Part shown: positions 1 through 64,000 of the stretch, one piece after another
Layout of the letters: each line of letters starts with the position of its first letter
How positions within the stretch are numbered: position 1 is the first letter of the stretch
Source: Candidatus Buchananbacteria bacterium
Lineage (GTDB): Bacteria > Patescibacteriota > Patescibacteriia > 2-01-FULL-39-33
Direction: 5' to 3'
DNA: 64,000 nucleotides
Assembly: GCA_041666945.1 (NCBI GenBank)
Contig: JBAYFY010000002.1
Span: 701 to 64,700 of the forward strand
Notes under the pieces: model-generated
Told to the model about the DNA's origin: nothing
The model's database searches: none
Seen by the model: the letters and a program-made list of their open reading frames with translations, nothing else
Program-made: the position numbers and the translations under genes

Positions 1-1071
1 GTTGATCGCAAGCGCCTGGTCGGCGTTACGGGCACGCGCGGCAAAAGCACTACTACCACTTTGATTTATGAACTGGTTAAGACGCTGGACAAGCAAGCGG
101 TGCTCGCGGGTAACATCACCAAGTCGCCACTGGCGCAAATACCACTAGTGAATAAGGGCGGGAGAATTGTTTTGGAACTGTCGTCCTGGATGACCGAAAG
201 CTTGGCCGACATCAAAAAGTCGCCGCACATCGCTGTTTTTACTAATATCTATCCGGACCATTTAAACACTTATTCCGGCATCAAGGATTATGCCGAGGCC
301 AAAAAGAATATCTTCAAGTTTCAGACCTTGCAGAACTATGCGGTTTTGAATCGTGATAATTCTTACACCAAAAAGATGGGTGGGGAGGTTGTGGCGCAGA
401 GATATTGGTTTTCGCTTAAATCTTTTGCCGAAGAGAACGGTTCGTTTATTAAAAACGGCAGGATTGTTTTTCGGCAGAACGGCGTTGAACAAATAATGTG
501 TTCAATTAGTGATATCAAGCTTTTAGGCGAACATAATTTATCTAATGTCTTGGCCGCAGTGACGGTCGCGGGCATTATCGGCATTAGTCCAAAAAATATC
601 AAGTCCGTGTTGCATCGTTTTTATGGCATACCCAACCGTCTGGAATTATTAAGAGAAGTCAGGGGAGTGAAGTATTATAATGACACCGCCTCCACTATGC
701 CGGAAGCGACGATAGTCGCCCTACGAGCATTATCAAGCCCCAAGCCCCAAGCCCCAAGAAGCCCTAAGCAGATAATATTAATTGCCGGCGGCGCTGACAA
801 GGGATTGGATTTTAAAGAATTGGCGCAAGAGATAAAAAAATATTGCCAAGCCGTTGTATTATTAAAAGGAGCAGGCACCGAAAGATTAAAAAAGGAACTT
901 AAAAATTTTACCATCGTTGATTCCCTGCCCGATGCCGTCGGTATAGCCAAATCATTCGCGACATCCGGCGATATAATTTTACTGTCCCCGGCCTGCGCTT
1001 CTTTCGGCTTGTTCAAGAATGAGTTTGATCGCGGTGATCAGTTTCGGCAATTGGTTAAAAAAATAAAATAA
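1..1071 (+). CDS. murD: UDP-N-acetylmuramoylalanine--D-glutamate ligase, 5'-truncated at window edge
   Basis: Frame is open from position 1. N-terminal GTRGKSTTT Mur-ligase P-loop. Sits immediately upstream of ftsW in the dcw order. Confidence 0.85.
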   Translation, partial: VDRKRLVGVTGTRGKSTTTTLIYELVKTLDKQAVLAGNITKSPLAQIPLVNKGGRIVLELSSWMTESLADIKKSPHIAVFTNIYPDHLNTYSGIKDYAEAKKNIFKFQTLQNYAVLNRDNSYTKKMGGEVVAQRYWFSLKSFAEENGSFIKNGRIVFRQNGVEQIMCSISDIKLLGEHNLSNVLAAVTVAGIIGISPKNIKSVLHRFYGIPNRLELLREVRGVKYYNDTASTMPEATIVALRALSSPKPQAPRSPKQIILIAGGADKGLDFKELAQEIKKYCQAVVLLKGAGTERLKKELKNFTIVDSLPDAVGIAKSFATSGDIILLSPACASFGLFKNEFDRGDQFRQLVKKIK

Positions 1072-1259
1072 ATTAAAAGAGCGCCGCTCGAAAGCGACGC
1101 TATGTACGGAATTTTCAACGCATGGCTGGCCTCCTATCTTGACCGTCTTGACCGTTTGACAATTTCGGGTGGTGCGATTACTTTTTGGCCTTGAAAGGCC
1201 ATTAATCTAAGCAATATGATTGTATCATAGATTAAAAATTTTGTCAATAGTTTAAAATA

Positions 1260-2381
1260 ATGCATAATTCGCCAAAAAAACAAAAAGAATCCAGTATTGA
1301 TTGGTATCTGATTGGCGCCATTTGGCTGCTGGTGGTTTTTGGTTTGGTAATGGTTTCTTCCGCCGGCGTAGCCATCGGCTGGCAGAAATATCAGGACGTT
1401 TATTGGCATCTCAAACATCAATTGTTATTCGGTGTTTTGCCGGGCGGAATTTTGTTTCTGATCCTGGCTAAAATTGATTACCATCGTTGGGAAAAATACG
1501 CGGCGCCCATGCTGTTTGTTTCCATTCTGCTTTTAGTATTGGTGTTTATTCCCGGCATTGGCGCTTCCTGGGGCACCAGCCATAGTTGGATTAATATTTT
1601 TGGTTATTCTCTCCAGCCGTCAGAAATCGTTAAACTGACTTTTTTGATTTATTTGGCCGCCTGGTTGTCCGCCAAGGAAGATCACCATCTGAAAGATTTG
1701 TCGGCCGGTTTTCTCCCGTTTGTTTTTATCTTGGCCGTCATCACTGCTTTATTGGTTTTAGAACCGGACACCGGCACGATGATTATTATCGTGGCCATGT
1801 CTTTGGCCGTGTATTTTTCCGCCGGCGGACGCTGGCTGCATTTAAGCTGGCTGACTGCGGCTGGTTTGGCCGGCCTTTGGGCGATTGTTAAAATTTCTCC
1901 GTACCGCGCCGCTCGCTTTACCACTTTCTTGCATCCTGAGCTTGATCCCCAGGGCATCGGCTATCAAGCCAACCAAGCGCTTTTGGCCATCGGTTCCGGC
2001 GGTTTATTCGGCCGCGGCTATAACCATAGCCGGCAAAAATTCGCTTACTTGCCGGAAGTTACCGGCGATTCCATTTTTGCCGTCATCGCCGAAGAATTGG
2101 GATTTATTTTGACTGCGGCGATTATCGCCGTTTATACTTTCATCGCCGTACGCGGCTTCAAACTGGCCGCCAAATGCCCGGACGCTTTCGGCCGCCTGCT
2201 GGTTGTCGGCATTATCGTTTGGTTTATCACCCAGGCCTTCGTTAATATTGGCGCCATGCTCGGCGTCATGCCTTTAACCGGCATTCCTTTGCCGTTTGTT
2301 TCTTACGGCGGCACCGCGCTGATGATGTCATTGGCCGCGGCCGGAATCTTGGCTAATATTTCCAAACAAGCTAACAGTTAA
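1260..2381 (+). CDS. ftsW: FtsW/RodA/SpoVE (SEDS) family lipid II flippase / PG polymerase
   Basis: Multi-TM 373 aa protein with SEDS motifs (GIGYQANQALLAIGSGG, PLPFVSYGGTA). Lies between murD and murG. Confidence 0.88.
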   Translation: MHNSPKKQKESSIDWYLIGAIWLLVVFGLVMVSSAGVAIGWQKYQDVYWHLKHQLLFGVLPGGILFLILAKIDYHRWEKYAAPMLFVSILLLVLVFIPGIGASWGTSHSWINIFGYSLQPSEIVKLTFLIYLAAWLSAKEDHHLKDLSAGFLPFVFILAVITALLVLEPDTGTMIIIVAMSLAVYFSAGGRWLHLSWLTAAGLAGLWAIVKISPYRAARFTTFLHPELDPQGIGYQANQALLAIGSGGLFGRGYNHSRQKFAYLPEVTGDSIFAVIAEELGFILTAAIIAVYTFIAVRGFKLAAKCPDAFGRLLVVGIIVWFITQAFVNIGAMLGVMPLTGIPLPFVSYGGTALMMSLAAAGILANISKQANS

Positions 2382-2384
2382 TTT

Positions 2385-3479
2385 ATGAATAAACGAGAAG
2401 TGACTATTTTATCAGAAGATCAGGAGAGTCGATTCAACCAAGATATCGCCGCCAAGATAGAAGAATTAAAATCAGCTTATCCCGATATCACTCATGGCGA
2501 GTATTGGCTGTCGCTGGAAAATGCTTTGCGAGCGGAGAAATTTTTGTTGGAAAAGATCGAACCGCTTTTGGATACCCCCGATCATCCTCGCGCCAATCCT
2601 GCCTATCGCCGGCGAATAAATAATTTTTCCAATCGAATAACTGACTATATTATGTTGCACCCTCACGCCGGTATGGATGAGGTTAGCCGAGCGTGCAATA
2701 TTAAATCAAAGGAGTTGGAGCAAATCAGGCAATTGCAAATCGCCAAGCATTATTTAGCGCGTTGCGTAACCTCTGTTAGCAGGGACTCCTCAATCATAAT
2801 CAATGAATTTGACGAGATGTATTTTTTCCGGCCGCCTAAACCGGCGCCCGGGGAGGAAAATAAATATTGGAAAGCGGAGGAATTGGGCGTGCCGGCGATG
2901 CTTTCCGGCGCCTTTGTCTTCAGTGAAGGGGCTTGGTCCAGGATAGAACCCGACTGGAAGAAAAAGGAGTTTGATGAAACCGGAGAAGATTTTTGCATGC
3001 TAACAACAGGATCCAGTATAGATAGGAAATATTTTAGAGGAGAGAGTAATCCTTTGCATTATTTGGGTTTAAGTTATTTTCTAGAAGGAATTGAAAAGGA
3101 CATAATAAATTCCAGCAGGCATGAAGTCGTTCATCAAGTTGATTTTTTAAGGTCTGAAAGACGGGGTGTAAATTTTATTTTGACGGAAGTCATTGCTTTT
3201 CGCATCGACGGTCAGATGGACACGCCGAAAAACAGAAAAAAATCGCGCGACAGATTCCGGGAGTTTATTAACGATCATATAAAGGGTTACTTGAAAAAGT
3301 ATGAAGTGGCTGATGCAGAAGAAGACAAGAAAACAGTTGAAGCTTTTTTGGCCGTACTGGATGAAGCGGAAAAAATTATCGGTTTTGCCCGAACGACCAG
3401 TATTTTGTTAGATTCGCTGACTTTGATGGAAGCGGCGGACAAATTAAATAGAGCAGCAGGAATAAGTTATGAAATATAA
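2385..3479 (+). CDS. Hypothetical cytoplasmic protein inserted in dcw cluster
   Basis: 364 aa ORF starting 4 nt after the ftsW stop and overlapping the murG start by 11 nt. No recognisable motif. Confidence 0.6.
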   Translation: MNKREVTILSEDQESRFNQDIAAKIEELKSAYPDITHGEYWLSLENALRAEKFLLEKIEPLLDTPDHPRANPAYRRRINNFSNRITDYIMLHPHAGMDEVSRACNIKSKELEQIRQLQIAKHYLARCVTSVSRDSSIIINEFDEMYFFRPPKPAPGEENKYWKAEELGVPAMLSGAFVFSEGAWSRIEPDWKKKEFDETGEDFCMLTTGSSIDRKYFRGESNPLHYLGLSYFLEGIEKDIINSSRHEVVHQVDFLRSERRGVNFILTEVIAFRIDGQMDTPKNRKKSRDRFREFINDHIKGYLKKYEVADAEEDKKTVEAFLAVLDEAEKIIGFARTTSILLDSLTLMEAADKLNRAAGISYEI

Positions 3480-4542
3480 ATTATTATTATCCGGCGGCGG
3501 CACCATGGGTTCGGTCAGTCCGCTTGTCGCTGTTTATCAGGAAATCAAGAAGCGTCAGCCCGACGTTGAATTTTTATTTGTCGGCACTTCCGCCGGTCCG
3601 GAACGGGGGGCGGTGGAAAGCTACAAAATTCCTTTTGTCAGCATCAGCTCCGGCAAATTCCGCCGTTATTTTTCTTGGCAAAATTTTTTTGACCCGTTTA
3701 AAGTCATTATCGGCTTTTTTCAGGCGTTGAAAATCCTGCTGGCTTTCCGTCCCCGGGCAATAATGATCGCCGGCGCTTACGTGGGAGTGCCTCTGGCTTG
3801 GGCGGCGTGGCTGTTGAAAATTCCGGTCTTGATTCATCAGCAGGATATTGAGGTTGGTCTGGCCAATCGTTTAATGTCGCCGGTGGCCAAGAAAGTTACC
3901 GTGGCTTTTGATATTTCTTTGCGCGATTTTAAGCGCGGCCGGGCGATTTTAACCGGCAATCCGATCCGCGAGGAATTCAGTCATTGCGATAAAGACAAAA
4001 GCCGTGAATTGTTTGGTTTAAAAAAGGATGTGCCAGTCGTTTTTTTTACCGGCGGCGGCACGGGCGCGGTGGCCATGAATGAAATATTGGAGCAGGCCCT
4101 GCCCGATTTAATGAAGTTCGTCCAAATTATCCATGCTACCGGCAAGGGAAAGAAAATCAATTTTTCCGCCGACAATTATCATCAGTTTGAATTCATAACT
4201 CACGAGATGCCCGAGGCCTTATGCGCGGCCGATCTGGTGGTAACGCGCGCCGGATTGTCCACTTTATCGGAATTATCCTATTGCGGCAAGCCCGCCGTTA
4301 TTATCCCGATGTATCGGACGCATCAAGAGAATAACGCTAATTATTTTCAGAAGCATAATGCCGCCGTGGTCTTGTCGGAAGCGTCACTGAATAAGAAAAT
4401 GCTGGTTGATATTATTAGCGGACTGATTAGAAGCGAGGATAAATTACGCAGTTTGTCGAAGAATATTAAAAAGATGATGCCGCAAAACGGCGCGGCCGCC
4501 ATAGCGGATGTAATCTTGCAATTAATCAAAAATAAAAAATGA
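3469..4542 (+). CDS. murG: Undecaprenyl-PP-MurNAc-pentapeptide GlcNAc transferase
   Basis: N-terminal SGGGTMGSVSPLVAV glycine-rich motif. GT28 architecture with a C-terminal GGGTGA-like loop. Confidence 0.88.
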   Translation: MKYKLLLSGGGTMGSVSPLVAVYQEIKKRQPDVEFLFVGTSAGPERGAVESYKIPFVSISSGKFRRYFSWQNFFDPFKVIIGFFQALKILLAFRPRAIMIAGAYVGVPLAWAAWLLKIPVLIHQQDIEVGLANRLMSPVAKKVTVAFDISLRDFKRGRAILTGNPIREEFSHCDKDKSRELFGLKKDVPVVFFTGGGTGAVAMNEILEQALPDLMKFVQIIHATGKGKKINFSADNYHQFEFITHEMPEALCAADLVVTRAGLSTLSELSYCGKPAVIIPMYRTHQENNANYFQKHNAAVVLSEASLNKKMLVDIISGLIRSEDKLRSLSKNIKKMMPQNGAAAIADVILQLIKNKK

Positions 4543-5912
4543 ACTTAACACAAATAAAAAAAATCCATTTTATCGGCATCGGCGGCATTGGCATTTCGGC
4601 CGCGGCGCGTTTGGCGCGCAATCGGGGGATGAACGTTTCCGGCAGTGACGCGCAAGAGAGCGAGACAGTCGCTGATTTGAGGTCGCAAGGATTTATCGTT
4701 GCCGTACCGCAAGCGGCTGCCAATGTCCCCGAAGACGCGGATTTGGTTGTTTATACGGTAGCTGTTACCGCGGATAATCCGGAAAGGGCGCGAGCGCAAG
4801 AATTAAAAATAGAGCAGCTGACCTATCCGCAGTTTCTGGGCCTGTTAATGTCAGGCAAATTTGGCATCGGCGTTTCCGGCACTAACGGCAAAACCACCAC
4901 TACCGCCATGATCGCCAAAATTTTAATTGATGCGAGTAAGGATCCGAGCGTGGTTTTGGGATCCAAGGCGGAATTTTTATCCGACAATGCGCGATCGGGC
5001 CAGAGCGAATACTTTGTGTTTGAAGGCGACGAGTACCGCCGGGCCTTCGCTAATTATCATCCCAAGATAGCGGCCGTTACTTATATTGGCGAGGATCATC
5101 TGGATTATTACAAGGATTTGGCCGAAATAAAATCGGCGTTTAAGGATTATCTTCTGCGGGTGCCGGCCGAAGGTTACGCGGTATTAAATGCCGACGATCC
5201 CAATTCAATGGAACTCGCGCCGGAACTTAAAGCGAATAAAGTTACTTTTGGCCTCACTGAAGAAGCTGACTATATGGCTTCGGAAATATACTGTGAAGAT
5301 GGCCGGCAATTTTTTACGGTTAATTCCGGTGATGGCTTAAGCCAAAAATTAAGCATTCAGTTGCCGGGGCGCTACAATATTTACAATGCCTTATGCGCCG
5401 TCGCTGTTTGTCGGGTATTGGATATTGCTTGGCCGAAGATTATTGAATCCGTAGCTGATTTTACCGGCACCTGGCGGCGGTTTGAACGGCTGGGGCAACT
5501 GGGCCAAGCCGAAGTGATTGCTGATTATGCCCATACGCCCGATGCTGTCGCTCAAGTTATCGGCGCGACCAAGGAATTCTATCCCGGCAAAAAGATACTG
5601 ACCGTGTTTCAGCCCCACCAATACTCCCGAACAAAAAATTTGTTCAATAAATTCGTCACGGCTTTCGGTTCGGCCGAGCAGGTGATCATTCCTGACATTT
5701 TTTATGTGGCGGGGCGGGAGAAGCCCGAGGATTTTGATGTTGACTCTAAAATCTTGGCCGAGGCAGTTGCCGGGCAAGGCGTTAAAGCGGTCTATGGCGG
5801 CACATTATCGGCAAGCGAAGAGCTGGTTAAAAAAATGGCAAAAGATTTTGATATAGTTTTGGTTTTAGGCGCCGGTGATGTTTATGAATTGGCGAAAAAT
5901 TTGATTAAATGA
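4539..5912 (+). CDS. murC: UDP-N-acetylmuramate--L-alanine ligase
   Basis: N-terminal IHFIGIGGIGISA dinucleotide-fold motif, GTNGKTTTT P-loop and DYAHTP motif. Confidence 0.9.
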   Translation: MNLTQIKKIHFIGIGGIGISAAARLARNRGMNVSGSDAQESETVADLRSQGFIVAVPQAAANVPEDADLVVYTVAVTADNPERARAQELKIEQLTYPQFLGLLMSGKFGIGVSGTNGKTTTTAMIAKILIDASKDPSVVLGSKAEFLSDNARSGQSEYFVFEGDEYRRAFANYHPKIAAVTYIGEDHLDYYKDLAEIKSAFKDYLLRVPAEGYAVLNADDPNSMELAPELKANKVTFGLTEEADYMASEIYCEDGRQFFTVNSGDGLSQKLSIQLPGRYNIYNALCAVAVCRVLDIAWPKIIESVADFTGTWRRFERLGQLGQAEVIADYAHTPDAVAQVIGATKEFYPGKKILTVFQPHQYSRTKNLFNKFVTAFGSAEQVIIPDIFYVAGREKPEDFDVDSKILAEAVAGQGVKAVYGGTLSASEELVKKMAKDFDIVLVLGAGDVYELAKNLIK

Positions 5913-5915
5913 AAA

Positions 5916-5937
5916 CACCGACGAATTGTCGGTGTTG
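5916..5937. terminator. Bidirectional hairpin between murC and the convergent gene
   Basis: caccgac-gaat-tgtcggtg stem-loop directly after the murC stop, with an A/T-rich flank. Confidence 0.5.
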
Positions 5938-5953
5938 GTAAGAACCTTTAAAA

Positions 5954-6586
5954 TCAGGAAGGTCTTTTGCCGATTGCAACATTACACGCGAAAGCAAAAC
6001 GTTCCGGATGTTCCAGATAATCATAAAGGAATCGTATTTTTTCCCTAATCTCATCTTCGTTTGTCGGGGGAGCGCTATGATTAACTTCCAGCCAAAGCAG
6101 GGAACGGATTTCTGCGATGATTTCCGGCAGTCGGGGAGCAGAAAGGGTTTTTGCTTTTTCATATTCAGGGTTGTCACCCCACAAGACCGACAGGAGAACA
6201 GGCATTAGATCTTCATCCAATTCTTTTAATTTTAAACTGGCGCACAGATTTAGCACTAATGTTATCAACCGTGAGAGTGATTCTCTGGGAAAGGGCTTCA
6301 TAGCCGCTTCGCGTTGCTCAACTGTTAAGGAACACTTATATTCAACCATCGGTTCCTTTTTTGTCTCTTCGGTTGTGGTTCCTTCAATAAAGCAGTCCCA
6401 GGATATTTCCCGAAAGGACAAAATAACTATCCGTGTGCCCCGTGTGCCAAAAGAACAAACATCGCTGATCTTTTTTATTGCCTGACTGAATGGAAAGTGG
6501 CCTTTATCAAATGCCATAAAGATATTATCGATGCCTGGGTTGAAATGTTCGGTGAACATAGCGTAAGAAACGAACCAATATTTCAT
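5954..6586 (-). CDS. Hypothetical protein (opposite strand, between murC and murB)
   Basis: 210 aa ORF with host-like codon usage. No confident motif. The N-terminus KYWFVSYAMF is only loosely TIR-like. Confidence 0.55.
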   Translation of the reverse strand: MKYWFVSYAMFTEHFNPGIDNIFMAFDKGHFPFSQAIKKISDVCSFGTRGTRIVILSFREISWDCFIEGTTTEETKKEPMVEYKCSLTVEQREAAMKPFPRESLSRLITLVLNLCASLKLKELDEDLMPVLLSVLWGDNPEYEKAKTLSAPRLPEIIAEIRSLLWLEVNHSAPPTNEDEIREKIRFLYDYLEHPERFAFACNVAIGKRPS

Positions 6587-6811
6587 TATTTCCTCCTCTT
6601 GTTGTTTGGTTGACTATTGATCTATAAAATACCTAATTGTTAAAAGAACTTTATTGATTTTTGATCATATCATAATGAATAATTAATGTCAATATGTCGG
6701 TAGATTTATATAAAATCCAACAAAAAGCCGAACAGCCGCGCAAGCGGAAAAAAGTCAAGAAGGCGCCGGGTTTTGCGGCGCAAAAGCAAGCCCTGGAAGC
6801 AAGCAAATATT

Positions 6812-7780
6812 ATGTTAGAACAAGCCAAAAAAAATCTCGGTAAAAGGTTCAAAGAAAATGAGCCGTTAGCCAGCCATACCACTTTGCGAATCGGCGGTCC
6901 GGCCAAGTTTTTTGCTATCGCGCAAACCCCGGAGGAAATCCTGGCTTTGATCCAGGAAGCAGAAACGGCGGGCGTAAATCACGCCATCATCGGCGGTGGC
7001 AGCAATATCTTGGCCAGTGATGACGGTTTTGACGGCTTAGTGATTAAAGCAAACGGCGGCGAAATAAAAGTTGACGGCGAGCAAATGACCGTTGATGCCG
7101 GCGCGCCTTTGGCTTTGGCTTTGACTGAAGCGACCAAAAACGGCTTAACCGGTTTGGAGTGGGCTGTAGGCATACCCGGAACTGTCGGTGGAGCTGTTTG
7201 CGGCAATGCCGGCGCTTATGGCGGCGATATGGCGCAAAGCGTGGTTGCAGTAAAAGTGTTGCAAGATGAAAAGGCGGTTGAGTTGAATAACAGTGATTGC
7301 GGTTTTGGTTATCGTGATAGCCGGTTTAAAAAAGATGCCAATGGAGACATTGTTTTATCTGCCGTCTTAAAGTTAAAAAAGGCAACACCGGAAGAGATTA
7401 CCGCCGCCAAAGAAAAGATGTTAAAAATTATTGCGGAGCGCGGCGCCAAGTTCAGCGAAGGCGCTTCAGCCGGCAGTTTTTTCCGCAATGTCATGCTGAC
7501 TGCAGAAGATGCGGCAGAGTTTAAAAAGACACATCCGGAAGTTCCGGATCAGTTTATTGAGTGGCGGAAAATTCCCGCGGCTTGGCTGATTGACCAATGC
7601 GGTTTGCGCGGACGGCAAATAGGCGGCGTCAAGGTCAGCAAGCGGCACGCCGGCGTCATTATTAATACCGGCGGAGCAACCGCCAGCGACGTGGTTATAA
7701 TGGCTTCACTTGTTAAGCAGAAAGTCAGAAGCCAGTTCGGTTTACAGCTGATGGAAGAAGTGCAGTATCTGGGTTTTTAA
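6812..7780 (+). CDS. murB: UDP-N-acetylenolpyruvoylglucosamine reductase
   Basis: FAD-binding LRIGGPAKFF ... IGGGSNIL motifs. Start chosen at the ATG at 6812 inside the longer ORF 6773..7780. Confidence 0.88.
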   Translation: MLEQAKKNLGKRFKENEPLASHTTLRIGGPAKFFAIAQTPEEILALIQEAETAGVNHAIIGGGSNILASDDGFDGLVIKANGGEIKVDGEQMTVDAGAPLALALTEATKNGLTGLEWAVGIPGTVGGAVCGNAGAYGGDMAQSVVAVKVLQDEKAVELNNSDCGFGYRDSRFKKDANGDIVLSAVLKLKKATPEEITAAKEKMLKIIAERGAKFSEGASAGSFFRNVMLTAEDAAEFKKTHPEVPDQFIEWRKIPAAWLIDQCGLRGRQIGGVKVSKRHAGVIINTGGATASDVVIMASLVKQKVRSQFGLQLMEEVQYLGF

Positions 7781-7830
7781 GAAGCAGCTTATTACTTATT
7801 ACCTATTACTTATTATCTTTTAACAAAAAT

Positions 7831-8133
7831 ATGAACATCTCAATCAAAACGACCAGAATTGAATTAACGCCGGGGATAGAAACGGCGATAAACGACAAAA
7901 TTGGCGGGCTGGCCAAATATTTTGACAATATCATCGGCTGTGAAGTGGAAGTGGGCAAGACCACCGAGCATCATCACAAGGGAGAAATTTTCCGCGCTGA
8001 AGTCAATTTGGAGGTGCCGAAGAAAGTCATTCGCGCCGAGGCCGAGTCCGATGATTTGTATAAGTCCATCAATGAAGTTAAAGACAAGATGAAAGTGGAA
8101 ATTATGAAATACAAAGAGACCTTGCGCGACTGA
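7831..8133 (+). CDS. hpf: Ribosome hibernation promoting factor (S30AE / RaiA family, short form)
   Basis: 100 aa protein with MNISIKTTRIELTPGIE...EVNLEVPKKVIRAEAESDDLYKSI, the typical S30AE signature. Confidence 0.85.
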   Translation: MNISIKTTRIELTPGIETAINDKIGGLAKYFDNIIGCEVEVGKTTEHHHKGEIFRAEVNLEVPKKVIRAEAESDDLYKSINEVKDKMKVEIMKYKETLRD

Positions 8134-8239
8134 TCGGCGCGATTGGATTAGCCAGCCGCCTCCAATAACCAGCGGGGCGGATTGCCAAAAAGCGGAAAAT
8201 ATTGTAAACTGATCTAACCTTGATTTATTAATATTATTT

Positions 8240-10981
8240 ATGTCATTTCTTACTAAAATATTCGGCGACCCCAATAAAAAAGTATTAACCGAATTCCAAC
8301 AGGCGATTGACGCCATTAACGCCTTAGAGTCGAAGATCTCGGCTTTATCCGATGAGGATTTGAAGGCCCAGACCGTCAAGCTTAAGGCCGAACTGGCCAA
8401 GGATAAGACCCTGGATGACATTTTGCCCGAGGCCTTTGCCACGATTCGCGAAGCGGCCAAACGTGTCATTGGCCAGAGGCATTTTGATGTCCAGCTGATG
8501 GGCGGTATCGCCCTGCATCAAGGCCATATCGCGGAAATGCGTACGGGTGAAGGCAAAACTTTGACCGCCACCGCGCCTATTTATTTGAACGCTTTGGCCG
8601 GTAAGGGCGTGCATTTGGTTACCGTCAACGATTATTTGGCTCGCATCCACGCCGATTGGATGGGGCAGATTTATGATTTTTTGGGACTTTCGGTCAGTTG
8701 CATCCAACAACAGAACATTTCTTATAAATTTGACAAGCAACACCAACATCAGGAAGGTGATATAGTTTTGGACGTGCAGAATTTGATTCCCTGCACTCGT
8801 CGCGAGGCCTATGCTTGCGATATTCTGTACGGCACCAATAATGAATTCGGCTTTGATTACTTGCGCGACAACATGGTAACGCGAGAAGAGGATATGGTTC
8901 AGCGCGATTTGTTTTATGCCATTGTGGACGAAGTTGACTCTATTTTGATTGATGAAGCCCGAACGCCGCTGATTATTTCCGCGCCGGACATGGAATCCAC
9001 GGACAAATATTATCAGTTCTCGCAAATCGTTAAAAAATTAACGGAAAAAGAGGATTACAATATTGATGAAAAACAGCGCGCCGCGACTTTAACTGAAGCG
9101 GGCATTGCCAAAGTGGAAAAAGCGCTGGGCGTAGAAAATATTTATACCGATCGCGGCATCGCTGATGTCCATCATATTGAGCAGGCCTTGAAAGCGCAGG
9201 CGCTGTTTAAGCGCGATAAGGATTACGTGGTTAAAGACGGAGAAATCATTATTATTGACGAATTCACCGGCCGCATGATGTTCGGCCGCCGCTATAGCGA
9301 AGGCCTGCATCAGGCCATTGAAGCCAAGGAAGGCGTCAAAGTTCAGAAAGAAAGCGTTACGCTGGCCACGATTTCCTTCCAGAATTATTTCCGTTTGTAT
9401 GCCAAGTTGTCCGGTATGACCGGCACAGCCGCCACCGAAGCCGAAGAATTCGCCAAGATTTACAAATTGGAAGTCACCACTATTCCGACTAACCGCCCCA
9501 TGATCAGGAAGGACTTAAATGATCGGATTTACAAAAACGAACAAGGCAAATACAATGCGCTTATTGAAGAAGTCAAAACTAGATACAAAAGCGGCCAACC
9601 GGTTTTAATCGGTACGGTTTCCATTGAGAAGAATGAACTGCTGTCCGAATTGTTTGATCGCGCCGGCATCCCGTGCCAGATTTTAAACGCCAAGCATCAT
9701 GAAAAAGAAGCGCACATCATCGCGCAAGCCGGACGAGTCGGCGCTGTAACTATCGCCACCAACATGGCCGGCCGCGGCGTGGATATTATTTTGGGCGGTT
9801 ATCCGTTTAATCAGGAAGAATATGAAAAGGTGGTTGCCGCCGGTGGCTTGTGCGTAATCGGCACGGAACGCCACGAATCCCGCCGCATTGATAACCAATT
9901 GCGTGGCCGCGCCGGACGCCAAGGCGATCCTGGTTCATCGTTGTTTTTTATTTCCATGGACGATGATTTGATGCGCATCTTCGGTTCGGAACGGATGAAG
10001 AAAATGATGACGACTTTGGGCGTACCGGATGATATGCCGATTGAAAACGGCATGATCAGCAAATCCATTGAACAGGCGCAGAAAAAAGTAGAGACGCATA
10101 ATTTTGACATCCGCAAGCATTTGGTGGAATACGACGATGTCATGAATAAGCAGCGCGAAACCATTTACCGCAAACGCCGGCAGATTTTGGCCGGCGAAGG
10201 AACCAAGGAATCGGCTCTTAGCGCCATTGAAAACGAAATTGACGCGGCCGTGATGCTGGCGACGCAAGATAACGACGAAAGCCAATGGAAACTGGAAGAA
10301 ATTTATGAGGCGGTTGGCTTGATTTTCCGCATTAAGCCGGAAACCCGCAAGACCTTGGAAGAATTAAGAAAAGAAGCGGGGGACAGCCAGGAAGATCAGA
10401 TGTCTCGCGAAATGATTTCCGGCTATCTGAAAAAATTGGCCGTGGAAGAATACAATGAGTTGGAAGCTAAAATTAACATGTTGCCGGTGGCGGAAGGCCA
10501 GTTGCCGGCCATGCGCCAAGTGGAACGCGGCATGTTTTTGCGCGTTATTGACACTTTGTGGATTGAGCACTTGGATACGATGCAATACTTGCGCACCGGC
10601 ATCGGTTTACGCGGCTATGGCCAGCGCGATCCGTTGGTGGAATACAAAAAAGAATCACTGCGCATGTTTAAGGACTTGATAGCGATGATTGATCATCAGC
10701 TGGCTTATAGCATTTATAAAATCGGTTTTGTGGCGCCGGAAGAAATGGACCAGGCAGGAAACAAACCGAAAAACATTCAGCTTAAAGGCGCCAGCGATCA
10801 GTCATCTTTGAAGTCACCCATGGAATCAGATTCCGGATTGGCCGAACGCCAGGCCGATAAAATCCTAAAAGACAGCGCGCATTATAACGGCGAGAAAGTC
10901 GGCCGGAACGACCTTTGTCCTTGCGGCGCAACTTATCCGGACGGCAAACCGAAGAAGTATAAGGATTGCCACGGAAAATAA
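8240..10981 (+). CDS. secA: Preprotein translocase ATPase SecA
   Basis: 913 aa. GEGKTLTATAP Walker A, FGFDYLRDNM motif, C-terminal SEC-C zinc motif CPCGATYPDGKPKKYKDCHG. Confidence 0.95.
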   Translation: MSFLTKIFGDPNKKVLTEFQQAIDAINALESKISALSDEDLKAQTVKLKAELAKDKTLDDILPEAFATIREAAKRVIGQRHFDVQLMGGIALHQGHIAEMRTGEGKTLTATAPIYLNALAGKGVHLVTVNDYLARIHADWMGQIYDFLGLSVSCIQQQNISYKFDKQHQHQEGDIVLDVQNLIPCTRREAYACDILYGTNNEFGFDYLRDNMVTREEDMVQRDLFYAIVDEVDSILIDEARTPLIISAPDMESTDKYYQFSQIVKKLTEKEDYNIDEKQRAATLTEAGIAKVEKALGVENIYTDRGIADVHHIEQALKAQALFKRDKDYVVKDGEIIIIDEFTGRMMFGRRYSEGLHQAIEAKEGVKVQKESVTLATISFQNYFRLYAKLSGMTGTAATEAEEFAKIYKLEVTTIPTNRPMIRKDLNDRIYKNEQGKYNALIEEVKTRYKSGQPVLIGTVSIEKNELLSELFDRAGIPCQILNAKHHEKEAHIIAQAGRVGAVTIATNMAGRGVDIILGGYPFNQEEYEKVVAAGGLCVIGTERHESRRIDNQLRGRAGRQGDPGSSLFFISMDDDLMRIFGSERMKKMMTTLGVPDDMPIENGMISKSIEQAQKKVETHNFDIRKHLVEYDDVMNKQRETIYRKRRQILAGEGTKESALSAIENEIDAAVMLATQDNDESQWKLEEIYEAVGLIFRIKPETRKTLEELRKEAGDSQEDQMSREMISGYLKKLAVEEYNELEAKINMLPVAEGQLPAMRQVERGMFLRVIDTLWIEHLDTMQYLRTGIGLRGYGQRDPLVEYKKESLRMFKDLIAMIDHQLAYSIYKIGFVAPEEMDQAGNKPKNIQLKGASDQSSLKSPMESDSGLAERQADKILKDSAHYNGEKVGRNDLCPCGATYPDGKPKKYKDCHGK

Positions 10982-10992
10982 GGGATAAAAAA

Positions 10993-11016
10993 ACCACAAC
11001 CATGGGTTGTGGGGTC
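10993..11016. terminator. Bidirectional hairpin between secA and the M23 peptidase gene
   Basis: ccacaacc-atgg-gttgtggg perfect stem with A-run and T-run flanks. Confidence 0.6.
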
Positions 11017-11419
11017 AGTTAAATTCTGCAGGAATATTATTGCCATTTTTATCGTAAAGGCCGAAATGGAGATGGGGGTATGTTGCGTATCCGGTATTGC
11101 CGCTTAACGCAATAATTTGTCCACGCTTGATTTTCTGTCCGATTCGTACTTTTAAGGATCGCCATTGCAGGTGAGTGTAACAACTCACACATCCGTCCGC
11201 GTGTAGGATTTCGATATAGTTTGCCTTATCTGTGTACTTCTTGTGTCGGTATGATTTTGAAAATCTGCTTTCTCTGTGAAGCACAACGCCATTAGCGATC
11301 GCCATCACCGGGGTCCCGATAGGAACTGCAAAATCTATGCAATGTTTCATGCTGGTGTGTGTTTGATGGAAAGGAGCTGAACGAATATCAACCGTATTAA
11401 CCGGCAGAGAATACCTCAT
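11015..11419 (-). CDS. M23 family (LytM-type) metallopeptidase domain protein
   Basis: HxxxD / HLH zinc motifs (HADGCVSCYTHL, GNTGYATYPHLHFG). Confidence 0.8.
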   Translation of the reverse strand: MRYSLPVNTVDIRSAPFHQTHTSMKHCIDFAVPIGTPVMAIANGVVLHRESRFSKSYRHKKYTDKANYIEILHADGCVSCYTHLQWRSLKVRIGQKIKRGQIIALSGNTGYATYPHLHFGLYDKNGNNIPAEFN

Positions 11420-11543
11420 TATTATTTCTCCTTAGGGTTAGTTTTTGTCTTAAATTCTATTTAGTTCTATCTTAAAGATAGTTGATTATTACGATTTAGT
11501 CAATAGTTTAAGGGGCGAATTCAATATTATTCAATCGCGGTTA

Positions 11544-12089
11544 TTGACATTGTTTAAGAATTTATTTAAGATGTCAGAATCAATAGAACTTTGGAAAAAC
11601 AATCACAAAAGGAGATACGCCATGATACTTGGGGATTTGAATAGCTTTCTTAATTTTAGGCCGATGTTTAACGTCGTGGGTTGTTATTTGGTGCGGCAAG
11701 GCCACATTTTGATGTTGAAAAGGCACCCCGATAAACCTCAAGGCGGATTGTGGTGCGTACCCGGCGGCAAAATAAAACATGCGGAAAGCATTTGGGAAGC
11801 GGCAACTCGCGAATTTAAAGAAGAAACCGGTTGTGATTTGCCGCAAGACCTGAACTGTCGGACTTTCTGCCCCTTACCCGAGGCCGTTCGTTATCCGGAT
11901 TATGATTTTCTTTATTTCATGTTTAAGGTGGAATTGCCCTCAAATTACGATTTGAGTCAAATCATCCTTAACCCGGCGGAGCATATTGAATATAGCTGGG
12001 TACCGCTTTTAGATGTTATGGGGCAACGGCAAGTTTTGCCGTTAGTGCCGGATGAAGAAGAGTGTTTGCGTCGGTTGTTTAAATGGTAA
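11544..12089 (+). CDS. NUDIX hydrolase
   Basis: NUDIX box GGKIKHAESIWEAATREFKEETG. The true start is possibly the ATG at 11619. Confidence 0.8.
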   Translation: MTLFKNLFKMSESIELWKNNHKRRYAMILGDLNSFLNFRPMFNVVGCYLVRQGHILMLKRHPDKPQGGLWCVPGGKIKHAESIWEAATREFKEETGCDLPQDLNCRTFCPLPEAVRYPDYDFLYFMFKVELPSNYDLSQIILNPAEHIEYSWVPLLDVMGQRQVLPLVPDEEECLRRLFKW

Positions 12090-12183
12090 CTCGGTTTTGA
12101 CATTTCTAGTCGCGATTTTCGCGACTTTTATTTTTGGCTGAAAAATGGTAATATTTGGTTATTAATTAGTAATTGACTAACAT

Positions 12184-13044
12184 ATGCCCGAATTGCCGGA
12201 AGTGCAAACCATCGTCGGCGAACTGAATGAAAAAATCAAATCCAAAACGATTAAAAACGTCCGAGTGTTTAAATACAAATCAGTCCGGCCGATGAACAAA
12301 AAGTTTGTTCAATCAGTCAAAAGACGGAAAATTTTAGGCGTGGTTCGCCGCGCCAAAATGATTATTATCAATCTTAGCGGCGGCAAGCATCTCTTAATCC
12401 ATCTTAAGATGACCGGGCAATTGGTGTTTCGCGATCGCCGCGGCAAAGGTTTGTCCGGCGGTCATCCCATCGCTTTCAAAGGCGAATTGCCGACCAAGTT
12501 TACCCGGGTGATGTTTGAGTTTACCGATAAAAGCCACTTGTTTTTTAATGATATCAGGCGTTTCGGCTGGATTAAATTCGCTGACAAAAAATTATACGAA
12601 AGCGAAATCGCCAAGTACGGCTTGGAACCGTTAAGCAAAGAGTTCACTTTGGCGGAATTCAAGAACAAACTCCGACGCTATCCCAATCGTAAAATTAAAC
12701 AATTACTGATGGATCAGACGCTGATTGCCGGCGTAGGCAATATTTATGCCGATGAAGCGTGTTTTGCGGCTCGGCTATTGCCGGCTCGGCCGGCCCTGAA
12801 GCTGAAGGAAAAAGAAATCAAGGATTTATTTAAAGCCATACCGCGCATTCTTAAATTGTCTATCAGCAAAAAAGGCACTTCCGCCGATACTTACGTGACG
12901 ACTTCCGGCGCAGAGGGCGGCATGATGAAGTTTTTGAAAGTTTACGGGCGGGCGGGGGAGAAATGCAAACGTTGCGGCGGAGTAGTGCATAAAATAAAAT
13001 TGGGCGGTCGCGGCACGCATTTCTGTCCCGGTTGCCAAAAATAA
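12184..13044 (+). CDS. mutM: Formamidopyrimidine-DNA glycosylase (Fpg/Nei family)
   Basis: N-terminal MPELPEV catalytic Pro2/Glu3. C-terminal zinc finger CKRCGG...CPGC. Confidence 0.9.
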   Translation: MPELPEVQTIVGELNEKIKSKTIKNVRVFKYKSVRPMNKKFVQSVKRRKILGVVRRAKMIIINLSGGKHLLIHLKMTGQLVFRDRRGKGLSGGHPIAFKGELPTKFTRVMFEFTDKSHLFFNDIRRFGWIKFADKKLYESEIAKYGLEPLSKEFTLAEFKNKLRRYPNRKIKQLLMDQTLIAGVGNIYADEACFAARLLPARPALKLKEKEIKDLFKAIPRILKLSISKKGTSADTYVTTSGAEGGMMKFLKVYGRAGEKCKRCGGVVHKIKLGGRGTHFCPGCQK

Positions 13045-13046
13045 AA

Positions 13047-13070
13047 CACATCCCGCAAGGATGTGTTAAG
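13047..13070. terminator. Hairpin after mutM
   Basis: acacatcc-cgca-aggatgtgt stem-loop. Confidence 0.5.
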
Positions 13071-13106
13071 GTGCGATAGGATTTATTACTAATGGGTCCT
13101 TTTATT

Positions 13107-13391
13107 TTAGGCGAATCTCCTTATGCCTTGTTTTTCATCTTCTTTCTTTCCACGCAATATTCTTTTCCAGTTTTTTCTGATTTTTTTGGCGCAGGATTTG
13201 CAAACGGCGAAGTGCTCGTCTTCTTTGGTGATGGACTTTTTGCAAAGGCGGCAAAAACAATATAGATGCACCGCCAGTCCGGCTTTATTTTTTTTGCTTA
13301 TCAGTTCGCAACAAGTATGGCAAAGACCCAATTCATGATCCATGATTACTTTAGTCATGCTGCAGAAACTGCATTCTCTTACCAAGGCCAT
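13107..13391 (-). CDS. Small Cys-rich zinc-ribbon protein
   Basis: 94 aa with several CxxC pairs (CSFC, CHTCC, CRLC, CKSC). Confidence 0.45.
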   Translation of the reverse strand: MALVRECSFCSMTKVIMDHELGLCHTCCELISKKNKAGLAVHLYCFCRLCKKSITKEDEHFAVCKSCAKKIRKNWKRILRGKKEDEKQGIRRFA

Positions 13392-13493
13392 GATTTGTCC
13401 TCCTTTACGTAGGTTTTAAATTTTAATGTCCCGATGATTTGCCTGTCTTATATTAGTATGGTATTTTAATAATGTCAAGCAGGCCCGGCAGAA

Positions 13494-13925
13494 TTAAACT
13501 GCGGCCAGAAGCGCGTAAAGAATCAACGCCAAGACGACGCCGAAAATTATGCCGACCGCTGCTTCCGGCAAAGTGTGGCCGATGCGTTCGCGTACCAAAA
13601 CCTCGGGGTTTTCCGGAAAAATTTCTTTGGTCAAGGTGTTGGTTAGAACGGCGTTCTTGCCGATTTCCCGCCTAAAACCTACGGCATCGCGCAAGACCAC
13701 GATCACCAAAACAAAAGATACGGCGAAAGCGGCGGAAGCCACGCCTTCACGAAGCGCGATTACCGTGGCCAGGGCGGCAACGAAGGCCATATGGGAAGAC
13801 GGCATACCGCCGTAATCGGAAAACATGTGGCGCCAATTGAGATTGTGATTGATGCCGTCAATGCTTAACTTGACGACTTGAGCGATGAGCACGGCCAGAA
13901 TGGGAATAATAATTAGCAAATACAT
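13494..13925 (-). CDS. DUF212-type divergent PAP2 (acid phosphatase / vanadium haloperoxidase-related) membrane protein
   Basis: YGGMPSSHMAFVAAL motif in a 4-TM 143 aa protein. Confidence 0.7.
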   Translation of the reverse strand: MYLLIIIPILAVLIAQVVKLSIDGINHNLNWRHMFSDYGGMPSSHMAFVAALATVIALREGVASAAFAVSFVLVIVVLRDAVGFRREIGKNAVLTNTLTKEIFPENPEVLVRERIGHTLPEAAVGIIFGVVLALILYALLAAV

Positions 13926-13939
13926 AAAATTATAATTAA

Positions 13940-14767
13940 TTGTTTATTATGAACTATATTTTGGCGATTATCGCCGGCTTAATCCAAGGCGTGGCAGAAT
14001 TCCTGCCCATTTCCAGTTCCGGCCATCTGGTTCTTCTGCATGACATCCTTAAATTCAATTTGCCGGACAATCTGACTTTTGACATTGTGCTTCACTTGGG
14101 GACATTTCTGTCGCTTTTGGTATTTTTTTGGCGCGATATCATCCACTTAGTTAAAGGATTTTTCTCCAGCTTGGTTAAAAGAAATCTTAGCGGCGATGCC
14201 GATCAGCGTTTGGCTTGGCTGATTATCATCGGCACGATTCCCGCCGCTTTGGCCGGTTATTTTTTCAATGATTTTATTGAACAAGCGTTCCATGAGGGCA
14301 AATTAGCCACTTTAGTCGTGGCCGTCATGCTGATTATCGTCGCTGTTTTATTCTGGCTGCTGGAAAAATACGCCCAACGCCTGCGGACAGCCGATTCGCT
14401 CAAATGGTGGGAGGCGCTGATTATCGGCGCGGCTCAAGCTATAGCGCTGATTCCCGGCACTTCCCGGTCCGGCATTACCATTTGCGCCGGCTTAATGCTC
14501 AAGCTGACGCGGGAACAAGCGGCCAAATTTTCTTTTTTGTTGTCCATGCCGGTAATTTTGGGCGCCGGAATCAAGTCATTGGGACAGATTGAATCCGTAA
14601 CCGCCGCGGACTGGCCGTTGTTGGTTATCGGTTTTATTACCGCCGCCCTTAGCGGTTATTTCGCCATTAAATTTTTATTAAAGTACTTGATAAATCATTC
14701 GCTTAGCGTTTTCGCCTGGTACCGGGTGGTTTTGGCTTGCTTGATTTTGCTTTGGCTGGCTTTTTAG
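13940..14767 (+). CDS. uppP: Undecaprenyl-diphosphate phosphatase
   Basis: AEFLPISSSGHL and PGTSRSG BacA motifs. Multi-TM. Confidence 0.9.
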   Translation: MFIMNYILAIIAGLIQGVAEFLPISSSGHLVLLHDILKFNLPDNLTFDIVLHLGTFLSLLVFFWRDIIHLVKGFFSSLVKRNLSGDADQRLAWLIIIGTIPAALAGYFFNDFIEQAFHEGKLATLVVAVMLIIVAVLFWLLEKYAQRLRTADSLKWWEALIIGAAQAIALIPGTSRSGITICAGLMLKLTREQAAKFSFLLSMPVILGAGIKSLGQIESVTAADWPLLVIGFITAALSGYFAIKFLLKYLINHSLSVFAWYRVVLACLILLWLAF

Positions 14768-15587
14768 CTTTAACCGCTTCGGTTTTAGTTTTTATCTTAA
14801 CTTTAATTTTGGTTTTATTTTTTATTGTTTTTATCTTCGGCGAGCGGGACTCGGTTGAAGATTTTTTGATAAATTTTTTGCTGCTCGGCTTAGCCGGCGC
14901 CGATCCTTGCAGAAAAACCAAAAGCACCAAGAGAGTAACAATAATAATCAGCCAGCCCAGCCATAAGCGGCATAAGCGCGCCGCCGCCAATATCCGTTCG
15001 CCGGACCAGGCGCGAGATGCGGGAAAATAATCGTCCACGCCGTAAGCCGCGGCCGCAGCCAGTTCAGTGGCGCCCAGCACGCGCGAGCCGAACAGTTGGA
15101 CGACAACCGCGGTAGGTCGGTTGTTGAATTCGCCTTGCAAACTGGCGACGCCGATCTCCTGGTATTCCGGGCGTTCCAAATTCTGGCGGTGGCCGTCGCT
15201 TTTCAGCCAGGCCTCAAACACTTCCTGGCTGTTATTGAAATCAATCGCCAGGTTTTCGCCGACATAGAAATATTTGTAGCCGACGTCTTTGACCCAATCG
15301 GAAAATTTTCTGCCGTCCGGCGAGACATGATTGAAATATTGCTTGGCCAGAATATCTCTGGCACGATCAATCGCCGCTTGAGTCAGGCGGGGATTGACGC
15401 TTAAGCTGTTGAGTCCCAGGCCTTGGCGATAAGTGTTGGTTAACTGGACGATTTCTTCGGTGGCCGCCGGGTTTTCTTCCGCTTGAACGGCTTGGCCCAG
15501 CCGCAAGATTGCGTCCGCGGCCAAATAACCGACGCCGATGATAATCGCCGCGCCCAATAGAATTAATTGTTTTTTGTTCGCCTTCAT
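14703..15587 (-). CDS. CAP/SCP/PR-1-like domain protein with N-terminal TM and a second TM plus Lys-rich tail
   Basis: YFNHVSPDG...VGENLA...WLKSDGHRQNL CAP-domain motifs. The 3' end overlaps the uppP 3' end on the opposite strand. Confidence 0.7.
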   Translation of the reverse strand: MKANKKQLILLGAAIIIGVGYLAADAILRLGQAVQAEENPAATEEIVQLTNTYRQGLGLNSLSVNPRLTQAAIDRARDILAKQYFNHVSPDGRKFSDWVKDVGYKYFYVGENLAIDFNNSQEVFEAWLKSDGHRQNLERPEYQEIGVASLQGEFNNRPTAVVVQLFGSRVLGATELAAAAAYGVDDYFPASRAWSGERILAAARLCRLWLGWLIIIVTLLVLLVFLQGSAPAKPSSKKFIKKSSTESRSPKIKTIKNKTKIKVKIKTKTEAVKAKKPAKAKSSKPKPPGTRRKR

Positions 15588-15677
15588 TAAAATAATTATA
15601 CCATAATTTGCGGCCCAAGACGAAAACCATGGACTAAATCCCTGGTTTTTGCTACAATATCAAATATTATTAATCCG

Positions 15678-16685
15678 TTGTTTATTATGTTTAAAAAAGT
15701 GATTTTGGTTTTTTTGATCGTTATAATTTTAATCGCTTCGTGGCTTTTTTATTCCCTTAACCGCCGGAATAATTTCACTCAAACCGTAACCGTCAATATT
15801 GAATCGGGGACCGTCGCCGGTAAAATTTCCCAGGCGCTCAAGAGCCGAGGGCTTATAACCAACGCTTTTATTTTTAACGCGTACGCCAAATTGACCGGAG
15901 CGGACAGCCGCTTGGTGGCCGGAACGCATCAAATTGAACCGCGCTCTTCCATCAAATCAATCGTTCGCCAATTAACCATTAACACTAATTTGGATCGGGA
16001 ACTTAGCATTACCATTATTGAGGGCTGGAAGATAAAAGATATTTCTGCTTACTTAGCGGAGAGGGGGATTGCAAACGAGCAATCGTTTGCCGACGCCATC
16101 AAGATTGACAATTGGCGCGACAAGTATCCTTTCCTGCAAGACAAGCGTATCAAGTCGCTGGAAGGGTTTTTGTTCCCCGATACTTATCGGATTTTTAATG
16201 ACGCTAAAGCCGAAGATGTTGTTAAAAAAATGCTGAACAATTTTGGCGCTAAGGTGACGGCGCAAATGCGTTTTGACGCGCCCAAGGACAACGCCAGTTT
16301 TTATGACGCCCTGATCTTGGCTTCCATCGTGGAACGCGAGGCGCTGTATGATGATGACCGCCGAGTCATCGCCGCAATTTTTCTCAACCGCCTGAAACAG
16401 GGGATCGGCTTGCAATCCGACGCCACTATCAATTATATCACCGGCAAAAAATCCACCCGGCCGACTTACGCCGATTTGCAAGCCGATAGCCCCTACAATA
16501 CTTACAAGTATCGCGGTTTGCCGCCTGGCCCGATTTGCAATCCCGGTTTGGCTTCCATTAATGCCGTGATTTATCCCCAGCCCAATAATTATTTTTATTT
16601 CCTGACGGATAGCGAGGGTCGCGCCCATTTTGCCAAAACTTACGCCGAACATCAGCAAAATATCATTAAGTATCTGGAGAATTAA
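15678..16685 (+). CDS. mltG: Endolytic murein transglycosylase MltG (YceG-like)
   Basis: N-terminal TM. YceG motifs GLQSDATINY and PGPICNPG. Confidence 0.85.
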   Translation: MFIMFKKVILVFLIVIILIASWLFYSLNRRNNFTQTVTVNIESGTVAGKISQALKSRGLITNAFIFNAYAKLTGADSRLVAGTHQIEPRSSIKSIVRQLTINTNLDRELSITIIEGWKIKDISAYLAERGIANEQSFADAIKIDNWRDKYPFLQDKRIKSLEGFLFPDTYRIFNDAKAEDVVKKMLNNFGAKVTAQMRFDAPKDNASFYDALILASIVEREALYDDDRRVIAAIFLNRLKQGIGLQSDATINYITGKKSTRPTYADLQADSPYNTYKYRGLPPGPICNPGLASINAVIYPQPNNYFYFLTDSEGRAHFAKTYAEHQQNIIKYLEN

Positions 16686-16895
16686 GTCAGAATTAGCTAA
16701 AACCGCCAAAAAGCAGATCTTGAGGTTAATCCTTGGGGTCTGTTTTTATCTATTGACAATTACCAGATTTTTTGATATAATTAAGGCATAAGAATCTATT
16801 ATAGTCAAATTTTAGCTAATTTTAGGTAAAAATAAACGATAAAATTTTGCTAAAATAAAGTAATTAATTAAAATTACCTCTATTGACAATAATCG

Positions 16896-18119
16896 GTGAT
16901 TAGTTTAACATTCAATATTAATTATCATATGTCCATCTTGGATCAAGTCAGAAAAAACAAATTTAAAGACGGTTTGTCCGCCTTTAATCCGGTCGATGTC
17001 ATTAACACCTTATTCAATAACCTGTCCGAAAAGGAACGGGACGTTGTTAGAAAGCGTTTTGGCTTAGGTATTGATAAAAAGCATACCCTGGAGGAAATCG
17101 GCCAGGTTTATGGCATTACCCGCGAGCGCGTCAGACAGATTGAAAACCTGTCCATCAAGAAGCTCAAGGATTTGCGCGATCTCAAAGATGAGATTCGCGA
17201 AGCCGAAGGCGTGGTTTCACAGCTTTTGGAGCAATACGGCGGCGTTATGGAAGAGGCCTTCTTCTTGGAAAACGTCCTCAACTATTTGAACGCCCATCCG
17301 GAAAGCGAGAATTCCTTGCTGTTTTTGGCCGAACATATTTTCTCTGACCGCATCAATAAAGTCAACCAAGACAAAGAATTTAATCACTTATGGCGCCTGG
17401 GTTCCGCCGATACCGACTTTTTAAAGCGCGTTATCAGCGAACTGGTCGGCATTATTGAAAAGAACGGCGAACCGGTCAGTTTGACTGAACTCTTAAGCCG
17501 CTTCAAAAATTCCAGCTTCTATAATGAAAACAAAGATCGGATTTTGTCTTTAACCACCATGTTAGAGGCCACCGATGAAGATATTGATAAGATTTTGGAA
17601 AGCTATTTGCGCGCTTCCCGAAAAATCCAACAGGACATCTTTGATAATTGGGGTTTGATTTCTTGGGGCATTGTTAAACCCAAAAAAATCAACGATAAGA
17701 TTTATTTGACTTTAAAGAAGGCCGGCCGCCCCATGCATTTTACCGAGATTGCTTCCGAAATCAACAAGAATGCTTTTGACGGCAAAATCGCTTATGCTCC
17801 GACCGTCCATAACGAATTAATCCTGGATCCGAAATACATTTTAGTCGGCCGCGGCATTTATGCCCTGTCCGAATGGGGCTATCGCCCGGGCAATGTGGCC
17901 GATGTCATTATTGACATCCTGAAAGAAGAAGGCCTTTTGACCAAGGATCAGATTATTGACAAGGTTTTGGAACGCCGCAATGTCAAGCGCTCCACCGTCT
18001 ATCTGGCTTTAATGAACCACGATAAGATCAAACGCAACGACAAAGGCAAATATTCCCTGGTTGACGAAAGCGTCGCCGCAGTCCAATCTGAAGAGATTCT
18101 GGAAAAGGCGGCTGAATAA
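16896..18119 (+). CDS. Sigma-70 region-4-like HTH protein with long C-terminal extension
   Basis: LEEIGQVYGITRERVRQIENLSIKKLK matches a sigma-70 region 4 HTH. No regions 2 or 3 are recognisable. The start may be the ATG at 16929. Confidence 0.7.
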   Translation: MISLTFNINYHMSILDQVRKNKFKDGLSAFNPVDVINTLFNNLSEKERDVVRKRFGLGIDKKHTLEEIGQVYGITRERVRQIENLSIKKLKDLRDLKDEIREAEGVVSQLLEQYGGVMEEAFFLENVLNYLNAHPESENSLLFLAEHIFSDRINKVNQDKEFNHLWRLGSADTDFLKRVISELVGIIEKNGEPVSLTELLSRFKNSSFYNENKDRILSLTTMLEATDEDIDKILESYLRASRKIQQDIFDNWGLISWGIVKPKKINDKIYLTLKKAGRPMHFTEIASEINKNAFDGKIAYAPTVHNELILDPKYILVGRGIYALSEWGYRPGNVADVIIDILKEEGLLTKDQIIDKVLERRNVKRSTVYLALMNHDKIKRNDKGKYSLVDESVAAVQSEEILEKAAE

Positions 18120-18212
18120 AAACCGTCATTCCCGCGCGCCTTGCCTGCCGGCAGGCAGGGGTGGGAATCCACTGAATAAAAACCGTCATTCCCGCGGAGG
18201 CGGGAATCCATG
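18112..18212. repeat. Two tandem copies of ctgaataaaaaccgtcattcccgcg, each with a hairpin (attcccgcg...gcgggaat)
   Basis: Direct repeat spans the stop codon of the upstream gene. The second unit is a clean 8-bp stem and likely a terminator. The first carries a nested palindrome gcctgccggcaggc. Confidence 0.6.
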
Positions 18213-18511
18213 ACATTAATAAATAATAAGGATTAACACTAATTAAAATTAAGGCGTGTGTTTCCCGATAAGTTTTAGTCCGCTTTCGCTTATTGCAAAT
18301 TTTCAAGAATGGCGGAACAAGGAAAATTTTCAAATTTTCTAACATAAATAAATACCTGCTTAGGGCGGGTATTTATTTTTTTTACTTTCCGGCATCGCCG
18401 GACAATAACTTGATTAAGAGTAAAATTGTTCCCAAGATAAATTTGGCGCCGCCGGCAAAATTATGTTATAATTAATACGTCTCCGATTGCGACAATCGGA
18501 CAAATAACGAC

Positions 18512-20290
18512 ATGCAACCGAATATTTACGACAATATTTTGTATTCCGTGGCCAACAACAATCTGTCGGAAAGTTTTTTAATTTGGTTTTTGCAGTTTAG
18601 CGAAATGAATCCGGTGGAAATCGGCTGGTATTTTTTCTGGCACGGCGGCTGGGTGCTGTTCGTTTTGATGTTCATGTGGCGTTCTTACAAGGATATTTTT
18701 TTGGAGAACCAGTCCGGCCGATTCCAGAGCAAATGGAAATGGCGTTTTTTGGCGGTGGATATCCCCAAAAACAACGAGCAAACGCCCAAGGCCGTGGAAA
18801 ATGTTTTTGCCGCTCTGGCCGGAGTTTTTACCTCCTCCAATTTGGTTGACAAATATTGGAACGGCAAGGTGACGGAGAGTTTTTCTTTTGAAGTCGTATC
18901 CCTGGAAGGCCACACCAGATTTTTCATCCGCACTCCGGCGCATTTCCTTGACTTTATCCAAGCCGCGATTTATTCCCAATATCCGGACGCGGAAATCACC
19001 GAGGTTGACGATTACACCAATTACGATTCGGAAGACGTTGATCCTAAAACCGGCCAACCCGTTACTTTTTCCAAATTGCATTTTCCCAATAAGATTTATA
19101 ATCTTTGGGGCGCGGAATTCATTTTGACCAGAAAATATCCCTTTCCCATTAAAACTTATGAAGAATTTGAACACCGCTTGAGCCAGGCCTTTTTGGATCC
19201 CATGTCAAATTTATTGGAGAACATGAGCCGTCTCGGTCCGGGCGAACAGACCTGGATTCAGGTTATAGTCCAGCCGCAAGGCGCTCCTTATTGGAAAGCG
19301 GAAACGGTAAAAAAGGTTTTGACCGAGCTAAAGAAAGAGGTTTATAAGCCGCCGGAGACCTTTAATCCCGCCGACATTATCAATAAACCCATGGGCGGCG
19401 CGCTTGATTGGGGTATGGGATTAGTCGGCCATGCCATTGGCTTGGAATTAGGCGCGGCGGGCGATAAGAAAAAAGAAGAAGATCAATGGAAGATGTTCAA
19501 AATGTCGCCGGGCGAGCGCACGGTTTTGGAAATGGTGGAAAAAAAGATAGCCAAGCATCAATTTAAGGTCAAGTATCGCATGATTTATCTGGCCAAGAAG
19601 GAGGTCTTTGCCAAGGGTCGCGGCGTAACCGGCATTACCGGCGCCATTAATCAATTCAACACCACTAACGCCAACGGTTTTAAGCCCGGCGCCTATACCA
19701 AAACCGCCGCCGATTATTTTTTTGTCAATCACCGCATTGCCGAAAAACAAAACCGCATTTTGCGTTGGTTTTGCCGGCGCCATGCCTGGTATGGCGAGAG
19801 CAACGTGGATGAAAAAGTCACCTTTCTTAATCCTGAAGAATTGGCTACCATTTGGCACTTCCCGGTAATGACGGTCAAAGCGACGGAAGTCGGTATGATC
19901 CAAAGCAAAAAAGCGGCTCCGCCCACTCGTTTGCCCTATGAACAGCGCGTCGGCCCGGCGAAAAAAGAAGAACGGCCGGCCTATAACCGTCCCATTGCCC
20001 CTGCCGCGCCGGTTTCTCCAAATCAAATGTTTGCCGCTTCACCTGTTGCGCCCGCTTATCAACCATTAGCAGGGGAACCGTCTTATGAACCGGCGCCTGG
20101 CGTGCCTCCGGTCGCTCCGCCTTTGCCCGATATGGCAATGCCTTCTTCGCCACCGGCAGTGGAGCCGGCTTATCAACCGCAATCGCAATACACGTCGCAA
20201 CAACCGGCTTATGCGCCGCCGCCCGATAATTTGGGCCAAGGAACCGTGCCCTCAAGAAAAGGCGCGCCGCCGCCTAATTTGCCCTATTAA
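18512..20290 (+). CDS. Membrane protein with N-terminal TM pair, large soluble domain and Pro/Ala-rich C-terminal tail
   Basis: 592 aa with hydrophobic segments near the N-terminus. The C-terminal 100 aa is low-complexity P/A/Q/Y. It immediately precedes the VirD4-like ATPase gene. Confidence 0.7.
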   Translation: MQPNIYDNILYSVANNNLSESFLIWFLQFSEMNPVEIGWYFFWHGGWVLFVLMFMWRSYKDIFLENQSGRFQSKWKWRFLAVDIPKNNEQTPKAVENVFAALAGVFTSSNLVDKYWNGKVTESFSFEVVSLEGHTRFFIRTPAHFLDFIQAAIYSQYPDAEITEVDDYTNYDSEDVDPKTGQPVTFSKLHFPNKIYNLWGAEFILTRKYPFPIKTYEEFEHRLSQAFLDPMSNLLENMSRLGPGEQTWIQVIVQPQGAPYWKAETVKKVLTELKKEVYKPPETFNPADIINKPMGGALDWGMGLVGHAIGLELGAAGDKKKEEDQWKMFKMSPGERTVLEMVEKKIAKHQFKVKYRMIYLAKKEVFAKGRGVTGITGAINQFNTTNANGFKPGAYTKTAADYFFVNHRIAEKQNRILRWFCRRHAWYGESNVDEKVTFLNPEELATIWHFPVMTVKATEVGMIQSKKAAPPTRLPYEQRVGPAKKEERPAYNRPIAPAAPVSPNQMFAASPVAPAYQPLAGEPSYEPAPGVPPVAPPLPDMAMPSSPPAVEPAYQPQSQYTSQQPAYAPPPDNLGQGTVPSRKGAPPPNLPY

Positions 20291-20355
20291 ATACCGCTTT
20301 GCAGTAATTTTGCTTTTAGCATTATTTAATAAGGTGAACTATTCGTTTAATCAGT

Positions 20356-22407
20356 ATGACCGAACCAAATAACAACGTAACAATTTTCGGCGAAACCAAC
20401 TATCGCAACGCGCAACGATCTTTCGGGATTAAGCGCGACGATCGGCGGCGCCATATGTATGTCATCGGTAAAACCGGCATGGGAAAAACCACCCTGCTGG
20501 AGAATCTTATTATTTCCGATATTTTAAACGGCGAGGGCTGCTGCTATATTGATCCGCACGGCGATACGGCGGAAAAGCTGTTGGATTTCATTCCGCCGCA
20601 CCGCATTAACGACGTAATTTATCTCAATCCGGCCGATGCCGAATTCCCCATCGCTTTCAACGTATTGGAATCGGTGGATGAAATCAACAAGAATTTCGTC
20701 GCCTCCGGCCTTATTTCAGTTTTTAAGAAGCTCTGGGCCGATTCCTGGGGTCCGCGTTTGGAATACATTTTGCGCAACACCATTTTGTCGCTTTTGGATT
20801 ATCCCGGTTCCACCTTGCTGGGCATCATGCGCATTTTGGTGGAAAAGGACTATCGCGAGAAGGTCGTGGCCAAAATCAAGGATCCGGTGGTGCGCAGTTT
20901 TTGGGTCAACGAATATTCCAAATGGAATGAGAAGACCTTGCAGGAAGTCATTTCACCCATCCAGAACAAGGTCGGACAATTCTTGTCTAATTTTTTAATT
21001 CGCAATATTGTCGGCCAGGTAACTTCCACCATTGATTTGCGGGAAATCATGGATAACAAAAAAATCCTTATTTTGAATCTGGCCAAAGGAAAAATCGGCG
21101 AAGACACTATGAAACTTTTGGGTTCCATGATCGTAACCAAGTTATATTTGGCGGCCATGAGCCGGGTGGATATTCTGGAAAAGGATCGCCCTGATTTTTA
21201 TCTGTATGTGGATGAATTTCAGAATTTTGCCACGGAAAGTTTTGCCAATATTTTATCCGAAGCCAGAAAGTACCGTCTCAATTTGATTGTGGCGCATCAA
21301 TACATTGAGCAATTGCCCGAAGAAGTGGCGGCGGCCGTGTTCGGCAACGTCGGCACTTTGATTTGTTTCCGGGTCGGCGCCGCCGATGCCGAGAAATTAG
21401 TATTGGAATTCGCGCCGTTTTTTACGGAAGAGGATCTGGTCAATCTGCCGGCTTTCGCTGTTTATCTTAAATTGATGATTGACGGCGTGTCTTCCGATCC
21501 GTTTTCCGCCGCTACTTTGCCGCCGCTGTTTGAAGAATATCGCACCAATAATAGCGAGAAGGTAACTTATGTTTCCCGCGAACGCTACGCCAACCCGCGC
21601 ACGGTGGTGGAAGACAAAATTAACCGCTGGAGCGCCACTGATTTGAGCACGCGGATGGGCGATATCGCCGCTCACGCCGAAAAAGGCGAATTAAAAATGG
21701 GCGAAGTGGTGCCGATGAAAGAACCGGTGGCCGGTCCGACGATTTCCTTGTCGGCTTTAGGCACCGGCACTTTGCCGTCTACGCCGCCTCGGCCGATGGT
21801 GTGGCCCAGACGTGACGAACGTCCGGTTAGACGCGATACCCGGTCTTTTAACCGCGATGGCAGGCAAGATGATCGCCCGCTTCGGCGCGATGACCGTTCC
21901 TTTCAGCGCGATGACCGCAGTTCACGAGATGTCCCCATGACGGAAAGACGGGAAGAACGCCCGCGAGAAGAGCGGCCGGACGACAGGCGCGTTGGCGAGA
22001 GCCGCGACAGTTACGGCCAACCGGCAAGAAAAGACGCGGGAGAACGCCGCGAGTTCGGCAAGTTTGACGCGAAGTGTTCCATGTGCGGCAATATGTTCAA
22101 GCTGAATTTTCAGCCGGAAAAGGGCCGGCCGGTGTATTGCGGCGATTGCTTTAAAAAAGTCAAAGACCAGCGACGCAAGCCGGAACCGGAACGCGAGCCG
22201 GCGATCAAGATGCTGGAACAATTGGTGCGCCGCGAAGATACGGATGATGCCCCGCCTTTGAGTTTGTCGTCGCTCCAGCCGCGTCAGCCGATTCTGCCGC
22301 CGCCGGATTTAAGCGCCGGACCGGCTATGCCATCAGCCGCTTTGCCGGATAATCCGCCGGCCGACGAGGAAGTGGAAGAGATCTATCAAACGAGACAGCA
22401 ACGATAA
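20356..22407 (+). CDS. TraD/VirD4/TrwB-like coupling-protein ATPase (no TM) with RD-repeat tail and zf-trcl-type zinc ribbon
   Basis: Walker A GKTGMGKTT followed by IDPHGD. Walker B FYLYVDEFQNF. C-terminal RRDxRSFxRDDR repeats, then CSMCGNMFKLNFQPEKGRPVYCGDC. Confidence 0.75.
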   Translation: MTEPNNNVTIFGETNYRNAQRSFGIKRDDRRRHMYVIGKTGMGKTTLLENLIISDILNGEGCCYIDPHGDTAEKLLDFIPPHRINDVIYLNPADAEFPIAFNVLESVDEINKNFVASGLISVFKKLWADSWGPRLEYILRNTILSLLDYPGSTLLGIMRILVEKDYREKVVAKIKDPVVRSFWVNEYSKWNEKTLQEVISPIQNKVGQFLSNFLIRNIVGQVTSTIDLREIMDNKKILILNLAKGKIGEDTMKLLGSMIVTKLYLAAMSRVDILEKDRPDFYLYVDEFQNFATESFANILSEARKYRLNLIVAHQYIEQLPEEVAAAVFGNVGTLICFRVGAADAEKLVLEFAPFFTEEDLVNLPAFAVYLKLMIDGVSSDPFSAATLPPLFEEYRTNNSEKVTYVSRERYANPRTVVEDKINRWSATDLSTRMGDIAAHAEKGELKMGEVVPMKEPVAGPTISLSALGTGTLPSTPPRPMVWPRRDERPVRRDTRSFNRDGRQDDRPLRRDDRSFQRDDRSSRDVPMTERREERPREERPDDRRVGESRDSYGQPARKDAGERREFGKFDAKCSMCGNMFKLNFQPEKGRPVYCGDCFKKVKDQRRKPEPEREPAIKMLEQLVRREDTDDAPPLSLSSLQPRQPILPPPDLSAGPAMPSAALPDNPPADEEVEEIYQTRQQR

Positions 22408-22442
22408 ATAATTTTTAATCGGCTGCTAGTTTTATGCCGTAA

Positions 22443-22584
22443 GCCAATATAGTCCCCCGGGGCAAGCCCCAGAGTAATAGAGATTGCGTACTAAATAACC
22501 CGGCAAGCCAAGCAGTATTTGACTATATTGGCGTCGCTCGCTCGGAATCCAGCGCTTTGAAGCGCTGGTTCGCTCGCTCACTAG
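22443..22584. repeat. MITE-like element copy A (12-bp terminal inverted repeats gccaatatagtc / gactatattggc plus GC-rich tail)
   Basis: Inverted partner found at 27532..27636. Internal palindromes. Sits in the intergenic region upstream of rubrerythrin. Confidence 0.7.
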
Positions 22585-22604
22585 CCAATAAATAAGTCAA
22601 TTAT

Positions 22605-23189
22605 ATGTCCGAAACCATCAAAAATCTGGCCAAAGCGTTCATCGGCGAATCGCAAGCCAGAAATCGTTATACCATGTATAGCAAAGTCGCTAAAAAGGAG
22701 GGATATGAACAGATTGCCGAGATATTTTTAATCACCGCGGACAATGAGCGTGAACACGCAGCCAAACTGTTTGAGGAAATCCAAAATTTGAAAAAACACT
22801 CCAAAGAGGATTTGGCGGCGATTAAGGTTGAAGCCGAAGCGCCCACGACTTATGGCACCACGGCGGAAAATTTAAAAGCCGCCATTGCCGGAGAGAATTG
22901 GGAATATGTTACCATGTATCCGGAGTTTGCCGCTAAGGCCGAAGAGGAGGGCTATGACAAGATCGCCACGCGTTTGAAATCAATCGCCATAGCCGAAAAG
23001 CATCATGAAGAAAGATACATAAAATTGTTGCGGCAAGTTGAAGCCGGTACGGTTTTCAAGAAGGAAGAAGAGGTTTGGTGGATCTGCCGCGAATGCGGTT
23101 ATGCGCATTTCGGCAAGGAAGCGCCCAAGGAGTGCCCGTCCTGCAACCATGCCCGGGCTTTTTATCAGCTTAAGTGCGAAGAATACTAA
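22605..23189 (+). CDS. rbr: Rubrerythrin
   Basis: Ferritin-like diiron motifs (EREHAAKL, E..H) plus C-terminal rubredoxin-like CRECG...CPSC. Confidence 0.85.
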   Translation: MSETIKNLAKAFIGESQARNRYTMYSKVAKKEGYEQIAEIFLITADNEREHAAKLFEEIQNLKKHSKEDLAAIKVEAEAPTTYGTTAENLKAAIAGENWEYVTMYPEFAAKAEEEGYDKIATRLKSIAIAEKHHEERYIKLLRQVEAGTVFKKEEEVWWICRECGYAHFGKEAPKECPSCNHARAFYQLKCEEY

Positions 23190-23200
23190 ATTAGTTAGTC

Positions 23201-23248
23201 GTTACTTAATGAAATACTTAAAATGTTACTTAATGAAATACTTAAAAT
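23201..23248. repeat. Perfect 24-bp tandem duplication (gttacttaatgaaatacttaaaat x2), giving four TACTTAA heptamers at 12-bp spacing
   Basis: Read directly from sequence between the rubrerythrin stop and the superoxide reductase start. Confidence 0.8.
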
Positions 23249-23301
23249 ATTGAATAAAATTACTTCAAAACTGCCAACTAACAATTAATTGCTAAAAACT
23301 T

Positions 23302-23673
23302 ATGAAACTAAACGAAGTTTACAAATGCCCGATTTGCGGCAATATCGTGGAAGTCGTTCATGTGGGCGGAGCGGCTCTGGTCTGTTGCGGCCAGGAGATG
23401 ATTTTGCAAGTGGAAAATTCCGTTGATGCCGCGCAAGAGAAGCATGTGCCGGTGATTGAAAAAACTGAAACGGGGATAAAAGTCAAAATCGGCGCCGCGC
23501 CTCATCCCATGGAAGAGGTCCATTATATTGAGTGGATTGAGATTATTGTTGATGATCGGGTTGATCGCAAATATTTGAAGCCGGGAGACGCTCCCGAAGT
23601 CGAATTCAATCGGATCGGAGAAAACATTACCGCCCGCGCCTATTGCAATCTGCACGGCTTGTGGAAAAAATGA
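23302..23673 (+). CDS. dfx: Desulfoferrodoxin-type superoxide reductase
   Basis: N-terminal desulforedoxin motif [12 protein letters not shown]...CCG. C-terminal SOR centre with YCNLHGLW. Confidence 0.85.
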
Positions 23674-23743
23674 TTTTGGACTGAAATTTAATGCCGATTA
23701 AAAATTAATCAAATCCAATCAAAATAATAAAAAACAGCCGCCT

Positions 23744-23776
23744 CCCATTCGGGTGGCGGCTTTTTGAAAGTGCGGA
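23744..23776. terminator. Bidirectional rho-independent terminator
   Basis: aaaaaacagccgcc-tcccattcggg-tggcggctttttg, flanked by an A-run and a T-run. Lies between dfx (+) and the convergent minus-strand operon. Confidence 0.7.
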
Positions 23777-23816
23777 TTAAGCGGATTAAGATGCCGTTAA
23801 ACAGGCCTAACTGTTT

Positions 23817-24392
23817 TCAGGTATTTTTTCGCTTGATGTCGAGATAGAGGGTTTGGTAAGATAACCCCTCGTTAATTAATGGTTCAGTTTTCAAGCCAAC
23901 CTTCAATCGGTAACCGGCGCTTCGGCATAGTGAAGCAAGTTCTTTGTATTGAGGCAGGTTTAGCACCTGTATCATAGTAACGGGGAAAACATCAGCCGCC
24001 TTTGTTTTTATATGGCGGCAAAACATCAGAAGACGGGGTGAATACAATATTACATCGTTTTGCGCTTCTTTAAAGAAAGAGGCGAATTGTTCAAGCGTCT
24101 GCGCTTGCAGTTTTTCTTTTGCTTCATGCTCAAATCCGTCGCCCGAGGCGTTACCGGGGGCTGGCGCCGGCGGTTCTTCCAAAGTTTGTTCCGCGACGAT
24201 AATCTTGTCAAAAACCTTGTCATAAATCCGTTCCAGCCAAAAGCCCGTTCCGTCGCTTCCGGCGGTAAAGCAATAACCATGCTCCAGCATGGTTGCCACA
24301 GCCGTTTGCGTGTCAACAGCCACAACAGCTATTACTTGATCAAGGGAACGGAATTCAAAAATTTTGGTCTTCAGCGTTTCTTCATCAGGCAT
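23817..24392 (-). CDS. Hypothetical protein
   Basis: 191 aa ORF, last gene of a three-gene minus-strand operon. No recognisable motif. Confidence 0.5.
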   Translation of the reverse strand: MPDEETLKTKIFEFRSLDQVIAVVAVDTQTAVATMLEHGYCFTAGSDGTGFWLERIYDKVFDKIIVAEQTLEEPPAPAPGNASGDGFEHEAKEKLQAQTLEQFASFFKEAQNDVILYSPRLLMFCRHIKTKAADVFPVTMIQVLNLPQYKELASLCRSAGYRLKVGLKTEPLINEGLSYQTLYLDIKRKNT

Positions 24393-24419
24393 ATTCTGTT
24401 CTCCTGCCGTTTCGGTGGG

Positions 24420-24971
24420 TTATTCTTTCCAATCAATAGTAACACTGATCAGGCCGGTATCTTCTTGGATTGTTGATTCATACCGCAGCTCATTCTTTAC
24501 GCAAAAATCCTCAATTATTTCGCCGGCGAAAGGCGCAAATTGTGTCAGATAAGCACTTTTGAATAAATTAATGATTTGTTGGGTTCTGGGCGGTTGATGG
24601 CGTTCAGAGCTAAGTCCGTCAATTTCATCTTTTAATAACTTATTCAAGTCAATGAAATCGAAACTGCAACTGGTTTTCTCTTTTTCAGCCGCCGCCATAA
24701 GCGTTTGCGGCAATTTTTCAATCAGATCATTAGCCCAATCAATAAACGGTTTCATTCGTTTGAGTCGCTCTTCCTGCTCTTTATCTTCCCTCACTCGTCT
24801 GCTGTTTTTAACATTTATCCGTAACAGTTGTCCGAGAGTGCTTTTCTTTTCGGAACTCTCATTTGTAGGATTTCCCATATTTTTCTCCTCCCAAGTTTTT
24901 TCGGTTTTTGGTTTGGCAGAAAATGAAAAATATACGGTAAAATCAAAATGCGGAAGATACGGCAAAATCAA
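24420..24971 (-). CDS. Hypothetical protein
   Basis: 183 aa ORF (the start may be the internal Met). Charged, low complexity in its N-terminal half. Confidence 0.45.
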   Translation of the reverse strand: MILPYLPHFDFTVYFSFSAKPKTEKTWEEKNMGNPTNESSEKKSTLGQLLRINVKNSRRVREDKEQEERLKRMKPFIDWANDLIEKLPQTLMAAAEKEKTSCSFDFIDLNKLLKDEIDGLSSERHQPPRTQQIINLFKSAYLTQFAPFAGEIIEDFCVKNELRYESTIQEDTGLISVTIDWKE

Positions 24972-25209
24972 AATTCAAAACTATCACGCCGTTAGACAGT
25001 TGCATCATGGCGGTTAAGCTGGCTTGTGGTATAACCTCGGTCACGGCAGATTTGGCCAATGATATTTGCGCTGTCGGATCTTTTAATGGTTTAATGCAAA
25101 TTAGTCCATTATCCAACCAAAAACAGGAGACATTGTCATCCAGCACCTGTTTTAAAGCGTTTTCTAAACCAGTTAACTGTTTTACGGTTGCGACGGGTTT
25201 GTCAGCCAT
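24943..25209 (-). CDS. Hypothetical small protein
   Basis: 88 aa ORF, first gene of the minus-strand operon, divergent from dnaG. Confidence 0.4.
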   Translation of the reverse strand: MADKPVATVKQLTGLENALKQVLDDNVSCFWLDNGLICIKPLKDPTAQISLAKSAVTEVIPQASLTAMMQLSNGVIVLNFDFAVSSAF

Positions 25210-25597
25210 GGTTGTCCCTCCTGTTGCAGCGTTGTTTTGGATTATTACTATTTTTTCTTACCCGTATAATCTTTATTTTTTTATCCTTTTTGCCCGCAGA
25301 CGCGTTTTGTTTATGCCCTCCCATTCAATTGTAAAGAACTTCAATGCCGTATATTATCATTTTTGACCGCATCTTGTCAATATTGCTTAAACCGTTGTAT
25401 TTATTGTATGATTTATAGGTCAAACGACTTTTCCGTTGTCATCCCCAAGTATCAATATGTAAGTGGAGAAGCTACTTTATAACGCAAGCGATTCCTCCGC
25501 CGCGTCCGTTATCCGTCAACCGAAAGAGGCGGGACTTCCGGTCGGAATGACAATATGAAGTGAATTTTATTGATAAACGTTAATTTACATCAAACCT

Positions 25598-27520
25598 GTG
25601 TCTTCCCCCGAGATAGAACAAATCAAAGCCAAAATAGACGTCGCCGAGCTCCTCGGCGAATATTTGAAATTGTTGCCGGCCGGCGCGGGAGCGTACAAGG
25701 CGCTCTGCCCCTTCCATAACGAGAAGACGCCCTCGCTGATGGTTTCGCCGGCTCGCGGCAGTTGGCATTGTTTCGGTTGCGGCGCGGGCGGGGATATTTT
25801 TGAGTTTTTAATGAAGATGGAAAATATTGATTTTCCCGAAGCGTTAAAAATTTTGGCGCAAAAGGCCGGCGTTGCTTTGTCGCGCCATCGGCCGGAAATC
25901 GCCAGCAGAAAAAACAACTTGTATGATATTTGCGATTTGGCCGCCAGGTATTGGCAGAAGGTGCTTGCGGAATCGCCGCGAGCGCAAGCGGCGCGCGATT
26001 ATCTGGCCGGCCGCGGCGTCAGTGAAGAGACGATAGAGAATTTTAAGATCGGTTACGCCATTGACGACTGGAGCAACCTTGTTGATTTTTTGAAGAAAAG
26101 GGGTTTTGCCGAACAGGAAATATTTTCTGCCGGCTTCACTGTCAGAAAAGAGCGGGGGAGCGGATATTATGACCGTTTCCGGAATCGCGTCATGTTTCCC
26201 ATCATTGACCACAACGGCCGGGTGTGCGGTTTTACCGGACGGACGCTGTCCAAGGATGAGCCGGCCAAGTATGTCAACACGCCCCAGACCGATGTTTATA
26301 ACAAAAGCGCCATCGTCTTCGCTTTGTATCAGGCCAAAAACGAAATCAGGAAACAGGATTTTGCCGTGGTGGTGGAGGGCCAGATGGACGCGGTCAGCTG
26401 CCATCAATACGGTTTCAAGAATACGGTCGCTTCTTCGGGTACGGCTTTGACCAAAGAGCAACTGCAACTGCTCAAACGCTACACCAATAATATTTGTTTC
26501 GCTCTGGATGCCGATGCGGCCGGCCAAAAAGCCACTGATCGCGGCAATGATCTGATTAATCAAATGGATAAAGTGGTGGTGGAGGGCCGGGACAGAAACG
26601 GCCGCGTTTCTCAATTCGTTGACCCGGCTTTGAGTTATAATTTGAACTTGAAAATAATCTCCATTCCCAGCGGCAAAGATCCGGATGAATGCCTGAAGAA
26701 GAATCCGGCGGATTGGGCGGAGGCGGTGTCTGCCGCCCAGCCGGCGCTGGAATATTTCTGGCGCGTGTCTTCAGCCGGCCGCGATTTGAGCGACCCGCAA
26801 ATAAAAAAACAAGTTGCCAAATTCCTGGGTGAGAAAATCGCCCGGCTGGATGATCCGATTGAACGCGATCATTGGCTGCAAGAGATCTCCCGCCGCCTGG
26901 GAGTAAGGGAAGAGGCCCTGCGGGAACTGGTCGCCAGGTTTGAAAGCCGGCTAAAAAGCCCCGCTGGGGCCCCTGTAAGGCCCCAAGATGCCGCCAGGTC
27001 AACCGTGCCCCAAAATACGACAAATGACCGGGATTTATTGATGTTTATGAGGATTTTGGCGTTAATCTGGACTTTTCCGGATTTTTTGGCCAAATTGGGG
27101 GATTATCTGGAACCGGAGGTTTGGATTGATCCGTTGGCCGAAGATCTTTACAAAAAAATTATTTTATTTTATACTGTAAACAACGAACTGTTTTCCATCA
27201 GCGCCGCTAAGCGGGAGGAACAAACCATATTTGACCTGTTTTATGACTGGGTCAAAACCCAAGCCGTGAGCGAGTCAGCGCTTAAAACACTCGAACAATC
27301 GTATCTTTTGGCGCAGAAGGATTTTGCCGATCTGGACGCCAAGGAAGCGAAAAACGAACTTGATACCCTTATCAGGTTGCTTAAAAGCAACTATCTTAAT
27401 GTCATGATTTCCCGCCTCAAGATAAAATTGGATGAAGCGGAGAAAACCGGCGACGCCGCGTCAGCCGAGAACATTTATTTGGAGTTATCCGAGCTGATTA
27501 AAAAGAAATCAGCGGTTTAG
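25598..27520 (+). CDS. dnaG: DNA primase
   Basis: Zinc-binding CPFHNEKTPS...CFGCG, TOPRIM VVEGQMD, GTG start. Confidence 0.9.
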   Translation: MSSPEIEQIKAKIDVAELLGEYLKLLPAGAGAYKALCPFHNEKTPSLMVSPARGSWHCFGCGAGGDIFEFLMKMENIDFPEALKILAQKAGVALSRHRPEIASRKNNLYDICDLAARYWQKVLAESPRAQAARDYLAGRGVSEETIENFKIGYAIDDWSNLVDFLKKRGFAEQEIFSAGFTVRKERGSGYYDRFRNRVMFPIIDHNGRVCGFTGRTLSKDEPAKYVNTPQTDVYNKSAIVFALYQAKNEIRKQDFAVVVEGQMDAVSCHQYGFKNTVASSGTALTKEQLQLLKRYTNNICFALDADAAGQKATDRGNDLINQMDKVVVEGRDRNGRVSQFVDPALSYNLNLKIISIPSGKDPDECLKKNPADWAEAVSAAQPALEYFWRVSSAGRDLSDPQIKKQVAKFLGEKIARLDDPIERDHWLQEISRRLGVREEALRELVARFESRLKSPAGAPVRPQDAARSTVPQNTTNDRDLLMFMRILALIWTFPDFLAKLGDYLEPEVWIDPLAEDLYKKIILFYTVNNELFSISAAKREEQTIFDLFYDWVKTQAVSESALKTLEQSYLLAQKDFADLDAKEAKNELDTLIRLLKSNYLNVMISRLKIKLDEAEKTGDAASAENIYLELSELIKKKSAV

Positions 27521-27531
27521 TTTTTATTGGA

Positions 27532-27636
27532 TAGTGAGCGAGCGACGCCAATATAGCCAAATACTGCTCGGCTTGCCGAGTTGTTAGTACGCAAGTTCTA
27601 TTATCGCCCCAGGGTTTACCCCGGGGGACTATATTT
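27532..27636. repeat. MITE-like element copy B (inverted relative to copy A)
   Basis: Its reverse complement aligns to 22443..22584 at roughly 80 percent with small indels, and it has the same terminal inverted repeats. Lies between dnaG and rpoD. Confidence 0.7.
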
Positions 27637-27651
27637 TAAAAACAATTCGTC

Positions 27652-28911
27652 ATGTCAAAAATAAAAAAGAAAAAACCGGCCAAGAAGCCGGTTAAAATCA
27701 AAGCCAAAAAAAAGTTGGCGCATCATTTGCCCAAAGCGCGCAAGCCGACCAGAGGCAAGAAATCGCGCAAAGCCAAGGCGCGAGCCAAGGAACCGTTGCG
27801 CCAGATAGCCCTGCCCAATCCGTTGGAGATTGAGGCGGTGATGAAGAAAGGCAGGATCCGCGGTTTTGTAACCGAGCAGGAATTGGCGTTGCTCTACCCG
27901 GAGATAGAAGAATACGTTGACCAGTATGAAGGCATGCTGGATGATTTGGATTATGCCAATATCGCCGTCGTGGAAGCGCCGTCGCTTCTGGGCAAACCGC
28001 CGACAGGCGTGCCGCCGCCGCCGCTGACGACCAAAGAAAAGAAAGCCGCCAAGATTTCCTTGAGCGAGAATATTGATTTGGGCGATATTTCCGCCGACTC
28101 CATTCAGATGTATCTGCGCGAAATCGGCAAGGTGCCGCTTCTGCATACCGAGGAAGAGATTTCTTTGGCCAAGCGGATTGAGCGCGGCGATGTGGAAGCC
28201 AAGCAGAAATTGATTAAGGCCAATTTGCGCCTGGTGGTTTCCATTGCCAAAAAATTCACAGGCAAGAACCTGTCGCTTCTGGATCTGATTCAGGAAGGCA
28301 ATATCGGGCTGTTCCGCGCCGTAGAAAAATTTGATTATCACAAGGGCTATAAATTTTCCACTTACGCCACTTGGTGGATCCGCCAGGCCATTACCCGCTC
28401 GCTCGCGGACCAATCGCGCACCATTCGCATTCCCGTTCACATGGTGGAGAACATTAATCGTTTTCAGCAAGTGGAACGGCGTTTGGTGCAGGACTTGGGA
28501 CGCGAACCCATGCCTGAGGAGATTGCCGCGGAAATGGGCGAGGAATTGGAAAAGGTTTTGCACATCTTAAAGATTTCGCAGGAGACGATTTCGCTGGGCA
28601 CGCCCGTGGGCGACGACAGCGAGGACTCGGTGCTGGAGGATTTTATTGAAGACCAGAAAACCTTGACGCCGGATCGCGCCGCCGCTTTGCGCATTTTAAG
28701 CGATTATGTGAGACAGGTGATCAGCGAGCTGACGCCGCGCGAACAAAAAGTGTTGGAAATGCGTTTTGGCTTGCGCGATGGCGTGGCCCATACTTTGGAA
28801 GAAGTGGGCAAGGAGTTTGATGTTACCCGCGAACGTATCCGCCAGATTGAAGCCAAGGCGCTGGAAAAGATTGAAAAGATACAGGGGATTGAAAAGCTAA
28901 GGGATTACTAA
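27652..28911 (+). CDS. rpoD: Primary RNA polymerase sigma factor (sigma-70 family)
   Basis: Lys-rich N-terminus. Region 2 motifs ([26 protein letters not shown]...[13 protein letters not shown]). Region 4 [24 protein letters not shown]. Confidence 0.9.
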
Positions 28912-28959
28912 AAATAAAACGGCCGCCTGCGTAAGACGGTCGTTGTCGTTAAAGTTCGT

Positions 28960-29397
28960 TTAAATTCCTTTGGTTTGCGCCCGGTTGCCCGATTGCGCCG
29001 CTAATTTCATCAGTTCTTCCAGTTTTTCAATGAAGTCGGCCGGTACGGGGCCAGTGGTAAGTTCGCCGGACAAGTAGCCGATTCTGGTGCCGTTAAATAT
29101 TTCGTTAATGCTTATTCCCCGGGTTTGCAGTCGGCCGTGTTGGCTTAGCGGTTGCGTCATAACATCGTTTATGAACTCTTGGGGCGGTTGCCAGCGATGA
29201 TCGGCGATATAATGCAGGATCATATCAGGCATAACCCAACGGTGTCCGTTGGCGAAGGTCAGATTAACGTCGCCGGAGGATAGGTGGGAGAAACGGTTTT
29301 CTTTGCCATCAGTATGGCAGAACTCGCAGACGTGGAAACCCATGGTTTTATCTCCTTGGTTAAGTGGTTTTTTACAGAACTTCAAATCAATATTCAA
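28960..29397 (-). CDS. Hypothetical protein
   Basis: ORF of 145 aa. The true start may be the internal Met, giving about 128 aa. Possible N-terminal CxxC...H metal site (HVCEFCH). Confidence 0.45.
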   Translation of the reverse strand: MNIDLKFCKKPLNQGDKTMGFHVCEFCHTDGKENRFSHLSSGDVNLTFANGHRWVMPDMILHYIADHRWQPPQEFINDVMTQPLSQHGRLQTRGISINEIFNGTRIGYLSGELTTGPVPADFIEKLEELMKLAAQSGNRAQTKGI

Positions 29398-29432
29398 TTA
29401 TAGCGCATTTCACGGTGTTTGTCAATAGTTGA

Positions 29433-29516
29433 CGTTGAATCCTGCCAAGCCGGGTTTTTCCACAGGACAAATAATCTTGACAACCGCCTGTTTTTTTGCT
29501 AATATTATTAACACTA
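29433..29516 (+). promoter_or_regulatory. 84-bp repeat copy 1, containing consensus sigma-70 promoter (TTGACA-17-TAATAT) for tRNA-Asn
   Basis: TTGACA at 29477..29482 and TAATAT at 29500..29505. Near-identical copy at 40003..40086. Confidence 0.7.
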
Positions 29517-29539
29517 TTACCTTAAAACGAGTTCTAAGC

Positions 29540-29613
29540 TCAGCGGTAGCTCAACGGTAGAGCAACCGGCTGTTAACCGGTAGGTTACTGGTTCGAATCC
29601 AGTCCGCTGAGCC
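29540..29613 (+). tRNA. tRNA-Asn (anticodon GUU)
   Basis: Cloverleaf folded by hand. Acceptor TCAGCGG/CCGCTGA, D stem GCTC/GAGC, anticodon stem ACCGG/CCGGT with loop CTGTTAA, T stem ACTGG/CCAGT with TTCGAAT loop, discriminator G followed by CC. Confidence 0.85.
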
Positions 29614-29759
29614 TATAACTCGTTTTACGATTTTCGCCTCCCATGCGGAGGGAGAGCTTATAACTCGTTTAATTAAAATATCCGTCTTTATGGCGAATAT
29701 TTTAATTATGTAAAATAGATTAAGCCGTTTGAAAATTTGGCATAAAATAAACGAAGGGA

Positions 29760-30008
29760 GTGTATAACATGGCTTTGAAAGTTTTGGATCCCAAGTCTGC
29801 ATTGCGGGCAATGGAGCTATCGCGCGGGTCTTATCGGCCAAAAGAGATTATTGAATTGAAAGAAGCGATAGACGGAGAAACGCGGGCGAGCGAATTGGCA
29901 GCGTCCGTTTCCGGTGTCGTTGATTTAGAACGGGTAAAGAAAATTGTTGCCATGAAAATCCAATTGGATGGTTTGTACATTGATTGGATTGAAGGAAGGA
30001 TATCATAA
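29760..30008 (+). CDS. Hypothetical small protein (first ORF of island)
   Basis: 82 aa ORF with no motif. Weak call. Confidence 0.3.
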   Translation: MYNMALKVLDPKSALRAMELSRGSYRPKEIIELKEAIDGETRASELAASVSGVVDLERVKKIVAMKIQLDGLYIDWIEGRIS

Positions 30009-30251
30009 GGGGATTATAATAGTTGCGTCGCCGTGAGTGGTGACGCTTTTTTTTTATTTAAAACGTAAGGTTTGACTGAATCCGGACGGGTCAGAAACGA
30101 GACAACTTTTGTTACGTAGTATGTTACGTAACAAGAAATGTGTTGTCAAATAATTTTTATATATTTACCCGCTCTCCCGTGTGCGTAAACTGCACCCTCT
30201 TGATAATTATTCTAACTTTGAATATTCTTATATTGAATATATCATAAAGGT

Positions 30252-30473
30252 ATGCCAAAGACAATACATACAGACGAATATCAAAGAATTACCGAACGGC
30301 TCAAACAAGCCAGGGTTGATGCTGATTTCACACAAGAAGAAGTGGCTAAAAGAATTAAAAAGCCCCAATCTTATGTTTCTAAAATTGAGGCAGGGGAGCA
30401 GAGGATTGATATTATTGAACTTAAAGTATTTGCTAAACTTTACAAAAAGGAAGTTGATTATTTTATTCAATAG
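30252..30473 (+). CDS. XRE-family HTH regulator, likely R-M controller (C) protein
   Basis: 73 aa. LKQARVDADFTQEEVAKRIKKPQSYVSKIEAGEQ is a canonical Cro/C1 HTH. Sits 4 nt upstream of the next ORF and is convergent with the MTase. Confidence 0.8.
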   Translation: MPKTIHTDEYQRITERLKQARVDADFTQEEVAKRIKKPQSYVSKIEAGEQRIDIIELKVFAKLYKKEVDYFIQ

Positions 30474-30477
30474 ATAT

Positions 30478-31449
30478 ATGGAAAGGATAAATTATAAGGA
30501 ATTAATAGAGAAGTATCCTTGGGTTGTGGAAAAAGATCATGATTGTATATTGAGCCCAGACAGCGACGGTTTGCTGTGCGGTCTTTTTATGGCACATTAT
30601 TTGAATTGGAAAATAAGGGGATATTACGACGGAAAGGTATTAATTGTTGATAAAGGTGTAGATTTGCGTGAGTGTGTATTTTTGGATATGGAGATTTTTC
30701 GTAAAGAAATTAGAAGTGTGGGCCATCATATGGTGCTTTATAATAAAAATAAAAAACCGGAATCCTGGCATAATTTTGAGAATTGTGTTCAGCCGAATAA
30801 TTTACGTGATTATGATGGCGCCAAAAACTTCCCTTTAAAATATCCGTTAGCGACAATTCATTTATTGATTGGTATATTAAATAGTAAATTTTCAATTGAT
30901 ATTTCTGAATCGGCTATTTGTCCCTTATTGTATACAGATGGAGTTTTTAAAAATTTATTTGGATATCCGGAAAATTGTTTGGATTGGCTGAATTATCTTG
31001 GGGCAAACAATAAAGAAACAGCATTACATCAGATATTTCATAATGATTATTACTCCATTCATGATTTAATGGACGCTTTGAAGGATTTTTTTGAAAAAAT
31101 ATCTAATATTGGTGAAGGTAAAAGGGGTAATGATAAAATTAAAATATCAAATACTAAGAGCGAATTGGTAAATTTAGAAAAATCAGAGGATTGTTATTTT
31201 ATTAATAATGAAGCGAAAATAAAGGCCACAAAGTTTATAATGATATTATCCGAGTTGACGGGTTGGAAATATAAGGAAAATCATTGGTTATGGTCTGGTT
31301 TTAAAGTGATTAAATTCGAAAAATCTAAAATAAAACCAAATAATAAAAATTTTGAATTTTTATTGTCAAAAAATCCGCTGTCTTGGGCTATGACCAGCGG
31401 ATTAGATATAGAATACACTTTAGATCCTGATAATCTTTTATTAAAGTAG
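30478..31449 (+). CDS. Putative type II restriction endonuclease (position-based inference)
   Basis: 324 aa AT-rich ORF between the C-protein and the convergent MTase. No family-level motif recognised. Confidence 0.4.
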   Translation: MERINYKELIEKYPWVVEKDHDCILSPDSDGLLCGLFMAHYLNWKIRGYYDGKVLIVDKGVDLRECVFLDMEIFRKEIRSVGHHMVLYNKNKKPESWHNFENCVQPNNLRDYDGAKNFPLKYPLATIHLLIGILNSKFSIDISESAICPLLYTDGVFKNLFGYPENCLDWLNYLGANNKETALHQIFHNDYYSIHDLMDALKDFFEKISNIGEGKRGNDKIKISNTKSELVNLEKSEDCYFINNEAKIKATKFIMILSELTGWKYKENHWLWSGFKVIKFEKSKIKPNNKNFEFLLSKNPLSWAMTSGLDIEYTLDPDNLLLK

Positions 31450-32934
31450 TTTGTTTTGAAGTGTTTGTCTTTCTTCTTTTATTCGTTTTTTTGCCAACTC
31501 GCAATATTCTTCTGAAATTTCAAAACCAATATAGTTTCGGTCTTGATTGATGGCGGCCAATGCAGTAGTGCCGCTTCCTAGAAATGGGTCAATAACAATC
31601 CCTTTAGGCGGACAAAAACATTGAATAAAATCAACTGGTATTTTATCTGGAAAAGTTGCCGGATGTTGATGTTTTAAACGGGTTCCGTCACCGCAAGTTA
31701 CATAATCCCAAATCGTCCCCCTACATTTCAGAGGATTTATTGTTACTTTATGGGATTGTAATGTTTTGCCGTTCGTTAATCTCGTTGCGCATCCAGTCAT
31801 GGTTTTACCGCCATGTTTTGATGGTATTTTTAAATGATCTTTTTGAAAATATTGCGGTCTCTCTCCCTTCAGAAATATTGGGATATATTCGTGATCGACC
31901 CTGAATCTTTTAGTCCACCAGGCGCCTTCGGCGCCGTGTTTTTTATAAATAACAGTTTCGAATAGTTTAAATCCAATATTATCGCACCAATCAATAATAG
32001 TACGAAATGATGTTAGTGATTTACCAAAGTTTTTGGTTTGATCTTGGATTACCATTATTGCAACTCCTCCGTTTTTCAAAATTCGAAAAATTTCTTTTCC
32101 CGTATCATGCAAATTATAATTGAATCCATTATAGTCCCTTACGCTGTCGTAGGGAGGGGAAGTAACTATTACGTCAATTGAATTGTCTGGTAATCTTTTC
32201 ATTCCTTCAACGCAATCCACACATTGTACCGTGTTAAGAACTTGTTTTAAATTCAATTCCCTGTTTATTTTTTGGTCATAATCATGAGACGTACTATTGT
32301 ATTCAAATGTTATATTTGGTTGCTCTTGTTTGATAATATCAAAAACGACTCCCTGAATATTAAATTTTTGATTTTTGTTTACTATAATCGGGCTAAATTG
32401 CTTATTAGCCGGTTGAAGCCGTATTTGATTTTTTTCTTTATAGTATCTTTTTAATGTCGCCTCAGTGTTATTAATCAACGCAACAACTCGATCTCCATTA
32501 TTAGCGGTTTGTTGATTTTTAACTAAAATAATATCGCCGTTGTTAATGTTTTCATCAATCATGCTATTACCACTAACCTTTAAAGCATAGAAATTACCGT
32601 TAGATGGTAAATTTGACTTAGGTACCGCAATGGTCTCCCTTTCTTCAATTGCTTCAATTGGTTGACCGGCGACGATAGTGCCAAAAAATGGAACCTGAAT
32701 TAAGAGTTCGCTGGAAAAAATATCAATGCTTCTGGCATGGTTCTCTGTTTTGTTTAAAAATCCCTTATCTTTAAGTGCCTCAATGTGTTGATGAACCGTG
32801 CTAACTGATAGTTTAAAATGCTTTCCGATTTCCTCAAGAGAAGGGGAATATCCATTTTTTTTGATGTAATCCTTAGTGTAATTAAGGATTTCTTTTTGTC
32901 TTGGGGTTATCATATTTGACTTTATTTTGAGCAA
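31441..32934 (-). CDS. Fusion: LexA-like repressor (wHTH + S24 autopeptidase) :: beta-class N4/N6 DNA methyltransferase
   Basis: N-terminus matches LexA (PRQKEIL..., GNSM catalytic Ser, TLKRY catalytic Lys). C-terminal part has motif IV VTSPPY before motif I DPFLGSGTT. This is the pfam N6_N4_Mtase order. Confidence 0.8.
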   Translation of the reverse strand: MLKIKSNMITPRQKEILNYTKDYIKKNGYSPSLEEIGKHFKLSVSTVHQHIEALKDKGFLNKTENHARSIDIFSSELLIQVPFFGTIVAGQPIEAIEERETIAVPKSNLPSNGNFYALKVSGNSMIDENINNGDIILVKNQQTANNGDRVVALINNTEATLKRYYKEKNQIRLQPANKQFSPIIVNKNQKFNIQGVVFDIIKQEQPNITFEYNSTSHDYDQKINRELNLKQVLNTVQCVDCVEGMKRLPDNSIDVIVTSPPYDSVRDYNGFNYNLHDTGKEIFRILKNGGVAIMVIQDQTKNFGKSLTSFRTIIDWCDNIGFKLFETVIYKKHGAEGAWWTKRFRVDHEYIPIFLKGERPQYFQKDHLKIPSKHGGKTMTGCATRLTNGKTLQSHKVTINPLKCRGTIWDYVTCGDGTRLKHQHPATFPDKIPVDFIQCFCPPKGIVIDPFLGSGTTALAAINQDRNYIGFEISEEYCELAKKRIKEERQTLQNKLL

Positions 32935-33227
32935 GATTTATTATATAAGTATTATACCGAAAATAAACCGAAAGTAGAAGTTGAGTTATCCACAGCAAAC
33001 ATTGCTAATGTGTTGCATATGATTTTATTAAATGGAATAATTGCCAAAAGTCTATTGGCGCGCTAAAATTGAAGCAAATATGGCCTGTGATATCAAAAAT
33101 CACCGAAAACTCAGAATGATAAGTTAGAAGGTTCTAATAGTTTGAGAACATCAATTAAATAAAAAATACTTTGTTTTAATCACCTTGAAAATAATAAGAT
33201 TTCTTAAAAATAATTGACGATAATAAT

Positions 33228-33578
33228 ATGGATCTTAAAAATTTTACAAAACAAGCCATTTTAGAAATTACCGAGGCCGTTAAAGAAATAAATATTGATA
33301 GAGAGGTTTTATTGGTATCCGGCAAGGATAAGCGAACAATAGAATTTGATGTGGCCGTAACTGTTGAGGAAAATAGAGCTACAACTGGCAGTGGACAGAT
33401 TCAAGTGCTAGGTCTTATTCGGGGAGAGGGCGATATTAAACAAGAAGTTAAAAATGCTACTGTTAGCAGAATTGAATTCGGTGTTTCGATAGCAACAGCA
33501 ACAAAAGCCGAGATTGAAAAGCAACGATTAGAAATCGAAGCGTATAATAGAAGAAATCAAGATTCTAGTTATAAATAA
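33228..33578 (+). CDS. Hypothetical protein, probably co-transcribed with Abi-like gene
   Basis: 116 aa. The following gene starts 18 nt after its stop. Confidence 0.45.
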   Translation: MDLKNFTKQAILEITEAVKEINIDREVLLVSGKDKRTIEFDVAVTVEENRATTGSGQIQVLGLIRGEGDIKQEVKNATVSRIEFGVSIATATKAEIEKQRLEIEAYNRRNQDSSYK

Positions 33579-33596
33579 TAGAATTTATAACTTTTT

Positions 33597-34646
33597 ATGG
33601 AAAGCGAATTAGAGTCTTGGCAGATAACAGATTTTAATTTGAATGACAATCAGCTCAAGATTGACAAGCTTGGTCTTATAAAAATAATTAGAAGTGATGA
33701 TGGTATTTTAACTCTTGTTAGTGACGCAAATTACGGGGTCATAGATCATGAAAAACCCTCACCGGCAAAGTTTGCTAACAATGATTCTATTTTGGGGTTT
33801 ATACTTGATATAGGCATTAGAAGAGAAAAAGTGCTTGCCAGTGGACATGGTTTTTATTTCGGTAGATCAATAATTAGGCCCCAATCCTCAAAAATTATTT
33901 CTCAGAATGATTTCGATGAGGAATTATTTGAAAAAATCAGTGATATCATTAACAGCAAATATCAATCCAATAATAAACAAGAAGAAACGGAGGCAATAAG
34001 ATTGAGGTTTTTATTTGATACATACAATAATGCTCGTCTTTTATTCCCTAATTTTTTATCAGAAAGTTATCTTAACCTATTACGAATTATCGACGCATTA
34101 AGCGTTAAGAGGCACGCTGAAAGTTTCGCTCTATTCGCAGCAATGATTTCCTCAGATTTAAATGATGCAATTTATAATAAAGTAAATATTATAGAGGGAT
34201 ATAAGGATAGAATAGATTATGCGGCTGATTTATTTAAAAATTTAATGGAGAAAAAAAATATTGAGAGATCCTGTAAAGCTGAAATGGGTAAATTAAATGA
34301 TAAAGGAAAGTTTATTTTTTCTTGTTTCTATGTTGCTTACCAGTACAGAAACAAATTTGTTCATCTCGGCTTCCCATTTCCAGACACCGTTAAGAATTCT
34401 TATGGCTTAAAGGATGGCTCCGGTACTGCATTTTTAAATCCAGCGCTTGGTATTTATTGGCGAAAAGTTTATAGGCCGAATGGAATCGAAGATGGCGATT
34501 TAATAGACATACATCAATTTATGCCCGACGAAGAAGAGGCGCAAAAATTTAAAGACGAATATTTTAAGCTTCTGCCAACTTGGCATTTTGTAAAACAACT
34601 AACTAGAGAGGCGTTACGGAAAAAAATTATTAACGAATCTAAATAA
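33597..34646 (+). CDS. Abi_2 / AbiD-AbiF-like abortive-infection protein (HEPN Rx4H)
   Basis: 349 aa. YQYRNKFVHLG matches the HEPN R-x4-H motif typical of Abi_2. Size and AT-rich context fit. Confidence 0.55.
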   Translation: MESELESWQITDFNLNDNQLKIDKLGLIKIIRSDDGILTLVSDANYGVIDHEKPSPAKFANNDSILGFILDIGIRREKVLASGHGFYFGRSIIRPQSSKIISQNDFDEELFEKISDIINSKYQSNNKQEETEAIRLRFLFDTYNNARLLFPNFLSESYLNLLRIIDALSVKRHAESFALFAAMISSDLNDAIYNKVNIIEGYKDRIDYAADLFKNLMEKKNIERSCKAEMGKLNDKGKFIFSCFYVAYQYRNKFVHLGFPFPDTVKNSYGLKDGSGTAFLNPALGIYWRKVYRPNGIEDGDLIDIHQFMPDEEEAQKFKDEYFKLLPTWHFVKQLTREALRKKIINESK

Positions 34647-34795
34647 AATTATATGGAAAAATATATTCGCAAAGTAACTCATGCCGGCAAAATAATCCTG
34701 TCAATCGTTATCCCGACAGAAATCGTGGATGAATTAAAGATAAAAGAAAAGCAGAAATTGACCATAACGACAAAATGCAAGAGTATTATTAAAGA

Positions 34796-35476
34796 TTGGA
34801 AATAGTTTTAATTATGATTCCAAAACAAGAAAAAATATATAATGAATTAGGTAAACAATTAGTTAATTGTAATTTTAACTGTTCCGGTATTAATAATAAT
34901 AAAAAGTTCGGGTATTTTCCTCGGCTATTATTTATAGAAAAAGGAAATGATAATGGAAAAGGAGCAATTATTATCGGATTAAATCCAGGCAAGTGTGGTG
35001 AATCAGAACGAAAGTGGGTTAGTAAAAATCAAGATTATTGGGTTAATCAAAAAGATTATTATAGTAATAATTTATTAAAGTGGAAGTATTTTCGTCGCGT
35101 TAAGGAGCTATTAAATTTACTTGGTTATCAAGGTGATATCTTATGGACAAATTTAGTAAAATGTGAGTGCATCGGTAGTAACGGAGATTTACCGATACAA
35201 ACCATAAGGACATGTGTAAACAAATTTTTAAAGAACGAAATTGATAGTTTATTGCCTCAGTGTGATATATTTGCCATAGGTAACCAATCTTTTGGGATTA
35301 GTTCGGTGGCATTTCCTAATAATTTTGTAATTGGGTTGCCCCATTCATCTGGTCCGTATGCTTCAACTAAATTTTTACGATTGTTAGAAAAAATTAGAAA
35401 AGACAAAAAAAAGTATTTAAACATAATTAATAAGAAAGGGGATAATAATAATCAGATTTTAGCAATAAAATTATAA
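34796..35476 (+). CDS. Uracil-DNA glycosylase superfamily-like protein (MUG/TDG-like motifs)
   Basis: GAIIIGLNPGKCGE (motif A, compare the GINPG of Mug) and GLPHSSGPY (motif B, compare NPSGLS). Confidence 0.5.
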   Translation: MEIVLIMIPKQEKIYNELGKQLVNCNFNCSGINNNKKFGYFPRLLFIEKGNDNGKGAIIIGLNPGKCGESERKWVSKNQDYWVNQKDYYSNNLLKWKYFRRVKELLNLLGYQGDILWTNLVKCECIGSNGDLPIQTIRTCVNKFLKNEIDSLLPQCDIFAIGNQSFGISSVAFPNNFVIGLPHSSGPYASTKFLRLLEKIRKDKKKYLNIINKKGDNNNQILAIKL

Positions 35477-35488
35477 AATGGTAATACT

Positions 35489-36238
35489 ATGAAAGTGGGT
35501 AGGAATGATCAATGTCCCTGTGGTAGCGGTCGAAAATATAAGCATTGCTATCAGGATCATGATAGCGGTTGTTTACAAAAATTAAAGGATGATAGAATTA
35601 AAATGTTAGCAGAACATAATGACCGTGAAAAAAAAGTATTTCGTTTTTTTAATGAAGTAATAGAAGAAACAAATATTATTTTATTAAAATCAGAAGATGG
35701 TCATGATAAGATTCAGTCACGAATACAAATGATTATTATTTTTAGTTTGGTCGACATGTTGGGCGGTTATTGGTATACGTTTCTCGGGCAGAATGGTAAA
35801 ACATTAGAGCGTCCAAAAAATTGGTACAACAAATACTGTGCTACTGAAGAGAATATACATTATAAAGATTTTTGGACGGAATTAAATGTTGAACGCTTGT
35901 ATGTTTTTAGAAATTCCCTCGTTCATTTTTTTGGATTAGGTGAAAAATACGATAATATATACATTTCACTCGCATCAAATAATTTGCCAGATAAAACGCA
36001 TAAAAATTGGCAAGAAGAATTTTCAAAAAAAGGAGACAAGACGATTATTATTAGACCAGAAGATTTTTATAATTTAATAAAAGAGGGTGGCGTATTGATG
36101 CTAAAAGAATGGGGGAATATGATTAAGCAAGCACAAACCAATAGAGATAAAGAGTGTTATTATATTAATGGCATAGAACGAGTCTGGGATAAGATTAGAA
36201 AAGAAGGGGCTGTAAGAATTCCAAGTAATATTAAATAA
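35489..36238 (+). CDS. SEC-C zinc motif + HEPN-like (Rx4H) domain protein
   Basis: N-terminal GRNDQCPCGSGRKYKHCY is near-identical in pattern to the SecA C-terminus. Later FRNSLVHFFGLGE is an Rx4H motif. Confidence 0.6.
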   Translation: MKVGRNDQCPCGSGRKYKHCYQDHDSGCLQKLKDDRIKMLAEHNDREKKVFRFFNEVIEETNIILLKSEDGHDKIQSRIQMIIIFSLVDMLGGYWYTFLGQNGKTLERPKNWYNKYCATEENIHYKDFWTELNVERLYVFRNSLVHFFGLGEKYDNIYISLASNNLPDKTHKNWQEEFSKKGDKTIIIRPEDFYNLIKEGGVLMLKEWGNMIKQAQTNRDKECYYINGIERVWDKIRKEGAVRIPSNIK

Positions 36239-36504
36239 TTTTAATAATTAGTTATAATTAGGCCGTCGCCGTCTGCCTGCCGGTAGGCAGGGCTTCAAAA
36301 ATCGTCATTGGGAAATTTTTGAAAAAAATTTCTTATTTTCTTAAGGAGGGAGGGCTTATAGCTTGTTTTACGCATCTCATCGCCACCTCCACAGGTGGCG
36401 ATTTGCGTTTCTACTAATATTTTTCAGCTTTCTTTTAATTTCACCACCGCTTCCCGCGAGAGCAAGGGGTGGCAAAGTTAGTAATTACCCATTTAATATA
36501 AAAA

Positions 36505-36534
36505 GCGGTTAAGGGCATCTCTGTCCTTAACCGC
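36505..36534 (-). terminator. Rho-independent terminator of the MVP-like gene
   Basis: gcggttaagg-10 nt loop-ccttaaccgc perfect 10-bp stem, followed by a T-run on the minus strand. Confidence 0.7.
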
Positions 36535-36574
36535 TTTGGTACTAATTAATGAGCTATATTACTTTTGACGGTGC

Positions 36575-45746: not shown

Positions 45747-46328
45747 ATGAAAAAAGAATATCCACCCGGTCAAGAAATTCAAGAAAAAATTCCTAAGAAG
45801 GAAGTCGCTTTCGCCTTTATCAAACCGGATTTTTTTGCCGATCTGCCGACTATAGAAGAAATTATCAGGGATCATGGTTTAGAAATAATTTATCGCGATC
45901 AAATCAGATTGTCGCCCCAAACCGTTGATTTGATTTATCAGGAAGTGAAAAACGAACATTTTTTTGAAGCCATGAAGGATTACCTTATTTCCCATGACGT
46001 TGTTGTTATGTTAGTTGGCGGCGAAGGGGTTGAGGCGCAGAGGGTTTTGTTGAGTCTCAAAAAAGACCAGGGCAAAGACGGAGTAATCCGTGAGCGGCTA
46101 CAAAAACATCCGCAAGTTTCCGGTGAAGAATTAGCTCTCTGGGAAAGCGGCCAGCATCCCCGACAAAATGAATTGTCAGTTGTCTTAACGCAAAAGAATG
46201 TTTTACATACAGCCGATAACGCGGAAGAAGCTTTGGCCGGTTTAAAAGCCATTTTGGGTCCTAAGTTCGAAATATTGCAAAAACGCGGCAATCTGCCGGC
46301 CGAGTTATGGGATATTTTTAATGAATAA
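45747..46328 (+). CDS. Nucleoside diphosphate kinase-like protein (divergent)
   Basis: FAFIKPDF and NVLHTAD align to the NDK motifs IKPDG and NIIHGSD. Start chosen at the internal ATG. Confidence 0.45.
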   Translation: MKKEYPPGQEIQEKIPKKEVAFAFIKPDFFADLPTIEEIIRDHGLEIIYRDQIRLSPQTVDLIYQEVKNEHFFEAMKDYLISHDVVVMLVGGEGVEAQRVLLSLKKDQGKDGVIRERLQKHPQVSGEELALWESGQHPRQNELSVVLTQKNVLHTADNAEEALAGLKAILGPKFEILQKRGNLPAELWDIFNE

Positions 46329-46339
46329 ATTATAAATTT

Positions 46340-46828
46340 ATGAGTGTTAGCGAAAAATCGACCTTTGCCGGCCGCGAATTGACTTTGACTTGGATAGAAA
46401 CCGGCGTTGTTCCCCAGAATTTAAAAATTTCCCAAGTTAGCGGATACTGTTTAGATAATAATAACCAAGTTCTGATTATAAAAAATGAACATGGCTGGGG
46501 TTTGCCCGGCGGACATCCTGAAGAGGGAGAGAGCGTCGAGCAATCTTTGCGGCGAGAGATTTTAGAAGAAGCCGATGCAACCGTTGGTAGTTTTAAGTTG
46601 TTCGGTTATATTGAAGTTAATGATCCGCAAAATGAATCGATTGAGGGCCGTGATTATGTCCAGCTTAGATTTATTTGCCGCTTGGCAGAGATTAGCGATT
46701 TTAGCGCGGGATTTGAAACCTCGGAACGCGCTTTTGTTTCAATAGCGGACTTGCCGAATTACGTTACTTGGATGGCCGCTTCAGCCACGGGCCGCGCCCA
46801 ATACGAATCTTTTCTTAAAGTCATTTAA
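46340..46828 (+). CDS. NUDIX hydrolase
   Basis: NUDIX box GLPGGHPEEGESVEQSLRREILEEAD. Confidence 0.8.
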   Translation: MSVSEKSTFAGRELTLTWIETGVVPQNLKISQVSGYCLDNNNQVLIIKNEHGWGLPGGHPEEGESVEQSLRREILEEADATVGSFKLFGYIEVNDPQNESIEGRDYVQLRFICRLAEISDFSAGFETSERAFVSIADLPNYVTWMAASATGRAQYESFLKVI

Positions 46829-46837
46829 TCTAAAATT

Positions 46838-47959
46838 ATGAAATTGGCGATTTATCAGCCACGGGCCAGTTATTTTGTGGGCGGGGGAGAAGTGGTGCCT
46901 TTGCAAGAGGCCAGATTTTTAGCTTTGGCCGGCCATCAAATAACACTTGTAACGACGCGAGCGTCGTTTATTAAACCTAGCGAATATTTTTTGCGTTTTG
47001 TCAAAAATAATCCGAAGGTTAAGGTGGAATACATAGTTTTGCCCGCTGAATTGCAGTGGATTTACCGGGAAGTTCCCGGTCAAAGATGGATTCGTTGGGA
47101 TTATGAAAGCATCCATGTCGGTCGTTTGGCTTTTGCTTACTTTTTAAAAAATAAGTTTGATTTATTGTTAGTCCATAATTATCTTGACAGTATCGCCATT
47201 CCTCCTGATCAAAAATCTATTTCCTACTTGCATGGCTACCCGCCGGCGGCTAATTATTTGCACGAACTTTTTGCCGTCGTACCCTCGGCTTTTATTGCTG
47301 ATTCCCTGTTAATTAAAGAAAAATGGCAGGCCTTAGCCGGCCTAACGGGCATTCAAGTGGCCACCAATGGCGTTGATGCTTCATTTTTTAAACCCCAGTA
47401 CAAAAAAACTAAGTACGATGTTCTATATCTTGGTCGGTTGATTAAAACTAAGGGCGTAGCTTACTTAATTGAGGCCATGGCAGAATTGAGAACCCTGCCT
47501 GATTTACGATTGGCTATTGCTGGCAGCGGTCCGGAATTGAGTAATTTGAAGAGCTTAGCCAATAAGCTCGGGATCAAGAAGCGAATAAGTTTTCTTGGTT
47601 ATATTAAGGACGAGGATTTGCCAGAATTGTATAATTCTTCAGCAATTTGCGTTTTTCCTTCCTATGATCGCGAAGGGATCCTAACCGTTATGTTAGAAGC
47701 GGCGGCTTGCGGCCGGCCGATAATTACCACTTCGGCTTGCAGTATGTCGGAATTTTTGCGCAATGGTTATAATGGTTTATTGGTTAAACCGCAAAGCGTT
47801 TCAGCTATCGCCCAGGCGATTAAAAAATTATATTGCCAGCCGGTTGTAGCTGAAAAGTTAGGGCGGCAAGCCAGGAAATCCATAAAACAACAATGGAGTT
47901 GGGAAAAGAAAATTAAAAAAATGGAAAAAATTTATGCTCAAGTCGTCTCTCGTCATTAA
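46838..47959 (+). CDS. Glycosyltransferase family 4
   Basis: C-terminal EGILTVMLEAAACGRPIITT (the E-x7-E region). Confidence 0.8.
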   Translation: MKLAIYQPRASYFVGGGEVVPLQEARFLALAGHQITLVTTRASFIKPSEYFLRFVKNNPKVKVEYIVLPAELQWIYREVPGQRWIRWDYESIHVGRLAFAYFLKNKFDLLLVHNYLDSIAIPPDQKSISYLHGYPPAANYLHELFAVVPSAFIADSLLIKEKWQALAGLTGIQVATNGVDASFFKPQYKKTKYDVLYLGRLIKTKGVAYLIEAMAELRTLPDLRLAIAGSGPELSNLKSLANKLGIKKRISFLGYIKDEDLPELYNSSAICVFPSYDREGILTVMLEAAACGRPIITTSACSMSEFLRNGYNGLLVKPQSVSAIAQAIKKLYCQPVVAEKLGRQARKSIKQQWSWEKKIKKMEKIYAQVVSRH

Positions 47960-48791
47960 ATCAGCCGGAGCTGCGATAGAAATCAGCAGTCAGAATAAAA
48001 AGGATATCGTCAAATTGAAAAAGTCAACATTCTTAAAACGTTATATTCCCGATGGCCAGATAGTAACGGATATGGTAATGGATCAAAAAAAAGTCGATTG
48101 CCGATTAGTATTGCATGGCGGATCAGAAAAATTAAAACTTAACTATCCTCAAGCCGATTATTATACTAAAAAGTATAATGAGAAGGATATCGTTTCTTTG
48201 GCCGAATATTTATTGGAGCGAGCTCGTCAAGAAAGAGGAATTTTTTGCGTTCACGGTTCCGCCTGTGTGGTTAATGATCAGGCGATTATTTTTTGGGGCG
48301 GCGCCAGCGGTATGGGTAAAACCTCGCTTAGTCATGATTTGGGCCGTAAACAATGGGCCAAGTGGTATGGCGATGAAAAAATATTAATTGACTTACGCAG
48401 GAAAACTGTTTGCGGTCGTGTGGCGACAGCTTATATTAAAAATGGCCAAAAAAATATCTATCAATCCATAATCGGCAATTTTTCTCCGTCAATCCCCATA
48501 GCTTTTTTTGTTTATCCATTTCTGTTTAAAAACAGTAACGATCGTTTAACCTGGGTGAGGTGGCCGAAAGAAAAATTTTATTGGCATCTATTTGAGGAAC
48601 TGAACAGGAAAATCAGAGCCACTTCACGCCGGTTATTCAATAATCAAGAACCGATTATGCCCATAGACACCATTGAGTTGGCTAGAAGACGCAATGTTTT
48701 AATACGCGGCTTAATTAAAACTATTCCCTGTTATTATACTGTTGGCAATAGTCATCTGATTTGTGGTAAAATAAAATCATTAATTAAATAA
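47934..48791 (+). CDS. HPr kinase C-terminal domain-like P-loop protein
   Basis: GIFCVHGSACVVNDQAIIFWGGASGMGKTSLS resembles the HprK C-terminal domain Walker A. Confidence 0.5.
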   Translation: MLKSSLVIKSAGAAIEISSQNKKDIVKLKKSTFLKRYIPDGQIVTDMVMDQKKVDCRLVLHGGSEKLKLNYPQADYYTKKYNEKDIVSLAEYLLERARQERGIFCVHGSACVVNDQAIIFWGGASGMGKTSLSHDLGRKQWAKWYGDEKILIDLRRKTVCGRVATAYIKNGQKNIYQSIIGNFSPSIPIAFFVYPFLFKNSNDRLTWVRWPKEKFYWHLFEELNRKIRATSRRLFNNQEPIMPIDTIELARRRNVLIRGLIKTIPCYYTVGNSHLICGKIKSLIK

Positions 48792-48801
48792 CGATAAACA
48801 C

Positions 48802-51627
48802 ATGAAGGGGGATATATTAAGGAGGGGAAAAATTCTGCTGCCGCTGGTGGCGGGATTTTTTATTTGTTTTGTTTTTATCAGCGTTTGGTCGGCGGTTCCG
48901 GCGCAAGCGGCTACGATCATTAACCACCCGGATGACTCGGCTATTGCCACCGATACCGTTTGGCATGACGGCGAAATCCACGTCATAGCAGATTACGCGA
49001 CTTTTTGGGTTAATCCGAACGCCAAACTGACCATTGAGCCGGGGACGGTGGTAAAAGTCGGTTATAATTCAATTATCAGAGTTGATGGCGATTTAATCGT
49101 CAACGGTACGGCCGATAAATTAGTGAAAATCGTTTCTTTGCGCGATGATACTGTCGCCGGCGATACCAACGGCGACGGCCCGGCAACCGTTGCCAATTTG
49201 AATGACTGGCGGGGGATTATGCTGGAAGCCAACCGTTACAATTCCATAGTTAATGCGGAATTCAGCTATGCGGTCATTAAGCATGGCGGCCGGGGTTATC
49301 CCAGGGGTTTTATTATTTATACAAGTAAAGTTGCTTCATTGAAGATTGATCATTGTAATATTATTGATAATAGCGGGATTATATTTATTGACGCTCTCTC
49401 TAAAAATGTCAGTATTAACAATTCTAATTTGTATAGTCCCGATTTTTGCGATTACAGCGACAGCGGTAACTTATGTCATTACGATAACGGCTTTAAAACT
49501 TTTTCCTCGCAGACCATTGATTTAAGAAATAATTATTGGGGTTCGCCAACCGGGCCGACTTATGGTACCACTACCGAACCGACAGTTTTTACCGGAGCAG
49601 TTTTAGACAATCCGGTTAACGGCAATGTAATTTATCAGCCGTTTGCCACTCGGCCGTTTGAGTTCGGCGTTAAGAAGCCGAATCCGGTGATACTGATACC
49701 CGGCATCCTCGGCAGTTGGAATGTTTCCGGCCAATGGCAGGTGGATCCGATTTTGCACACCTACGATGATTTATGGAGCGCGTTTAAGGCCGCCGGTTAT
49801 GAAGAAGGCAAAACCCTGTTTGCTTTGCCGTATGAGTGGCGGCATTCCAATTTGGACACCATGACCCATCTGCGCGACAAGATTAATGAAGTTAAAGCGA
49901 TTTGCCAATGCGAACAAGTGGATTTAGTCGGCCATTCCATGGGCGGATTAGTGGCTCGCGCTTATATTGAAGGGCCTTTTTATAATAATGATGTGGATAA
50001 AACAGTGTTTTTAGCCACCCCGCATCGCGGCGCCACTGAAGCATATTTGATGTGGGAAGGGGGAAGCGTTGGGACTGATTTGTGGAAACAATTAGAACAA
50101 AAAATATTTACTATTGAAGCTAAATTTAATGGTTATAGCTATATTTCTCAATATTTGAAAAATTATCCAATTTTATCAGTTAAGGAACTATTACCGGTTT
50201 ATGATTATTTGCGTGATAAGGATAGCGGGCAATTAAGAAGCTACCCCGACGATTATCCGCGCAATGAATTTTTGGAATCATTAAATTCGCCGGCAAACCT
50301 GGAAAAACTGAACGCCGTTAAAATTTTTAATTTTATTGGTAACGCCGGTAATAATGATACCATTGATATTTTGCGCGTCGTTTCCAGTTCTAATGCTTTT
50401 AATGAGTGGCTGTACGGCTATCCGGAAAATTATGATTCTTTTTTTGGTGATCATGGCCTGGAATATAACGCCGGCGATACGACCGTACCGCAAAGAAGCA
50501 ATATTGATTTCGCTACCGCTGAAAATATTTTTATCAACAGTAATCATGGTCGTATTGTTACTGACGCGCAAAAAGCCGTGATTAAAAGTTTGACCGGCGT
50601 GGAACCGACGCAAGAAATCAGGCAGAATTCAGTGCAAAAGATACTTATGGTCAGAATATTTTCGCCGGCGAATTTTATAATTACTGCCCCGGACGGCAAG
50701 CGATTGGGTTATGACGCTCAAACCAATCAGGATATTTCAGAAATCCCGGGCGCTTATTATTCCAGTAACGGCAACGGGCCGGAATACGCCATTATTCCCG
50801 AGCCCTTGGCTGGCGATTATAAGATTGGATTATTAGGTACGGGTAACGGCGAATACAGATTAAGCGCCAGTTCCATCAGCGACGGCTTAACTGTGGATAA
50901 TGATTTTAGTGGCCAAATTGTTGCCGGACAAAACAGGGATTTTGTCGTCAATTATTCGGATGCCGGCGAGCTTGGCGGACTTAAGCCCCAAGATAATATC
51001 CCGCCGGTTATAACCATTATCAGCCCCAAAGCCGGTTCCGCTTATCTCCGCCGGAGCAAACTCAACCTGGACTATTCCGTAACCGATGATTTTTCCGGCG
51101 TCAGCTCAACTGCAGTTGCCATTGACGGCCGATTAATCGGCGCTACCACCACCGTTGATTTGTCGGTTTACGCGGCCGGCTGTCATTTGTTAAGCATTAC
51201 GGCATTGGATTCGGCCGGCAATGAATCTGCCGCCACGACAACTTTTATTGCGTCAGCATCTATTGCCTCCGCTCTGGCCGATATCAATGACTATTATCGT
51301 CAAGGATTAATCAGCAAAAAAGACAAAAACTTGCTTGCCAATTCCCTGGAACTGTTGCAGTTAAAGTTAAAAATTAACGACCTAACCATGTCTTTAGCAA
51401 AGAAAGCCCGCGATTCAGTTGTTGCTAACGTTAAGCTTAAGCCGGAAATAAAAGAGAAACTTTTAGCCAAAGCCGACGAGGTTATAGAAAAAATGAAGTC
51501 AGACCGGCAGAAAACAATTACCGCGCAATTGGATTTGTTTGATAGGCGATTGGATGATGTGGTGATTGCCGGGCAAGTTTATGATATACTTAAGTCAGAC
51601 AGTGTTTATTTAAGGAATAATCTATAA
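48802..51627 (+). CDS. Large secreted multidomain protein: beta-helix region + lipase/esterase (GHSMGG) + Ig/cadherin-like domains
   Basis: Signal peptide ending AQAAT. Nucleophile elbow LVGHSMGGLVAR. Repetitive beta-rich C-terminal half. Confidence 0.7.
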   Translation: MKGDILRRGKILLPLVAGFFICFVFISVWSAVPAQAATIINHPDDSAIATDTVWHDGEIHVIADYATFWVNPNAKLTIEPGTVVKVGYNSIIRVDGDLIVNGTADKLVKIVSLRDDTVAGDTNGDGPATVANLNDWRGIMLEANRYNSIVNAEFSYAVIKHGGRGYPRGFIIYTSKVASLKIDHCNIIDNSGIIFIDALSKNVSINNSNLYSPDFCDYSDSGNLCHYDNGFKTFSSQTIDLRNNYWGSPTGPTYGTTTEPTVFTGAVLDNPVNGNVIYQPFATRPFEFGVKKPNPVILIPGILGSWNVSGQWQVDPILHTYDDLWSAFKAAGYEEGKTLFALPYEWRHSNLDTMTHLRDKINEVKAICQCEQVDLVGHSMGGLVARAYIEGPFYNNDVDKTVFLATPHRGATEAYLMWEGGSVGTDLWKQLEQKIFTIEAKFNGYSYISQYLKNYPILSVKELLPVYDYLRDKDSGQLRSYPDDYPRNEFLESLNSPANLEKLNAVKIFNFIGNAGNNDTIDILRVVSSSNAFNEWLYGYPENYDSFFGDHGLEYNAGDTTVPQRSNIDFATAENIFINSNHGRIVTDAQKAVIKSLTGVEPTQEIRQNSVQKILMVRIFSPANFIITAPDGKRLGYDAQTNQDISEIPGAYYSSNGNGPEYAIIPEPLAGDYKIGLLGTGNGEYRLSASSISDGLTVDNDFSGQIVAGQNRDFVVNYSDAGELGGLKPQDNIPPVITIISPKAGSAYLRRSKLNLDYSVTDDFSGVSSTAVAIDGRLIGATTTVDLSVYAAGCHLLSITALDSAGNESAATTTFIASASIASALADINDYYRQGLISKKDKNLLANSLELLQLKLKINDLTMSLAKKARDSVVANVKLKPEIKEKLLAKADEVIEKMKSDRQKTITAQLDLFDRRLDDVVIAGQVYDILKSDSVYLRNNL

Positions 51628-51631
51628 AAGT

Positions 51632-52003
51632 ATGATTAATAAGAATAAGAATTGGTTATTGATTTTGTGTACAATTATATTAATAATAATTTTTACTCCG
51701 ATTTTTGGATGGTTTTTTAAGGAGTATTTAGGGCCATACTCAGTTGGTTTTTGGGGGCCACAACATCCTGAATATTTAGATGGGTTTTTTGCAGCTATAG
51801 CTTTTTTTATACCATTATTATTTGTTGTCATGGGTACAAAAAATAAATATAAGATTATTATTTTTTTAGAAATTATTATTTTAATTATTTTATTGTTTTT
51901 GAAATCAGGAAAGAATTTTGTAGTTAGTTTAATCGCTGCTATTTTGGGTTGGCTTATTGGTGAAGGCATTTTGCGTCTATATCAATTAGCAAAAAAGAGA
52001 TAG
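51632..52003 (+). CDS. Small membrane protein
   Basis: 123 aa with 3 TM segments and AT-rich codons. Confidence 0.4.
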   Translation: MINKNKNWLLILCTIILIIIFTPIFGWFFKEYLGPYSVGFWGPQHPEYLDGFFAAIAFFIPLLFVVMGTKNKYKIIIFLEIIILIILLFLKSGKNFVVSLIAAILGWLIGEGILRLYQLAKKR

Positions 52004-52150
52004 TTTGTGACAACAGCCGATTTGTCGCCAAGTCGCCGCTTATGGGCATTTTACCCGGCCGGAATTCAGCTGGGAGAAATAAGGCGCCAAATGGCTGTTT
52101 ATTGCAATTGATCGTTTTATGCTATAATTACAGTATAAATTTGTAATTAT

Positions 52151-52813
52151 ATGAAAAAAAATCTAATTTTTGTTCTGGTGGCGGCCGGACTTCTTATGGC
52201 TGTTTCGGTCAGCGCGCATCAGCCGCGTTCAGCTTACCGGATGACGGCGACTAAGGATTCGCCGATTGCGATCGCTAACGCCGATGTATCGCAGGCATTC
52301 TACGGCCGGCTCAAAGGCGGGATTGATTATTATGATTTGAAATTGGACGCGCCGCTGGATTTTTATTTTCAAGTGTTAATACCCGATATTGTTGATGCTC
52401 CCACCGGGTTTTTGGCGCAACTGAATGACTCTGCCGGCAAGCCGTTGGCAGTGTTAAACACCATGGGTTATCCGTTGCAGAAATTCCACGAAGATTTTGC
52501 CGGTGACGATTATTTGCAAGGACCGGAAAGGAAAATCAGTTTGCCGGCCGGCGATTATCGCGTTTTGGTTTCCAGTCCGGATAATCTCGGCAAATATGTG
52601 TTGGTAGTAGGGGAAAAGGAGTCGTTTCCTTTGGGTGAGTCATTAAAAACCTTATGGCTTCTGCCCGGACTGAAAGGATTTTTTAATAAACCGCTTTGGG
52701 CGGTTTACGAGGGGCGCATCGGCGCCGGTCTGCTTGTCGCCACCCTGATTATTTTGGCGGTAATTTTGTTAATCGTCGGTTTTGTGATATTTGAAAGACG
52801 CCGGAAAAAATAA
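52151..52813 (+). CDS. Secreted protein with C-terminal TM anchor
   Basis: Signal peptide. C-terminal hydrophobic stretch followed by RRRKK. Confidence 0.55.
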   Translation: MKKNLIFVLVAAGLLMAVSVSAHQPRSAYRMTATKDSPIAIANADVSQAFYGRLKGGIDYYDLKLDAPLDFYFQVLIPDIVDAPTGFLAQLNDSAGKPLAVLNTMGYPLQKFHEDFAGDDYLQGPERKISLPAGDYRVLVSSPDNLGKYVLVVGEKESFPLGESLKTLWLLPGLKGFFNKPLWAVYEGRIGAGLLVATLIILAVILLIVGFVIFERRRKK

Positions 52814-52904
52814 TATTTTATTTTTTAACTCCGATCCTGGCGGTCGGAGTTTTTTTAAATATTATTGCCAAAATAGCGGATTTTTGTTAGAATTTAATCC
52901 AGTT

Positions 52905-53615
52905 ATGGCTAATTATAAATTGCGACAATTGCAACGCGACTTGCGCCGTTTGGCCGATCCGGCCAAAGCCGCCATTCTGATGCGGTTTTTTAAGACCGGC
53001 AAAGGGCAGTATGGCGAAGGTGATAAATTTTTAGGCGTGGTGGTGCCGGCGCAAAGGCAAGTGGCTAAAAAATACAGCCAATTATCTTTGGTTGAGACGG
53101 AGAAATTATTGCACAGCAAGATTCACGAAGAACGCCTGACCGCCTTGATTATTTTGAGCAATCAATTCAAGCGCGGCGACAATAGAAGCCAAGGGCGGAT
53201 TTTCAAGCTTTACCTTAGAAACACTCATTACATCAATAATTGGGATTTGGTTGATTTAAGCGCGCCCAATATCGTCGGCGCTTGGCTTTATCAGCGCGAT
53301 CGTCGGGTTTTATACCGTTTAGCCGGATCCAAGTCGCTTTGGGAAAGACGCATCGCCGTATTGGCCGCTTTTCACTTTATCCGCCAGGGCGATTGCGCCG
53401 ACGCTGTCAAAATCATTGAAATTCTTTTGCCCGATGAACATGATTTGATACATAAGGCCGCGGGCTGGATGTTAAGAGAAATCGGCAAACATTGCGGCGA
53501 GAATAAATTAAAAAGTTTTCTCAATAAATATTCGGCGCAGATGCCGCGTACCATGTTGCGTTATGCCATTGAGCGGCTGCCGGCAGGGGAGCGCAAGAAA
53601 TATTTATCTAAATAA
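52905..53615 (+). CDS. DNA alkylation repair enzyme (AlkC/AlkD-like HEAT-repeat glycosylase family)
   Basis: HEAT-like helical repeats with W..RRIAVLA and W.LREIGK motifs. Start set at the internal ATG. Confidence 0.6.
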   Translation: MANYKLRQLQRDLRRLADPAKAAILMRFFKTGKGQYGEGDKFLGVVVPAQRQVAKKYSQLSLVETEKLLHSKIHEERLTALIILSNQFKRGDNRSQGRIFKLYLRNTHYINNWDLVDLSAPNIVGAWLYQRDRRVLYRLAGSKSLWERRIAVLAAFHFIRQGDCADAVKIIEILLPDEHDLIHKAAGWMLREIGKHCGENKLKSFLNKYSAQMPRTMLRYAIERLPAGERKKYLSK

Positions 53616-53628
53616 ATAAATTTGAAAT

Positions 53629-54330
53629 ATGAAGATAAAAGCGTCGTTGCATTTGCATGCCAAAGAAGACATCAGGGATTGCAAGCTGATTGATTATACG
53701 ATTAAAGATTTGATTGATCGTGCCGCAGTTTTAAATTTCAAAGTTTTGGCCATTACCTGCCATGAGAAAATGGTTTGCAATTCGGAAATGGTAGCTTATG
53801 CCAAAAGCCGGGGCATCTTGCTGATTCCGGGCGTGGAGATTCGTTTGAATCGCAAAGACCTGTTAATCCTGAATTGCGACGTTACGGCCGAGCAAATAAC
53901 CGATTTTGCCTTGTTGGATAAATGGCGCCAAAAGCACCCCGAGTCGTTTATTATCGTGCCTCATCCCAACCACGGAATGATGGTATCTTTGGGTTTGAAC
54001 AAGTTGCGCCGTCATCGCGATCTTTTTGACGCGGTGGAGCACAGTTGGTTTTATAGCAAGCAGTTTGATCCTAACAGGAAAGTCAGCCGAATTTGCGTTG
54101 CTTTGAATAAGCCGTTTGTCGCTACTTCCGATCTGCACCAGTTGAAATATTTGGATTTGGATTATGCCGTTTTGGAATTAGCCGATTTAACGCCGTCAGC
54201 CGTTTTTGCCGCCATAAGAGAAGGAAAATTCCAAAATGTCAGTCAGCCCAAAAGTATATTGGAATTGGCAATTTTTTATATTTGGATGTCAACCAAAAAT
54301 TTTATCGCGTTGTTTACTCCCGACGAATAA
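53629..54330 (+). CDS. PHP-domain metal-dependent phosphoesterase
   Basis: N-terminal SLHLHAKED His cluster and internal VPHPNHG. Confidence 0.5.
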   Translation: MKIKASLHLHAKEDIRDCKLIDYTIKDLIDRAAVLNFKVLAITCHEKMVCNSEMVAYAKSRGILLIPGVEIRLNRKDLLILNCDVTAEQITDFALLDKWRQKHPESFIIVPHPNHGMMVSLGLNKLRRHRDLFDAVEHSWFYSKQFDPNRKVSRICVALNKPFVATSDLHQLKYLDLDYAVLELADLTPSAVFAAIREGKFQNVSQPKSILELAIFYIWMSTKNFIALFTPDE

Positions 54331-54539
54331 ACGCAGTTTAAGGAAAAGTAAAACTGGCTCCAGCGATTATACTGTGGCATCAATTTAATCTTTTATTCTA
54401 AAATTAGACAAAATTTAGAATAAATTTTTTATTTACTTGACTTTTTTTGTGTAATATGCTAAACTGATAGCTCGTTCTTTTGATGTTGTTTCAGTAAGAA
54501 GCTTTAAAAAAGACCGCAAGGTCAAAGGAGGCGGAGTTA

Positions 54540-54974
54540 ATGAATGATCGCAGGAATGTCAATATAATCCATTTACGGTACTTGGTGATAGAGACGATCA
54601 ATATTGCATTGCGCGGAGCTAAAATTATTGATCGCGAATTATTACTTAGAATGTATGGCATGATTGTCGATGAAGATTTTCCGGCTAAACTGCTATTAAT
54701 TGAAGCTCAAGAAAATTTTTTTCGGGTTAAGATCGGACAATTTTTTGAAATTCAGTTTATGGATTATAACAACTGGGTGTCGGTGTATATCATTAATAGC
54801 CGGCGTGATCGTAATACTGACTATGACGGGTTTCATTTCGGTCAGATCACATCCAAGTCCCTAATGGTTGTGGCTCAATTCTTGATCCAATACGCCCATG
54901 ATATTGATTCCAAGGCGCGTTGTGAAAAGGCCTGGCGGCAAAATCTTGCGGCTATGGGCATCAGTATTAATTAG
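54540..54974 (+). CDS. Hypothetical protein
   Basis: 144 aa ORF preceded by a promoter-like TTGACT-18-TAAACT. Confidence 0.45.
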   Translation: MNDRRNVNIIHLRYLVIETINIALRGAKIIDRELLLRMYGMIVDEDFPAKLLLIEAQENFFRVKIGQFFEIQFMDYNNWVSVYIINSRRDRNTDYDGFHFGQITSKSLMVVAQFLIQYAHDIDSKARCEKAWRQNLAAMGISIN

Positions 54975-55079
54975 CTGTTCTTTAAGTCGTTTTGGTTGCT
55001 ACCGAACGACTTTTTTTGTGACAAAAATCCGCAATTTAAAAAGGAAGCCGTAATCGGCTTCCCTTACTAAGGTGCTTGA

Positions 55080-55607
55080 CTAAATAAACTCTTGGCCCCA
55101 CTCTTCCATTTTTTTGATAACCTTGAGGAAGCTTTTACCGTCACTGTCGGGGGTAAAGAGTTGCACCAGATAAACTGGTTTGTGAGCCATAAAAGCCATA
55201 CCCAAGTCAAAATGCGAACCGGTTGATTTGCTGTCCCAGAAAATATGCACAAAGGAACATTTTTCCATGGCGGCGGCATGCGTTAGGCAGATATCCATTC
55301 CTATGGAATCGTTCTGATCGGCATCGCGCGGCGGGTAATGAACTTCAAGACCTGCCTTTTCTAAACGTTTAACATAGTCGTCTATCAGCGTTTGTTGTTC
55401 CGGAGTAATGTTGCGCACCGGACAAATCAGATAAATAAGATCTTTCTTAGGTTGCGCGCGACTCGACTGTTCGCCTTTCTTTTTAAAACAGTAACGCAGG
55501 TAGGCCCAGCAAGCCAAAATCAGGCCATAGAGCAAATGCAGAGGAAAGATTGAAATATAACAGAGCGCGACAAAGGCCAACAGTATGATATAATCACTGA
55601 TTTGCAT
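55080..55607 (-). CDS. Nucleoside 2-deoxyribosyltransferase-like domain protein with N-terminal TM segments
   Basis: DSKSTGSHFDLGMAFMAHKPVYLV matches the NDT-family D-x-G-T-x-x-E-x-G-x-A-x-A-x-GKPV motif. Two TM helices at the N-terminus. Confidence 0.55.
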   Translation of the reverse strand: MQISDYIILLAFVALCYISIFPLHLLYGLILACWAYLRYCFKKKGEQSSRAQPKKDLIYLICPVRNITPEQQTLIDDYVKRLEKAGLEVHYPPRDADQNDSIGMDICLTHAAAMEKCSFVHIFWDSKSTGSHFDLGMAFMAHKPVYLVQLFTPDSDGKSFLKVIKKMEEWGQEFI

Positions 55608-55827
55608 GGCCGGTTTCTCCTTTGGGGTTGTTTAAAGAACTGTCCAATCGTTTTTATTTGTTTTCCACTTTAGCATAGGTCAAGCCAGAAAGCAAGGCCG
55701 CACTGCAATCACTCTTGCAAAATTAACGGAATAATCGCTTAATAGGTTAATAATTCAAATTGAAGCCGTTTTGACTTAAAGGGTTAAAAATGGTAAAATT
55801 ACCGCATAATCATAGCAAAATTACTCC

Positions 55828-56997
55828 ATGAACAAGTCGGTAGCAATAGCGGTTTGCGCTTGGCCGCCTTTGGGCGGTGGCATTGGCAACAACGCTTATT
55901 ATCAACTCAAAGGACTGAATAAAAATTCCGTTACGGCTCGCGCTTTTACGCCGGCTTATTTTAATCTTGATCGGGATGTTTCTTCGCTCGTTTCTTATTT
56001 GCCGGCGGTCTTGCCCTTAGGCAAAGCCGCTTTTATGCGCGGTTTGAAGCGGCAGCTGGAACACTTTGATATCATTCATTTGTACTGGCCCTTTTTCGGC
56101 GCTGATTTGCAGGTCGCCGCCTGCAAACGCCGGCATCCGGAAAAAAAACTAGTTTTGCATTATCAAATGGATCCGGTCGGCCGGGGGGTTAAGGCCTGGA
56201 TTTTTCGGCTATACGTTAAGTTGTTTTTTGGCTCCCTTATCAAGTTAGCTGACAGGATTTTGGTGCTGTCTTTGGATCATGCCCAGCATTCTTATCTGGC
56301 TCCTTATCTTAAGCTCTACCCGGAAAAATTTTTGGAGTGGCCCAACGGCGTGGATACGGATTTGTTCAAGCCGTTAGATCAAAAGAATAAATTGCGCGCT
56401 CTGAACAAATTTAGTGTTCAAGACAAGATCGCGGTGTTTGTCGGCGGTTTAGACAAACAACATTTTTTTAAGGGCGTGCCCGTGTTGCTTCAAGCATTTG
56501 AAAAAGTGGTCAAAACCGTGCCGCAAGCCAAGTTGCTTATTATCGGCGATGGCAGTGAGCGTTTGAAGTTTGAGGGTCAGGTATTGGATTTGGGTTTAAA
56601 GGATCAAGTGCGCTTTTCGGGCTGGGTGAAGAATGAAAATCTGCCCGCTTGGTATAATTTGTCTGACGTTTTTGTCTTGCCCTCCACCGAATCAACGGAG
56701 AGTTTTGGCATAGTGGCGGCCGAAGCCCAGGCCTGCGGTTTGCCGGCCATCGTCGCTAATTGGCCGGGAGTGCGCCAAACCATCAAACTGAATGAAACCG
56801 GGTGGTGGGTGGAGCCGAAAGACATCAATGATCTGGCCTTGAAGTTGGCCAAGCTTTTGGCCGATGAATCCTTATGCCAACAATTCGGCCAAGCCGGACG
56901 AGAACGCGCCGGACGCCTGTATAGTTGGACTAACTTGATTTTGCGTTTATTGGATATTTATAACTCGCTTTATGTTCCAATGGCGGAAAAAAAATAA
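55828..56997 (+). CDS. Glycosyltransferase family 4
   Basis: ESFGIVAAEAQACGLPAIVANWPG. Confidence 0.8.
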   Translation: MNKSVAIAVCAWPPLGGGIGNNAYYQLKGLNKNSVTARAFTPAYFNLDRDVSSLVSYLPAVLPLGKAAFMRGLKRQLEHFDIIHLYWPFFGADLQVAACKRRHPEKKLVLHYQMDPVGRGVKAWIFRLYVKLFFGSLIKLADRILVLSLDHAQHSYLAPYLKLYPEKFLEWPNGVDTDLFKPLDQKNKLRALNKFSVQDKIAVFVGGLDKQHFFKGVPVLLQAFEKVVKTVPQAKLLIIGDGSERLKFEGQVLDLGLKDQVRFSGWVKNENLPAWYNLSDVFVLPSTESTESFGIVAAEAQACGLPAIVANWPGVRQTIKLNETGWWVEPKDINDLALKLAKLLADESLCQQFGQAGRERAGRLYSWTNLILRLLDIYNSLYVPMAEKK

Positions 56998-57376
56998 TTT
57001 TAAAGCTGCCTTGCTTTGGTTCCTAACCCTGGCTTGGGCGGTTTTTATTTTTTATCTTTCCGCCCAGCCCAATTTTCCGGTTAATTTTACGGTTAACGAA
57101 TACCAGGTGTTTTCTTCTTGGGCGCACATTATTTTGTATGTCGTTTTGGCTTTCTTGACGATTGAGGCCGCGGTGGCGTCAGGCATTAATCGGCGCCAGG
57201 CCTTAGTCGTAGCTTTAGCGATTGGCGCCGTTTATGGCGCTTCGGATGAGTGGCACCAAGCTTTCGTACCCGGCCGGGAGATGAGTTTAAGCGATTGGCT
57301 TTTGGATGTTATTGCCGCGTTTTTAGTGATGTTTTGCTACTCCATTATTTATCGTTTTAAGTTGTTTGACCATTAA
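56972..57376 (+). CDS. VanZ-like membrane protein
   Basis: 4 TM segments with GASDEWHQAFVPGR...DWLLD motif. Confidence 0.7.
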   Translation: MFQWRKKNNFKAALLWFLTLAWAVFIFYLSAQPNFPVNFTVNEYQVFSSWAHIILYVVLAFLTIEAAVASGINRRQALVVALAIGAVYGASDEWHQAFVPGREMSLSDWLLDVIAAFLVMFCYSIIYRFKLFDH

Positions 57377-58535
57377 TATGAAAATTGCCGTTATTCATTC
57401 AATTTATCAACCTTACACTCGCGGCGGGGCGGAAGTGATGGTATCCAATGTTGTCAGCGGGCTGAAAAATCGCGGACATGAAGTTTTTGTTATTGCCGTC
57501 GGTTATGAAAATAAAATGGAAGTGATTGGCGGCGTTAAGGTTTACCGCATCAAGCCGTTTAATCTGTTTAATTTTTTGGCTATCAACGACCAGCCGGCTT
57601 GGCGGCGCTTATTCTGGCATTTGATAGATATGTTTAACGATGTTCAGACCTGGCGAATCTACAAGGTTCTGGCGGCCGAAAAGCCGGAGTTGGCCTTAAC
57701 GCATAATCTTAAGGGTTTGGGCTATCAAGTTCCGCCTTTATTGAAACTATTGAAGATTAAACACATTCATACCATCCACGACATGCAGTTAATCCATCCT
57801 TCGGGACTGATTATTGATGATCCAAAATTCAAATTGAATTTTTTCGTCCGGTTGTATGCCAGATTTTGTCGCGAGCTGTTTAATAATCCCGACGTGGTCG
57901 TTTTTCCCTCGGATTATATTCGACTGATTTACCGCCGTTACAAGTTTTTTACTGAATCAAAAGTGGAAATATTGGGTAATCCGCTGTTAGTTAAACCACA
58001 AAGGACTAAAACCGCCAAAAGCGATATCTTTACTTTGGCATTTATCGGCCAATTGGAACTGTACAAGGGAATTATTGACTTGATCAAAGCCGTTAACCGT
58101 TTGAGCGGCAATTGGCGGTTGCTTATCGCCGGCGCCGGCCAAGCCGAAAAAGAAGCGCGCCGCGTCGCCATTGACAACCAGCGGATCAAGTTTCTGGGGC
58201 ATTTGGATCAGGCGGAGCTTGAACACAAAATTTGGTCAGAAGCGGACCTGCTGGTTAACCCCAGCCGGACAGCGGAAAGTTTCGGCATGGTGGTGATTGA
58301 ATCGTACGCGCATGGCGTGCCGGTGATCGCTTCCAAAATCGGGGCCTTGCCGGAATTAGTAAAAGACGGCTCCACCGGTTGGTTGATCAAACCTGGCAAT
58401 CCCGACGACCTGAAGCGCCAACTGGAATTTATTATTGATAATCGGGATCATTTGACGCCGTTAGTGGAAAAATGCCTGGCTGAAGCGGAAAAATATACGA
58501 TTGACAATTATTTAAATCGCCTCTTAGAATTATGA
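57366..58535 (+). CDS. Glycosyltransferase family 4
   Basis: ESFGMVVIESYAHGVPVIASKIGALPELV. Confidence 0.8.
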   Translation: MTINMKIAVIHSIYQPYTRGGAEVMVSNVVSGLKNRGHEVFVIAVGYENKMEVIGGVKVYRIKPFNLFNFLAINDQPAWRRLFWHLIDMFNDVQTWRIYKVLAAEKPELALTHNLKGLGYQVPPLLKLLKIKHIHTIHDMQLIHPSGLIIDDPKFKLNFFVRLYARFCRELFNNPDVVVFPSDYIRLIYRRYKFFTESKVEILGNPLLVKPQRTKTAKSDIFTLAFIGQLELYKGIIDLIKAVNRLSGNWRLLIAGAGQAEKEARRVAIDNQRIKFLGHLDQAELEHKIWSEADLLVNPSRTAESFGMVVIESYAHGVPVIASKIGALPELVKDGSTGWLIKPGNPDDLKRQLEFIIDNRDHLTPLVEKCLAEAEKYTIDNYLNRLLEL

Positions 58536-59422
58536 AAGGAATTATGAAAGCTCTAATTATCTTCAATCCGACTGCCGGCGTGGCGGCCAAGGCCGACGTT
58601 AAGGGTCTGGTAATTGCTCGGCTTAAATCTTTGGGTTACCAGCCAGATGTTTTAATTTTGGATTTTGATTTTGAAAACAACATGAACGTTTACAATTCAG
58701 CCGGCTTGCGTTTGGTTGTGGCGGTTGGCGGTGATGGCACGGTCAAAGTGGCGGCGCGGGAAATCATCAGGCGCCGACTGGCCGTACCGCTGGCCATTAT
58801 CCCTTTCGGCTCGGCCAATGTTTTAGCTTCCACCCTGGGTTTGCCGTTGGACGCAACCGGGGCTTTGGCGCTGCTTCAAGAAATCAAAACCAAAAGAATT
58901 GATGTTGGCGTGATTAATAACCAGACCTACTTTATCGTCGGTTTTTCTTTGGGCTATGTGTCTTCAATTATTATTCATACGGAAAAGGGTCTCAAGAACC
59001 GGTTCGGTCATTTGGGCTATTTACTAAAGCTTTTATGGAATAAAGTTAGGATTTTCCGCATTAAATTCCGCATTGAAACGCAAAATAAGGTTTTTTGGGT
59101 CAGGGGCAACAGTTTGATTATCTTTAATGCTTTTAAATTTTTCGGCTTAGAACCCAAAAAACCCGTCAGCATCACTGATGGCATTTTTAATCTTTATATT
59201 GTAACCAATAAGACCTTTTTGACTTTGCTGCAGGCGGCTTTGGGCGTGTTGTTTTATGTCAAACCGCCGCGTTATGTTTTTACTTTGGATAATCGTTATT
59301 TTAAAATCAGAGTCAAGCGCCGCCATTTAAAAACCGCCCAAGTGGACGGTGATCGCATTAAGGTGCCGAAAGTAATGGAAATAGAATGCCTGCCCCAGGC
59401 GCTTGAAGTAGTGGTAAAATAA
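58532..59422 (+). CDS. Diacylglycerol kinase catalytic domain (YegS/LCB5-like lipid kinase)
   Basis: LIIFNPTAG ... VAVGGDGTV. Confidence 0.75.
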   Translation: MKGIMKALIIFNPTAGVAAKADVKGLVIARLKSLGYQPDVLILDFDFENNMNVYNSAGLRLVVAVGGDGTVKVAAREIIRRRLAVPLAIIPFGSANVLASTLGLPLDATGALALLQEIKTKRIDVGVINNQTYFIVGFSLGYVSSIIIHTEKGLKNRFGHLGYLLKLLWNKVRIFRIKFRIETQNKVFWVRGNSLIIFNAFKFFGLEPKKPVSITDGIFNLYIVTNKTFLTLLQAALGVLFYVKPPRYVFTLDNRYFKIRVKRRHLKTAQVDGDRIKVPKVMEIECLPQALEVVVK

Positions 59423-59455
59423 AAGCCGCGCTTAAATGGCGGCTTCGGCAAAGTG

Positions 59456-59740
59456 CTAAATTGGAGCAGGTAGATCAGGCGGTTGGCCAGTCGGTTCGTT
59501 GCGGCAGATAATTTTGTGGATCGGCTGTCCGCAAGAGGCGCAAACAAAAATAAGGCATTCTTGGCCGTCATATTGCGAACCTTTCAATCGCGTGCCGCAT
59601 CTGATGCAAACGCATAATTCCTCAATTGATCCGAGGGTTAATAAATCAAGATATTCGCCGCCGCAAAATTTAATTTCCAACGGTTTTCCGCAAGTTGAAC
59701 AAATCAATCGTCCTTGGTTTTCCATGATTAATCCTCCCAA
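59456..59740 (-). CDS. Small Cys-rich zinc-ribbon protein
   Basis: Several CxxC pairs (CSTCG, CIRCG, CASCG). Confidence 0.45.
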   Translation of the reverse strand: MGGLIMENQGRLICSTCGKPLEIKFCGGEYLDLLTLGSIEELCVCIRCGTRLKGSQYDGQECLIFVCASCGQPIHKIICRNEPTGQPPDLPAPI

Positions 59741-59870
59741 TATTATCCGTATCGACGGATTTTTTTGTTGCTTAAAATGTGCTATCTTTGATTATTTTTA
59801 TCATATTTCAAGAGGTTTGGCAAATCGCTTGGTTATGTTATAATAAAGTCAAGAATTAATCATCAAATAG

Positions 59871-61235
59871 ATGGAAATTTCTTTCCATGGCGCCGCCGGC
59901 GAAGTTACCGGCTCATGCATTTTAGTCAAAACAAAAAAGACCAAGTTTTTGGTTGACTGCGGCATGTTCCAGGGCACGCAATTCGCCCGGGAAGAGAATT
60001 TTGAATCCTGGCCGTTTGATCCGGCGGAGATTGATTTTGTTATTTTGACCCACGCCCACGTTGATCATTGCGGGCGCCTGCCCAAACTTTATGCCGACGG
60101 TTTTAAGGGCAAGATTTATTGTACCGGCGCCACCAAGGAACTGGCGGAAATAATTTTGCTGGACGCCGCCAAAGTCATCAAGGAAGAAGTCAGGCGCCAT
60201 GGCGGAGAAATATTGTATCGCGATAAAGATGTTTACGGCGTCGTGCCTTTGTTTTGGTCGCTGGATTACGGCCAAAAACAGAAACTTAGCCCGGATACGA
60301 CCGTCTGTCTGCGCGATGCCGGGCATATTCTGGGCTCGGCTATTGCCGAGGTTTGGATTAAGGAAGGGCTCAAATCCAAGAAAATAGTTTTTTCCGGCGA
60401 TTTGGGCAACCCGCCGGCGCCGATTGTGCGCGACACTGATTTTATTGACGGCGCCGATTATATTGTCGTAGAATCAACCTATGGCGGTCGCATCCATGAA
60501 CCGGCGGAAATGCGCTCTCAAATTTTGCGCCAGTCCATTTTGGATTCCATCGGCCGCGGCGGAGTTTTAATGATTCCCACTTTCGCCCTGGAAAGGACGC
60601 AAGAGGTTCTGTATGAGCTTAATTATTTGCACGAAACGAGGCAGATTCCCAAAGTGCCTGTTTATTTGGACAGTCCGCTGGCGATTGACGCTTTGGATAT
60701 TTACAAGCGTTATACGCATTTGTTTGACGCTGAAGCCAAAGAACGCATTAATTCCGGCGATGCCCTGTTTAATTTTGCGGGGCTGGAATTGGCGCGAACC
60801 GCGGAACAGTCCAAACGAATCAACCGCGTCGCGGCGCCTAAGGTTATTTTGGCCGGCAGCGGCATGGCTAACGGCGGCCGCATCATGTTCCATCTCAAAT
60901 TGTATTTACCCGACAACAAAAGCCAATTATTGATTATCAGTTATCAGGCGGAAGGATCGCTGGGCCGACTATTGAAAGACGGCGCCAAACGCGTAACCAT
61001 TGACGGCGAAAAAGTAGCGGTCAAAGCCAAAATCATCGCTATCGGAAGCTACTCCTCTCATGCCGATCAACCAAAATTGTTACACTGGCTTAAGAGCGTT
61101 GATTCGCCCAGGCCCAAGATGATTTTTGTGAATCACGGCGAAGGAAAATCGTCTTTGATGCTGGCCGACGGCATCAGACAAAAATTGGGAGTGGAAACGA
61201 TTATTCCGGAAAAGGATCAACGATTTACTATTTAG
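59871..61235 (+). CDS. MBL-fold beta-CASP family ribonuclease
   Basis: HAHVDHCG metallo-beta-lactamase motif. Length and C-terminal beta-CASP / RNA-specificity region. Confidence 0.8.
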   Translation: MEISFHGAAGEVTGSCILVKTKKTKFLVDCGMFQGTQFAREENFESWPFDPAEIDFVILTHAHVDHCGRLPKLYADGFKGKIYCTGATKELAEIILLDAAKVIKEEVRRHGGEILYRDKDVYGVVPLFWSLDYGQKQKLSPDTTVCLRDAGHILGSAIAEVWIKEGLKSKKIVFSGDLGNPPAPIVRDTDFIDGADYIVVESTYGGRIHEPAEMRSQILRQSILDSIGRGGVLMIPTFALERTQEVLYELNYLHETRQIPKVPVYLDSPLAIDALDIYKRYTHLFDAEAKERINSGDALFNFAGLELARTAEQSKRINRVAAPKVILAGSGMANGGRIMFHLKLYLPDNKSQLLIISYQAEGSLGRLLKDGAKRVTIDGEKVAVKAKIIAIGSYSSHADQPKLLHWLKSVDSPRPKMIFVNHGEGKSSLMLADGIRQKLGVETIIPEKDQRFTI

Positions 61236-61247
61236 GAAGATAAAATT

Positions 61248-62255
61248 ATGTTAGCCAAGCATTTGTTATTGAAGCGGACAACCGGCGGCCAGCAGCTTTT
61301 TTTGTCATTAGCGGCTTTTTTATTTTTAGTTTTTGCCGTCTTTAAGTTGAACAGCCCGGCGGTTAAAACCCAAGCCGCGGTTTCCCAACCTGACAGCAAT
61401 ACCGTGGGCCGGCTAACTGAAGCTTATTTGGCGGCTAAATACGACGAGGCCAACGCCGTTTTGGTTTCCGGCGCTCCCGTCGCGGAACATCAACCGACTA
61501 TTTTGGAAAAATCCAAAACATCCTGCCCTGACACTGATTTTACCGCTTACGCTTCCGCCACCGTTTATGAAGCGCCGATTGCCGTTTTGATGTATCATCA
61601 TGTCGCCGCCGCGCCCGCAGGCAATCCTTTGCCGGGTCTGTACCACGAGCCGGAATTATTTGAAGATCAGTTGCGGACGTTAAAACTTGATTGTTATAGC
61701 GGAGTTTTTACTTCGGAAATCGGGCGATATCTGCAAGGCGATTATCATTTACCGGCCAAGCCGGTTGCCCTGACTTTTGACGACGGTTATGATGATATGT
61801 ACACCAGCGCTTTTCCTTTGCTTAAAAAATACGGCATGAAAGGCACCATGTATATTATTGTGGAGGCCCTGGGACTACCCGGCTACCTGACCAAAGAACA
61901 AGTTAAGGAAATGGCCGACAGCGGTTATGTGGAAATTGCCTCCCACACCTTAAACCACGCTAATCTCAAAGCCGTATCCGACAGCAAATCCTGGAAGGAA
62001 ATTTATGAAAGCCGAAAAGCGTTGGAAGAGATTACCGGCCACTCCGTTACCGACTTGGCTTATCCGTTCGGTTATTTCCGTCAGCGCGAAGAGGTTTATT
62101 GCCGTCAGGCCGGCTATTTGACTTGCGCCTCAACGTATCAGGGTAAAATCCAATCGTTTGATCGTCGCTATTCGCTTCTTCGTTTGCGGCCCGGCTATCG
62201 TACTGGAAACGACCTGTTAAGCTTTATCAGCAGAAGCGCCGTGGCCAAATTCTAA
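61248..62255 (+). CDS. Polysaccharide deacetylase (NodB homology) with N-terminal TM
   Basis: LTFDDGYDD and IASHTLNHANL motifs. Confidence 0.8.
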   Translation: MLAKHLLLKRTTGGQQLFLSLAAFLFLVFAVFKLNSPAVKTQAAVSQPDSNTVGRLTEAYLAAKYDEANAVLVSGAPVAEHQPTILEKSKTSCPDTDFTAYASATVYEAPIAVLMYHHVAAAPAGNPLPGLYHEPELFEDQLRTLKLDCYSGVFTSEIGRYLQGDYHLPAKPVALTFDDGYDDMYTSAFPLLKKYGMKGTMYIIVEALGLPGYLTKEQVKEMADSGYVEIASHTLNHANLKAVSDSKSWKEIYESRKALEEITGHSVTDLAYPFGYFRQREEVYCRQAGYLTCASTYQGKIQSFDRRYSLLRLRPGYRTGNDLLSFISRSAVAKF

Positions 62256-62347
62256 GCCGGAATTGATTTTTGAACATTTTTAAATATAAAATAAATATAA
62301 AAAAAGAACCAGCCGATTGCTCGACTGGATCTTTTAGCAGGCAGTGA

Positions 62348-62649
62348 TTAGTAGCGTCCATGTCCGCCGGAGAAACCGCCACGGTCTCCCGTGCGTTTTT
62401 CCTGAGGACGAGCTTCGCTGACTTTAATCTCTCTGCCCATCATGTCTTTTCCGTTTAAGGTTTCAATGGCTGTCTGGGCTTCCTCATCAGAGGACATTTC
62501 CACAAAGCCGAATCCCTTAGACCGTCCGGTTTCCCGGTCGGTGATAACAGAGGCTGACACAACGGTACCGGCGGGGGAAAAGAAATCCTTCAAATCATCA
62601 TTGGTAGCGCTATAAGCGATTCCGCCGACATAAAGTTTGCTGGTCATAG
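62348..62649 (-). CDS. RRM-type RNA-binding protein with Gly-rich tail
   Basis: RNP-2 LYVGGI and RNP-1 KGFGFVEM motifs. Start taken at MTSKLYVGG. Confidence 0.85.
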
Positions 62650-62834
62650 TTGTAGCTGTTTTTAATTTTAATTTATCCGTTGGCCAGACCTTTAGCACTT
62701 AAACATGGTTTAGAGAATGCACTTAAGTAGTTAACCTACGAACACTTTAAGTATATCACAGATTAATTAAAAAGTCAATAGCCGAGTGATTTTGACGTAT
62801 TTATTGGCAAATATCATTATTATCGCTAATAGCC

Positions 62835-63266
62835 ATGACGCTTATCATTAAAGTAAAAAAATTATCACCTAAAGCCAAATTGCCCCAATATGCCCACCCG
62901 GGCGATGCCGGCATGGATGTCTGCGCCGTTAGCAAGAATGAAACCGGCAAATACGTGGAGTATGGCACGGGCTTGTCATTTGAATTGCCGTACGATCACG
63001 TGTTGCTTTTATATCCCCGAAGCAGCGTAACCAATACCGACTTAATGCTGGCTAATTCCGTCGGCGTTCTGGACTCGGGCTACCGAGGCGAGCTTAAAGT
63101 AAGGTTCCGCAAGTCCGGAGATAACGACTATAATATCGGCGACCGCATCGCCCAGATCATTATCTTGCCTTTTCCGCAGGTGGAGTTTTCCGAAGTTGAG
63201 GAATTGTCAGCAAGCAAACGGGGGAGCGGCGCTTTCGGCTCAACCGGAGTAAGCGATACGTTATGA
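62835..63266 (+). CDS. dut: dUTP diphosphatase
   Basis: AHPGDAGMDV, RSS, GVLDSGYRGEL and C-terminal RGSGAFGSTG motifs. Confidence 0.88.
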   Translation: MTLIIKVKKLSPKAKLPQYAHPGDAGMDVCAVSKNETGKYVEYGTGLSFELPYDHVLLLYPRSSVTNTDLMLANSVGVLDSGYRGELKVRFRKSGDNDYNIGDRIAQIIILPFPQVEFSEVEELSASKRGSGAFGSTGVSDTL

Positions 63267-63390
63267 AAACCCGCGCTAAAATCGGCAACAAACAAGGCAA
63301 TCCGGCATACCGCACTGCCGCCACCTTCAGGCATAATAAGTTTTTTGATATCGGCGCGGTCAAAGCGAAAAATTCGGCCGTAAAAAATAA

Positions 63391-63424
63391 AAGCCCGTTT
63401 TGGCCAGGATGCAAAACGGGCAAT
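63391..63424 (-). terminator. Terminator of the minus-strand membrane protein gene
   Basis: gcccgtttt-loop-aaaacgggc 9-bp stem with a T-run on the minus strand. Confidence 0.55.
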
Positions 63425-63444
63425 GAAAAAGAACCGAATAATGA

Positions 63445-63864
63445 TTAAGGAGCTTTTTCCAGTTGAGGATCAAAAATAATAATGGCGTTTTTGCTGGACA
63501 ACAGCTTGACGATTTCTTGCCAGCTTTTACCGATCTTTTCAGCGATGGCCTGGCATTTTTTTTCCAGTTGTTGCGCCGGCAAGCTTATCCACCAAGCGCG
63601 ATCGCCTCTGATTTTTCCTTCGGTTTCATACTCTTGAACCGCGGCGATTTCTTGATCTTGCTGGATGTTGGATTTAGTCATTGTGATTTTTCTGGCTTGA
63701 TATGAGCTGAACCCGGCGCATAGCAGAAGCGCTAAACCAATTGCAATACTGGCCATCCCCGTCTTTTTCTCTTTTGAAAATAACAGAGAAAATCCCAGCG
63801 TGATGAATACAAGAGAAAACGTTCCCGATATGGCATAAATAATAATTAAGATATCCAGAAGCAT
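63445..63864 (-). CDS. Hypothetical membrane protein
   Basis: 139 aa with 2-3 TM segments. Confidence 0.5.
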   Translation of the reverse strand: MLLDILIIIYAISGTFSLVFITLGFSLLFSKEKKTGMASIAIGLALLLCAGFSSYQARKITMTKSNIQQDQEIAAVQEYETEGKIRGDRAWWISLPAQQLEKKCQAIAEKIGKSWQEIVKLLSSKNAIIIFDPQLEKAP

Positions 63865-64000
63865 TTGTTCTCCTTTTGCCCGTATGGGGCGATTGATTTT
63901 TCAAAGTGCTTTTAACTCAATTGACAACTTTCAAATCATTATATATAATAATGGTTTGTTTGTCAAGTATTATGCCCAAAACATTATTTCAATTAAAATC

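Follow-up and report, generated by a model that had tools for sequence, protein, structure and literature searches.

A lineage-specific family of hairpin-rich, probably mobile intergenic repeats in Candidatus Buchananbacteria

Two inverted copies of a short repeat, A and B, lie on either side of a block of genes running from rubrerythrin (rbr) to dnaG in the window, the whole 64,000-nt stretch of DNA that was analysed. They are likely to represent two independent insertions of a non-coding, hairpin-rich and non-autonomous mobile element of ~137 nt, which belongs to a family scattered through an ultra-small genome and specific to one lineage (Candidatus Buchananbacteria, Patescibacteria/CPR). 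This family is a new intergenic mobile repeat of the MITE/Correia/BOX-like kind. The original prediction had offered two insertions of a small non-autonomous element as its fallback, and this is the reading favoured by copies at unrelated loci, empty sites in sister species and the lack of coding capacity.

Results

The repeat pair in the window

The original prediction described a pair of inverted repeats at ~80% identity. The pair, of ~110–145 bases per copy, is real, and somewhat more alike than proposed: a hand-checked alignment of A and B gives 91 identical positions out of 107 (85%), plus a 36-nt indel, and the repeat unit matches the locus by blastn with E=5e-27. An inverted-repeat search recovers the relationship in three segments, 22494–22551 with 27528–27585 (58 nt, 88%), 22446–22469 with 27612–27635 (92%) and 22570–22592 with 27523–27545 (96%). 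A 32-nt core of the repeat occurs exactly twice in the window and in none of 100 shuffles. Neither sensitive blastn nor an nhmmer profile finds a third copy within the window. As all copies run on to ...CACTAGCC-AATA, the limits are set at 22446–22590 and 27525–27635.

Copy A, a long form, follows the stop codon of a traG/VirD4-like gene (22407) and precedes the rubrerythrin start codon (ATG at 22605). Its features are as follows, with coordinates read from the sequence.

22446..22590, + strand: copy A, 145 nt including both AATA
22446..22449, + strand: 5′ AATA, a tetranucleotide resembling a target-site duplication
22455..22474, + strand: hairpin 1, CCCCGGGG-CAAG-CCCCAGAG
22499..22512, + strand: hairpin 2, CCCGG-CAAG-CCAAG, with two C-A mismatches (sequence and alignment)
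22521..22532, + strand: internal 12-mer GACTATATTGGC, the supposed 3′ terminal inverted repeat (TIR) of the original prediction (sequence and folds)
22533..22579, + strand: tail module, GTCGCTCGCTC, GGAAT, hairpin 3, T, TCGCTCGCTC
22549..22568, + strand: hairpin 3, CCAGCGCT-TTGA-AGCGCTGG
22580..22590, + strand: 3′ terminus ACTAGCC plus AATA, conserved in 5/5 copies (ACTATCC in B)

Copy B is shorter and lies in the gap from the end of dnaG (stop at 27520) to the start of rpoD (ATG at 27652). Its 3′ end adjoins a terminator-like hairpin and T-run of dnaG; this hairpin is conserved in sister species, and B is inserted just past the T-run.

27525..27635, − strand: copy B, short form, 111 nt including both AATA
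27607..27626, − strand: hairpin 1, CCCCGGGG-TAAA-CCCTGGGG
27567..27580, − strand: hairpin 2, CTCGG-CAAG-CCGAG
27529..27558, − strand: internal 12-mer GGCTATATTGGC, one GTCGCTCGCTC and ACTATCC (sequence and alignment)
27493..27513, + strand: terminator-like hairpin ending dnaG, GCTGATT-AAAAAGA-AATCAGC, then GGTTTAGTTT

The palindrome CCCCGGGG and the inward-directed tail CGCTCGCTC are present in both copies, as predicted. Other structural claims stand in part. The 12-bp inverted repeat GCCAATATAGTC/GACTATATTGGC has its full length in A only, while B has AATATAGTC/GGCTATATT, 9 bp with one G-T pair. Nor is its 3′ arm terminal: the arm is internal, with ~60 nt of conserved tail beyond it (25 nt in B).

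A dispersed family

The original prediction called for a count of copies beyond the window, and three more were found (C, D and E). In JGI metagenomes an RY-degenerate scan hit three loci and no more, each matched over 120–146 nt and in unrelated contexts. C, D and E lie in intergenic regions at unrelated housekeeping genes (clpP/HD, ychF and rluD). The family thus has at least five dispersed copies at five loci, all of them intergenic, and four of the five known copies were found through the element itself. Three short-read contigs from JGI and Logan (L010, L012 and L018) end inside the element, which is a signature of multi-copy sequence. C and D share one 300-kb ENA contig, and both this contig and that of the window occur in sample ERZ27249449 and in Logan run SRR6484324. 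From this co-occurrence in datasets, and from parallel relatives rather than a closed genome, the window and the 300-kb contig are assigned to one genome; C, D and E very probably belong to the same Candidatus Buchananbacteria genome as the window.

No two members of the family are less alike than A and B (85%), whose longest exact common run is 21 nt. The closest relatives of A are D and E (92–94% identity), relative to which A has undergone transition-type decay only. D and E are 100% identical across 121 nt with different 3′ flanks, and this identity points to recent activity.

The copies measure 111–146 nt and hold no ORF, in keeping with the small (less than about 600 bp), non-coding character of MITEs. 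The canonical long form has a body of ~137 nt, or 145–146 nt counting the AATA on each side, and is ordered as follows.

5′ end: AATA, TAGTC, hairpin 1 (CCCCGGGG-CAAG-CCCCGGGG), TAATAG..TTGCGTACTAA
Middle: hairpin 2 (CTCGG-CAAG-CCGAG), CAGTATTTG, GACTATATTGGC
3′ part: GTCGCTCGCTC, hairpin 3 (CCAGCGCT-TTGA-AGCGCTGG), TCGCTCGCTC, ACTAGCC, AATA

Whole modules have been lost from individual copies. Hairpin 1 is intact in B and D, degraded in A, where two + strand positions have changed from G to A, and deleted in C. Hairpin 2, mismatched in A, takes the perfect form (G)CTCGG-CAAG-CCGAG(C) in the other copies. The tail module consists of a perfect 8-bp hairpin flanked by 10-nt direct repeats; A, C, D and E have hairpin 3, with its loop flipped to TCAA in C, and B lacks both this hairpin and the second direct repeat through the 36-nt deletion. 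The hairpin CCAGCGCTTTGAAGCGCTGG had been noticed in A and not in B, which is correct, and was read as an extra insert in A. Since four of the five family members carry hairpin 3, the sequences are most simply explained by taking the long form as canonical and B as a derivative that would have arisen by deletion between the two TCGCTCGCTC direct repeats.

Empty sites in sister species

In sister species the gene order traG-rbr-SOR-small ORFs-dnaG-rpoD is kept, and the element is absent from all four sites that could be tested. Sites A and B are both empty in L006. At site A the alignment to this species stops at 22420 and resumes at 22599, the empty site reading GTG-AATA-AATTAATCA; at site B, L006 and L009 align up to 27527/27528 and again from 27650, with a different filler in place of the element in L009. 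Site C is empty in L019, where ...TTTTTGTT/TGACTTAATCG corresponds to the filled ...TTTTTATT[GGCTAG...GGGACTA]TATT/TGACTTAATCG, and site D is empty in L023 and L024. The empty counterparts of A, B (at its left junction) and C have AATA, AACA or TATT once. Dispersal over five loci, together with 4/4 empty orthologous sites, is the combination of multiple copies and insertion polymorphism that characterises MITEs.

The enclosed genes

The block between the copies is colinear with L006 and L009 and is given as context only; it very probably neither moves nor inverts as a unit.

22591..27524, no strand: enclosed block
22605–23189, + strand: rubrerythrin (Pfam)
23302–23673, + strand: desulfoferrodoxin (Pfam)
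23817–24392, 24420–24878/24971 and 24943–25209, − strand: three small ORFs of no known function
25598–27520, + strand: dnaG (Pfam)

The original prediction led with an invertible segment or composite mobilisable unit, in which the copies would serve as recombination sites or transposon ends, and the 5-kb rbr–dnaG block would flip or move, uncoupling dnaG from rpoD. The geometry is suitable, with inverted copies 4.9 kb apart, and hypervariability among the sister species affects the centre of the block, where the three small ORFs of the minus strand lie. However, sister species that have neither element show identical gene order and orientation, and identity to L006 is even, at 81–83% inside the block against 81–86% outside. 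The cargo of a composite transposon is expected to be missing from relatives or placed elsewhere in them, with a direct duplication outside the two ends; the block is syntenic and equally diverged in L006 and L009, both of which lack the elements, and on the + strand the left outer flank is AATA and the right one TATT, so that the two do not make a direct duplication. Domains of an invertase, integrase or transposase are absent from the block and the DNA adjoining it, and searches of Pfam and PHROGs identify no recombinase among the ORFs from 20356 to 28911. A and B belong to a dispersed family, of which they are the most divergent pair, and their 21-nt exact run is at or below the length that efficient RecA recombination generally needs. 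In E. coli the minimal efficient processing segment (MEPS) for RecA recombination is about 23–27 bp. The window and an independent ENA assembly (contig k141_120855) agree in orientation. All essential genes here are co-oriented with replication, as judged from GC skew, so that inversion would be selected against. Flipping or transfer of the block is thus highly improbable. Instead, on the preferred reading of two independent insertions, the inverted layout around rbr...dnaG would follow incidentally from a hit in each of two neighbouring intergenic regions.

Ends, target and mode of movement

AATA stands on both sides of all four complete copies. Being the same at every site, it fits a 4-bp duplication and an element-encoded end alike. 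The insertions appear to favour AATA in AT-rich intergenic DNA, often right after the T-run of a terminator and preferentially after AGYC, and an enzyme encoded elsewhere in the genome would move the element in trans. Two routes can be envisaged. Either AATA is duplicated, as when DDE-type cut-and-paste produces a 4-bp target duplication, or the element may bring its own 3′ AATA and insert without duplication, as would a target-specific system of the IS200/IS605 or recombinase kind. Terminal inverted repeats are absent from the true termini, which have only TAGTC/CACTA in common, and a classical DDE-MITE mechanism is for this reason not established. About 125 kb of the genome contains no autonomous partner and no transposase or recombinase domain, and phage, plasmid and viral collections give no match.

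The second route has been developed into an alternative to a DDE-type MITE: a single-strand element (HUH/Y1, derived from IS200/IS605 and ‘PATE’-like) or a recombinase-driven one, inserting without duplication 3′ of an (AGYC)AATA, a target that imitates the 3′ end of the element, AGCCAATA. We regard this as rather unlikely, although several features agree with it. Besides the absence of terminal inverted repeats, these include subterminal hairpins at both ends and a tetranucleotide that every copy has in its 5′ flank and again at its 3′ end. In A and D the body follows AGYCAATA, so that AGYC is exact at two of four sites; a third has it with a 1-nt indel, against a background of only ~1% of the AATA sites in 125 kb. 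In A the motif is AGCC, and the resulting AGCCAATA repeats the element's own 3′ end; at C the AGTCAA part is flank, since the empty site in L019 has AGTCAA. The joined ends, CACTA-GCCAATA-TAGTC, form short inverted arms with a 7-nt spacer, and the internal 12-mer CTATATTGGC is complementary to joined ends GCC-AATA-TAG. Within one copy, the CTATATT part of the 12-mer pairs with AATATAG at the 5′ end, and GCCAATA at the 3′ end is the complement of its TATTGGC part; folds of copy D show both of these closing stems. The flipped loop of hairpin 3 in C may be a sign of palindrome dynamics.

Against this, hairpins 1 and 3 are unlike each other: CCCCGGGG and CCAGCGCT are unrelated and either may be missing. 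The ends of IS200/IS605 elements bear similar hairpins, as in IS608. A (+) and B (−) lie 5 kb apart in opposite orientations on one replichore, where GC skew is uniformly positive, which does not fit a strict lagging-strand bias. The sequence surveyed yielded no TnpA, RAYT or integrase, complementarity to the 3′ end beyond AATA extends over only 3 nt (chance about 1/64), and AGYC is missing from the 5′ flank of B. The fixed tetranucleotide itself, AATA always 5′ of the body with AGYC before it at 2–3 of 4 sites, fits a 4-bp duplication too.

Transcription and RNA structure

A and B end 14–16 nt ahead of the rbr and rpoD start codons, which places element sequence within, or directly upstream of, the transcripts of these genes. 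From their positions, either this close to a start codon (14–16 nt) or between the stop codon and the terminator of a gene, A, B and D would be co-transcribed with their neighbours, A and B possibly sitting just upstream of the transcripts. It could accordingly be asked whether the repeat is a multi-copy structured small RNA or cis-regulatory RNA, acting by its three hairpins as processing site, insulator or stabiliser. Folded as RNA, intact D does outperform its shuffles, with z = −2.5 and −4.3 on the two strands. However, the palindromes fold equally on either strand, as DNA palindromes should, and orientation to flanking genes is mixed (two sense, three antisense). Whole hairpin modules are dispensable (B and C), the sense-strand stems of A are mismatched, and the orthologous intergenic regions of close relatives do without the element. 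With Rfam covariance models nothing reaches the gathering score, and a limit relaxed to E≤10 brings up only hits expected by chance, hence no match, and of 25 pairs none is compensatory (covariation term +2.06). A function as RNA is accordingly improbable. The suggestion that the insertions supply promoter or terminator structure finds no support in a consensus scan, which gave only one weak promoter-like match (9/12), within B, and no terminator formed by element sequence.

Comparison with known systems

The likeness to the Correia elements of Neisseria (CREE/NEMIS) is manifold. These too are intergenic and non-coding, measure about 105–155 bp, occur in long and short forms set apart by an internal deletion and vary in presence among close relatives; the short AT-rich duplication at their flanks may have its counterpart in AATA. 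They often adjoin gene starts or ends and are co-transcribed, transcription being read from position in the present case. There is no sequence similarity, however, and the terminal inverted repeats of Correia elements are 26 bp long and their duplication is TA, whereas the present element has TAGTC/CACTA only and AATA flanks. Among the differences are also promoter creation and RNase III processing, which are features of Correia elements.

BOX elements of Streptococcus pneumoniae are likewise built of modular hairpin boxes that are lost from individual copies. With BOX, ERIC and RUP the family shares an intergenic location in either orientation, lack of coding capacity and a mobilising enzyme that is not evident. 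The sequence is unrelated to BOX, and only about five copies of the present family are known. We know of no BOX counterpart for the flanking AATA repeats or the AGYCAATA target motif.

PATEs derived from IS200/IS605 and REP/REPIN sequences, mobilised by HUH Y1 transposases, resemble the element in lacking terminal inverted repeats, in their GC-rich subterminal hairpins, in a tetranucleotide that is constant in the 5′ flank and at the 3′ end, and in a target similar to the element end. They differ in that the end hairpins here are dissimilar, orientation shows no replication bias, no TnpA/RAYT gene was found and there are no GTAG-headed REP palindromes.

Invertons, such as invertible promoters or shufflon segments, also have inverted repeats bracketing a DNA segment. 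Here, by contrast, there is no adjacent invertase, the repeats come from a dispersed family, and the essential and housekeeping genes between them keep their ancestral orientation, with a single orientation in two assemblies.

Classical bacterial MITEs (derived from IS630, IS5, IS1 and similar) are small, non-autonomous and multi-copy, with an AT-rich target, a short direct repeat on each side and insertion polymorphism among relatives, as in the present family. Unlike in these, the 9–12-bp inverted repeat here is 5′-terminal and internal, and about 125 kb of the genome holds no parent IS with matching ends.

Two inverted repeats around the rubrerythrin-dnaG segment

The repeats flanking the 5-kb segment upstream of rpoD are, on the best-supported reading, copies of a non-autonomous mobile repeat, intergenic and rich in hairpins, that forms a new family in the MITE/Correia/BOX class. 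The original observation of two inverted stretches is borne out: an inverted-repeat search returned four collinear arms, pairing 22446-22592 with 27523-27635 at 88-96% complementarity. Exactly two matches to a 32-nt core, GCAGTATTTGRCTATATTGGCGTCGCTCGCTC, lie in the 64-kb window, against none in 100 shuffles, and neither blastn-short nor a profile HMM found a third copy of the element in the window. The gene calls around the two copies were also upheld.

Features around copies A and B
20356-22407, gene for a traG/VirD4-like coupling protein
22446-22590, plus strand, copy A, long form
22605-23189, rubrerythrin gene (rbr)
23302-23673, desulfoferrodoxin gene (SOR)
23773-25270, minus strand, three small ORFs of no family, between the desulfoferrodoxin gene and dnaG
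25598-27520, dnaG
27525-27635, minus strand, copy B, short form
27652-28911, rpoD

In a hand-curated alignment, the degapped rows of which were checked against the source sequences, A and B are identical at 91 of 107 aligned positions (85%) and are further distinguished by one 36-nt indel; transitions make up 11 of the 16 substitutions.

Further copies in the same genome

As the differences between A and B are mostly transitions, a purine/pyrimidine-degenerate 32-mer was chosen to scan the JGI metagenomes. It had exactly three matching loci. All are from sample Ga0172379, and each aligns to the element over 120-146 nt, the remainder being unlike the window. The search for further copies of the unit was thereby successful, adding three to A and B, all with housekeeping neighbours.

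Copies beyond A and B
Copy C, neighbours clpP and an HD-domain gene
Copy D, neighbour ychF; complete in an ENA contig (L021, 11326-11471, 146 nt)
Copy E, neighbours the CCA-adding enzyme gene and rluD

ENA sample ERZ27249449 and Logan run SRR6484324 both contain the window's own contig, and both encode the proteins adjacent to C and D at 100% identity, in the ENA sample on a single contig of 300,510 bp. Given this co-occurrence and the parallel sets of relatives, it is very probable that all five copies, A to E, are in one genome. D and E are 100% identical over 121 nt, yet their 3' flanks differ and they are therefore separate insertions. JGI and Logan contigs break off inside the element (at the end of locus L010 and the start of L012 and L018), as is typical of a multi-copy repeat; the element also accounts for breaks in contigs assembled from short reads of this lineage.

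No sequence relatives of the element were found in the Rfam, phage, plasmid, viral and GTDB collections. The consensus was unmatched in phage and plasmid collections (blastn, distant mode), while scans of IMG/VR with different parts of the element gave no matches or 16-nt chance matches only. A 22-nt exact pattern had a single match among GTDB species genomes, in a Chloroflexi MAG; this was dismissed as chance because it lies inside a membrane-protein ORF and has no further similarity.

Anatomy and folding of the element

The limits first placed on the unit were too short. The conserved span runs from AATA-TAGTC... to ...CACTAGCC-AATA. The arm GACTATATTGGC, formerly regarded as a 3' terminal inverted repeat, is internal, being followed in the family alignment by a tail of GTCGCTCGCTC, hairpin 3 (CCAGCGCT-TTGA-AGCGCTGG), TCGCTCGCTC and ACTAGCC. 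The true termini are barely inverted, having TAGTC/CACTA in common and nothing more. The "extra hairpin" of A recurs in C, D and E, and B is most simply explained by deletion between the two 10-nt direct repeats. C is missing hairpin 1 and has the loop of hairpin 3 flipped, with TCAA in place of TTGA. A has C-A mismatches in hairpins 1 and 2, and at each of the 7-11 positions where it departs from D and E the change is a transition: this copy is decaying.

On both strands, the predicted fold of intact D is better than that of shuffled sequence (z from -2.5 to -4.3); it has two domains, with closing stems AATATAG/CTATATT and TTGGC/GCCAA. RNAalifold gave no covariation, 0 of 25 pairs being compensatory and the covariation term unfavourable. 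At the Rfam gathering threshold, tRNA-Asn was the sole match in the whole window, and at E<=10 copies A and B gave only chance-level partial matches, for example to NsiR8 and RAGATH-35.

Three other identities were considered. An integron attC site was discarded for its lack of GTTRRRY/RYYYAAC cores, and a retron msr/msd for its lack of a reverse transcriptase. A putative likeness to a Rep-binding (GCTC)n or AGTATT nonanucleotide-like origin was dropped for want of an HUH gene.

Empty sites and target motif

Orthologous loci from sister species were reached through DnaG, HD-protein and YchF homologues.

Sister species
S2, JGI 3300029288 and Logan SRR8542065
S3, Logan SRR27710297
S4, SRR8925740

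In S2 and S3 the order and orientation traG-rbr-SOR-small ORFs-dnaG-rpoD are kept and the element is absent; the short S3 contig starts inside rbr, and traG is therefore visible in S2 only. The window from 18 to 30 kb is collinear with S2 by blastn at 81-86%, with gaps at exactly 22421-22598 and 27529-27649. S2 has 61 nt between traG and rbr and 81 nt between dnaG and rpoD; the latter spacer measures 119 nt in S3. At this last site, which is that of B, S2 has plain AT-rich DNA, while S3 (L009, 4192-4310) has an unrelated, GC-rich multi-hairpin filler that includes GTCCG-TTCAAG-CGGAC and TTCCCGC-GTAG-GCGGGAA. The dnaG-rpoD spacer looks like a hotspot where small structured insertions accumulate.

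Site C is empty in S2, ...CCGGTTTTTGTT/TGACTTAATCG..., and reads ...GGAGTTTTTATT(GGCTAGTG...GGGACTA)TATT/TGACTTAATCG... when filled. The element therefore lies between the T-run of the clpP terminator and the -35 of the HD gene, TTGACT, which is intact. At site A, GTG-AATA-AATTAATCA in S2 corresponds to GCC-AATA-body-AATA-AATAAGTCA in the filled state; site B in S2 has one TATT after a conserved GGTTTAG(C/T)TTT, and neither S3 nor S4 has an element at site D. Thus AATA stands on both sides of every complete copy, and a single AATA or AACA in each alignable empty site. Such flanks fit a DDE enzyme that would move the element with a 4-bp AATA target duplication, but the element lacks terminal inverted repeats.

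In A and D, AGYC stands before the 5' AATA, and in C the preceding bases are AGTCA, with one extra A; an AGYC prefix is found at only ~1% of AATA sites in 125 kb. By its sequence, this putative target prefix, AGYC-AATA, mimics the element's own 3' AGCCAATA. Target-specific movement without duplication, either IS200/IS605-like or recombinase-mediated, also fits, and agrees with both the mimicry and the subterminal hairpins. However, the two subterminal hairpins are unlike, A and B are oppositely oriented in a region where GC skew is positive throughout, and no matching enzyme was seen in ~125 kb. The same ~125 kb of the genome showed no transposase or recombinase domain, and Pfam and PHROGs revealed none near any copy or in the low-GC region at 30-36 kb.

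In 3 of the 5 copies (B, C and E), the 3' end abuts the T-run of the intrinsic terminator belonging to the gene upstream. Among the retrieved loci, the 3' AATA starts or abuts an intrinsic terminator at L021 11471-11510, L017 9760-9800 and L010 10490-10530; at site D the first bases of the terminator (stem AATAAATAGC-ATTTA-GCTATTTATT plus T-run) are the flanking AATA.

The rbr-dnaG block

The suggestion that the repeats delimit an invertible segment or composite unit found no support, the order and orientation of the block being ancestral (S2 and S3). Block and surroundings have diverged from S2 to the same extent. The block contains no recombinase by Pfam or PHROGs, lacks a direct duplication at its outer flanks and has the same orientation in two independent assemblies. 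Its ends are the two least similar members of the family, with uninterrupted identity of at most 21 nt. Rare RecA-mediated inversion is conceivable and would set dnaG and the stress genes head-on to replication. A false lead is removed, since nothing marks the block as a switch or mobile cassette.

The three small ORFs at 23773-25270 lie in a hypervariable spot. They match no Pfam or PHROG family; amino-acid identity to S2, which has a tandem paralogue pair, is 45% and 37%, and S3 has unrelated small ORFs there.

Neighbouring genes

A ends 14 nt upstream of the rubrerythrin ATG, and the 5' end of B is 16 nt upstream of the rpoD ATG. At such distances, rbr and rpoD transcripts must start in, or read through, element sequence, placing foreign structured DNA directly before the start codons of the primary sigma factor gene and an oxidative-stress gene. 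The idea that the element supplies a promoter or terminator was not sustained: a consensus scan gave no convincing promoter and no terminator built of element sequence. The lone promoter-like match, a weak TCGGCA-18-TATATT inside B, points into B's tail, and no canonical -35 was found for the outward TATATT facing rpoD. Any effects of A and B on the two genes are inferred only; the copy upstream of rpoD might, with low probability, modulate expression of the primary sigma factor.

Other features of the window

An 88-nt direct repeat (29430-29517 and 40000-40087, 92% identity) holds a strong promoter-like box, TTGACA-17-TAATAT. Its first copy closely precedes tRNA-Asn (29540-29613); downstream of the second there is no tRNA or Rfam match. 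The repeats enclose ~10.5 kb, including a segment at ~30000-36000 with a GC content of 32-33%, against ~45% elsewhere, which lies directly after tRNA-Asn, where synteny with S2 ends. It includes ORFs that lack Pfam and PHROG matches, and no integrase was found in it; it is probably an acquired island. In the single 497-aa ORF at 31441-32934 (minus strand), a LexA DNA-binding domain is fused to an S24 peptidase and an N6/N4 DNA methyltransferase, an unusual architecture that joins a predicted self-cleaving repressor to a methylase. An ORF of ~1030-1054 aa at 36575-39739 (minus strand) has a Pfam MVP_shoulder (major vault protein shoulder) match in precomputed annotation.

Mobility and comparison with known elements

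The fallback proposal, that a small non-autonomous element was inserted twice, is supported by the dispersed copies and empty orthologous sites. Orientation relative to flanking genes is mixed (2 sense, 3 antisense). Together with the identical copies, deletion variants, transition-only decay and empty sites, this points, at the level of sequence, to an element that is recently or still mobile and decays neutrally, rather than to a selected RNA. CPR/Patescibacteria have genomes of ~1 Mb; identical copies and empty sister-species sites signify ongoing transposition-type activity in such a genome.

Target mimicry is suggested by three features: the 3' end AGCCAATA would copy the preferred target AGYCAATA, an internal 12-mer is complementary to what would be the joined element ends, and joining would make a CACTA-GCCAATA-TAGTC core. 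Mobilisation might then be carried out by an HUH or other site-specific enzyme encoded elsewhere in the reduced genome. No account of MITE-like repeats in Patescibacteria/CPR turned up in full-text literature searches. That this is the first described recently active non-autonomous mobile family in the group, moving by target mimicry and not by classical cut-and-paste, is an unlikely proposition; the element is otherwise an ordinary kind of feature. Its closest analogues are Correia elements, which likewise come in long and short forms, occupy intergenic sites near genes and have a short AT-rich repeat at their flanks; BOX elements, which share its modular hairpins; and the IS200/IS605-derived PATEs, which it resembles in its absent terminal inverted repeats, subterminal hairpins and fixed flanking tetranucleotide.

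Follow-up and report, generated by a model that had tools for sequence, protein, structure and literature searches.

Bacteria of the CPR (Patescibacteria) have tiny genomes, and little mobile DNA or immunity has been documented in them. In integrative islands that target tRNA genes, direct repeats from the tRNA 3' region (attL/attR) flank foreign DNA downstream, and the classical tRNA-targeting integrases duplicate more of the tRNA gene than 4 nt. Among defense modules, the systems closest to those described here are type II restriction-modification (R-M) under the control of a C protein (PvuII, AhdI and Esp1396I types), the HEPN toxins of abortive-infection systems (Abi_2 / AbiD-F, AbiV), and the UDG superfamily, which includes defense glycosylases such as Brig1. 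As for genome organization, 18 of 41 E. coli defense hot spots are found at tRNA loci, and at hot spot 37 no mobile element is detectable in 68% of cases (PMC10121019).

We analyzed a 64-kb stretch of DNA from Candidatus Buchananbacteria (hereafter the window), in which a foreign AT-rich segment follows tRNA-Asn. Like the defense hot spots of E. coli and Pseudomonas, this locus has conserved core bounds, defense cargo that varies by genome and an adjacent tRNA; unlike them, it belongs to a CPR/Patescibacteria host, carries copies of the tRNA trailer together with an 82-nt element, and holds metabolic cargo in one relative. It resembles tRNA-targeting integrative islands in the direct repeats from the tRNA 3' region that flank foreign DNA downstream, but differs from them in having no integrase, in that the repeated part takes in only 4 nt of the tRNA and 13-17 nt of trailer, in the position of the left copy off the compositional edge, and in the occurrence of these repeats around other cargo in a relative (L002). 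The features of the slot are as follows.

29430-29517, plus strand: promoter region of tRNA-Asn (TTGACA-17-TAATAT at 29477-29505)
29521-29536, plus strand: pre-tRNA leader, complementary to the trailer
29540-29613, plus strand: tRNA-Asn(GTT), native, CCA only partly encoded
29609-29629, plus strand: repeat copy 1 (GAGCCTATAACTCGTTTTACG), last 4 nt of the tRNA region plus trailer
29647-29673, plus strand: repeat copy 2 (GGAGGGAGAGCTTATAACTCGTTT...), sharing 24 identical nt with the end of element 'a' in L002
29769-30008, plus strand: orf79, small protein, GC3 0.45, with a homologue in L035
30025-30046, plus strand: intrinsic terminator after orf79; the compositional island starts just beyond
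36291-36372, plus strand: conserved spacer element of 82 nt, with repeat copy 3 (36345-36372) at its end
36379-36402, plus strand: intrinsic terminator behind the 82-nt element, conserved in element 'b' of L002

The foreign stretch measures about 6.2 kb (about 30060-36290). In sliding 500-nt windows, GC was 0.28-0.35 between about 30000 and 36300, versus about 0.50 on either side. Over 30060-36290 it averaged 0.321, compared with 0.451 in the remainder of the window, and the lowest-GC 6.3-kb stretch coincided with the island (0.322, window mean 0.436). The GC3 of the eight island genes was 0.22-0.29, except for one 50-codon ORF at 0.41, versus 0.55-0.65 for dnaG, rpoD, DUF7919 and the MVP-like gene, a sharp shift of about 0.3 located at the gene boundaries of the island. 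The stretch is thus compositionally foreign, in agreement with an earlier note made from the sequence, which had described an AT-rich island here. That note let the island begin at 29614; the compositional start is about 30060, past orf79 and its terminator. A homologue of orf79 (40% identical) lies about 390 nt past tRNA-Asn in a distant relative, L035, and orf79 is therefore probably native. Other lower-GC stretches of the window were observed at 39750-42000 and 43000-46000.

The tRNA-Asn(GTT) is the sole tRNA in the window, and its linkage to rpoD is kept across Patescibacteria. The pre-tRNA leader repeats the core in inverted orientation and pairs with the trailer, which extends the acceptor helix; this pairing co-varies in the relatives L002, L008 and L119. 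The placement of the island in a slot 3' of this tRNA was confirmed, the synteny with L002 ending at 29626.

The 24-nt sequence GGAGGGAGRGCTTATARCTYGTTT occurs exactly twice in the window, at 29647 and 36345, where shuffled sequences lead one to expect 0; the local alignment score of the repeats was 33, versus a maximum of 26 among 200 shuffles. The direct repeats reported earlier at these two sites are thus real. An extra copy, with the core TATAACTCGTTTTACG, abuts the tRNA (29614-29629) and matches the right copy through 'TTTTACG'. All copies contain only 4 nt of tRNA-Asn itself and 13-17 nt of trailer. Copy 2 is preceded by a hairpin, CCTCC-catgc-GGAGG. The earlier note had placed the repeats at the two ends of the island, but the left one lies about 400 nt outside the compositional edge, with orf79 in between, and repeat comparison found nothing repeated at the edge at 30060. 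As to whether they are a generic terminator motif, a search beyond the locus showed otherwise. Neither the rest of the window nor 119 fetched loci nor IMG/VR contained the 82-nt element, and in JGI metagenomes it was found only on the L002 contig. The repeats are therefore locus-specific copies of the tRNA 3' end and trailer.

We then compared the slot among related genomes. In the closest relative, L002 (RpoD 95%), synteny with the window covers 17339-29626 at 81-87% identity, stops 13 nt past the tRNA, inside repeat copy 1, and returns only at 36291-36410; the 82-nt element and terminator are the only stretch right of the tRNA that the two genomes share. L002 lacks the island genes of the window. 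Its slot holds purD, two hydrolases, a radical-SAM gene and a DHODH-like gene, and its right flank also differs. Two copies of the element, 'a' and 'b', are present in L002. Its repeat at the tRNA reads GAGCTTTGGACTTGTTT, and the same variant is found at element 'b', so the repeat tracks the tRNA trailer of the genome that carries it; the variant of the window stands at the end of element 'a', identical over 24 nt. Since in L002 metabolic genes are enclosed by the same repeat architecture, the repeats mark a reusable slot, not the ends of one particular island.

Other relatives fill the slot differently again. In L119 and L007, a low-GC type I R-M system, SoFic and Shedu (SduA) follow tRNA-Asn directly, with GmrSD in addition in L119, while L008 carries an SPFH gene. 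The same core-flanked position thus holds different defense systems, type II R-M and other modules in the window versus type I R-M islands in L119 and L007. Defense genes occupy the slot in three of the five genomes examined; the cargo of L002 and L008 is not defense-related. No second trailer copy was found within 6.5-9 kb in L119, L007 or L008. The empty site proposed earlier, with tRNA-Asn followed by the MVP-like gene, was seen in none of the five relatives with data, all of which carry other cargo after tRNA-Asn, and no excised form of the island was seen. The cargo of the slot is unrelated in every relative examined. Given this variety behind tRNA-Asn, we regard the slot 3' of rpoD-tRNA-Asn as a variable hot spot in this Buchananbacteria clade, and so the island itself as fairly ordinary, apart from its unusual methylase fused to LexA and the lack of visible insertion machinery. 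The locus shows that CPR keep a dedicated tRNA-flanked variable slot, whose defense cargo changes from one close relative to the next, as it does in model bacteria.

The cargo of the window, an R-M system and other probable antiviral genes, consists of the following features.

30097-30146, plus strand: candidate C-box, a palindrome with repeated GTTACGTA, ahead of the C gene
30252-30473, plus strand: C (controller) protein, HTH_3, 73 aa, missed by the public gene call
30478-31449, plus strand: candidate restriction endonuclease, 323 aa, in a conserved neighborhood
31441-32934, minus strand: fusion of LexA (HTH + S24 peptidase) with a beta-class N6/N4 DNA methyltransferase (SPPY), likely start ATG 32913
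32950-32994, minus strand: promoter/operator region of the fusion gene, its layout conserved in three other loci
33228-33578, plus strand: 116-aa ORF
33597-34646, plus strand: 349-aa protein of an uncharacterized, largely CPR family, with an Rx4H motif
34653-34805, plus strand: 50-aa AbrB/MazE-like ORF, weak matches only
34796-35476, plus strand: UDG-superfamily protein, 226 aa, publicly called at 34814-35476
35489-36238, plus strand: 249-aa protein, SEC-C zinc motif at the N-terminus, also RNSLVH (Rx4H)

Among the island proteins, Pfam and PADLOC recognized only the HTH_3 C protein, the LexA-methyltransferase and the SEC-C motif, and PADLOC found no complete system in the island other than R-M parts. 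The C protein matches HTH_3 at 7e-13, its PADLOC 'Control_protein' matches being weak, and shares 57% identity with the C protein of the homologous L089 module, where the arrangement of a controller gene upstream of the endonuclease candidate is kept. The 323-aa protein has no match in Pfam, PADLOC, NCBIfam, PHROG or PDB. Its partners in L088-L092 are 40-62% identical, and we consider it a candidate restriction endonuclease because it stays paired with the methyltransferase in three other contexts. The methyltransferase matches N6_N4_Mtase at 2.5e-38, with invariant SPPY (motif IV) and FxGSG (AdoMet motif I). Its N-terminal part scored 179.4 bits against TIGR00498 over residues 9-203 (curated cutoff 110.95 bits) and matched the LexA entry 3k2z of PDB at 5e-34. 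Residues A89 and G90 of the cleavage site, and S124 and K162 of the catalytic dyad, are invariant in 17 fusion proteins. The N-terminus is thus a full LexA with intact cleavage site and dyad. Upstream of the fusion gene, the promoter/operator region comprises TGTGGATAAC (32985-32994, DnaA-box-like), then a direct repeat TTCGGT..TTCGGT abutting TATAAT.

The three-gene unit is kept in three other genomic contexts, amounting to five loci (L088-L092) in genomes of GC 0.34-0.42, and its nearest homologues are in low-GC CPR genomes. In two of these contexts it lies directly 3' of a tRNA, tRNA-Ser in L089 and tRNA-Trp in L092, and no flanking repeats were found at these two modules. The fusion itself is very common, and widespread in CPR. 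The earlier reading as a C-protein / putative REase / MTase module holds and can be extended: conservation and changing contexts characterize the trio of C, R and LexA-methyltransferase as a mobile, predicted type II R-M unit. As in the PvuII, AhdI and Esp1396I types, a small HTH_3 gene with a palindromic candidate operator stands upstream of the endonuclease candidate, and the methyltransferase is beta-class with SPPY; unlike in those types, it carries a complete N-terminal LexA, and the endonuclease candidate matches no known family. The C protein would time the expression of the restriction enzyme, and the LexA moiety would repress its own methyltransferase gene. RecA-stimulated self-cleavage of LexA could then free that gene, giving more methylation during DNA damage, and the fusion may in this way link restriction-modification to the DNA-damage response.

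Two proteins of the right part had been called HEPN-like. For the 349-aa protein, the assignment to Abi_2 found no profile match. The protein matches nothing in Pfam or PADLOC, and none of its 72 homologue clusters has a Pfam domain. Across 37 sequences of the family, R251 never varies and H256 is conserved at 90% or more. The protein is HEPN-like at best, and a largely CPR family with a conserved Rx4H motif is brought to light. The 116-aa ORF, proposed as its upstream partner, is not conserved beside its homologues. In the 249-aa protein, SEC-C was confirmed, and HEPN is suggested by the motif RNSLVH of this single sequence. Both Rx4H proteins may be RNase-type toxins of abortive infection.

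The 226-aa protein has a GLNPG motif, H183 and four near-invariant Cys. The protein itself has no Pfam match, but 39 of 56 family members match Pfam UDG (PF03167), the best at 6.7e-11, and the family profile matched the Thermus UDG 1ui0 at E 0.012. The UDG-superfamily-like assignment is thus supported through homologues. The GxNPG motif (MUG/TDG-like Asn), the conserved His and the four Cys, as in Fe-S family-4 UDGs, are shared with the superfamily; unlike its members, this protein falls below Pfam detection. Its location points to a possible defense role, in which it would excise a base, possibly a modified phage base, and it may represent an Fe-S UDG-fold protein in a defense context.

How the cargo entered the slot can be read in several ways. 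We lean towards the view that the stretch of about 30060-36290 is a mosaic of small modules, selfish or of defense type, that were acquired horizontally from low-GC Patescibacteria. It occupies a hypervariable slot that begins directly behind the tRNA-Asn trailer and is closed by the 82-nt element and terminator. On this view the repeats would be att-like, either scars left by site-specific insertion at the 3' flank of the tRNA or the sites used for it; the recombinase may have been supplied in trans or lost later, and cargo may have been added or replaced since by accretion and by recombination between the repeated sites. As noted before, no integrase or recombinase is visible: no such Pfam family matched any called gene of the 64-kb window or any island protein. 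This, the left repeat about 400 nt off the edge and the repetition of only 4 nt of the tRNA speak against att-like insertion, as do the missing empty site and excised form, the R-M modules of L089 and L092 beside tRNAs with no repeats around them, and the failure to find a second trailer copy in L119, L007 and L008 within 6.5-9 kb. Moreover, the L002 sequence right of the tRNA-proximal copy (terminator and promoter) is common to L008 and L119 and hence ancestral, so a simple attL would look different. Of the decayed or mobilized tRNA-integrated island proposed earlier, the foreign AT-rich DNA, the tRNA slot and the locus-specific repeats stand, while the empty site and the left repeat at the edge do not. 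It is possible, if rather doubtful, that the hot spot is instead kept by homologous recombination, foreign blocks being exchanged through conserved sequences on either side: the tRNA to the left, and to the right the 82-nt element or further conserved intergenic modules. The trailer-like repeats would then be functional RNA or terminator punctuation, such as 3'-end processing signals that imitate the trailer, and not scars. This reading agrees with the absence of a recombinase from the window, with the good terminator directly after every element copy, with the structural constraint on the trailer seen in its co-varying leader pairing, and with the L002/L008 breakpoint, which falls after a shared promoter and not at the repeat. 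We also count in its favor that defense hot spots of E. coli and Pseudomonas are often without a detectable mobile element (PMC10121019). However, the window/L002 breakpoints fall on the repeat core at all three sites. The searched loci and databases gave no further element beyond those of L002, which makes a general processing role unlikely; the element has no consistent secondary structure and no Rfam family, and none of its segments pairs with the trailer copy, for which only the distant tRNA leader could be a partner.

A tRNA-anchored, integron-like cassette array, with the trailer as primary site, multi-gene cassettes ending in an element of about 82-115 nt (the attC analogue) and a recombinase encoded elsewhere, seems to us quite improbable. 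L002 could indeed be read as two consecutive 'cassettes', each with a terminal element, and the window as one cassette plus a truncated element beside the tRNA, with repeat cores of GAGC-TT-N4-CTYGTTT throughout both; but no intI-like gene lies beside the array, inspection shows that the core misfits the R'/R'' sites of integrons, the cassettes are multi-gene with their own promoters and genes on both strands, and only two genomes have this architecture. Unlikely, too, is the broader proposal that the trio is an undescribed, CPR-wide, SOS-coupled R-M class, with methylation tuned by RecA-triggered self-cleavage of LexA and with a preference for lodging directly 3' of tRNAs without its own recombinase, combined with a tRNA-anchored array of multi-gene cassettes shuffled in trans at the tRNA-Asn trailer and the 82-nt element. 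We give very little credence to there being no island but a native AT-rich region or an assembly chimera. The two further lower-GC stretches of the window would suit a native region, but this stretch is the most extreme of the window, with its GC3 drop of about 0.3 at gene boundaries; two independent assemblies (116 kb and 212 kb) contain the same join, L002 lacks the cargo, and for the R-M module the closest homologues come from CPR genomes of low GC. That the stretch is what remains of a decayed prophage or plasmid is highly improbable: megablast against phage and plasmid records returned no match for the island, and PHROGs gave no structural or replication matches, nor was anything else phage-like, even though the methyltransferase domain alone occurs on IMG/VR viral contigs (up to 72% identity) and homologues of the 349-aa protein adjoin a large serine recombinase.

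On the reading as an acquired mosaic, the trailer-copy repeats would provide a concrete handle on how DNA enters CPR genomes without a visible integrase. Outside the slot, the tRNA-Asn promoter region is duplicated at 40000-40087 with 92% identity.

The only tRNA in the window is tRNA-Asn(GTT) (29540-29613), and an Rfam scan of the window and of the right-hand 82-nt element (36291-36372) found this tRNA alone, all remaining matches lying far below threshold. The order rpoD then tRNA-Asn is conserved across Patescibacteria, so we regard the tRNA as native. Its leader (29521-29536) is complementary to the trailer, giving a longer acceptor helix, and this pairing is retained despite sequence changes in three related loci (L002, L008 and L119). 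CCA is not fully encoded in the tRNA-Asn of this clade (window 29521-29629 and the same three loci). Additionally, we noticed that in three relatives (L119 11577-11841, L006 and L007) tRNA-Asn is split within its anticodon loop by inserted sequence of about 270-540 nt; in L119 this insertion hits the Rfam model of group I introns with 84 bits.

From sliding windows, we observed that GC falls from about 0.50 to 0.28-0.35 across ~30000-36300, and that the lowest-GC 6.3-kb stretch of the window is the island itself (0.322 versus a mean of 0.436). The GC3 of the flanking genes dnaG, rpoD, DUF7919 and, on the right, the MVP-like gene is 0.60, 0.65, 0.56 and 0.55, respectively, while that of island genes is 0.22-0.29, with a 50-codon ORF (0.41) as the exception. 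Both measures confirm the AT-rich stretch after tRNA-Asn that the earlier note described. That note started the island right behind the tRNA; the low GC held, and the left edge has moved to ~30060, past orf79 (29769-30008), whose GC3 of 0.45 is inside the range of the other host genes in the window. The compositional island thus runs from ~30060, directly after the orf79 terminator (30025-30046), to ~36290, and its foreign origin is well supported. A homologue of orf79 (40% identical) also follows tRNA-Asn, by ~390 nt, in the distant locus L035, which suggests that orf79 is native and probably outside the foreign block. No repeat between the 30060 edge and the right end of the island scored above shuffles. 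A second stretch of lower GC (43000-46000, 0.36-0.40), with glycosyltransferase and hydrolase genes, may likewise be of acquired origin or relate to the envelope. The genes of the island are as follows.

30252-30473: C protein, 73 aa, HTH_3 controller
30478-31449: restriction-enzyme candidate, 323 aa, matching no family
31441-32934, minus strand, convergent: LexA-methyltransferase fusion, a complete LexA (HTH and S24) plus a beta-class N6/N4 methyltransferase
33228-33578: 116-aa ORF
33597-34646: 349-aa protein
34653-34805: 50-aa ORF with weak AbrB/MazE matches
34796-35476: UDG-like protein, 226 aa, with GLNPG, H183 and four conserved Cys
35489-36238: SEC-C protein, with a SEC-C zinc motif and an RNSLVH motif

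The closest relative, L002 (JGI Ga0265297_10000277; RpoD 95%), is collinear with window 17339-29626 at 81-87% DNA identity, and the homology ends 13 nt past tRNA-Asn. It resumes for 36291-36410 only (L002 18785-18904, 84%). Between the homologous parts, L002 holds 6.8 kb of other cargo, comprising purD, two serine hydrolases, a radical-SAM gene and a DHODH-like gene. Past the element the flanks diverge, the window continuing with the MVP-like gene and L002 with a NUDIX gene, and protein synteny between the two beyond the element is undetectable. L008 (RpoD 79%) has the tRNA, trailer, terminator and downstream promoter in common with L002, and continues past the shared promoter with an SPFH gene and then a 67-aa marker gene. 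In L119 (81%) and L007 (76%), a low-GC island directly follows tRNA-Asn, trailer and terminator (GC 0.30-0.40 in L119 versus 0.49 upstream). These two islands (L119 12000-21344, L007 12210-20324; low-GC relative to the host) carry a type I R-M operon in which SoFic and Shedu genes are embedded (HsdM, SoFic, HsdS, Shedu SduA, HsdR), to which L119 adds GmrSD. It is well supported that the locus is a variable slot; of the five genomes examined, three have defence genes there. An empty site, which the earlier note had suggested looking for, was present in none of the relatives examined; the MVP-like protein failed as an anchor for the right flank, having no relatives among GTDB representative genomes.

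The direct repeats that had been noticed at the two ends are real. The 24-nt repeat occurs in the window at 29647 and 36345 only and never in shuffles, with an alignment score of 33 versus a maximum of 26 among 200 shuffles. The core, TATAACTCGTTTTACG, occurs a third time directly against tRNA-Asn (29614-29629). The repeats duplicate the 3' flank of the tRNA itself:

tRNA end and trailer (copy 1): GAGCCTATAACTCGTTTTACG
29654 (copy 2, 29647-29673): GAGCTTATAACTCGTTTAAT
36352 (copy 3, the end of the element): GGGCTTATAGCTTGTTTTACG

By inspection, TACGATTTTCGCCTCCCATGCGGAGG, between copies 1 and 2, is similar to TACGCATCTCATCGCCACCTCCACAGGTGG, after copy 3, and copies 1 and 2 thus have the appearance of a tandem duplication, 45 nt long, of core and hairpin. 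L002 has the element twice, each copy followed by its own terminator. Element 'a' (~14650-14758) has at its end GGAGGGAGAGCTTATAACTCGTTT, which window 29647-29670 matches exactly, and element 'b' (~18735-18865) ends in GAGCTTTGGACTTGTTT, the variant that the L002 tRNA trailer itself carries. When JGI metagenomes were scanned by pattern, the L002 contig alone had the element; none was found in IMG/VR, and an nhmmer profile run over all fetched loci gave no additional copies. The repeats are therefore locus-specific and not a generic terminator motif, the possibility that had been raised against them; they are junction marks of a reusable slot.

Other readings of these sequences were discarded. 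For a small ORF served by the element's AAGGAGG as Shine-Dalgarno sequence, neither start codon nor frame is conserved between the window and L002, and as a promoter the element has a poor -10 in every copy. The repeat does not fit an integron core site, nor a Xer/dif-type site, its core being non-palindromic and the locus having no GC-skew switch.

Taken together, we consider it rather probable that the island is a mosaic acquired at a hot spot in the tRNA flank, with the repeats as recombination sites or scars. In favor of att-like sites, the repeats copy the tRNA flank, coincide with all homology breakpoints between the window and L002, track each genome's own trailer variant and are limited to the tRNA-Asn locus. 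Several points count against a simple integrase model: there is no recombinase, the duplication takes in just 4 nt of the tRNA, the left repeat is outside the compositional edge, from which a probably native gene separates it, and the sequence after the tRNA-proximal repeat of L002 is ancestral. Consistent with the earlier statement that no integrase is visible, the called genes of the whole 64-kb window gave no match to integrase or recombinase families.

A hot spot served by homologous recombination, in which the repeats would be functional punctuation, seems to us doubtful but worth keeping in mind. We give small weight to a prophage or plasmid remnant, against which megablast of the island gave no match in phage and plasmid records, and likewise to an integron-like array. 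Little weight also goes to a native region or an artefact; the region is found again on ENA ERZ27249449 contig k141_120855 (116 kb) and in a 212-kb copy at NCBI, whose RpoD carries the annotation Candidatus Buchananbacteria (Patescibacteria / CPR). Hot spots of defence genes beside tRNAs have been well documented in E. coli and Pseudomonas, some without a detectable mobile element (PMC10121019). The acquired island of the window resembles them in having defence genes beside a tRNA and no mobile element detected, and such loci are little documented in its lineage.

The trio of C protein, restriction-enzyme candidate and fusion is found again at five loci (L088-L092), which represent three further contexts and where the 323-aa partner is 40-62% identical; the C protein is 57% identical in L089 and L090. 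In L089 the trio lies 117 nt past tRNA-Ser (10792-10877), and in L092 the restriction-enzyme candidate gene begins 14 nt past tRNA-Trp (4075-4146). We found no flanking repeats around the R-M modules of these two loci. In L094, a large serine recombinase and a homologue of the 349-aa protein abut tRNA-Thr (3641-3716). In CPR, the 3' flanks of tRNAs seem to be favored places for insertion.

As for the island being devoted to defence, PADLOC recognized its R-M components and nothing else. The 323-aa protein had no match in a sequence search against PDB, and its conserved pairing with the methyltransferase is the sole ground on which we infer a restriction role. The public gene call omits the C gene and begins the ORF that follows it at 30373, which lengthens that ORF to 358 aa.

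The most interesting by-product of the analysis is the LexA-methyltransferase fusion, because it is common and well conserved in CPR. Its LexA part scores 179 bits with TIGR00498 (cutoff 111) and matches the PDB LexA entry 3k2z at 5e-34. The full architecture is found in at least 120 clusters (P0121-P0240) at 62-84% identity, nearly all from CPR, and the Ala89-Gly90 cleavage site, Ser124, Lys162, SPPY and FxGSG are invariant in the 17 fusion proteins aligned; from SPPY, the predicted product is m4C or m6A. We found no description of it in the literature, including a 2026 CPR methyltransferase preprint. Public annotation reads merely 'transcriptional repressor LexA', and an exact look-up of the TTG-start version gave no record because the public call begins at ATG. 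The methyltransferase domain alone (residues ~226-497), without LexA, is present on IMG/VR viral contigs (L102-L116, 51-72% identity). The promoter layout of the fusion gene (32950-32994, minus strand) is conserved upstream in L088, L089 and L091. Here TGTGGATAAC (variants TGTTGATAAC and TGTGTATAAC), which reads as a DnaA box in reverse complement, stands ~30 nt before TATAAT, and between them lies a locus-specific 6-7-nt direct repeat with its second copy abutting the -10. These motifs may be operators.

Among the other island proteins, the family of the 349-aa protein comprises 72 clusters, none with a Pfam domain, in which R251 is invariant and H256 nearly so. Homologues adjoin a large serine recombinase and toxin-antitoxin genes by tRNA-Thr, or type III Mod/Res genes. 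The proposed Abi_2 membership is unsupported, and the 116-aa ORF taken for its partner does not accompany the homologues. The family gave no match in a sequence search against PDB, nor did the protein's model in Foldseek against PDB and BFVD; a profile comparison showed no kinship with the SEC-C protein, whose single-sequence structure (pLDDT 36) is too low to use. The UDG-like assignment finds support in homologues: 39 of 56 members of the 226-aa protein's family (363 representatives) match Pfam UDG, and the family profile weakly matches the Thermus family-4 UDG.

Elsewhere in the window, an intergenic inverted-repeat pair of ~108 bp (83% identical) has one copy ~3 kb upstream of dnaG (22446-22551) and the other between dnaG and rpoD (27528-27635). 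The MVP-like gene (36575-39739, minus strand) encodes a 1054-aa protein with an MVP_shoulder domain and a coiled-coil tail with internal repeats at 87-nt spacing (37140-37370); a ~17-nt tandem repeat, tttctttatcctcttat, lies just upstream of its start (39790-39865). Further, the tRNA-Asn promoter region (29430-29517, TTGACA-17-TAATAT) has an 88-bp direct duplicate (92% identical) at 40000-40087, which lies shortly before the start of the divergent MVP-like gene and faces small ORFs in a low-GC stretch. Together the pair encloses 10.6 kb with the tRNA, the island and the MVP-like gene.

Follow-up and report, generated by a model that had tools for sequence, protein, structure and literature searches.

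How restriction-modification (R-M) systems spare their own host is an open problem, the risk being highest after DNA damage, during repair synthesis, and on entry into a new cell. Known safeguards are C proteins, methyltransferases (MTases) with a helix-turn-helix (HTH), antisense RNAs, and the ClpXP-mediated alleviation of type I restriction. The HTH-MTases are type II enzymes such as M.SsoII, M.Ecl18kI, M.MspI, M.EcoRII, and M.ScrFIA, in which an N-terminal autoregulatory HTH of about 70 aa is carried by a C5 MTase, with palindromic operators and autorepression at the MTase promoter; SsoII also stimulates transcription of the restriction (R) gene. In type I restriction alleviation, HsdR is degraded by ClpXP after DNA damage (PMC4231737). 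The MTase described here resembles the SsoII type in having an N-terminal DNA-binding domain with a predicted operator (inferred by comparison) in its own promoter. It departs from the SsoII type in that its N-terminal regulator is an entire LexA (about 200 aa) that includes a self-cleaving type of protease domain and whose predicted operator is a direct repeat, and this LexA module serves four MTase families.

The gene lies on the minus strand of the 64-kb stretch of DNA that was analyzed (the window), as a single open reading frame of 497 codons without internal stops (31441 to 32934). A preliminary description had given this frame without its strand; the frame is real, but although it opens as listed at a TTG (32934), translation probably begins at the ATG at 32913 (MITPRQ...). 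The resulting product of 490 aa (31441 to 32913) is identical to the NCBI model for the MAG. From the N to the C terminus, it consists of a LexA winged HTH, an S24 autopeptidase, a disordered linker, and a beta-class N4/N6 DNA MTase. The DNA-binding domain (32731 to 32910, minus strand, as are all features of this gene) matches Pfam LexA_DNA_bind (PF01726) over aa 9 to 68 with 57.5 bits (cutoff, 23.7 bits; E value of 1e-15), is also supported by the covariation of helix and operator described below, and contains the recognition helix SVSTVHQHIEAL (32773 to 32808). It is followed by the S24 domain (32341 to 32691; Peptidase_S24, PF00717, aa 82 to 198, 109 bits, E value of 1e-31) and by the MTase domain (31486 to 32178), which is a full-length match to N6_N4_Mtase (PF01555, aa 253 to 483, 133 bits, E value of 2.5e-38) and is called MTase_II/oMTase by PADLOC. 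The lexA equivalog model TIGR00498 covers aa 9 to 203 with 179.4 bits, well above its cutoff of 110.95 bits (these domain limits follow the 497-aa numbering), and the top PDB sequence matches were LexA structures (3k2z, E value of 5e-34), aligned over residues 8 to 202 of the fusion, and DNA MTases. The proposal of the preliminary description that a whole LexA unit is joined to a beta-class MTase was thus borne out by three Pfam families, TIGR00498, and the PDB matches, and no part of this evidence lies near the level of chance.

Both MTase motifs that had been pointed out are present, with motif IV (TSPPY, 32149 to 32163, aa 251 to 255 of the 490-aa protein) preceding motif I (DPFLGSGTT, 31564 to 31590, aa 442 to 450), the order of the beta class. 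N4-cytosine enzymes typically have a serine in motif IV (SPPY), and the automatic JGI name for this MTase is adenine specific. Between the S24 and MTase domains, the flexible linker (32251 to 32331) has an AF2 pLDDT of only 31 to 48 over residues 198 to 216 (490-aa numbering); its sequence is little conserved in alignment A2 and its length is conserved. This predicted disorder would suggest a modular protein.

Retrieved proteins of the same architecture number at least 160; they come from many independent assemblies, and almost all of them belong to Patescibacteria/CPR, so that the fusion, which the preliminary description had called unusual, is unusual in the literature but not in nature, where it forms a large patescibacterial family. 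This also settles whether a frameshift introduced in sequencing or assembly could have joined adjacent lexA and MTase genes. The unfused arrangement is indeed known in a few loci, but one continuous frame with a linker of conserved length recurs across these independent assemblies and sources, which refutes an artefact, leaves it only a negligible chance, and agrees with the single uninterrupted gene initially described. Database searches also retrieved the LexA module on D12, N6_Mtase/Eco57I/TaqI, and C5 MTases, making four MTase families in all, and in these other fusions the promoter and the LexA module recur together. MTase orthologs without LexA that have the same partner gene and are 66 to 83% identical occur in Bacteroidota, Planctomycetota, WOR-3, DPANN archaea, and other groups. 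Other loci show variants of the N-terminal part: four (L051 to L053 and L060) have a separate LexA-type gene (unfused HTH plus S24) 25 nt upstream of the MTase gene, some fusions carry the LexA DNA-binding domain without S24 (DBD-only), and one locus (L047) has a different N-terminal HTH, MerR/Xis-like, on the MTase. In the phage and plasmid collections that we searched, there were only separate matches to LexA or to the MTase and no fusions. In a rough tree, the fused LexA modules grouped apart from the main set of free LexAs, and the closest free LexA governs a DpnI-type nuclease operon.

The S24 domain retains everything expected of a self-cleaving repressor: the Ala-Gly scissile bond (IVA/GQP, 32659 to 32676), the serine in GNSM (32560 to 32571), and the lysine in TLKRY (32443 to 32457). 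The last two had been noted as intact from this one sequence, and the residues equivalent to A84, G85, S119, and K156 proved invariant in 160 of 160 fusions, as were a Met and a Thr. A simpler reading is that the LexA unit is a dimeric autorepressor only, the S24 domain being a dimerization module that places two winged HTHs on the DNA, with no damage-induced cleavage; seen in this way, the fusion protein would amount to an SsoII-type MTase of an elaborate kind. Autoregulation is the sole step with direct comparative support, and it fits this reading that DBD-only fusions also have an operator of this kind and that a MerR/Xis-like variant exists. However, a dimerization-only role would not hold all the cleavage residues fixed, and the Ala-Gly pair, the Ser, and the Lys remain so even in representatives that are 36 to 50% identical and in those on other MTase families. 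Non-cleaving relatives of LexA, such as that of Synechocystis, have lost the cleavage residues. Since most of the 160 fusions share 60 to 85% mutual identity, the conservation could partly reflect a fairly young group of related fusions. We consider a purely dimerizing S24 domain unlikely, although it cannot be set aside.

The predicted LexA operator is a direct repeat, TTTCGGT-ttat-TTTCGGT, with a period of 11 bp (32956 to 32973, minus strand), whose 3' repeat overlaps the -10 box TATAAT (32951 to 32956, minus strand). It was identified by comparison, without a binding assay. This layout of operator and -10 box is repeated in most related loci, the repeat lying either between the -35 and -10 boxes or just after the latter, and a period-11 direct repeat was found in 45 of 47 LexA-bearing loci versus none of 32 LexA-less promoters. 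The variable bases of the repeat covary with the recognition helix (HQH with CGGT, xEH with CGGG, and H[FYH][HY] with C[TG]AT); six further loci, examined later, obeyed this code, which was obtained without correction for phylogeny. The comparative evidence therefore supports the prediction that the LexA winged HTH binds the direct repeat in its own promoter and that the MTase represses itself. Because the DBD-only variants retain the repeat operator, autoregulation seems to be independent of S24, and the benefit that S24 adds is therefore unproven.

The alphaproteobacterial LexA box, GTTC-N7-GTTC, is likewise a direct repeat. The free LexAs of the same clade as the fusion have operators of the direct-repeat type, and direct-repeat recognition has been reported for LexA proteins, Patescibacteria included (PMC7739468), a trait that the fusion would share with those LexA lineages. 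Another element upstream of the promoter, TGTGGATAAC (32985 to 32994, minus strand), the reverse complement of the DnaA-box-like TTATCCACA, was considered as a LexA operator and rejected. It occurs without LexA in the CPR locus L079, its position and orientation vary, and it must therefore be a separate element; in L051, it stands upstream of the divergent unfused HTH-S24 gene.

With such a complete LexA, the protein might be the general SOS regulator of the host, or a competitor for the host SOS boxes, that only incidentally carries an MTase, in which case it might direct methylation to SOS promoters, or SOS control in the host might come to depend on retention of the cassette. Its score above the TIGR00498 equivalog cutoff, the operator type shared with free LexAs of its clade, and the absence of a second lexA from the window (which contains no recA either) could be read in this way. 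Yet the operator has only one perfect copy in the window, at its own promoter, and no LexA box was found at the R or C promoters or in the remainder of the related loci (about 400 kb), apart from scattered chance matches with two mismatches. Also against a host regulator are the location in a low-GC island, the co-inheritance with the R partner, the existence of LexA-less orthologs, and the place of the fused modules outside the main cluster of free LexAs in the rough tree, and the operator specificity diverges between cassettes, as expected of insulated private circuits. We regard a role as general SOS regulator as very improbable. The fusion is like LexA (TIGR00498, MEROPS S24) in its winged HTH, its S24 domain with the Ala-Gly site and Ser/Lys dyad, and, by comparative inference, the operator in its own promoter. 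It differs from LexA, a stand-alone protein of about 200 aa, in being a 490-aa protein joined to an MTase within a mobile R-M cassette, with a box only at its own promoter in the DNA examined and no evidence of a repair regulon.

Where the restriction enzyme gene would be expected, there is a gene for a protein of 323 aa (30478 to 31449, plus strand), convergent with the MTase gene and overlapping its 3' end by 9 nt. The same convergent gene lies immediately downstream of the MTase in nearly all of 84 loci, with 53 to 58% identity between loci. Searches of Pfam, PADLOC, and PDB profiles gave no sequence match for this partner; a DHH/RecJ-like fold, not an established restriction-enzyme fold, came from structure comparison alone. 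Its DxD, D, and HH residues are conserved, and there are no data on nuclease activity or specificity. Upstream of it, a C-protein-like gene codes for an XRE-family HTH protein of 73 aa (30252 to 30473, plus strand; Pfam HTH_3, PADLOC Control_protein), which is found in about one-third of the related loci and is preceded by the candidate C-boxes TATTCTAACTTTGAATAT / ATATTCTTATATTGAATA (30208 to 30239, plus strand), a palindromic pair conserved across loci. A different palindrome, TGTTACGTAgtaTGTTACGTAACA (30111 to 30134), was discarded as a C-box, the boxes conserved across loci being the ATATTCCAATTTGGAATAT-type repeats at 30208 to 30239. The palindrome at 30111 to 30134 is specific to the window.

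This arrangement is like that of C-protein R-M systems (PvuII, Esp1396I, and AhdI), with a small XRE-HTH gene and paired palindromic boxes upstream of the R position and a convergent M gene in the cassette. It is unlike them in that the C circuit is only half of the control, the MTase having its own LexA circuit, and in that the protein in the R position is DHH/RecJ-like rather than of a known restriction-enzyme fold. The preliminary description had also suggested that the LexA part could act directly on the promoter of the C and restriction enzyme genes. Such a direct effect on R expression is not supported, since the operator is confined to the MTase promoter and the C/R promoter has its own C-boxes. 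Here, too, the locus departs from the SsoII type, in which the operator also governs a divergent R promoter; M and R are convergent, with no box near R or C. A search for att sites and boundaries of the low-GC island that holds the cassette gave a single candidate, a 17-nt repeat of the 3' end of tRNA-Asn at a distance of 45 nt, and no integrase was seen within the window.

The explanation that we prefer, giving it as a whole a slightly better than even chance, is that a whole LexA repressor was added in Patescibacteria to the N terminus of the MTase of a mobile, type II-like R-M cassette (C gene, DHH-fold partner as "R," and convergent M), and that this MTase represses itself until damage-induced self-cleavage lifts the repression; the cleavage, its dependence on RecA, and the physiological role are inferences. 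The winged helix, probably as a dimer held through the S24 domains, would sit on the two TTTCGGT repeats over the -10 box and repress synthesis of the MTase, just as the N-terminal HTH does in the MTases already known to carry one. DNA damage, including cuts made by the cassette nuclease in undermethylated host DNA, would generate RecA-ssDNA filaments; the S24 domain would then cut the Ala-Gly bond, as the invariant residues suggest, and free an 82-residue DNA-binding domain. Its new C terminus would read ...IAA in most family members, which is similar to the latent ClpX signal in the LexA of E. coli. With repression lifted, new MTase would presumably be made, the S24-MTase part probably being still active (there are no data on its fate after cleavage), and methylation would rise relative to restriction, so that the cassette would have its own feedback for alleviating restriction or preventing autoimmunity. 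R would remain under its separate, ancestral C-protein circuit. RecA-stimulated detachment of the DNA-binding part, tying the R-M balance to SOS, had been suggested from this single sequence; it is still an inference, strengthened by the invariant cleavage residues, the operator in the promoter of the gene itself, and the use of the module on four MTase families. DNA binding, self-cleavage, RecA dependence, and methylation are all inferred, without experimental evidence.

The same cleavage could have the opposite outcome if the S24-MTase fragment were degraded. Both fragments of E. coli LexA are reportedly degraded after cleavage. The fusion might then be a suicide or abortive-infection switch, in which cleavage upon damage or phage infection destroys or inactivates the S24-MTase part, methylation lapses, and the stable nuclease kills the cell as in postsegregational killing. 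The intact cleavage apparatus and the independent control of R are compatible with such a switch, and the DpnI-type nuclease operon governed by the closest free LexA indicates that this LexA lineage can precede a nuclease. However, cleavage also derepresses the M promoter, so that fresh MTase would be supplied; DNA that is already methylated keeps its methylation, and killing would therefore need replication; and no degron was identified in the S24-MTase part. A suicide switch thus appears improbable.

Self-repression relieved by cleavage, as we propose it, would share with type I restriction alleviation the goal of lowering the restriction/modification ratio upon damage or when unmodified self sites appear. 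Unlike in type I alleviation, the MTase would be induced transcriptionally through self-cleavage of the repressor instead of R being proteolyzed, and the device is encoded by the cassette itself. It also recalls the S24 repressors of phages and mobile elements (lambda CI, SetR, and the UmuD family), where an S24 switch responsive to RecA is supplied by the mobile element itself (the RecA response being inferred in our case). It differs from them in having an enzyme, the MTase, as an effector fused in cis, and from the lambda CI type in that its DNA-binding domain is a LexA winged HTH and not CI/XRE.

We found no description of a LexA-MTase fusion in the literature, in a search that did not include the work of Sanchez-Osuna, Barbe & Erill 2017 (Environ Microbiol 19:3465) on the SOS network of Patescibacteria, which may mention such proteins or their box; nor did we find a DHH restriction enzyme described. 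The LexA-MTase design is thus apparently undescribed. Hundreds of CPR database entries named "LexA" or "adenine-specific methyltransferase" are in fact something else, which affects the reconstruction of SOS regulons in CPR organisms. The family also supplies a natural code between recognition helix and operator for the direct-repeat-binding LexA lineage and flags a large uncharacterized DHH-fold family in the position of the restriction enzyme. A bolder extension, which we offer as speculation and think may well go too far, is that "promoter plus LexA" is a portable unit, installed on the MTases of many unrelated R-M systems, that senses breaks through RecA and self-cleavage and raises methylation, with private operators insulating it from the host SOS response, and that the partner is the first restriction nuclease with a DHH/RecJ fold. 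A single protein and a 40-bp promoter suffice to put the idea of a damage-sensing R-M system to the test. The apparently cleavable LexA module on the MTase probably ties self-protective methylation to DNA damage, and an MTase that is itself a LexA repressor would wire the RecA damage signal directly to the ratio of modification to restriction, in a form encoded by the cassette.

At 31441-32934 of the window, on the reverse strand, there is a single open reading frame of 497 codons with no interruption. This mechanically called ORF starts at a TTG, and the ATG at 32913 (MITPRQK...) is the probable start codon, which gives a product of 490 aa identical to the NCBI entry for the same contig (P0001, named "transcriptional repressor LexA"; the contig, of 212,810 bp, belongs to a Candidatus Buchananbacteria MAG). 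Pfam recognized LexA_DNA_bind (aa 9-68 in the 497-aa numbering, 57.5 bits), Peptidase_S24 (aa 82-198, 109 bits) and N6_N4_Mtase (aa 253-483, 133 bits) within this one frame, bearing out the preliminary description, which had proposed a DNA methyltransferase (MTase) fused to a complete LexA-like module and asked for these three domains. The motifs that it had quoted were all found as well (GNSM, TLKRY, and TSPPY ahead of DPFLGSGTT), and so was IVA/GQP with the Ala-Gly bond. The fusion scores 179 bits against the NCBIfam lexA equivalog TIGR00498 (cutoff, 111), solved LexA structures align end to end with its residues 8-202, and DNA MTases of solved structure align with its C-terminal half. At the sequence level the protein qualifies both as a LexA and as a beta-class MTase, and it does not qualify as a stand-alone regulator of a repair regulon. 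In the AlphaFold model (mean pLDDT, 69.7) the DNA-binding domain (DBD), the S24 domain and the MTase core are folded, a linker of ca. 20 residues (198-216) is disordered, and the target-recognition region is poorly defined.

The possibility that the fusion is an artefact can be excluded, since the same fusion recurs. In a search of 5.8 billion proteins, the three-domain design of winged helix-turn-helix (wHTH), S24 and MTase was present in all 120 matches listed (62 to 100% identical, 478 to 498 aa), whose named sources are Buchanan-, Falkow-, Portnoy- and Paceibacteria and Omnitrophica. An exhaustive search of 50%-identity representatives found many proteins of 430 to 841 aa that match solely via the N-terminal LexA module. 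In these the module is always wHTH plus S24 (Pfam), joined to N6_N4_Mtase, MethyltransfD12, N6_Mtase/Eco57I (with or without TaqI_C) or C-5 DNA_methylase. Among all retrieved proteins we counted 160 LexA fusions with a length of 400 aa or more, and the equivalents of E. coli LexA A84, G85, S119, M120, T154 and K156 were unchanged in every one of them. In a rough neighbor-joining tree without support values, the fused modules of all MTase classes clustered together with a few free LexAs, other free LexAs forming a basal grade apart from them. The fusion was absent from the 50,697 phage and 72,556 plasmid records searched.

The fusion gene (M) lies within a segment of ca. 6 kb with 30 to 33% GC, versus ca. 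46% for the genome, just downstream of a tRNA-Asn. A 323-aa ORF in the position of the restriction enzyme (R, 30478-31449, forward strand) is convergent with it, the 3' ends overlapping by 9 nt. Ahead of this ORF is an XRE-HTH gene of 73 aa (C, 30252-30473, forward strand) that matches controller-protein models. We compared 84 loci: 80 were taken from a set with a single genome for each GTDB species, and 4 came from assemblies. The 323-aa partner (53 to 58% identical between loci) is directly downstream and convergent in nearly all of them, and the C gene is found in about one third. The full LexA-MTase occurs in 46 to 48 loci, from classes of Patescibacteria and from one bin each of Omnitrophota and Auribacterota. 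In ca. 26 loci with the same partner the MTase has no N-terminal domain at all, its catalytic part being 66 to 83% identical; these hosts are Bacteroidota, Planctomycetota, WOR-3, Cloacimonadota, Oligoflexia, Kazan, Berkelbacteria and DPANN archaea. Other loci carry the LexA DBD without S24 (L057, L071, L078, L080), a separate 205-aa HTH-S24 gene whose end is 25 nt from the MTase gene downstream of it (L051-53, L060), a MerR/Xis-like HTH (L047) or, in Pirellulales, an unknown 150-aa domain. The LexA module has therefore been added to an M/R cassette (with or without C) that already existed, and its occurrence in fused, split and absent states is a classic mark of functional partners.

The low-GC island spans 30050-36300; the tRNA-Asn (29540-29613) precedes it, as does a terminator-like hairpin at 30025-30046. 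It also carries unannotated genes (33228-33578, 33597-34646, 34796-35476), a 50-aa MazE/AbrB-like ORF (34653-34805) and, at 35489-36238, a protein with a SEC-C motif; an integrase was not observed, and these neighbors of the cassette are not conserved at other loci. The tRNA-Asn 3' end and downstream bases (GAGCCTATAACTCGTTT, 29609-29625) recur 45 nt on with one mismatch (29654-29670), which may be the remnant of an integration site. Directly after the island, a 1,054-aa ORF (36575-39739, reverse strand) has repeated (A/E)EQKLxLAKIAD(E/K)AA coiled-coil-like units in its C-terminal third. Low GC (36 to 39%) was also observed at 40001-42000 and 43001-46000, possibly additional acquired DNA.

The 323-aa partner has 1,147 relatives (E <= 0.001); among the 120 listed, every named match is "hypothetical" and none has a Pfam domain, and neither PADLOC nor PDB sequence searches gave a match. 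Its AlphaFold model is confident (pLDDT, 90.8; pTM, 0.92) and moderately supports a predicted DHH/RecJ-like phosphoesterase fold. D28, D30, D70 and H84 are invariant, and H83 is so only in a four-sequence alignment. That it is a nuclease is inferred from where its gene lies. To our knowledge, the DHH fold is not among the established restriction-enzyme folds (PD-(D/E)xK, HNH, GIY-YIG, PLD, half-pipe); if true, a restriction nuclease of this fold would add an enzyme class to those of restriction-modification (R-M) systems.

When the 130 nt preceding each fusion gene were aligned, a direct repeat of period 11 bp became apparent, [T/G]TTCnnT-N4-[T/G]TTCnnT, located between the -35 and -10 boxes and running into TATAAT, or, in some loci, inverted and placed just after the -10. 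The predicted operator in the window is at 32956-32973 (TTTCGGTttatTTTCGGT, followed by ATAAT). The repeat was detected in 45 of the 47 LexA-bearing loci, the exceptions being L021, with a GCTCGGG variant, and L043, with a palindrome instead; it was at none of the promoters of 32 LexA-less loci, where the one AT-rich chance match is 108 nt upstream. In L043 (an Omnitrophota fusion, ~4940-4990) the palindrome GGTGTCAttGACACC is accompanied by a third TGACACC copy upstream, which suggests that this lineage switched operator symmetry. Recognition of direct repeats by LexA has been reported for several lineages, a Patescibacteria study being cited among them (PMC7739468). A second box near R or C was not systematically present among 45 loci. 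This comparative evidence, without binding data, supports the fusion as a putative autorepressor that acts on its own promoter by way of the LexA wHTH, with R predicted to be controlled independently of the LexA part.

Three operator bases vary between loci, remaining identical in both repeats of a locus, and change in step with the recognition helix (uncorrected for shared ancestry), at residues that align with E44/E45 of E. coli LexA. CGGT goes with S-T-[IV]-H-Q-H, CGGG with x-E-H/R, CTAT and CGAT with S-T-A-H-[FYH]-[HY], and CTAG with D-F-Y. The code also held in loci inspected later: the free LexAs in L085 and L089 (HQH with CGGT), the DBD-only L057, the D12 fusion L090 (HFH with CTAT), the C5 fusion L091 (HQH with CGGT) and the N6_Mtase/TaqI fusion L092 (HYH with CGAT). 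The fusion could instead act on host SOS boxes across the genome. However, the cassette sits in an island, its operator specificity is private and diversified, and boxes are single: the window has one perfect box, and matches with two or three mismatches are at chance level (14 found, 12.6 expected).

Other elements accompany these promoters. The decamer TGTGGATAAC (reverse complement of TTATCCACA, the DnaA-box consensus) lies at 32985-32994 (reverse strand). Across L001-L092 it is found at most fusion-gene promoters in one or two copies of variable position and orientation, ca. 100-fold enriched (32 in 46 promoter windows versus 14 across 407 kb of flanking DNA). Free lexA promoters (L085, L089) have it too, as does a LexA-less CPR locus (L079); DnaA is one possible binding factor, in the absence of binding data. 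Most fusion genes have a conserved GTCAA ((A/T)GTCAA(A/G)) 5 to 12 nt upstream of the start codon, in the window at 32914-32925 (reverse strand, aaaGTCAAatATG), at the expected Shine-Dalgarno position; this GTCAA may function in translation or as part of the leader. Separate palindromic boxes are conserved at the C genes, with or without LexA in the locus. A long imperfect inverted repeat ca. 120 nt upstream of the C gene (30097-30146), in which the palindrome TGTTACGTAACA (12 bp, perfect) and a tandem copy (TGTTACGTAgtaTGTTACGTAACA) lie, is not conserved at other loci and was rejected as a C-box.

The free LexA closest to the module, P0163 (60% identical; L085 1125-2551, L086 743-2169), is followed after 14 nt by the gene for a methyl-directed restriction endonuclease of the DpnI family, and its promoter has the layout of the fusion promoters: TTATCCACA, -35, GTTCGGTaaatGTTCGGT, -10, TTATCCACA. 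LexA and restriction are coupled here in a second way. In L090 (4001-6309), the MTase is a LexA-D12 (Dam-like) fusion and faces, in convergent orientation, an unrelated ORF of 179 aa without Pfam match, preceded by a 73-aa XRE-HTH C-like gene; it is the same C-R/LexA-M layout built from different enzymes.

Since the scissile bond and the Ser/Lys dyad are strictly conserved, we infer that the S24 domain would cleave itself, presumably upon meeting activated RecA, and free the 82-residue DBD. The predicted C terminus of the freed domain is ...GTIAA in the family consensus and ...GTIVA in the window; E. coli LexA 1-84 ends in VAA, a ClpX signal. The M promoter would then be derepressed and methylation would rise relative to restriction, of benefit when repair or recombination leaves unmodified sites or the cassette's own nuclease has begun to cut the host: a cassette-encoded analogue of restriction alleviation. 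The invariant catalytic residues speak against S24 serving for dimerization only, although the DBD-only variants leave this possible. Whether cleavage occurs, its RecA dependence and the fate of the MTase afterwards are the main uncertainties; were cleavage to destabilize the MTase, the cassette would rather be a suicide device triggered by damage or phage. The link between R-M balance and the SOS response put forward in the preliminary description is supported and extended by these comparisons, cleavage and RecA dependence remaining inferred.

The fusion resembles SsoII-type HTH-MTases in its autorepression, but its regulator is larger, a LexA with inferred self-cleavage; it has a direct-repeat operator and no control over R, and the LexA module is used with four MTase families. 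We found no description of LexA-MTase fusions in the full-text literature searched; with most subscription journals outside it, this counts as no more than absence of evidence. Known modules are combined here into a new regulatory design. For specialists in R-M regulation or the SOS response, the surprise would lie in the breadth of the family and its clean operator code, and the hypothesis is open to simple biochemistry.

Follow-up and report, generated by a model that had tools for sequence, protein, structure and literature searches.

An island-borne family with a uracil-DNA glycosylase fold, putative iron-sulfur ligands, and a possible antiviral role in a Candidatus Buchananbacteria genome

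Judging from its predicted structure, a 220-residue protein encoded in a Candidatus Buchananbacteria genome is a genuine member of the uracil-DNA glycosylase (UDG) superfamily. Its gene is carried on a genomic island at a tRNA-Asn gene and lies beside restriction-modification (R-M) genes. The best explanation for the features of the protein and its relatives is that they form a previously undescribed branch of the superfamily, of the [4Fe-4S] type, with a putative iron-sulfur cluster. A defense role is plausible and is supported by the genomic context. The likeliest reading, to which we give about even odds, is that this is a new family of antiviral glycosylases that resemble Brig1, with our protein aimed at uracil- or thymine-type bases. 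(Coordinates refer to the window, which is the whole stretch of 64,000 nucleotides that we analyzed.)

The open reading frame found mechanically runs from 34796 to 35476 on the forward strand and would encode 226 amino acids from a TTG start. The true start is probably the ATG at 34814, so that the predicted glycosylase gene spans 34814..35476 on the forward strand (stop codon included). The N-termini of the homologs agree with this start, and the 220-residue product is identical to WCT16_01405, an NCBI hypothetical protein from a Candidatus Buchananbacteria metagenome-assembled genome.

We modeled the protein with AlphaFold from a deep alignment of 121 sequences (pLDDT 96.3, pTM 0.92). (This model replaced an earlier one that was built from 5 sequences, which had a pLDDT of 69.8 and ambiguous fold matches, including to α/β-hydrolases.) The model has a UDG fold, and when we compared it to PDB with Foldseek, the top matches were UDGs: 1UI0 (E = 3e-6), 4ZBY (3.5e-5), SMUG1 from Geobacter metallireducens (2e-4), BdiUNG (3e-4), and then UdgX. 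The top viral matches were phage UDG-like proteins. As for sequence searches, 86 of the 121 relatives match PF03167, the best of them at E = 7e-11, and NCBIfam's UDG_fam4 model matches 4 of the 121 weakly. The window protein itself falls below the Pfam threshold; scans against Pfam, PADLOC, NCBIfam, and PHROGs gave no useful match for it, and a single-sequence search of PDB gave only a marginal match to 1UI0.

The initial annotation had proposed a UDG-superfamily-like protein with GLNPG and LPHSSGPY as motifs A and B, and both proposals hold up. Motif A (G55-L-N57-P-G59; residues 55-59; 34976..34990, forward strand) and motif B (L-P-H177-S-S-G-P-Y; residues 175-182; 35336..35359, forward strand) are among the most conserved columns in an alignment of 136 family members. 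Specifically, G55 and N57 are each conserved in 99% of members, P58 in 100%, G59 and G174 in 96%, and H177 in 98%. Across the family, motif A reads G-[LIM]-N-P-G, and N57 is predicted to be the catalytic residue that positions the water molecule, as in families 2 and 3. Four cysteines that the initial annotation had not mentioned (C19, C23, C117, and C134) are 93-99% conserved as well. C19 and C23 form an N-terminal pair, C-x3-C (34868..34882, forward strand). The other two belong to a segment that runs from the strand W111-T112-N113-L-V-K116-C117 through C134 (35150..35215, forward strand), which we aligned to 1UI0 and Brig1. C117 and C134 align to two cysteines of 1UI0, and the family's profile matches 1UI0 over this "TN-VKC...C" segment. 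The four cysteines appear to be placed like the ligands of family 4 and are putative ligands of a [4Fe-4S] cluster. Overall, G-x-N-P-G, H177, Y92, W111-T112, K116, and the four cysteines are mostly conserved in at least 92% of members.

The family is a hybrid, with a motif A of the MUG/SMUG type, a motif B that includes histidine, and four cysteines at places that seem to be like those of family 4. The initial annotation had assigned it to the MUG/TDG branch. This assignment was wrong, because family-4 iron-sulfur UDGs lead the closest structures and no MUG or TDG protein is among the top 50 fold matches; the conserved histidine of motif B and the N-terminal extension with its cysteines also argue against it. 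Our literature searches found neither a UDG family linked to R-M systems nor a described iron-sulfur family with GxNPG.

We then examined the predicted base-reading position. N113 of the window protein aligns to the asparagine that reads uracil in family-4 UDGs and to Glu147 of Brig1. At this position, 97 of the 136 members have glutamate, 26 have aspartate, and 13 have asparagine, so that an acidic residue is present in 123 members (90%). The members with asparagine are dispersed among those with aspartate or glutamate, and the residue co-varies with positions 38 and 93. The switch between asparagine and glutamate or aspartate arose repeatedly. (In repair UDGs, by contrast, the pocket is fixed.)

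The family is rare and its distribution is sparse and patchy, which is not what is seen for a housekeeping gene. We found 498 representatives among 1.84e9 entries and 50 loci in 185,579 species. These are scattered across many phyla, mainly CPR bacteria, DPANN archaea, Chloroflexota, and similar groups. A tblastn search of plasmid and phage databases found no match, and IMG/VR gave a single match, to a provirus.

The initial annotation had also placed the gene in a defense island, and indeed it lies in a horizontally acquired island of low GC content, with R-M genes nearby. The integration site is a tRNA-Asn(GTT) gene (29540..29613, forward strand); in a related genome, L001, this tRNA likewise lies ahead of the island. 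An att-like direct repeat is present on the left (29647..29670) and again on the right (36345..36368), where the low-GC block ends, and the two copies are identical at 21 of 24 positions in a local alignment. (An exact-pattern search for the 3' end of the tRNA at the right border found no match with up to 3 mismatches.) Near the left end, an XRE-type helix-turn-helix gene (73 amino acids) is followed by an open reading frame of about 323 amino acids (together 30252..31449, forward strand). The larger protein has no family match and no recognizable nuclease domain; the two could be a candidate pair of controller and restriction enzyme. They are convergent with a methyltransferase gene on the reverse strand (31441..32934), whose product fuses a LexA DNA-binding domain, an S24 peptidase, and an N6/N4 DNA methyltransferase with SPPY as its motif IV.

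The UDG gene is the fourth in a block of five genes that resembles an operon (33228..36238, forward strand). The block encodes proteins of 116 and 349 amino acids, an AbrB-like protein, the UDG-like protein, and a SEC-C protein of 249 amino acids, with gaps of 18, 6, 8, and 12 nucleotides. The immediate upstream neighbor had been thought to be an Abi gene, but it is the gene for a 50-residue protein with the AbrB/MazE/SpoVT fold (34653..34805, forward strand), 8 nucleotides upstream of the UDG gene, that adjoins it, rather than the 349-residue open reading frame. A Y-x-[YF]-R-N-x-x-V-H (Rx4H) segment occurs in both of the neighbors that had been labeled as Abi or HEPN. Searches of Pfam, PADLOC, NCBIfam, PHROGs, and PDB sequences gave no Abi or HEPN match for either of them; the sole match was in the protein encoded downstream, to a SEC-C motif.

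The UDG and AbrB-like genes recur together in L001 (67% and 76% identity), in the same tRNA-Asn hotspot but adjoining an unrelated R-M system. The methyltransferases next to the cassette in the two genomes share just 24% identity, so there is no fixed link between the cassette and a particular R-M system. Between the window and L001, the divergence of the two genes (67-76% identity) is similar to that of the flanking core genes (46-81%), so the pair may have a period of vertical inheritance behind it.

Other members of the family are found in a type I R-M/AAA island, in a block with PDDEXK, CARF, and UvrD genes, in an element with an integrase and a relaxase, in an island with HNH_2, MmeI-type, and PLD-SNF2 genes, as Tn7 cargo in Alicyclobacillus, and in low-GC tRNA islands and integrative elements. 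In two independent censuses, DNA methylases were the most recurrent neighbors; the others that recurred were Mrr_cat, DpnI, XhoI, Type ISP, integrase, PIN, and Fic. The sporadic distribution, the atypical composition, and the recurrent defense and mobility neighbors mark the family as cargo of defense islands or mobile elements.

If these proteins are antiviral glycosylases like Brig1, then the window protein would be an active monofunctional DNA glycosylase. Its gene would be co-transcribed with that of the small AbrB-type DNA-binding protein, which would probably govern its expression. The enzyme would scan DNA and flip a non-canonical pyrimidine in the DNA of an invading phage into its pocket, working like Brig1, Brig2, and Brig3. 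There, Y92 would stack on the base and N113 would read its Watson-Crick face. The water for the attack would be positioned by N57 in motif A, and the leaving base would be stabilized by H177 in motif B. The numerous abasic sites would then block phage replication. As for the substrate, the asparagine at the reading position and the motifs similar to those of SMUG1, which excises uracil and 5-hydroxymethyluracil, lead us to predict a base of the uracil or thymine type, such as dU, 5-hydroxymethyl-U, or a hypermodified T. By analogy to Brig1, the members with glutamate or aspartate (90%) are predicted to take modified bases of the cytosine type. Several observations count against this reading: PADLOC did not match the window protein, the sequence similarity to Brig1 is statistically weak, the AbrB-UDG pair may have been vertically inherited, and 3 of the 7 long contigs that we sampled had a weaker or housekeeping context. 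The neighbors with an AP_endonuc_2 domain and the cytosine-type methylases near the closest loci, both described below, also count against it.

We can combine these predictions into a more ambitious picture, which we offer tentatively and would not expect to hold in full. Here the family would be an eighth type of UDG family, made up of stand-alone, iron-sulfur antiviral glycosylases that islands, Tn7, and integrative elements have spread through CPR, DPANN, and many other phyla. A recurrent, concerted switch at three pocket positions (113 N↔E/D, 38 G/L↔C, and 93 F↔Y) would toggle the substrate class between modified-U/T and modified-C phage DNA. In the Buchananbacteria lineage, an AbrB-type protein would control the enzyme in the way that C-proteins control R-M systems.

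We also considered that the protein might be an accessory repair glycosylase that is linked to R-M systems, which we view as unlikely. In this scenario, it would excise U (or T) from the G:U or G:T mispairs that arise when cytosine, m4C, or m5C is deaminated at sites methylated by the neighboring methyltransferase, and it would travel with R-M systems into hosts with small genomes and possibly no other UDGs. Vsr with Dcm and Mig with M.MthTI would be functional analogs. N113 and the SMUG-like motifs do fit the excision of uracil or thymine, and methyltransferases are the most frequent neighbors. The methyltransferase in the window and the M1 methyltransferase of L001 both have SPPY, which we take to be an m4C-type motif IV. 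A cytosine-type methylase is near the gene in the three closest loci, which is compatible with repair too. In the next relative (L009), the gene is alongside a C5-methyltransferase, an HNH_2 gene, and a gene that looks like DUF559/Vsr. Also, an AP_endonuc_2 domain is present in 2 of 150 neighbors, a hint that some lineages may use the enzyme for ordinary base-excision repair. However, many of the associated methylases are of the adenine type (type I HsdM, MmeI-type, Eco57I/N6_Mtase, or β-class with DPPY/F), so the repair of deaminated cytosine would be irrelevant at those loci. Furthermore, a methyltransferase is nearby at only about 15-20% of loci, we looked across loci for a correlation between the type of methyltransferase and residue 113 and found none, and the cassette is not tied to one R-M system. 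Finally, the glutamate or aspartate that most of the family has at the base-reading position does not agree with recognition of U or T.

It is quite improbable that the AbrB-like and UDG-like proteins are akin to a toxin-antitoxin pair, in which a UDG-fold genotoxin would act on normal bases, the AbrB/MazE-like protein would neutralize or repress it, and the result would be stabilization of the island or abortive infection. The layout is like that of an antitoxin, with the small gene first and 8 nucleotides before the larger one, and the pair is kept in two genomes. The small protein matches an "antitoxin" family of PHROGs as well as MazE_antitoxin (E = 6e-4), and human UNG with its pocket asparagine changed to aspartate excises normal cytosine and is toxic. 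But only the window and the L001 group have the AbrB-like partner. At the remaining loci, roughly 115 of them, no small partner recurs; the upstream open reading frames there are heterogeneous or spurious. Conversely, close homologs of the AbrB-like protein (63-84% identity) stand alone or beside unrelated genes. This is not the consistent co-occurrence of antitoxin and toxin that is expected of a type II system. The 50-residue protein also seems to consist of just the DNA-binding fold, with no toxin-binding tail. For most members of the family, whose genes stand alone, constitutive toxicity can be ruled out.

Similarly, we doubt very much that the protein is an ordinary housekeeping UDG, that is, a divergent family-4 enzyme for general deamination repair in reduced genomes. 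The closest solved structures are indeed family-4 UDGs, a few members weakly match UDG_fam4 or Arch_udg, some sources annotate members as "uracil-DNA glycosylase family protein," and the window protein has kept the pocket asparagine. A housekeeping enzyme would be at odds with the extremely sparse and patchy distribution, with a location in a low-GC island between att-like repeats, with the members on Tn7, integrative elements, and defense islands, with a motif A other than GE(A/G)PG, and with a pocket residue that varies among N, D, and E.

We know of no sequence-specific enzymes with the UDG fold, and we give the least credence to the idea that the protein acts as the restriction enzyme of the R-M system beside it, excising a base at unmethylated recognition sites. 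A methyltransferase is adjacent in both the window and L001, R-M genes are the top neighbors, and the 323-residue protein beside the window methyltransferase lacks a recognizable nuclease domain. But a candidate endonuclease of the HNH type is already present in L001, a methyltransferase is absent from the surroundings of most family members, and the cassette recurs beside unrelated methyltransferases. (Restriction glycosylases are a class that includes R.PabI, which has a different fold; PMC4357717.)

If the family is antiviral, it would be an independent lineage of UDG-fold defense enzymes, the fourth, and the first with the iron-sulfur scaffold of family 4. Base-excision defense (Brig1, Brig2, Brig3, and Dag) has emerged as a paradigm only very recently, and few of its families have been characterized. 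The mechanism would be extended to CPR and DPANN organisms, which are ultra-small and about whose phages and DNA modifications hardly anything is known. From the natural variation among N, D, and E at the base-reading position follows a rule that can be tested directly, linking each enzyme to the modified base that it removes, and the family could supply a set of tools with which modified pyrimidines are mapped. Should the protein turn out to be a repair enzyme, this would be a new case of damage-repair genes that hitch-hike with R-M systems.

Among the known glycosylases, the best structural matches are the family-4 UDGs (UDGa), represented by 1UI0 from Thermus thermophilus and 4ZBY from Sulfolobus tokodaii. 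These share the T-N-x-V-K-C ... C segment, an N-terminal pair of cysteines plus two internal ones, the histidine of motif B, and, with the window protein, the pocket asparagine. In contrast, motif A is G-E-(A/G)-P-G in family 4 and G-L-N-P-G in the window protein, whose N-terminal cysteines are spaced as C-x3-C. The TM-scores are only about 0.5, with 18-19% identity, and the window protein does not match the UDG_fam4 model. Most of the window protein's family has replaced the asparagine with glutamate or aspartate, and it is accessory and island-borne, whereas family 4 is near-universal.

SMUG1 (family 3; 5H98 from Geobacter metallireducens and the human protein, 9GGS) is similar in having G-M/L-N-P-G and a motif B with histidine (PMC4787834). 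Its motif B is HPSPRN, versus P-H-S-S-G-P in the window protein. In the fold comparison, 5H98 matched with 15% identity, and overall no more than 12-15% of residues are identical; SMUG1 lacks the set of iron-sulfur cysteines and serves as a repair enzyme of the housekeeping kind. MUG and TDG (family 2) have a GINPG-like motif A with a catalytic asparagine, but GxNPG is common to families 2 and 3, and GLNPG is found in Brig1 as well. They have no cysteine cluster and, unlike the window protein's family, no histidine in motif B, which is MPSSAR or NPSGLS (PMC4787834), and MUG lacks the N-terminal extension of about 50 residues (PMC5295032).

Brig1, Brig2, and Brig3 are divergent defense glycosylases of the UDG superfamily (PMC11078745; 10.1101/2025.10.29.685425; 10.64898/2026.02.25.707755). 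Brig2, which acts against phages with modified thymidine (10.1101/2025.10.29.685425), resembles the window protein by description: a UDG fold, an association with mobile elements and AT-rich islands, and a modified T/U target, the class of substrate that is predicted for the window protein. Its homologs are mainly from Pseudomonadota and Bacillota. In the paper on Brig3, we found no link to Fe-S clusters or to family 4 (10.64898/2026.02.25.707755). Brig1 is an antiviral α-glucosyl-hmC DNA glycosylase (PMC11078745). It differs from the window protein's family in lacking the putative cysteine ligands and the histidine of motif B, and its homologs are few and mostly actinobacterial. Because the window protein has asparagine rather than glutamate at the reading position, glucosyl-hmC is not its predicted substrate. 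Nevertheless, Brig1 is a single-gene effector from a defense island, its closest solved relative is likewise in family 4, and its motif A is identical, GLNPG (sequence from the supplement of PMC11078745). When we compared our family alignment to Brig1 with hhalign, the match was statistically weak (E = 0.0044, probability 7.8%), but GLNPG and the essential residues Y121 and E147 fell on conserved columns, with Y121 aligned to Y92 and E147 to position 113, which is mostly glutamate or aspartate in the family.

The UDG-like gene was called as an ORF at 34796..35476 (+), with 226 amino acids counted from a TTG. A Candidatus Buchananbacteria (Patescibacteria/CPR) MAG encodes a hypothetical protein identical to the 220-amino-acid version that begins at the ATG at 34814, and this start agrees with the N-termini of homologs. 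(We number residues from this ATG.) By itself, the protein has no match in Pfam, PADLOC, NCBIfam, or PHROGs, and a word-indexed search of 5.8e9 proteins returned just five relatives. When a profile was run against 1.84e9 cluster representatives, a real family emerged, with 498 proteins at E≤1e-3 (176 at E≤1e-30), most of them 205-250 amino acids long. Taken one by one, 86 of 121 members match the uracil-DNA glycosylase model PF03167 (lowest E-value, 7e-11). The initial annotation had picked out a motif A (GLNPG, residues 55-59) and a motif B (LPHSSGPY, residues 175-182). These are present and are not chance resemblances, as G55, N57, P58, G59, G174, and H177 are 96-100% conserved among 136 aligned relatives.

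We then examined the fold. Five sequences yielded a mediocre AlphaFold model; the model from 121 sequences had a pLDDT of 96.3 and a pTM of 0.92. This predicted structure, which had been named beforehand as a test of the proposal, has a UDG fold. In a Foldseek search of the PDB, the best match was the family-4 UDG of Thermus thermophilus (1UI0/1UI1, E = 3e-6), followed by family 4 from Sulfolobus tokodaii (4ZBY, 3.5e-5), SMUG1 from Geobacter metallireducens (5H98, 2e-4), BdiUNG (5GN2, 3e-4), and UdgX (6IOD, 2e-2). Among viral structures, the matches were UDG-like proteins of phages and N-terminal UDG-like domains of phage PolA.

To which branch does the protein belong? Motifs A and B are GQDPY and HPSPLS in family 1, GINPG and MPSSAR in family 2 (MUG/TDG), and GMNPG and HPSPRN in family 3 (SMUG), while families 4, 5, and UdgX have a motif A of the GE(A/G/Q)PG type, a motif B of the HPS type, and a 4Fe-4S cluster (PMC4787834). 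In family-4 and family-5 enzymes, an N-terminal cysteine pair and internal cysteines hold the cluster, and MUG is without that N-terminal part (PMC5295032). Motif A of our family, G-[I/L/M]-N-P-G, is like that of families 2 and 3. Motif B, in contrast to family 2, is G-x-P-H-[P/S]-[T/S]-G. Exactly four cysteines show 93-99% conservation (C19-x3-C23, C117 in "VKC", and C134); C119 is not conserved in the family. In HMMER alignments, "WT[N/E]LVKC...C" aligns to "ITNIVKC...C" of 1UI0, which places C117 and C134 on cysteines of the family-4 enzyme. Because of the GxNPG motif A, the histidine in motif B, and a cysteine set like the family-4/-5 ligands, we view the protein as a hybrid by sequence, with SMUG/MUG-type catalytic motifs on a family-4-type scaffold and a putative iron-sulfur cluster. 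The MUG/TDG branch favored by the initial annotation is not supported: the motif-B histidine is 98% conserved, the protein has the N-terminal cysteine part, and no MUG/TDG structure is among the top 50 Foldseek matches in the PDB. No curated model fits the family either (UDG_fam4 matches 4 of 121 members, and weakly).

The residue that reads the base is likely to be at position 113. N113 aligns with the asparagine of the family-4 strand "T-N-x-V-K-C". In S. tokodaii UDG, the corresponding residue, N82, hydrogen bonds to the Watson-Crick face of uracil, and the antiviral glycosylase Brig1 has an essential Glu147 at this position (PMC11078745). We aligned the family profile to Brig1 (sequence from the supplement of PMC11078745) with hhalign. 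Although the match is weak (E = 0.0044, probability 7.8%), Brig1's GLNPG falls on G55-G59, its Y121 on Y92 (92% Tyr), and its E147 on position 113. Motif A is the same in Brig1 and the window protein, and Brig1's strand "ILNFEL" corresponds to "ILWTEL" in the family. Of 136 members, 97 have Glu at position 113, 26 have Asp, and 13 have Asn. By analogy with Brig1, most members would read cytosine-type bases. Given the Asn at 113 and the SMUG1-like motifs, the window protein would read uracil- or thymine-type bases. The Asn types are polyphyletic and form no clade; their nearest neighbors are nearly all Asp or Glu types. The choice of Asn versus Glu/Asp co-varies with positions 38 (Gly/Leu versus Cys) and 93 (Phe versus Tyr); codons 38, 93, and 113 are at 34925-34927, 35090-35092, and 35150-35152. 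Such a repeatedly remodelled pocket is unlike a housekeeping uracil repair enzyme and would fit enzymes that track varied targets.

The gene lies within a low-GC block (~30100 to ~36300; GC ~0.30, versus ~0.50 in the flanks). Directly upstream of the block is a tRNA-Asn (29540-29613), and a 24-nt imperfect direct repeat (29647-29670 and 36345-36368; 21/24 identical) brackets it. Only 3 of 500 shuffles reached the repeat's score. (An additional att-like copy at 29654-29670 suggests successive integrations.) The left part of the block contains an XRE-type HTH (30252-30473), a ~323-aa ORF without matches, and, convergent with both, a single 497-aa ORF (31441-32934, -) in which a LexA DNA-binding domain is fused to an S24 self-cleaving peptidase and an N6/N4 DNA methyltransferase whose motif IV is SPPY. 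This fusion would be an SOS-type repressor joined to a restriction-modification (R-M) methylase. In the right part, five genes run in the same direction, separated by 18, 6, 8, and 12 nt. Their products are a 116-aa protein, one of 349 aa, a 50-aa protein with an AbrB/MazE fold (Pfam E = 6e-4; PHROG "antitoxin" family, E = 1.6e-4), the UDG-like protein, and a 249-aa protein that carries a SEC-C motif at its N-terminus. Searches of Pfam, PADLOC, NCBIfam, PHROGs, and PDB sequences gave no support for the names Abi and HEPN initially given to the proteins of 349 and 249 aa. The sole segment that these two proteins have in common is Y-x-[YF]-R-N-x-x-V-H, a HEPN-like Rx4H. Beyond the block, a 1054-aa ORF (36575-39739, -) without an NCBIfam match has three 87-nt tandem repeats (37124-37384), which encode a Lys/Glu/Ala-rich, coiled-coil-like segment. 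Two more low-GC patches (40001-42000, 0.376; 44001-46000, 0.358; background ~0.45) could be additional acquired segments.

A 67%-identical homolog, P0002, was found on 19 contigs. Its locus encodes, in order, an HTH protein, two N6/N4 methyltransferases (SPPY and DPPY), a 408-aa protein whose C-terminus is HNH-like, an AbrB-like protein of 51 aa, the UDG-like protein, and a 214-aa protein. Upstream, the window and this related genome (locus L001) are syntenic (rubrerythrin 81%, desulfoferrodoxin 67%, DnaG 46%, RpoD 72%), and in both a tRNA-Asn follows. A perfect 17-nt repeat, which overlaps the tRNA's 3' end, flanks the L001 island, and this island too is low-GC (hotspot elements at 6336-6421 and 11526-11542 in L001, and at 29540-29670 and 36345-36372 in the window). 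The tRNA-Asn is an island hotspot common to two syntenic Patescibacteria genomes, with different cargo in each; neither island retains an integrase. The islands share only the AbrB-like (76%) and UDG-like (67%) genes; their methyltransferases are 24% identical and the remaining genes are unrelated, so this two-gene cassette stays at the hotspot as the R-M genes carried with it are replaced. The cassette has diverged about as much as the core genes on the flanks and may therefore have been inherited vertically for part of its history. At another locus (L009, 544-5979), a 45%-identical relative occurs with a C5 methylase, an HNH_2 endonuclease, and a PDDEXK/RNase_H_2 protein; directly downstream of the relative is a 127-aa protein that by eye is putatively DUF559/Vsr-like.

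A scan of one genome for each of 185,579 species found 50 loci, which is a lower bound because the search pattern demanded Glu or Asp at position 113. The hosts include archaea (Thermoplasmatales, Woese-, Micr-, Hades-, and Bathy-archaeota, Methanosarcinales, Nitrososphaeria) and bacteria (Patescibacteria, Chloroflexota, Bacteroidota, Planctomycetota, Acidobacteriota, Proteobacteria, Bacillota, and others). This scatter is not the core-gene distribution that had been named beforehand as a sign of a housekeeping role, although the gene does sit at the same hotspot in one related genome. Gene neighborhoods are not conserved across family loci. DNA methylases rank first in two independent domain censuses of ~150 neighbors each (N6_N4 in 3 neighbors in the first; Eco57I/N6_Mtase in 4, N6_N4 in 3, and C5 in 2 in the second), and other domains include Mrr_cat, HNH, DpnI, MmeI, XhoI, Type ISP, NA-iREase1, integrase, Fic, and PIN. 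On long annotated contigs, family genes occur with type I R-M and an AAA_15/21 ATPase; with PDDEXK, CARF-HTH, and UvrD genes; in an element with two integrases, relaxase, SNF2, RadC, and ImmA; and with HNH_2 adjoining an MmeI/Eco57I-SLFN gene and a PLD-SNF2 gene. In Alicyclobacillus fastidiosus (CP104067; L059, 2172-8660), the family gene is the first cargo after TnsB, TnsC, and TnsD of a Tn7-like element. (Its TnsB is Mu-transposase-like, TnsC is TniB/AAA_22, and TnsD is TnsD/TniQ; downstream of the cargo gene, three more genes encode unknown proteins of 304, 314, and 716 aa.) One member is inside an IMG/VR provirus; sequenced plasmids and phages gave no family match. Three further sampled loci are less informative (housekeeping neighbors, a transposase fragment, and an adjacent HicB).

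One rival reading is an R-M-linked glycosylase that repairs deamination, analogous to Vsr/Mig. It would suit the three closest loci well, since SPPY or C5 methylases are present there. However, many of the associated methylases are of adenine-specific types, any methylase is nearby at only ~15-20% of loci, methyltransferase type and residue 113 are uncorrelated, and the acidic reading residue in 90% of members is a poor fit to excision of U or T. Alternatively, the AbrB-like and UDG-like genes could be a toxin-antitoxin pair, but the AbrB-like partner is confined to the window and the L001 group, and its close homologs (~50, 63-84% identity) are alone or next to unrelated genes. The 50-aa protein is more likely a small transcriptional controller than an antitoxin. 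(Close homologs are common in Patescibacteria, as at L068 3501-3677, L070 3501-3656, and L072 3501-3656, often at the edge of accessory nuclease blocks with HsdR/PDDEXK or RNase_H_2/WYL/NYN, or alone.) A restriction glycosylase and a plain housekeeping UDG are both disfavored.

Overall, the window protein is a real, well-folded, island-borne member of an undescribed family. It is probably an active glycosylase and is a good candidate defense enzyme; the mechanism we propose draws on analogy and on the conserved residues. Antiviral glycosylases with a UDG fold are already established: Brig1 (PMC11078745), Brig2 (10.1101/2025.10.29.685425), and Brig3 (10.64898/2026.02.25.707755). The concept is no longer surprising in itself, and the protein is a solid, experimentally tractable candidate with an explicit specificity hypothesis. 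The family is not demonstrably part of Brig1, Brig2, Brig3, or UDG families 1-7. What sets it apart is the combination of a putative Fe-S-type scaffold with a SMUG/MUG-type motif A and a histidine-containing motif B.
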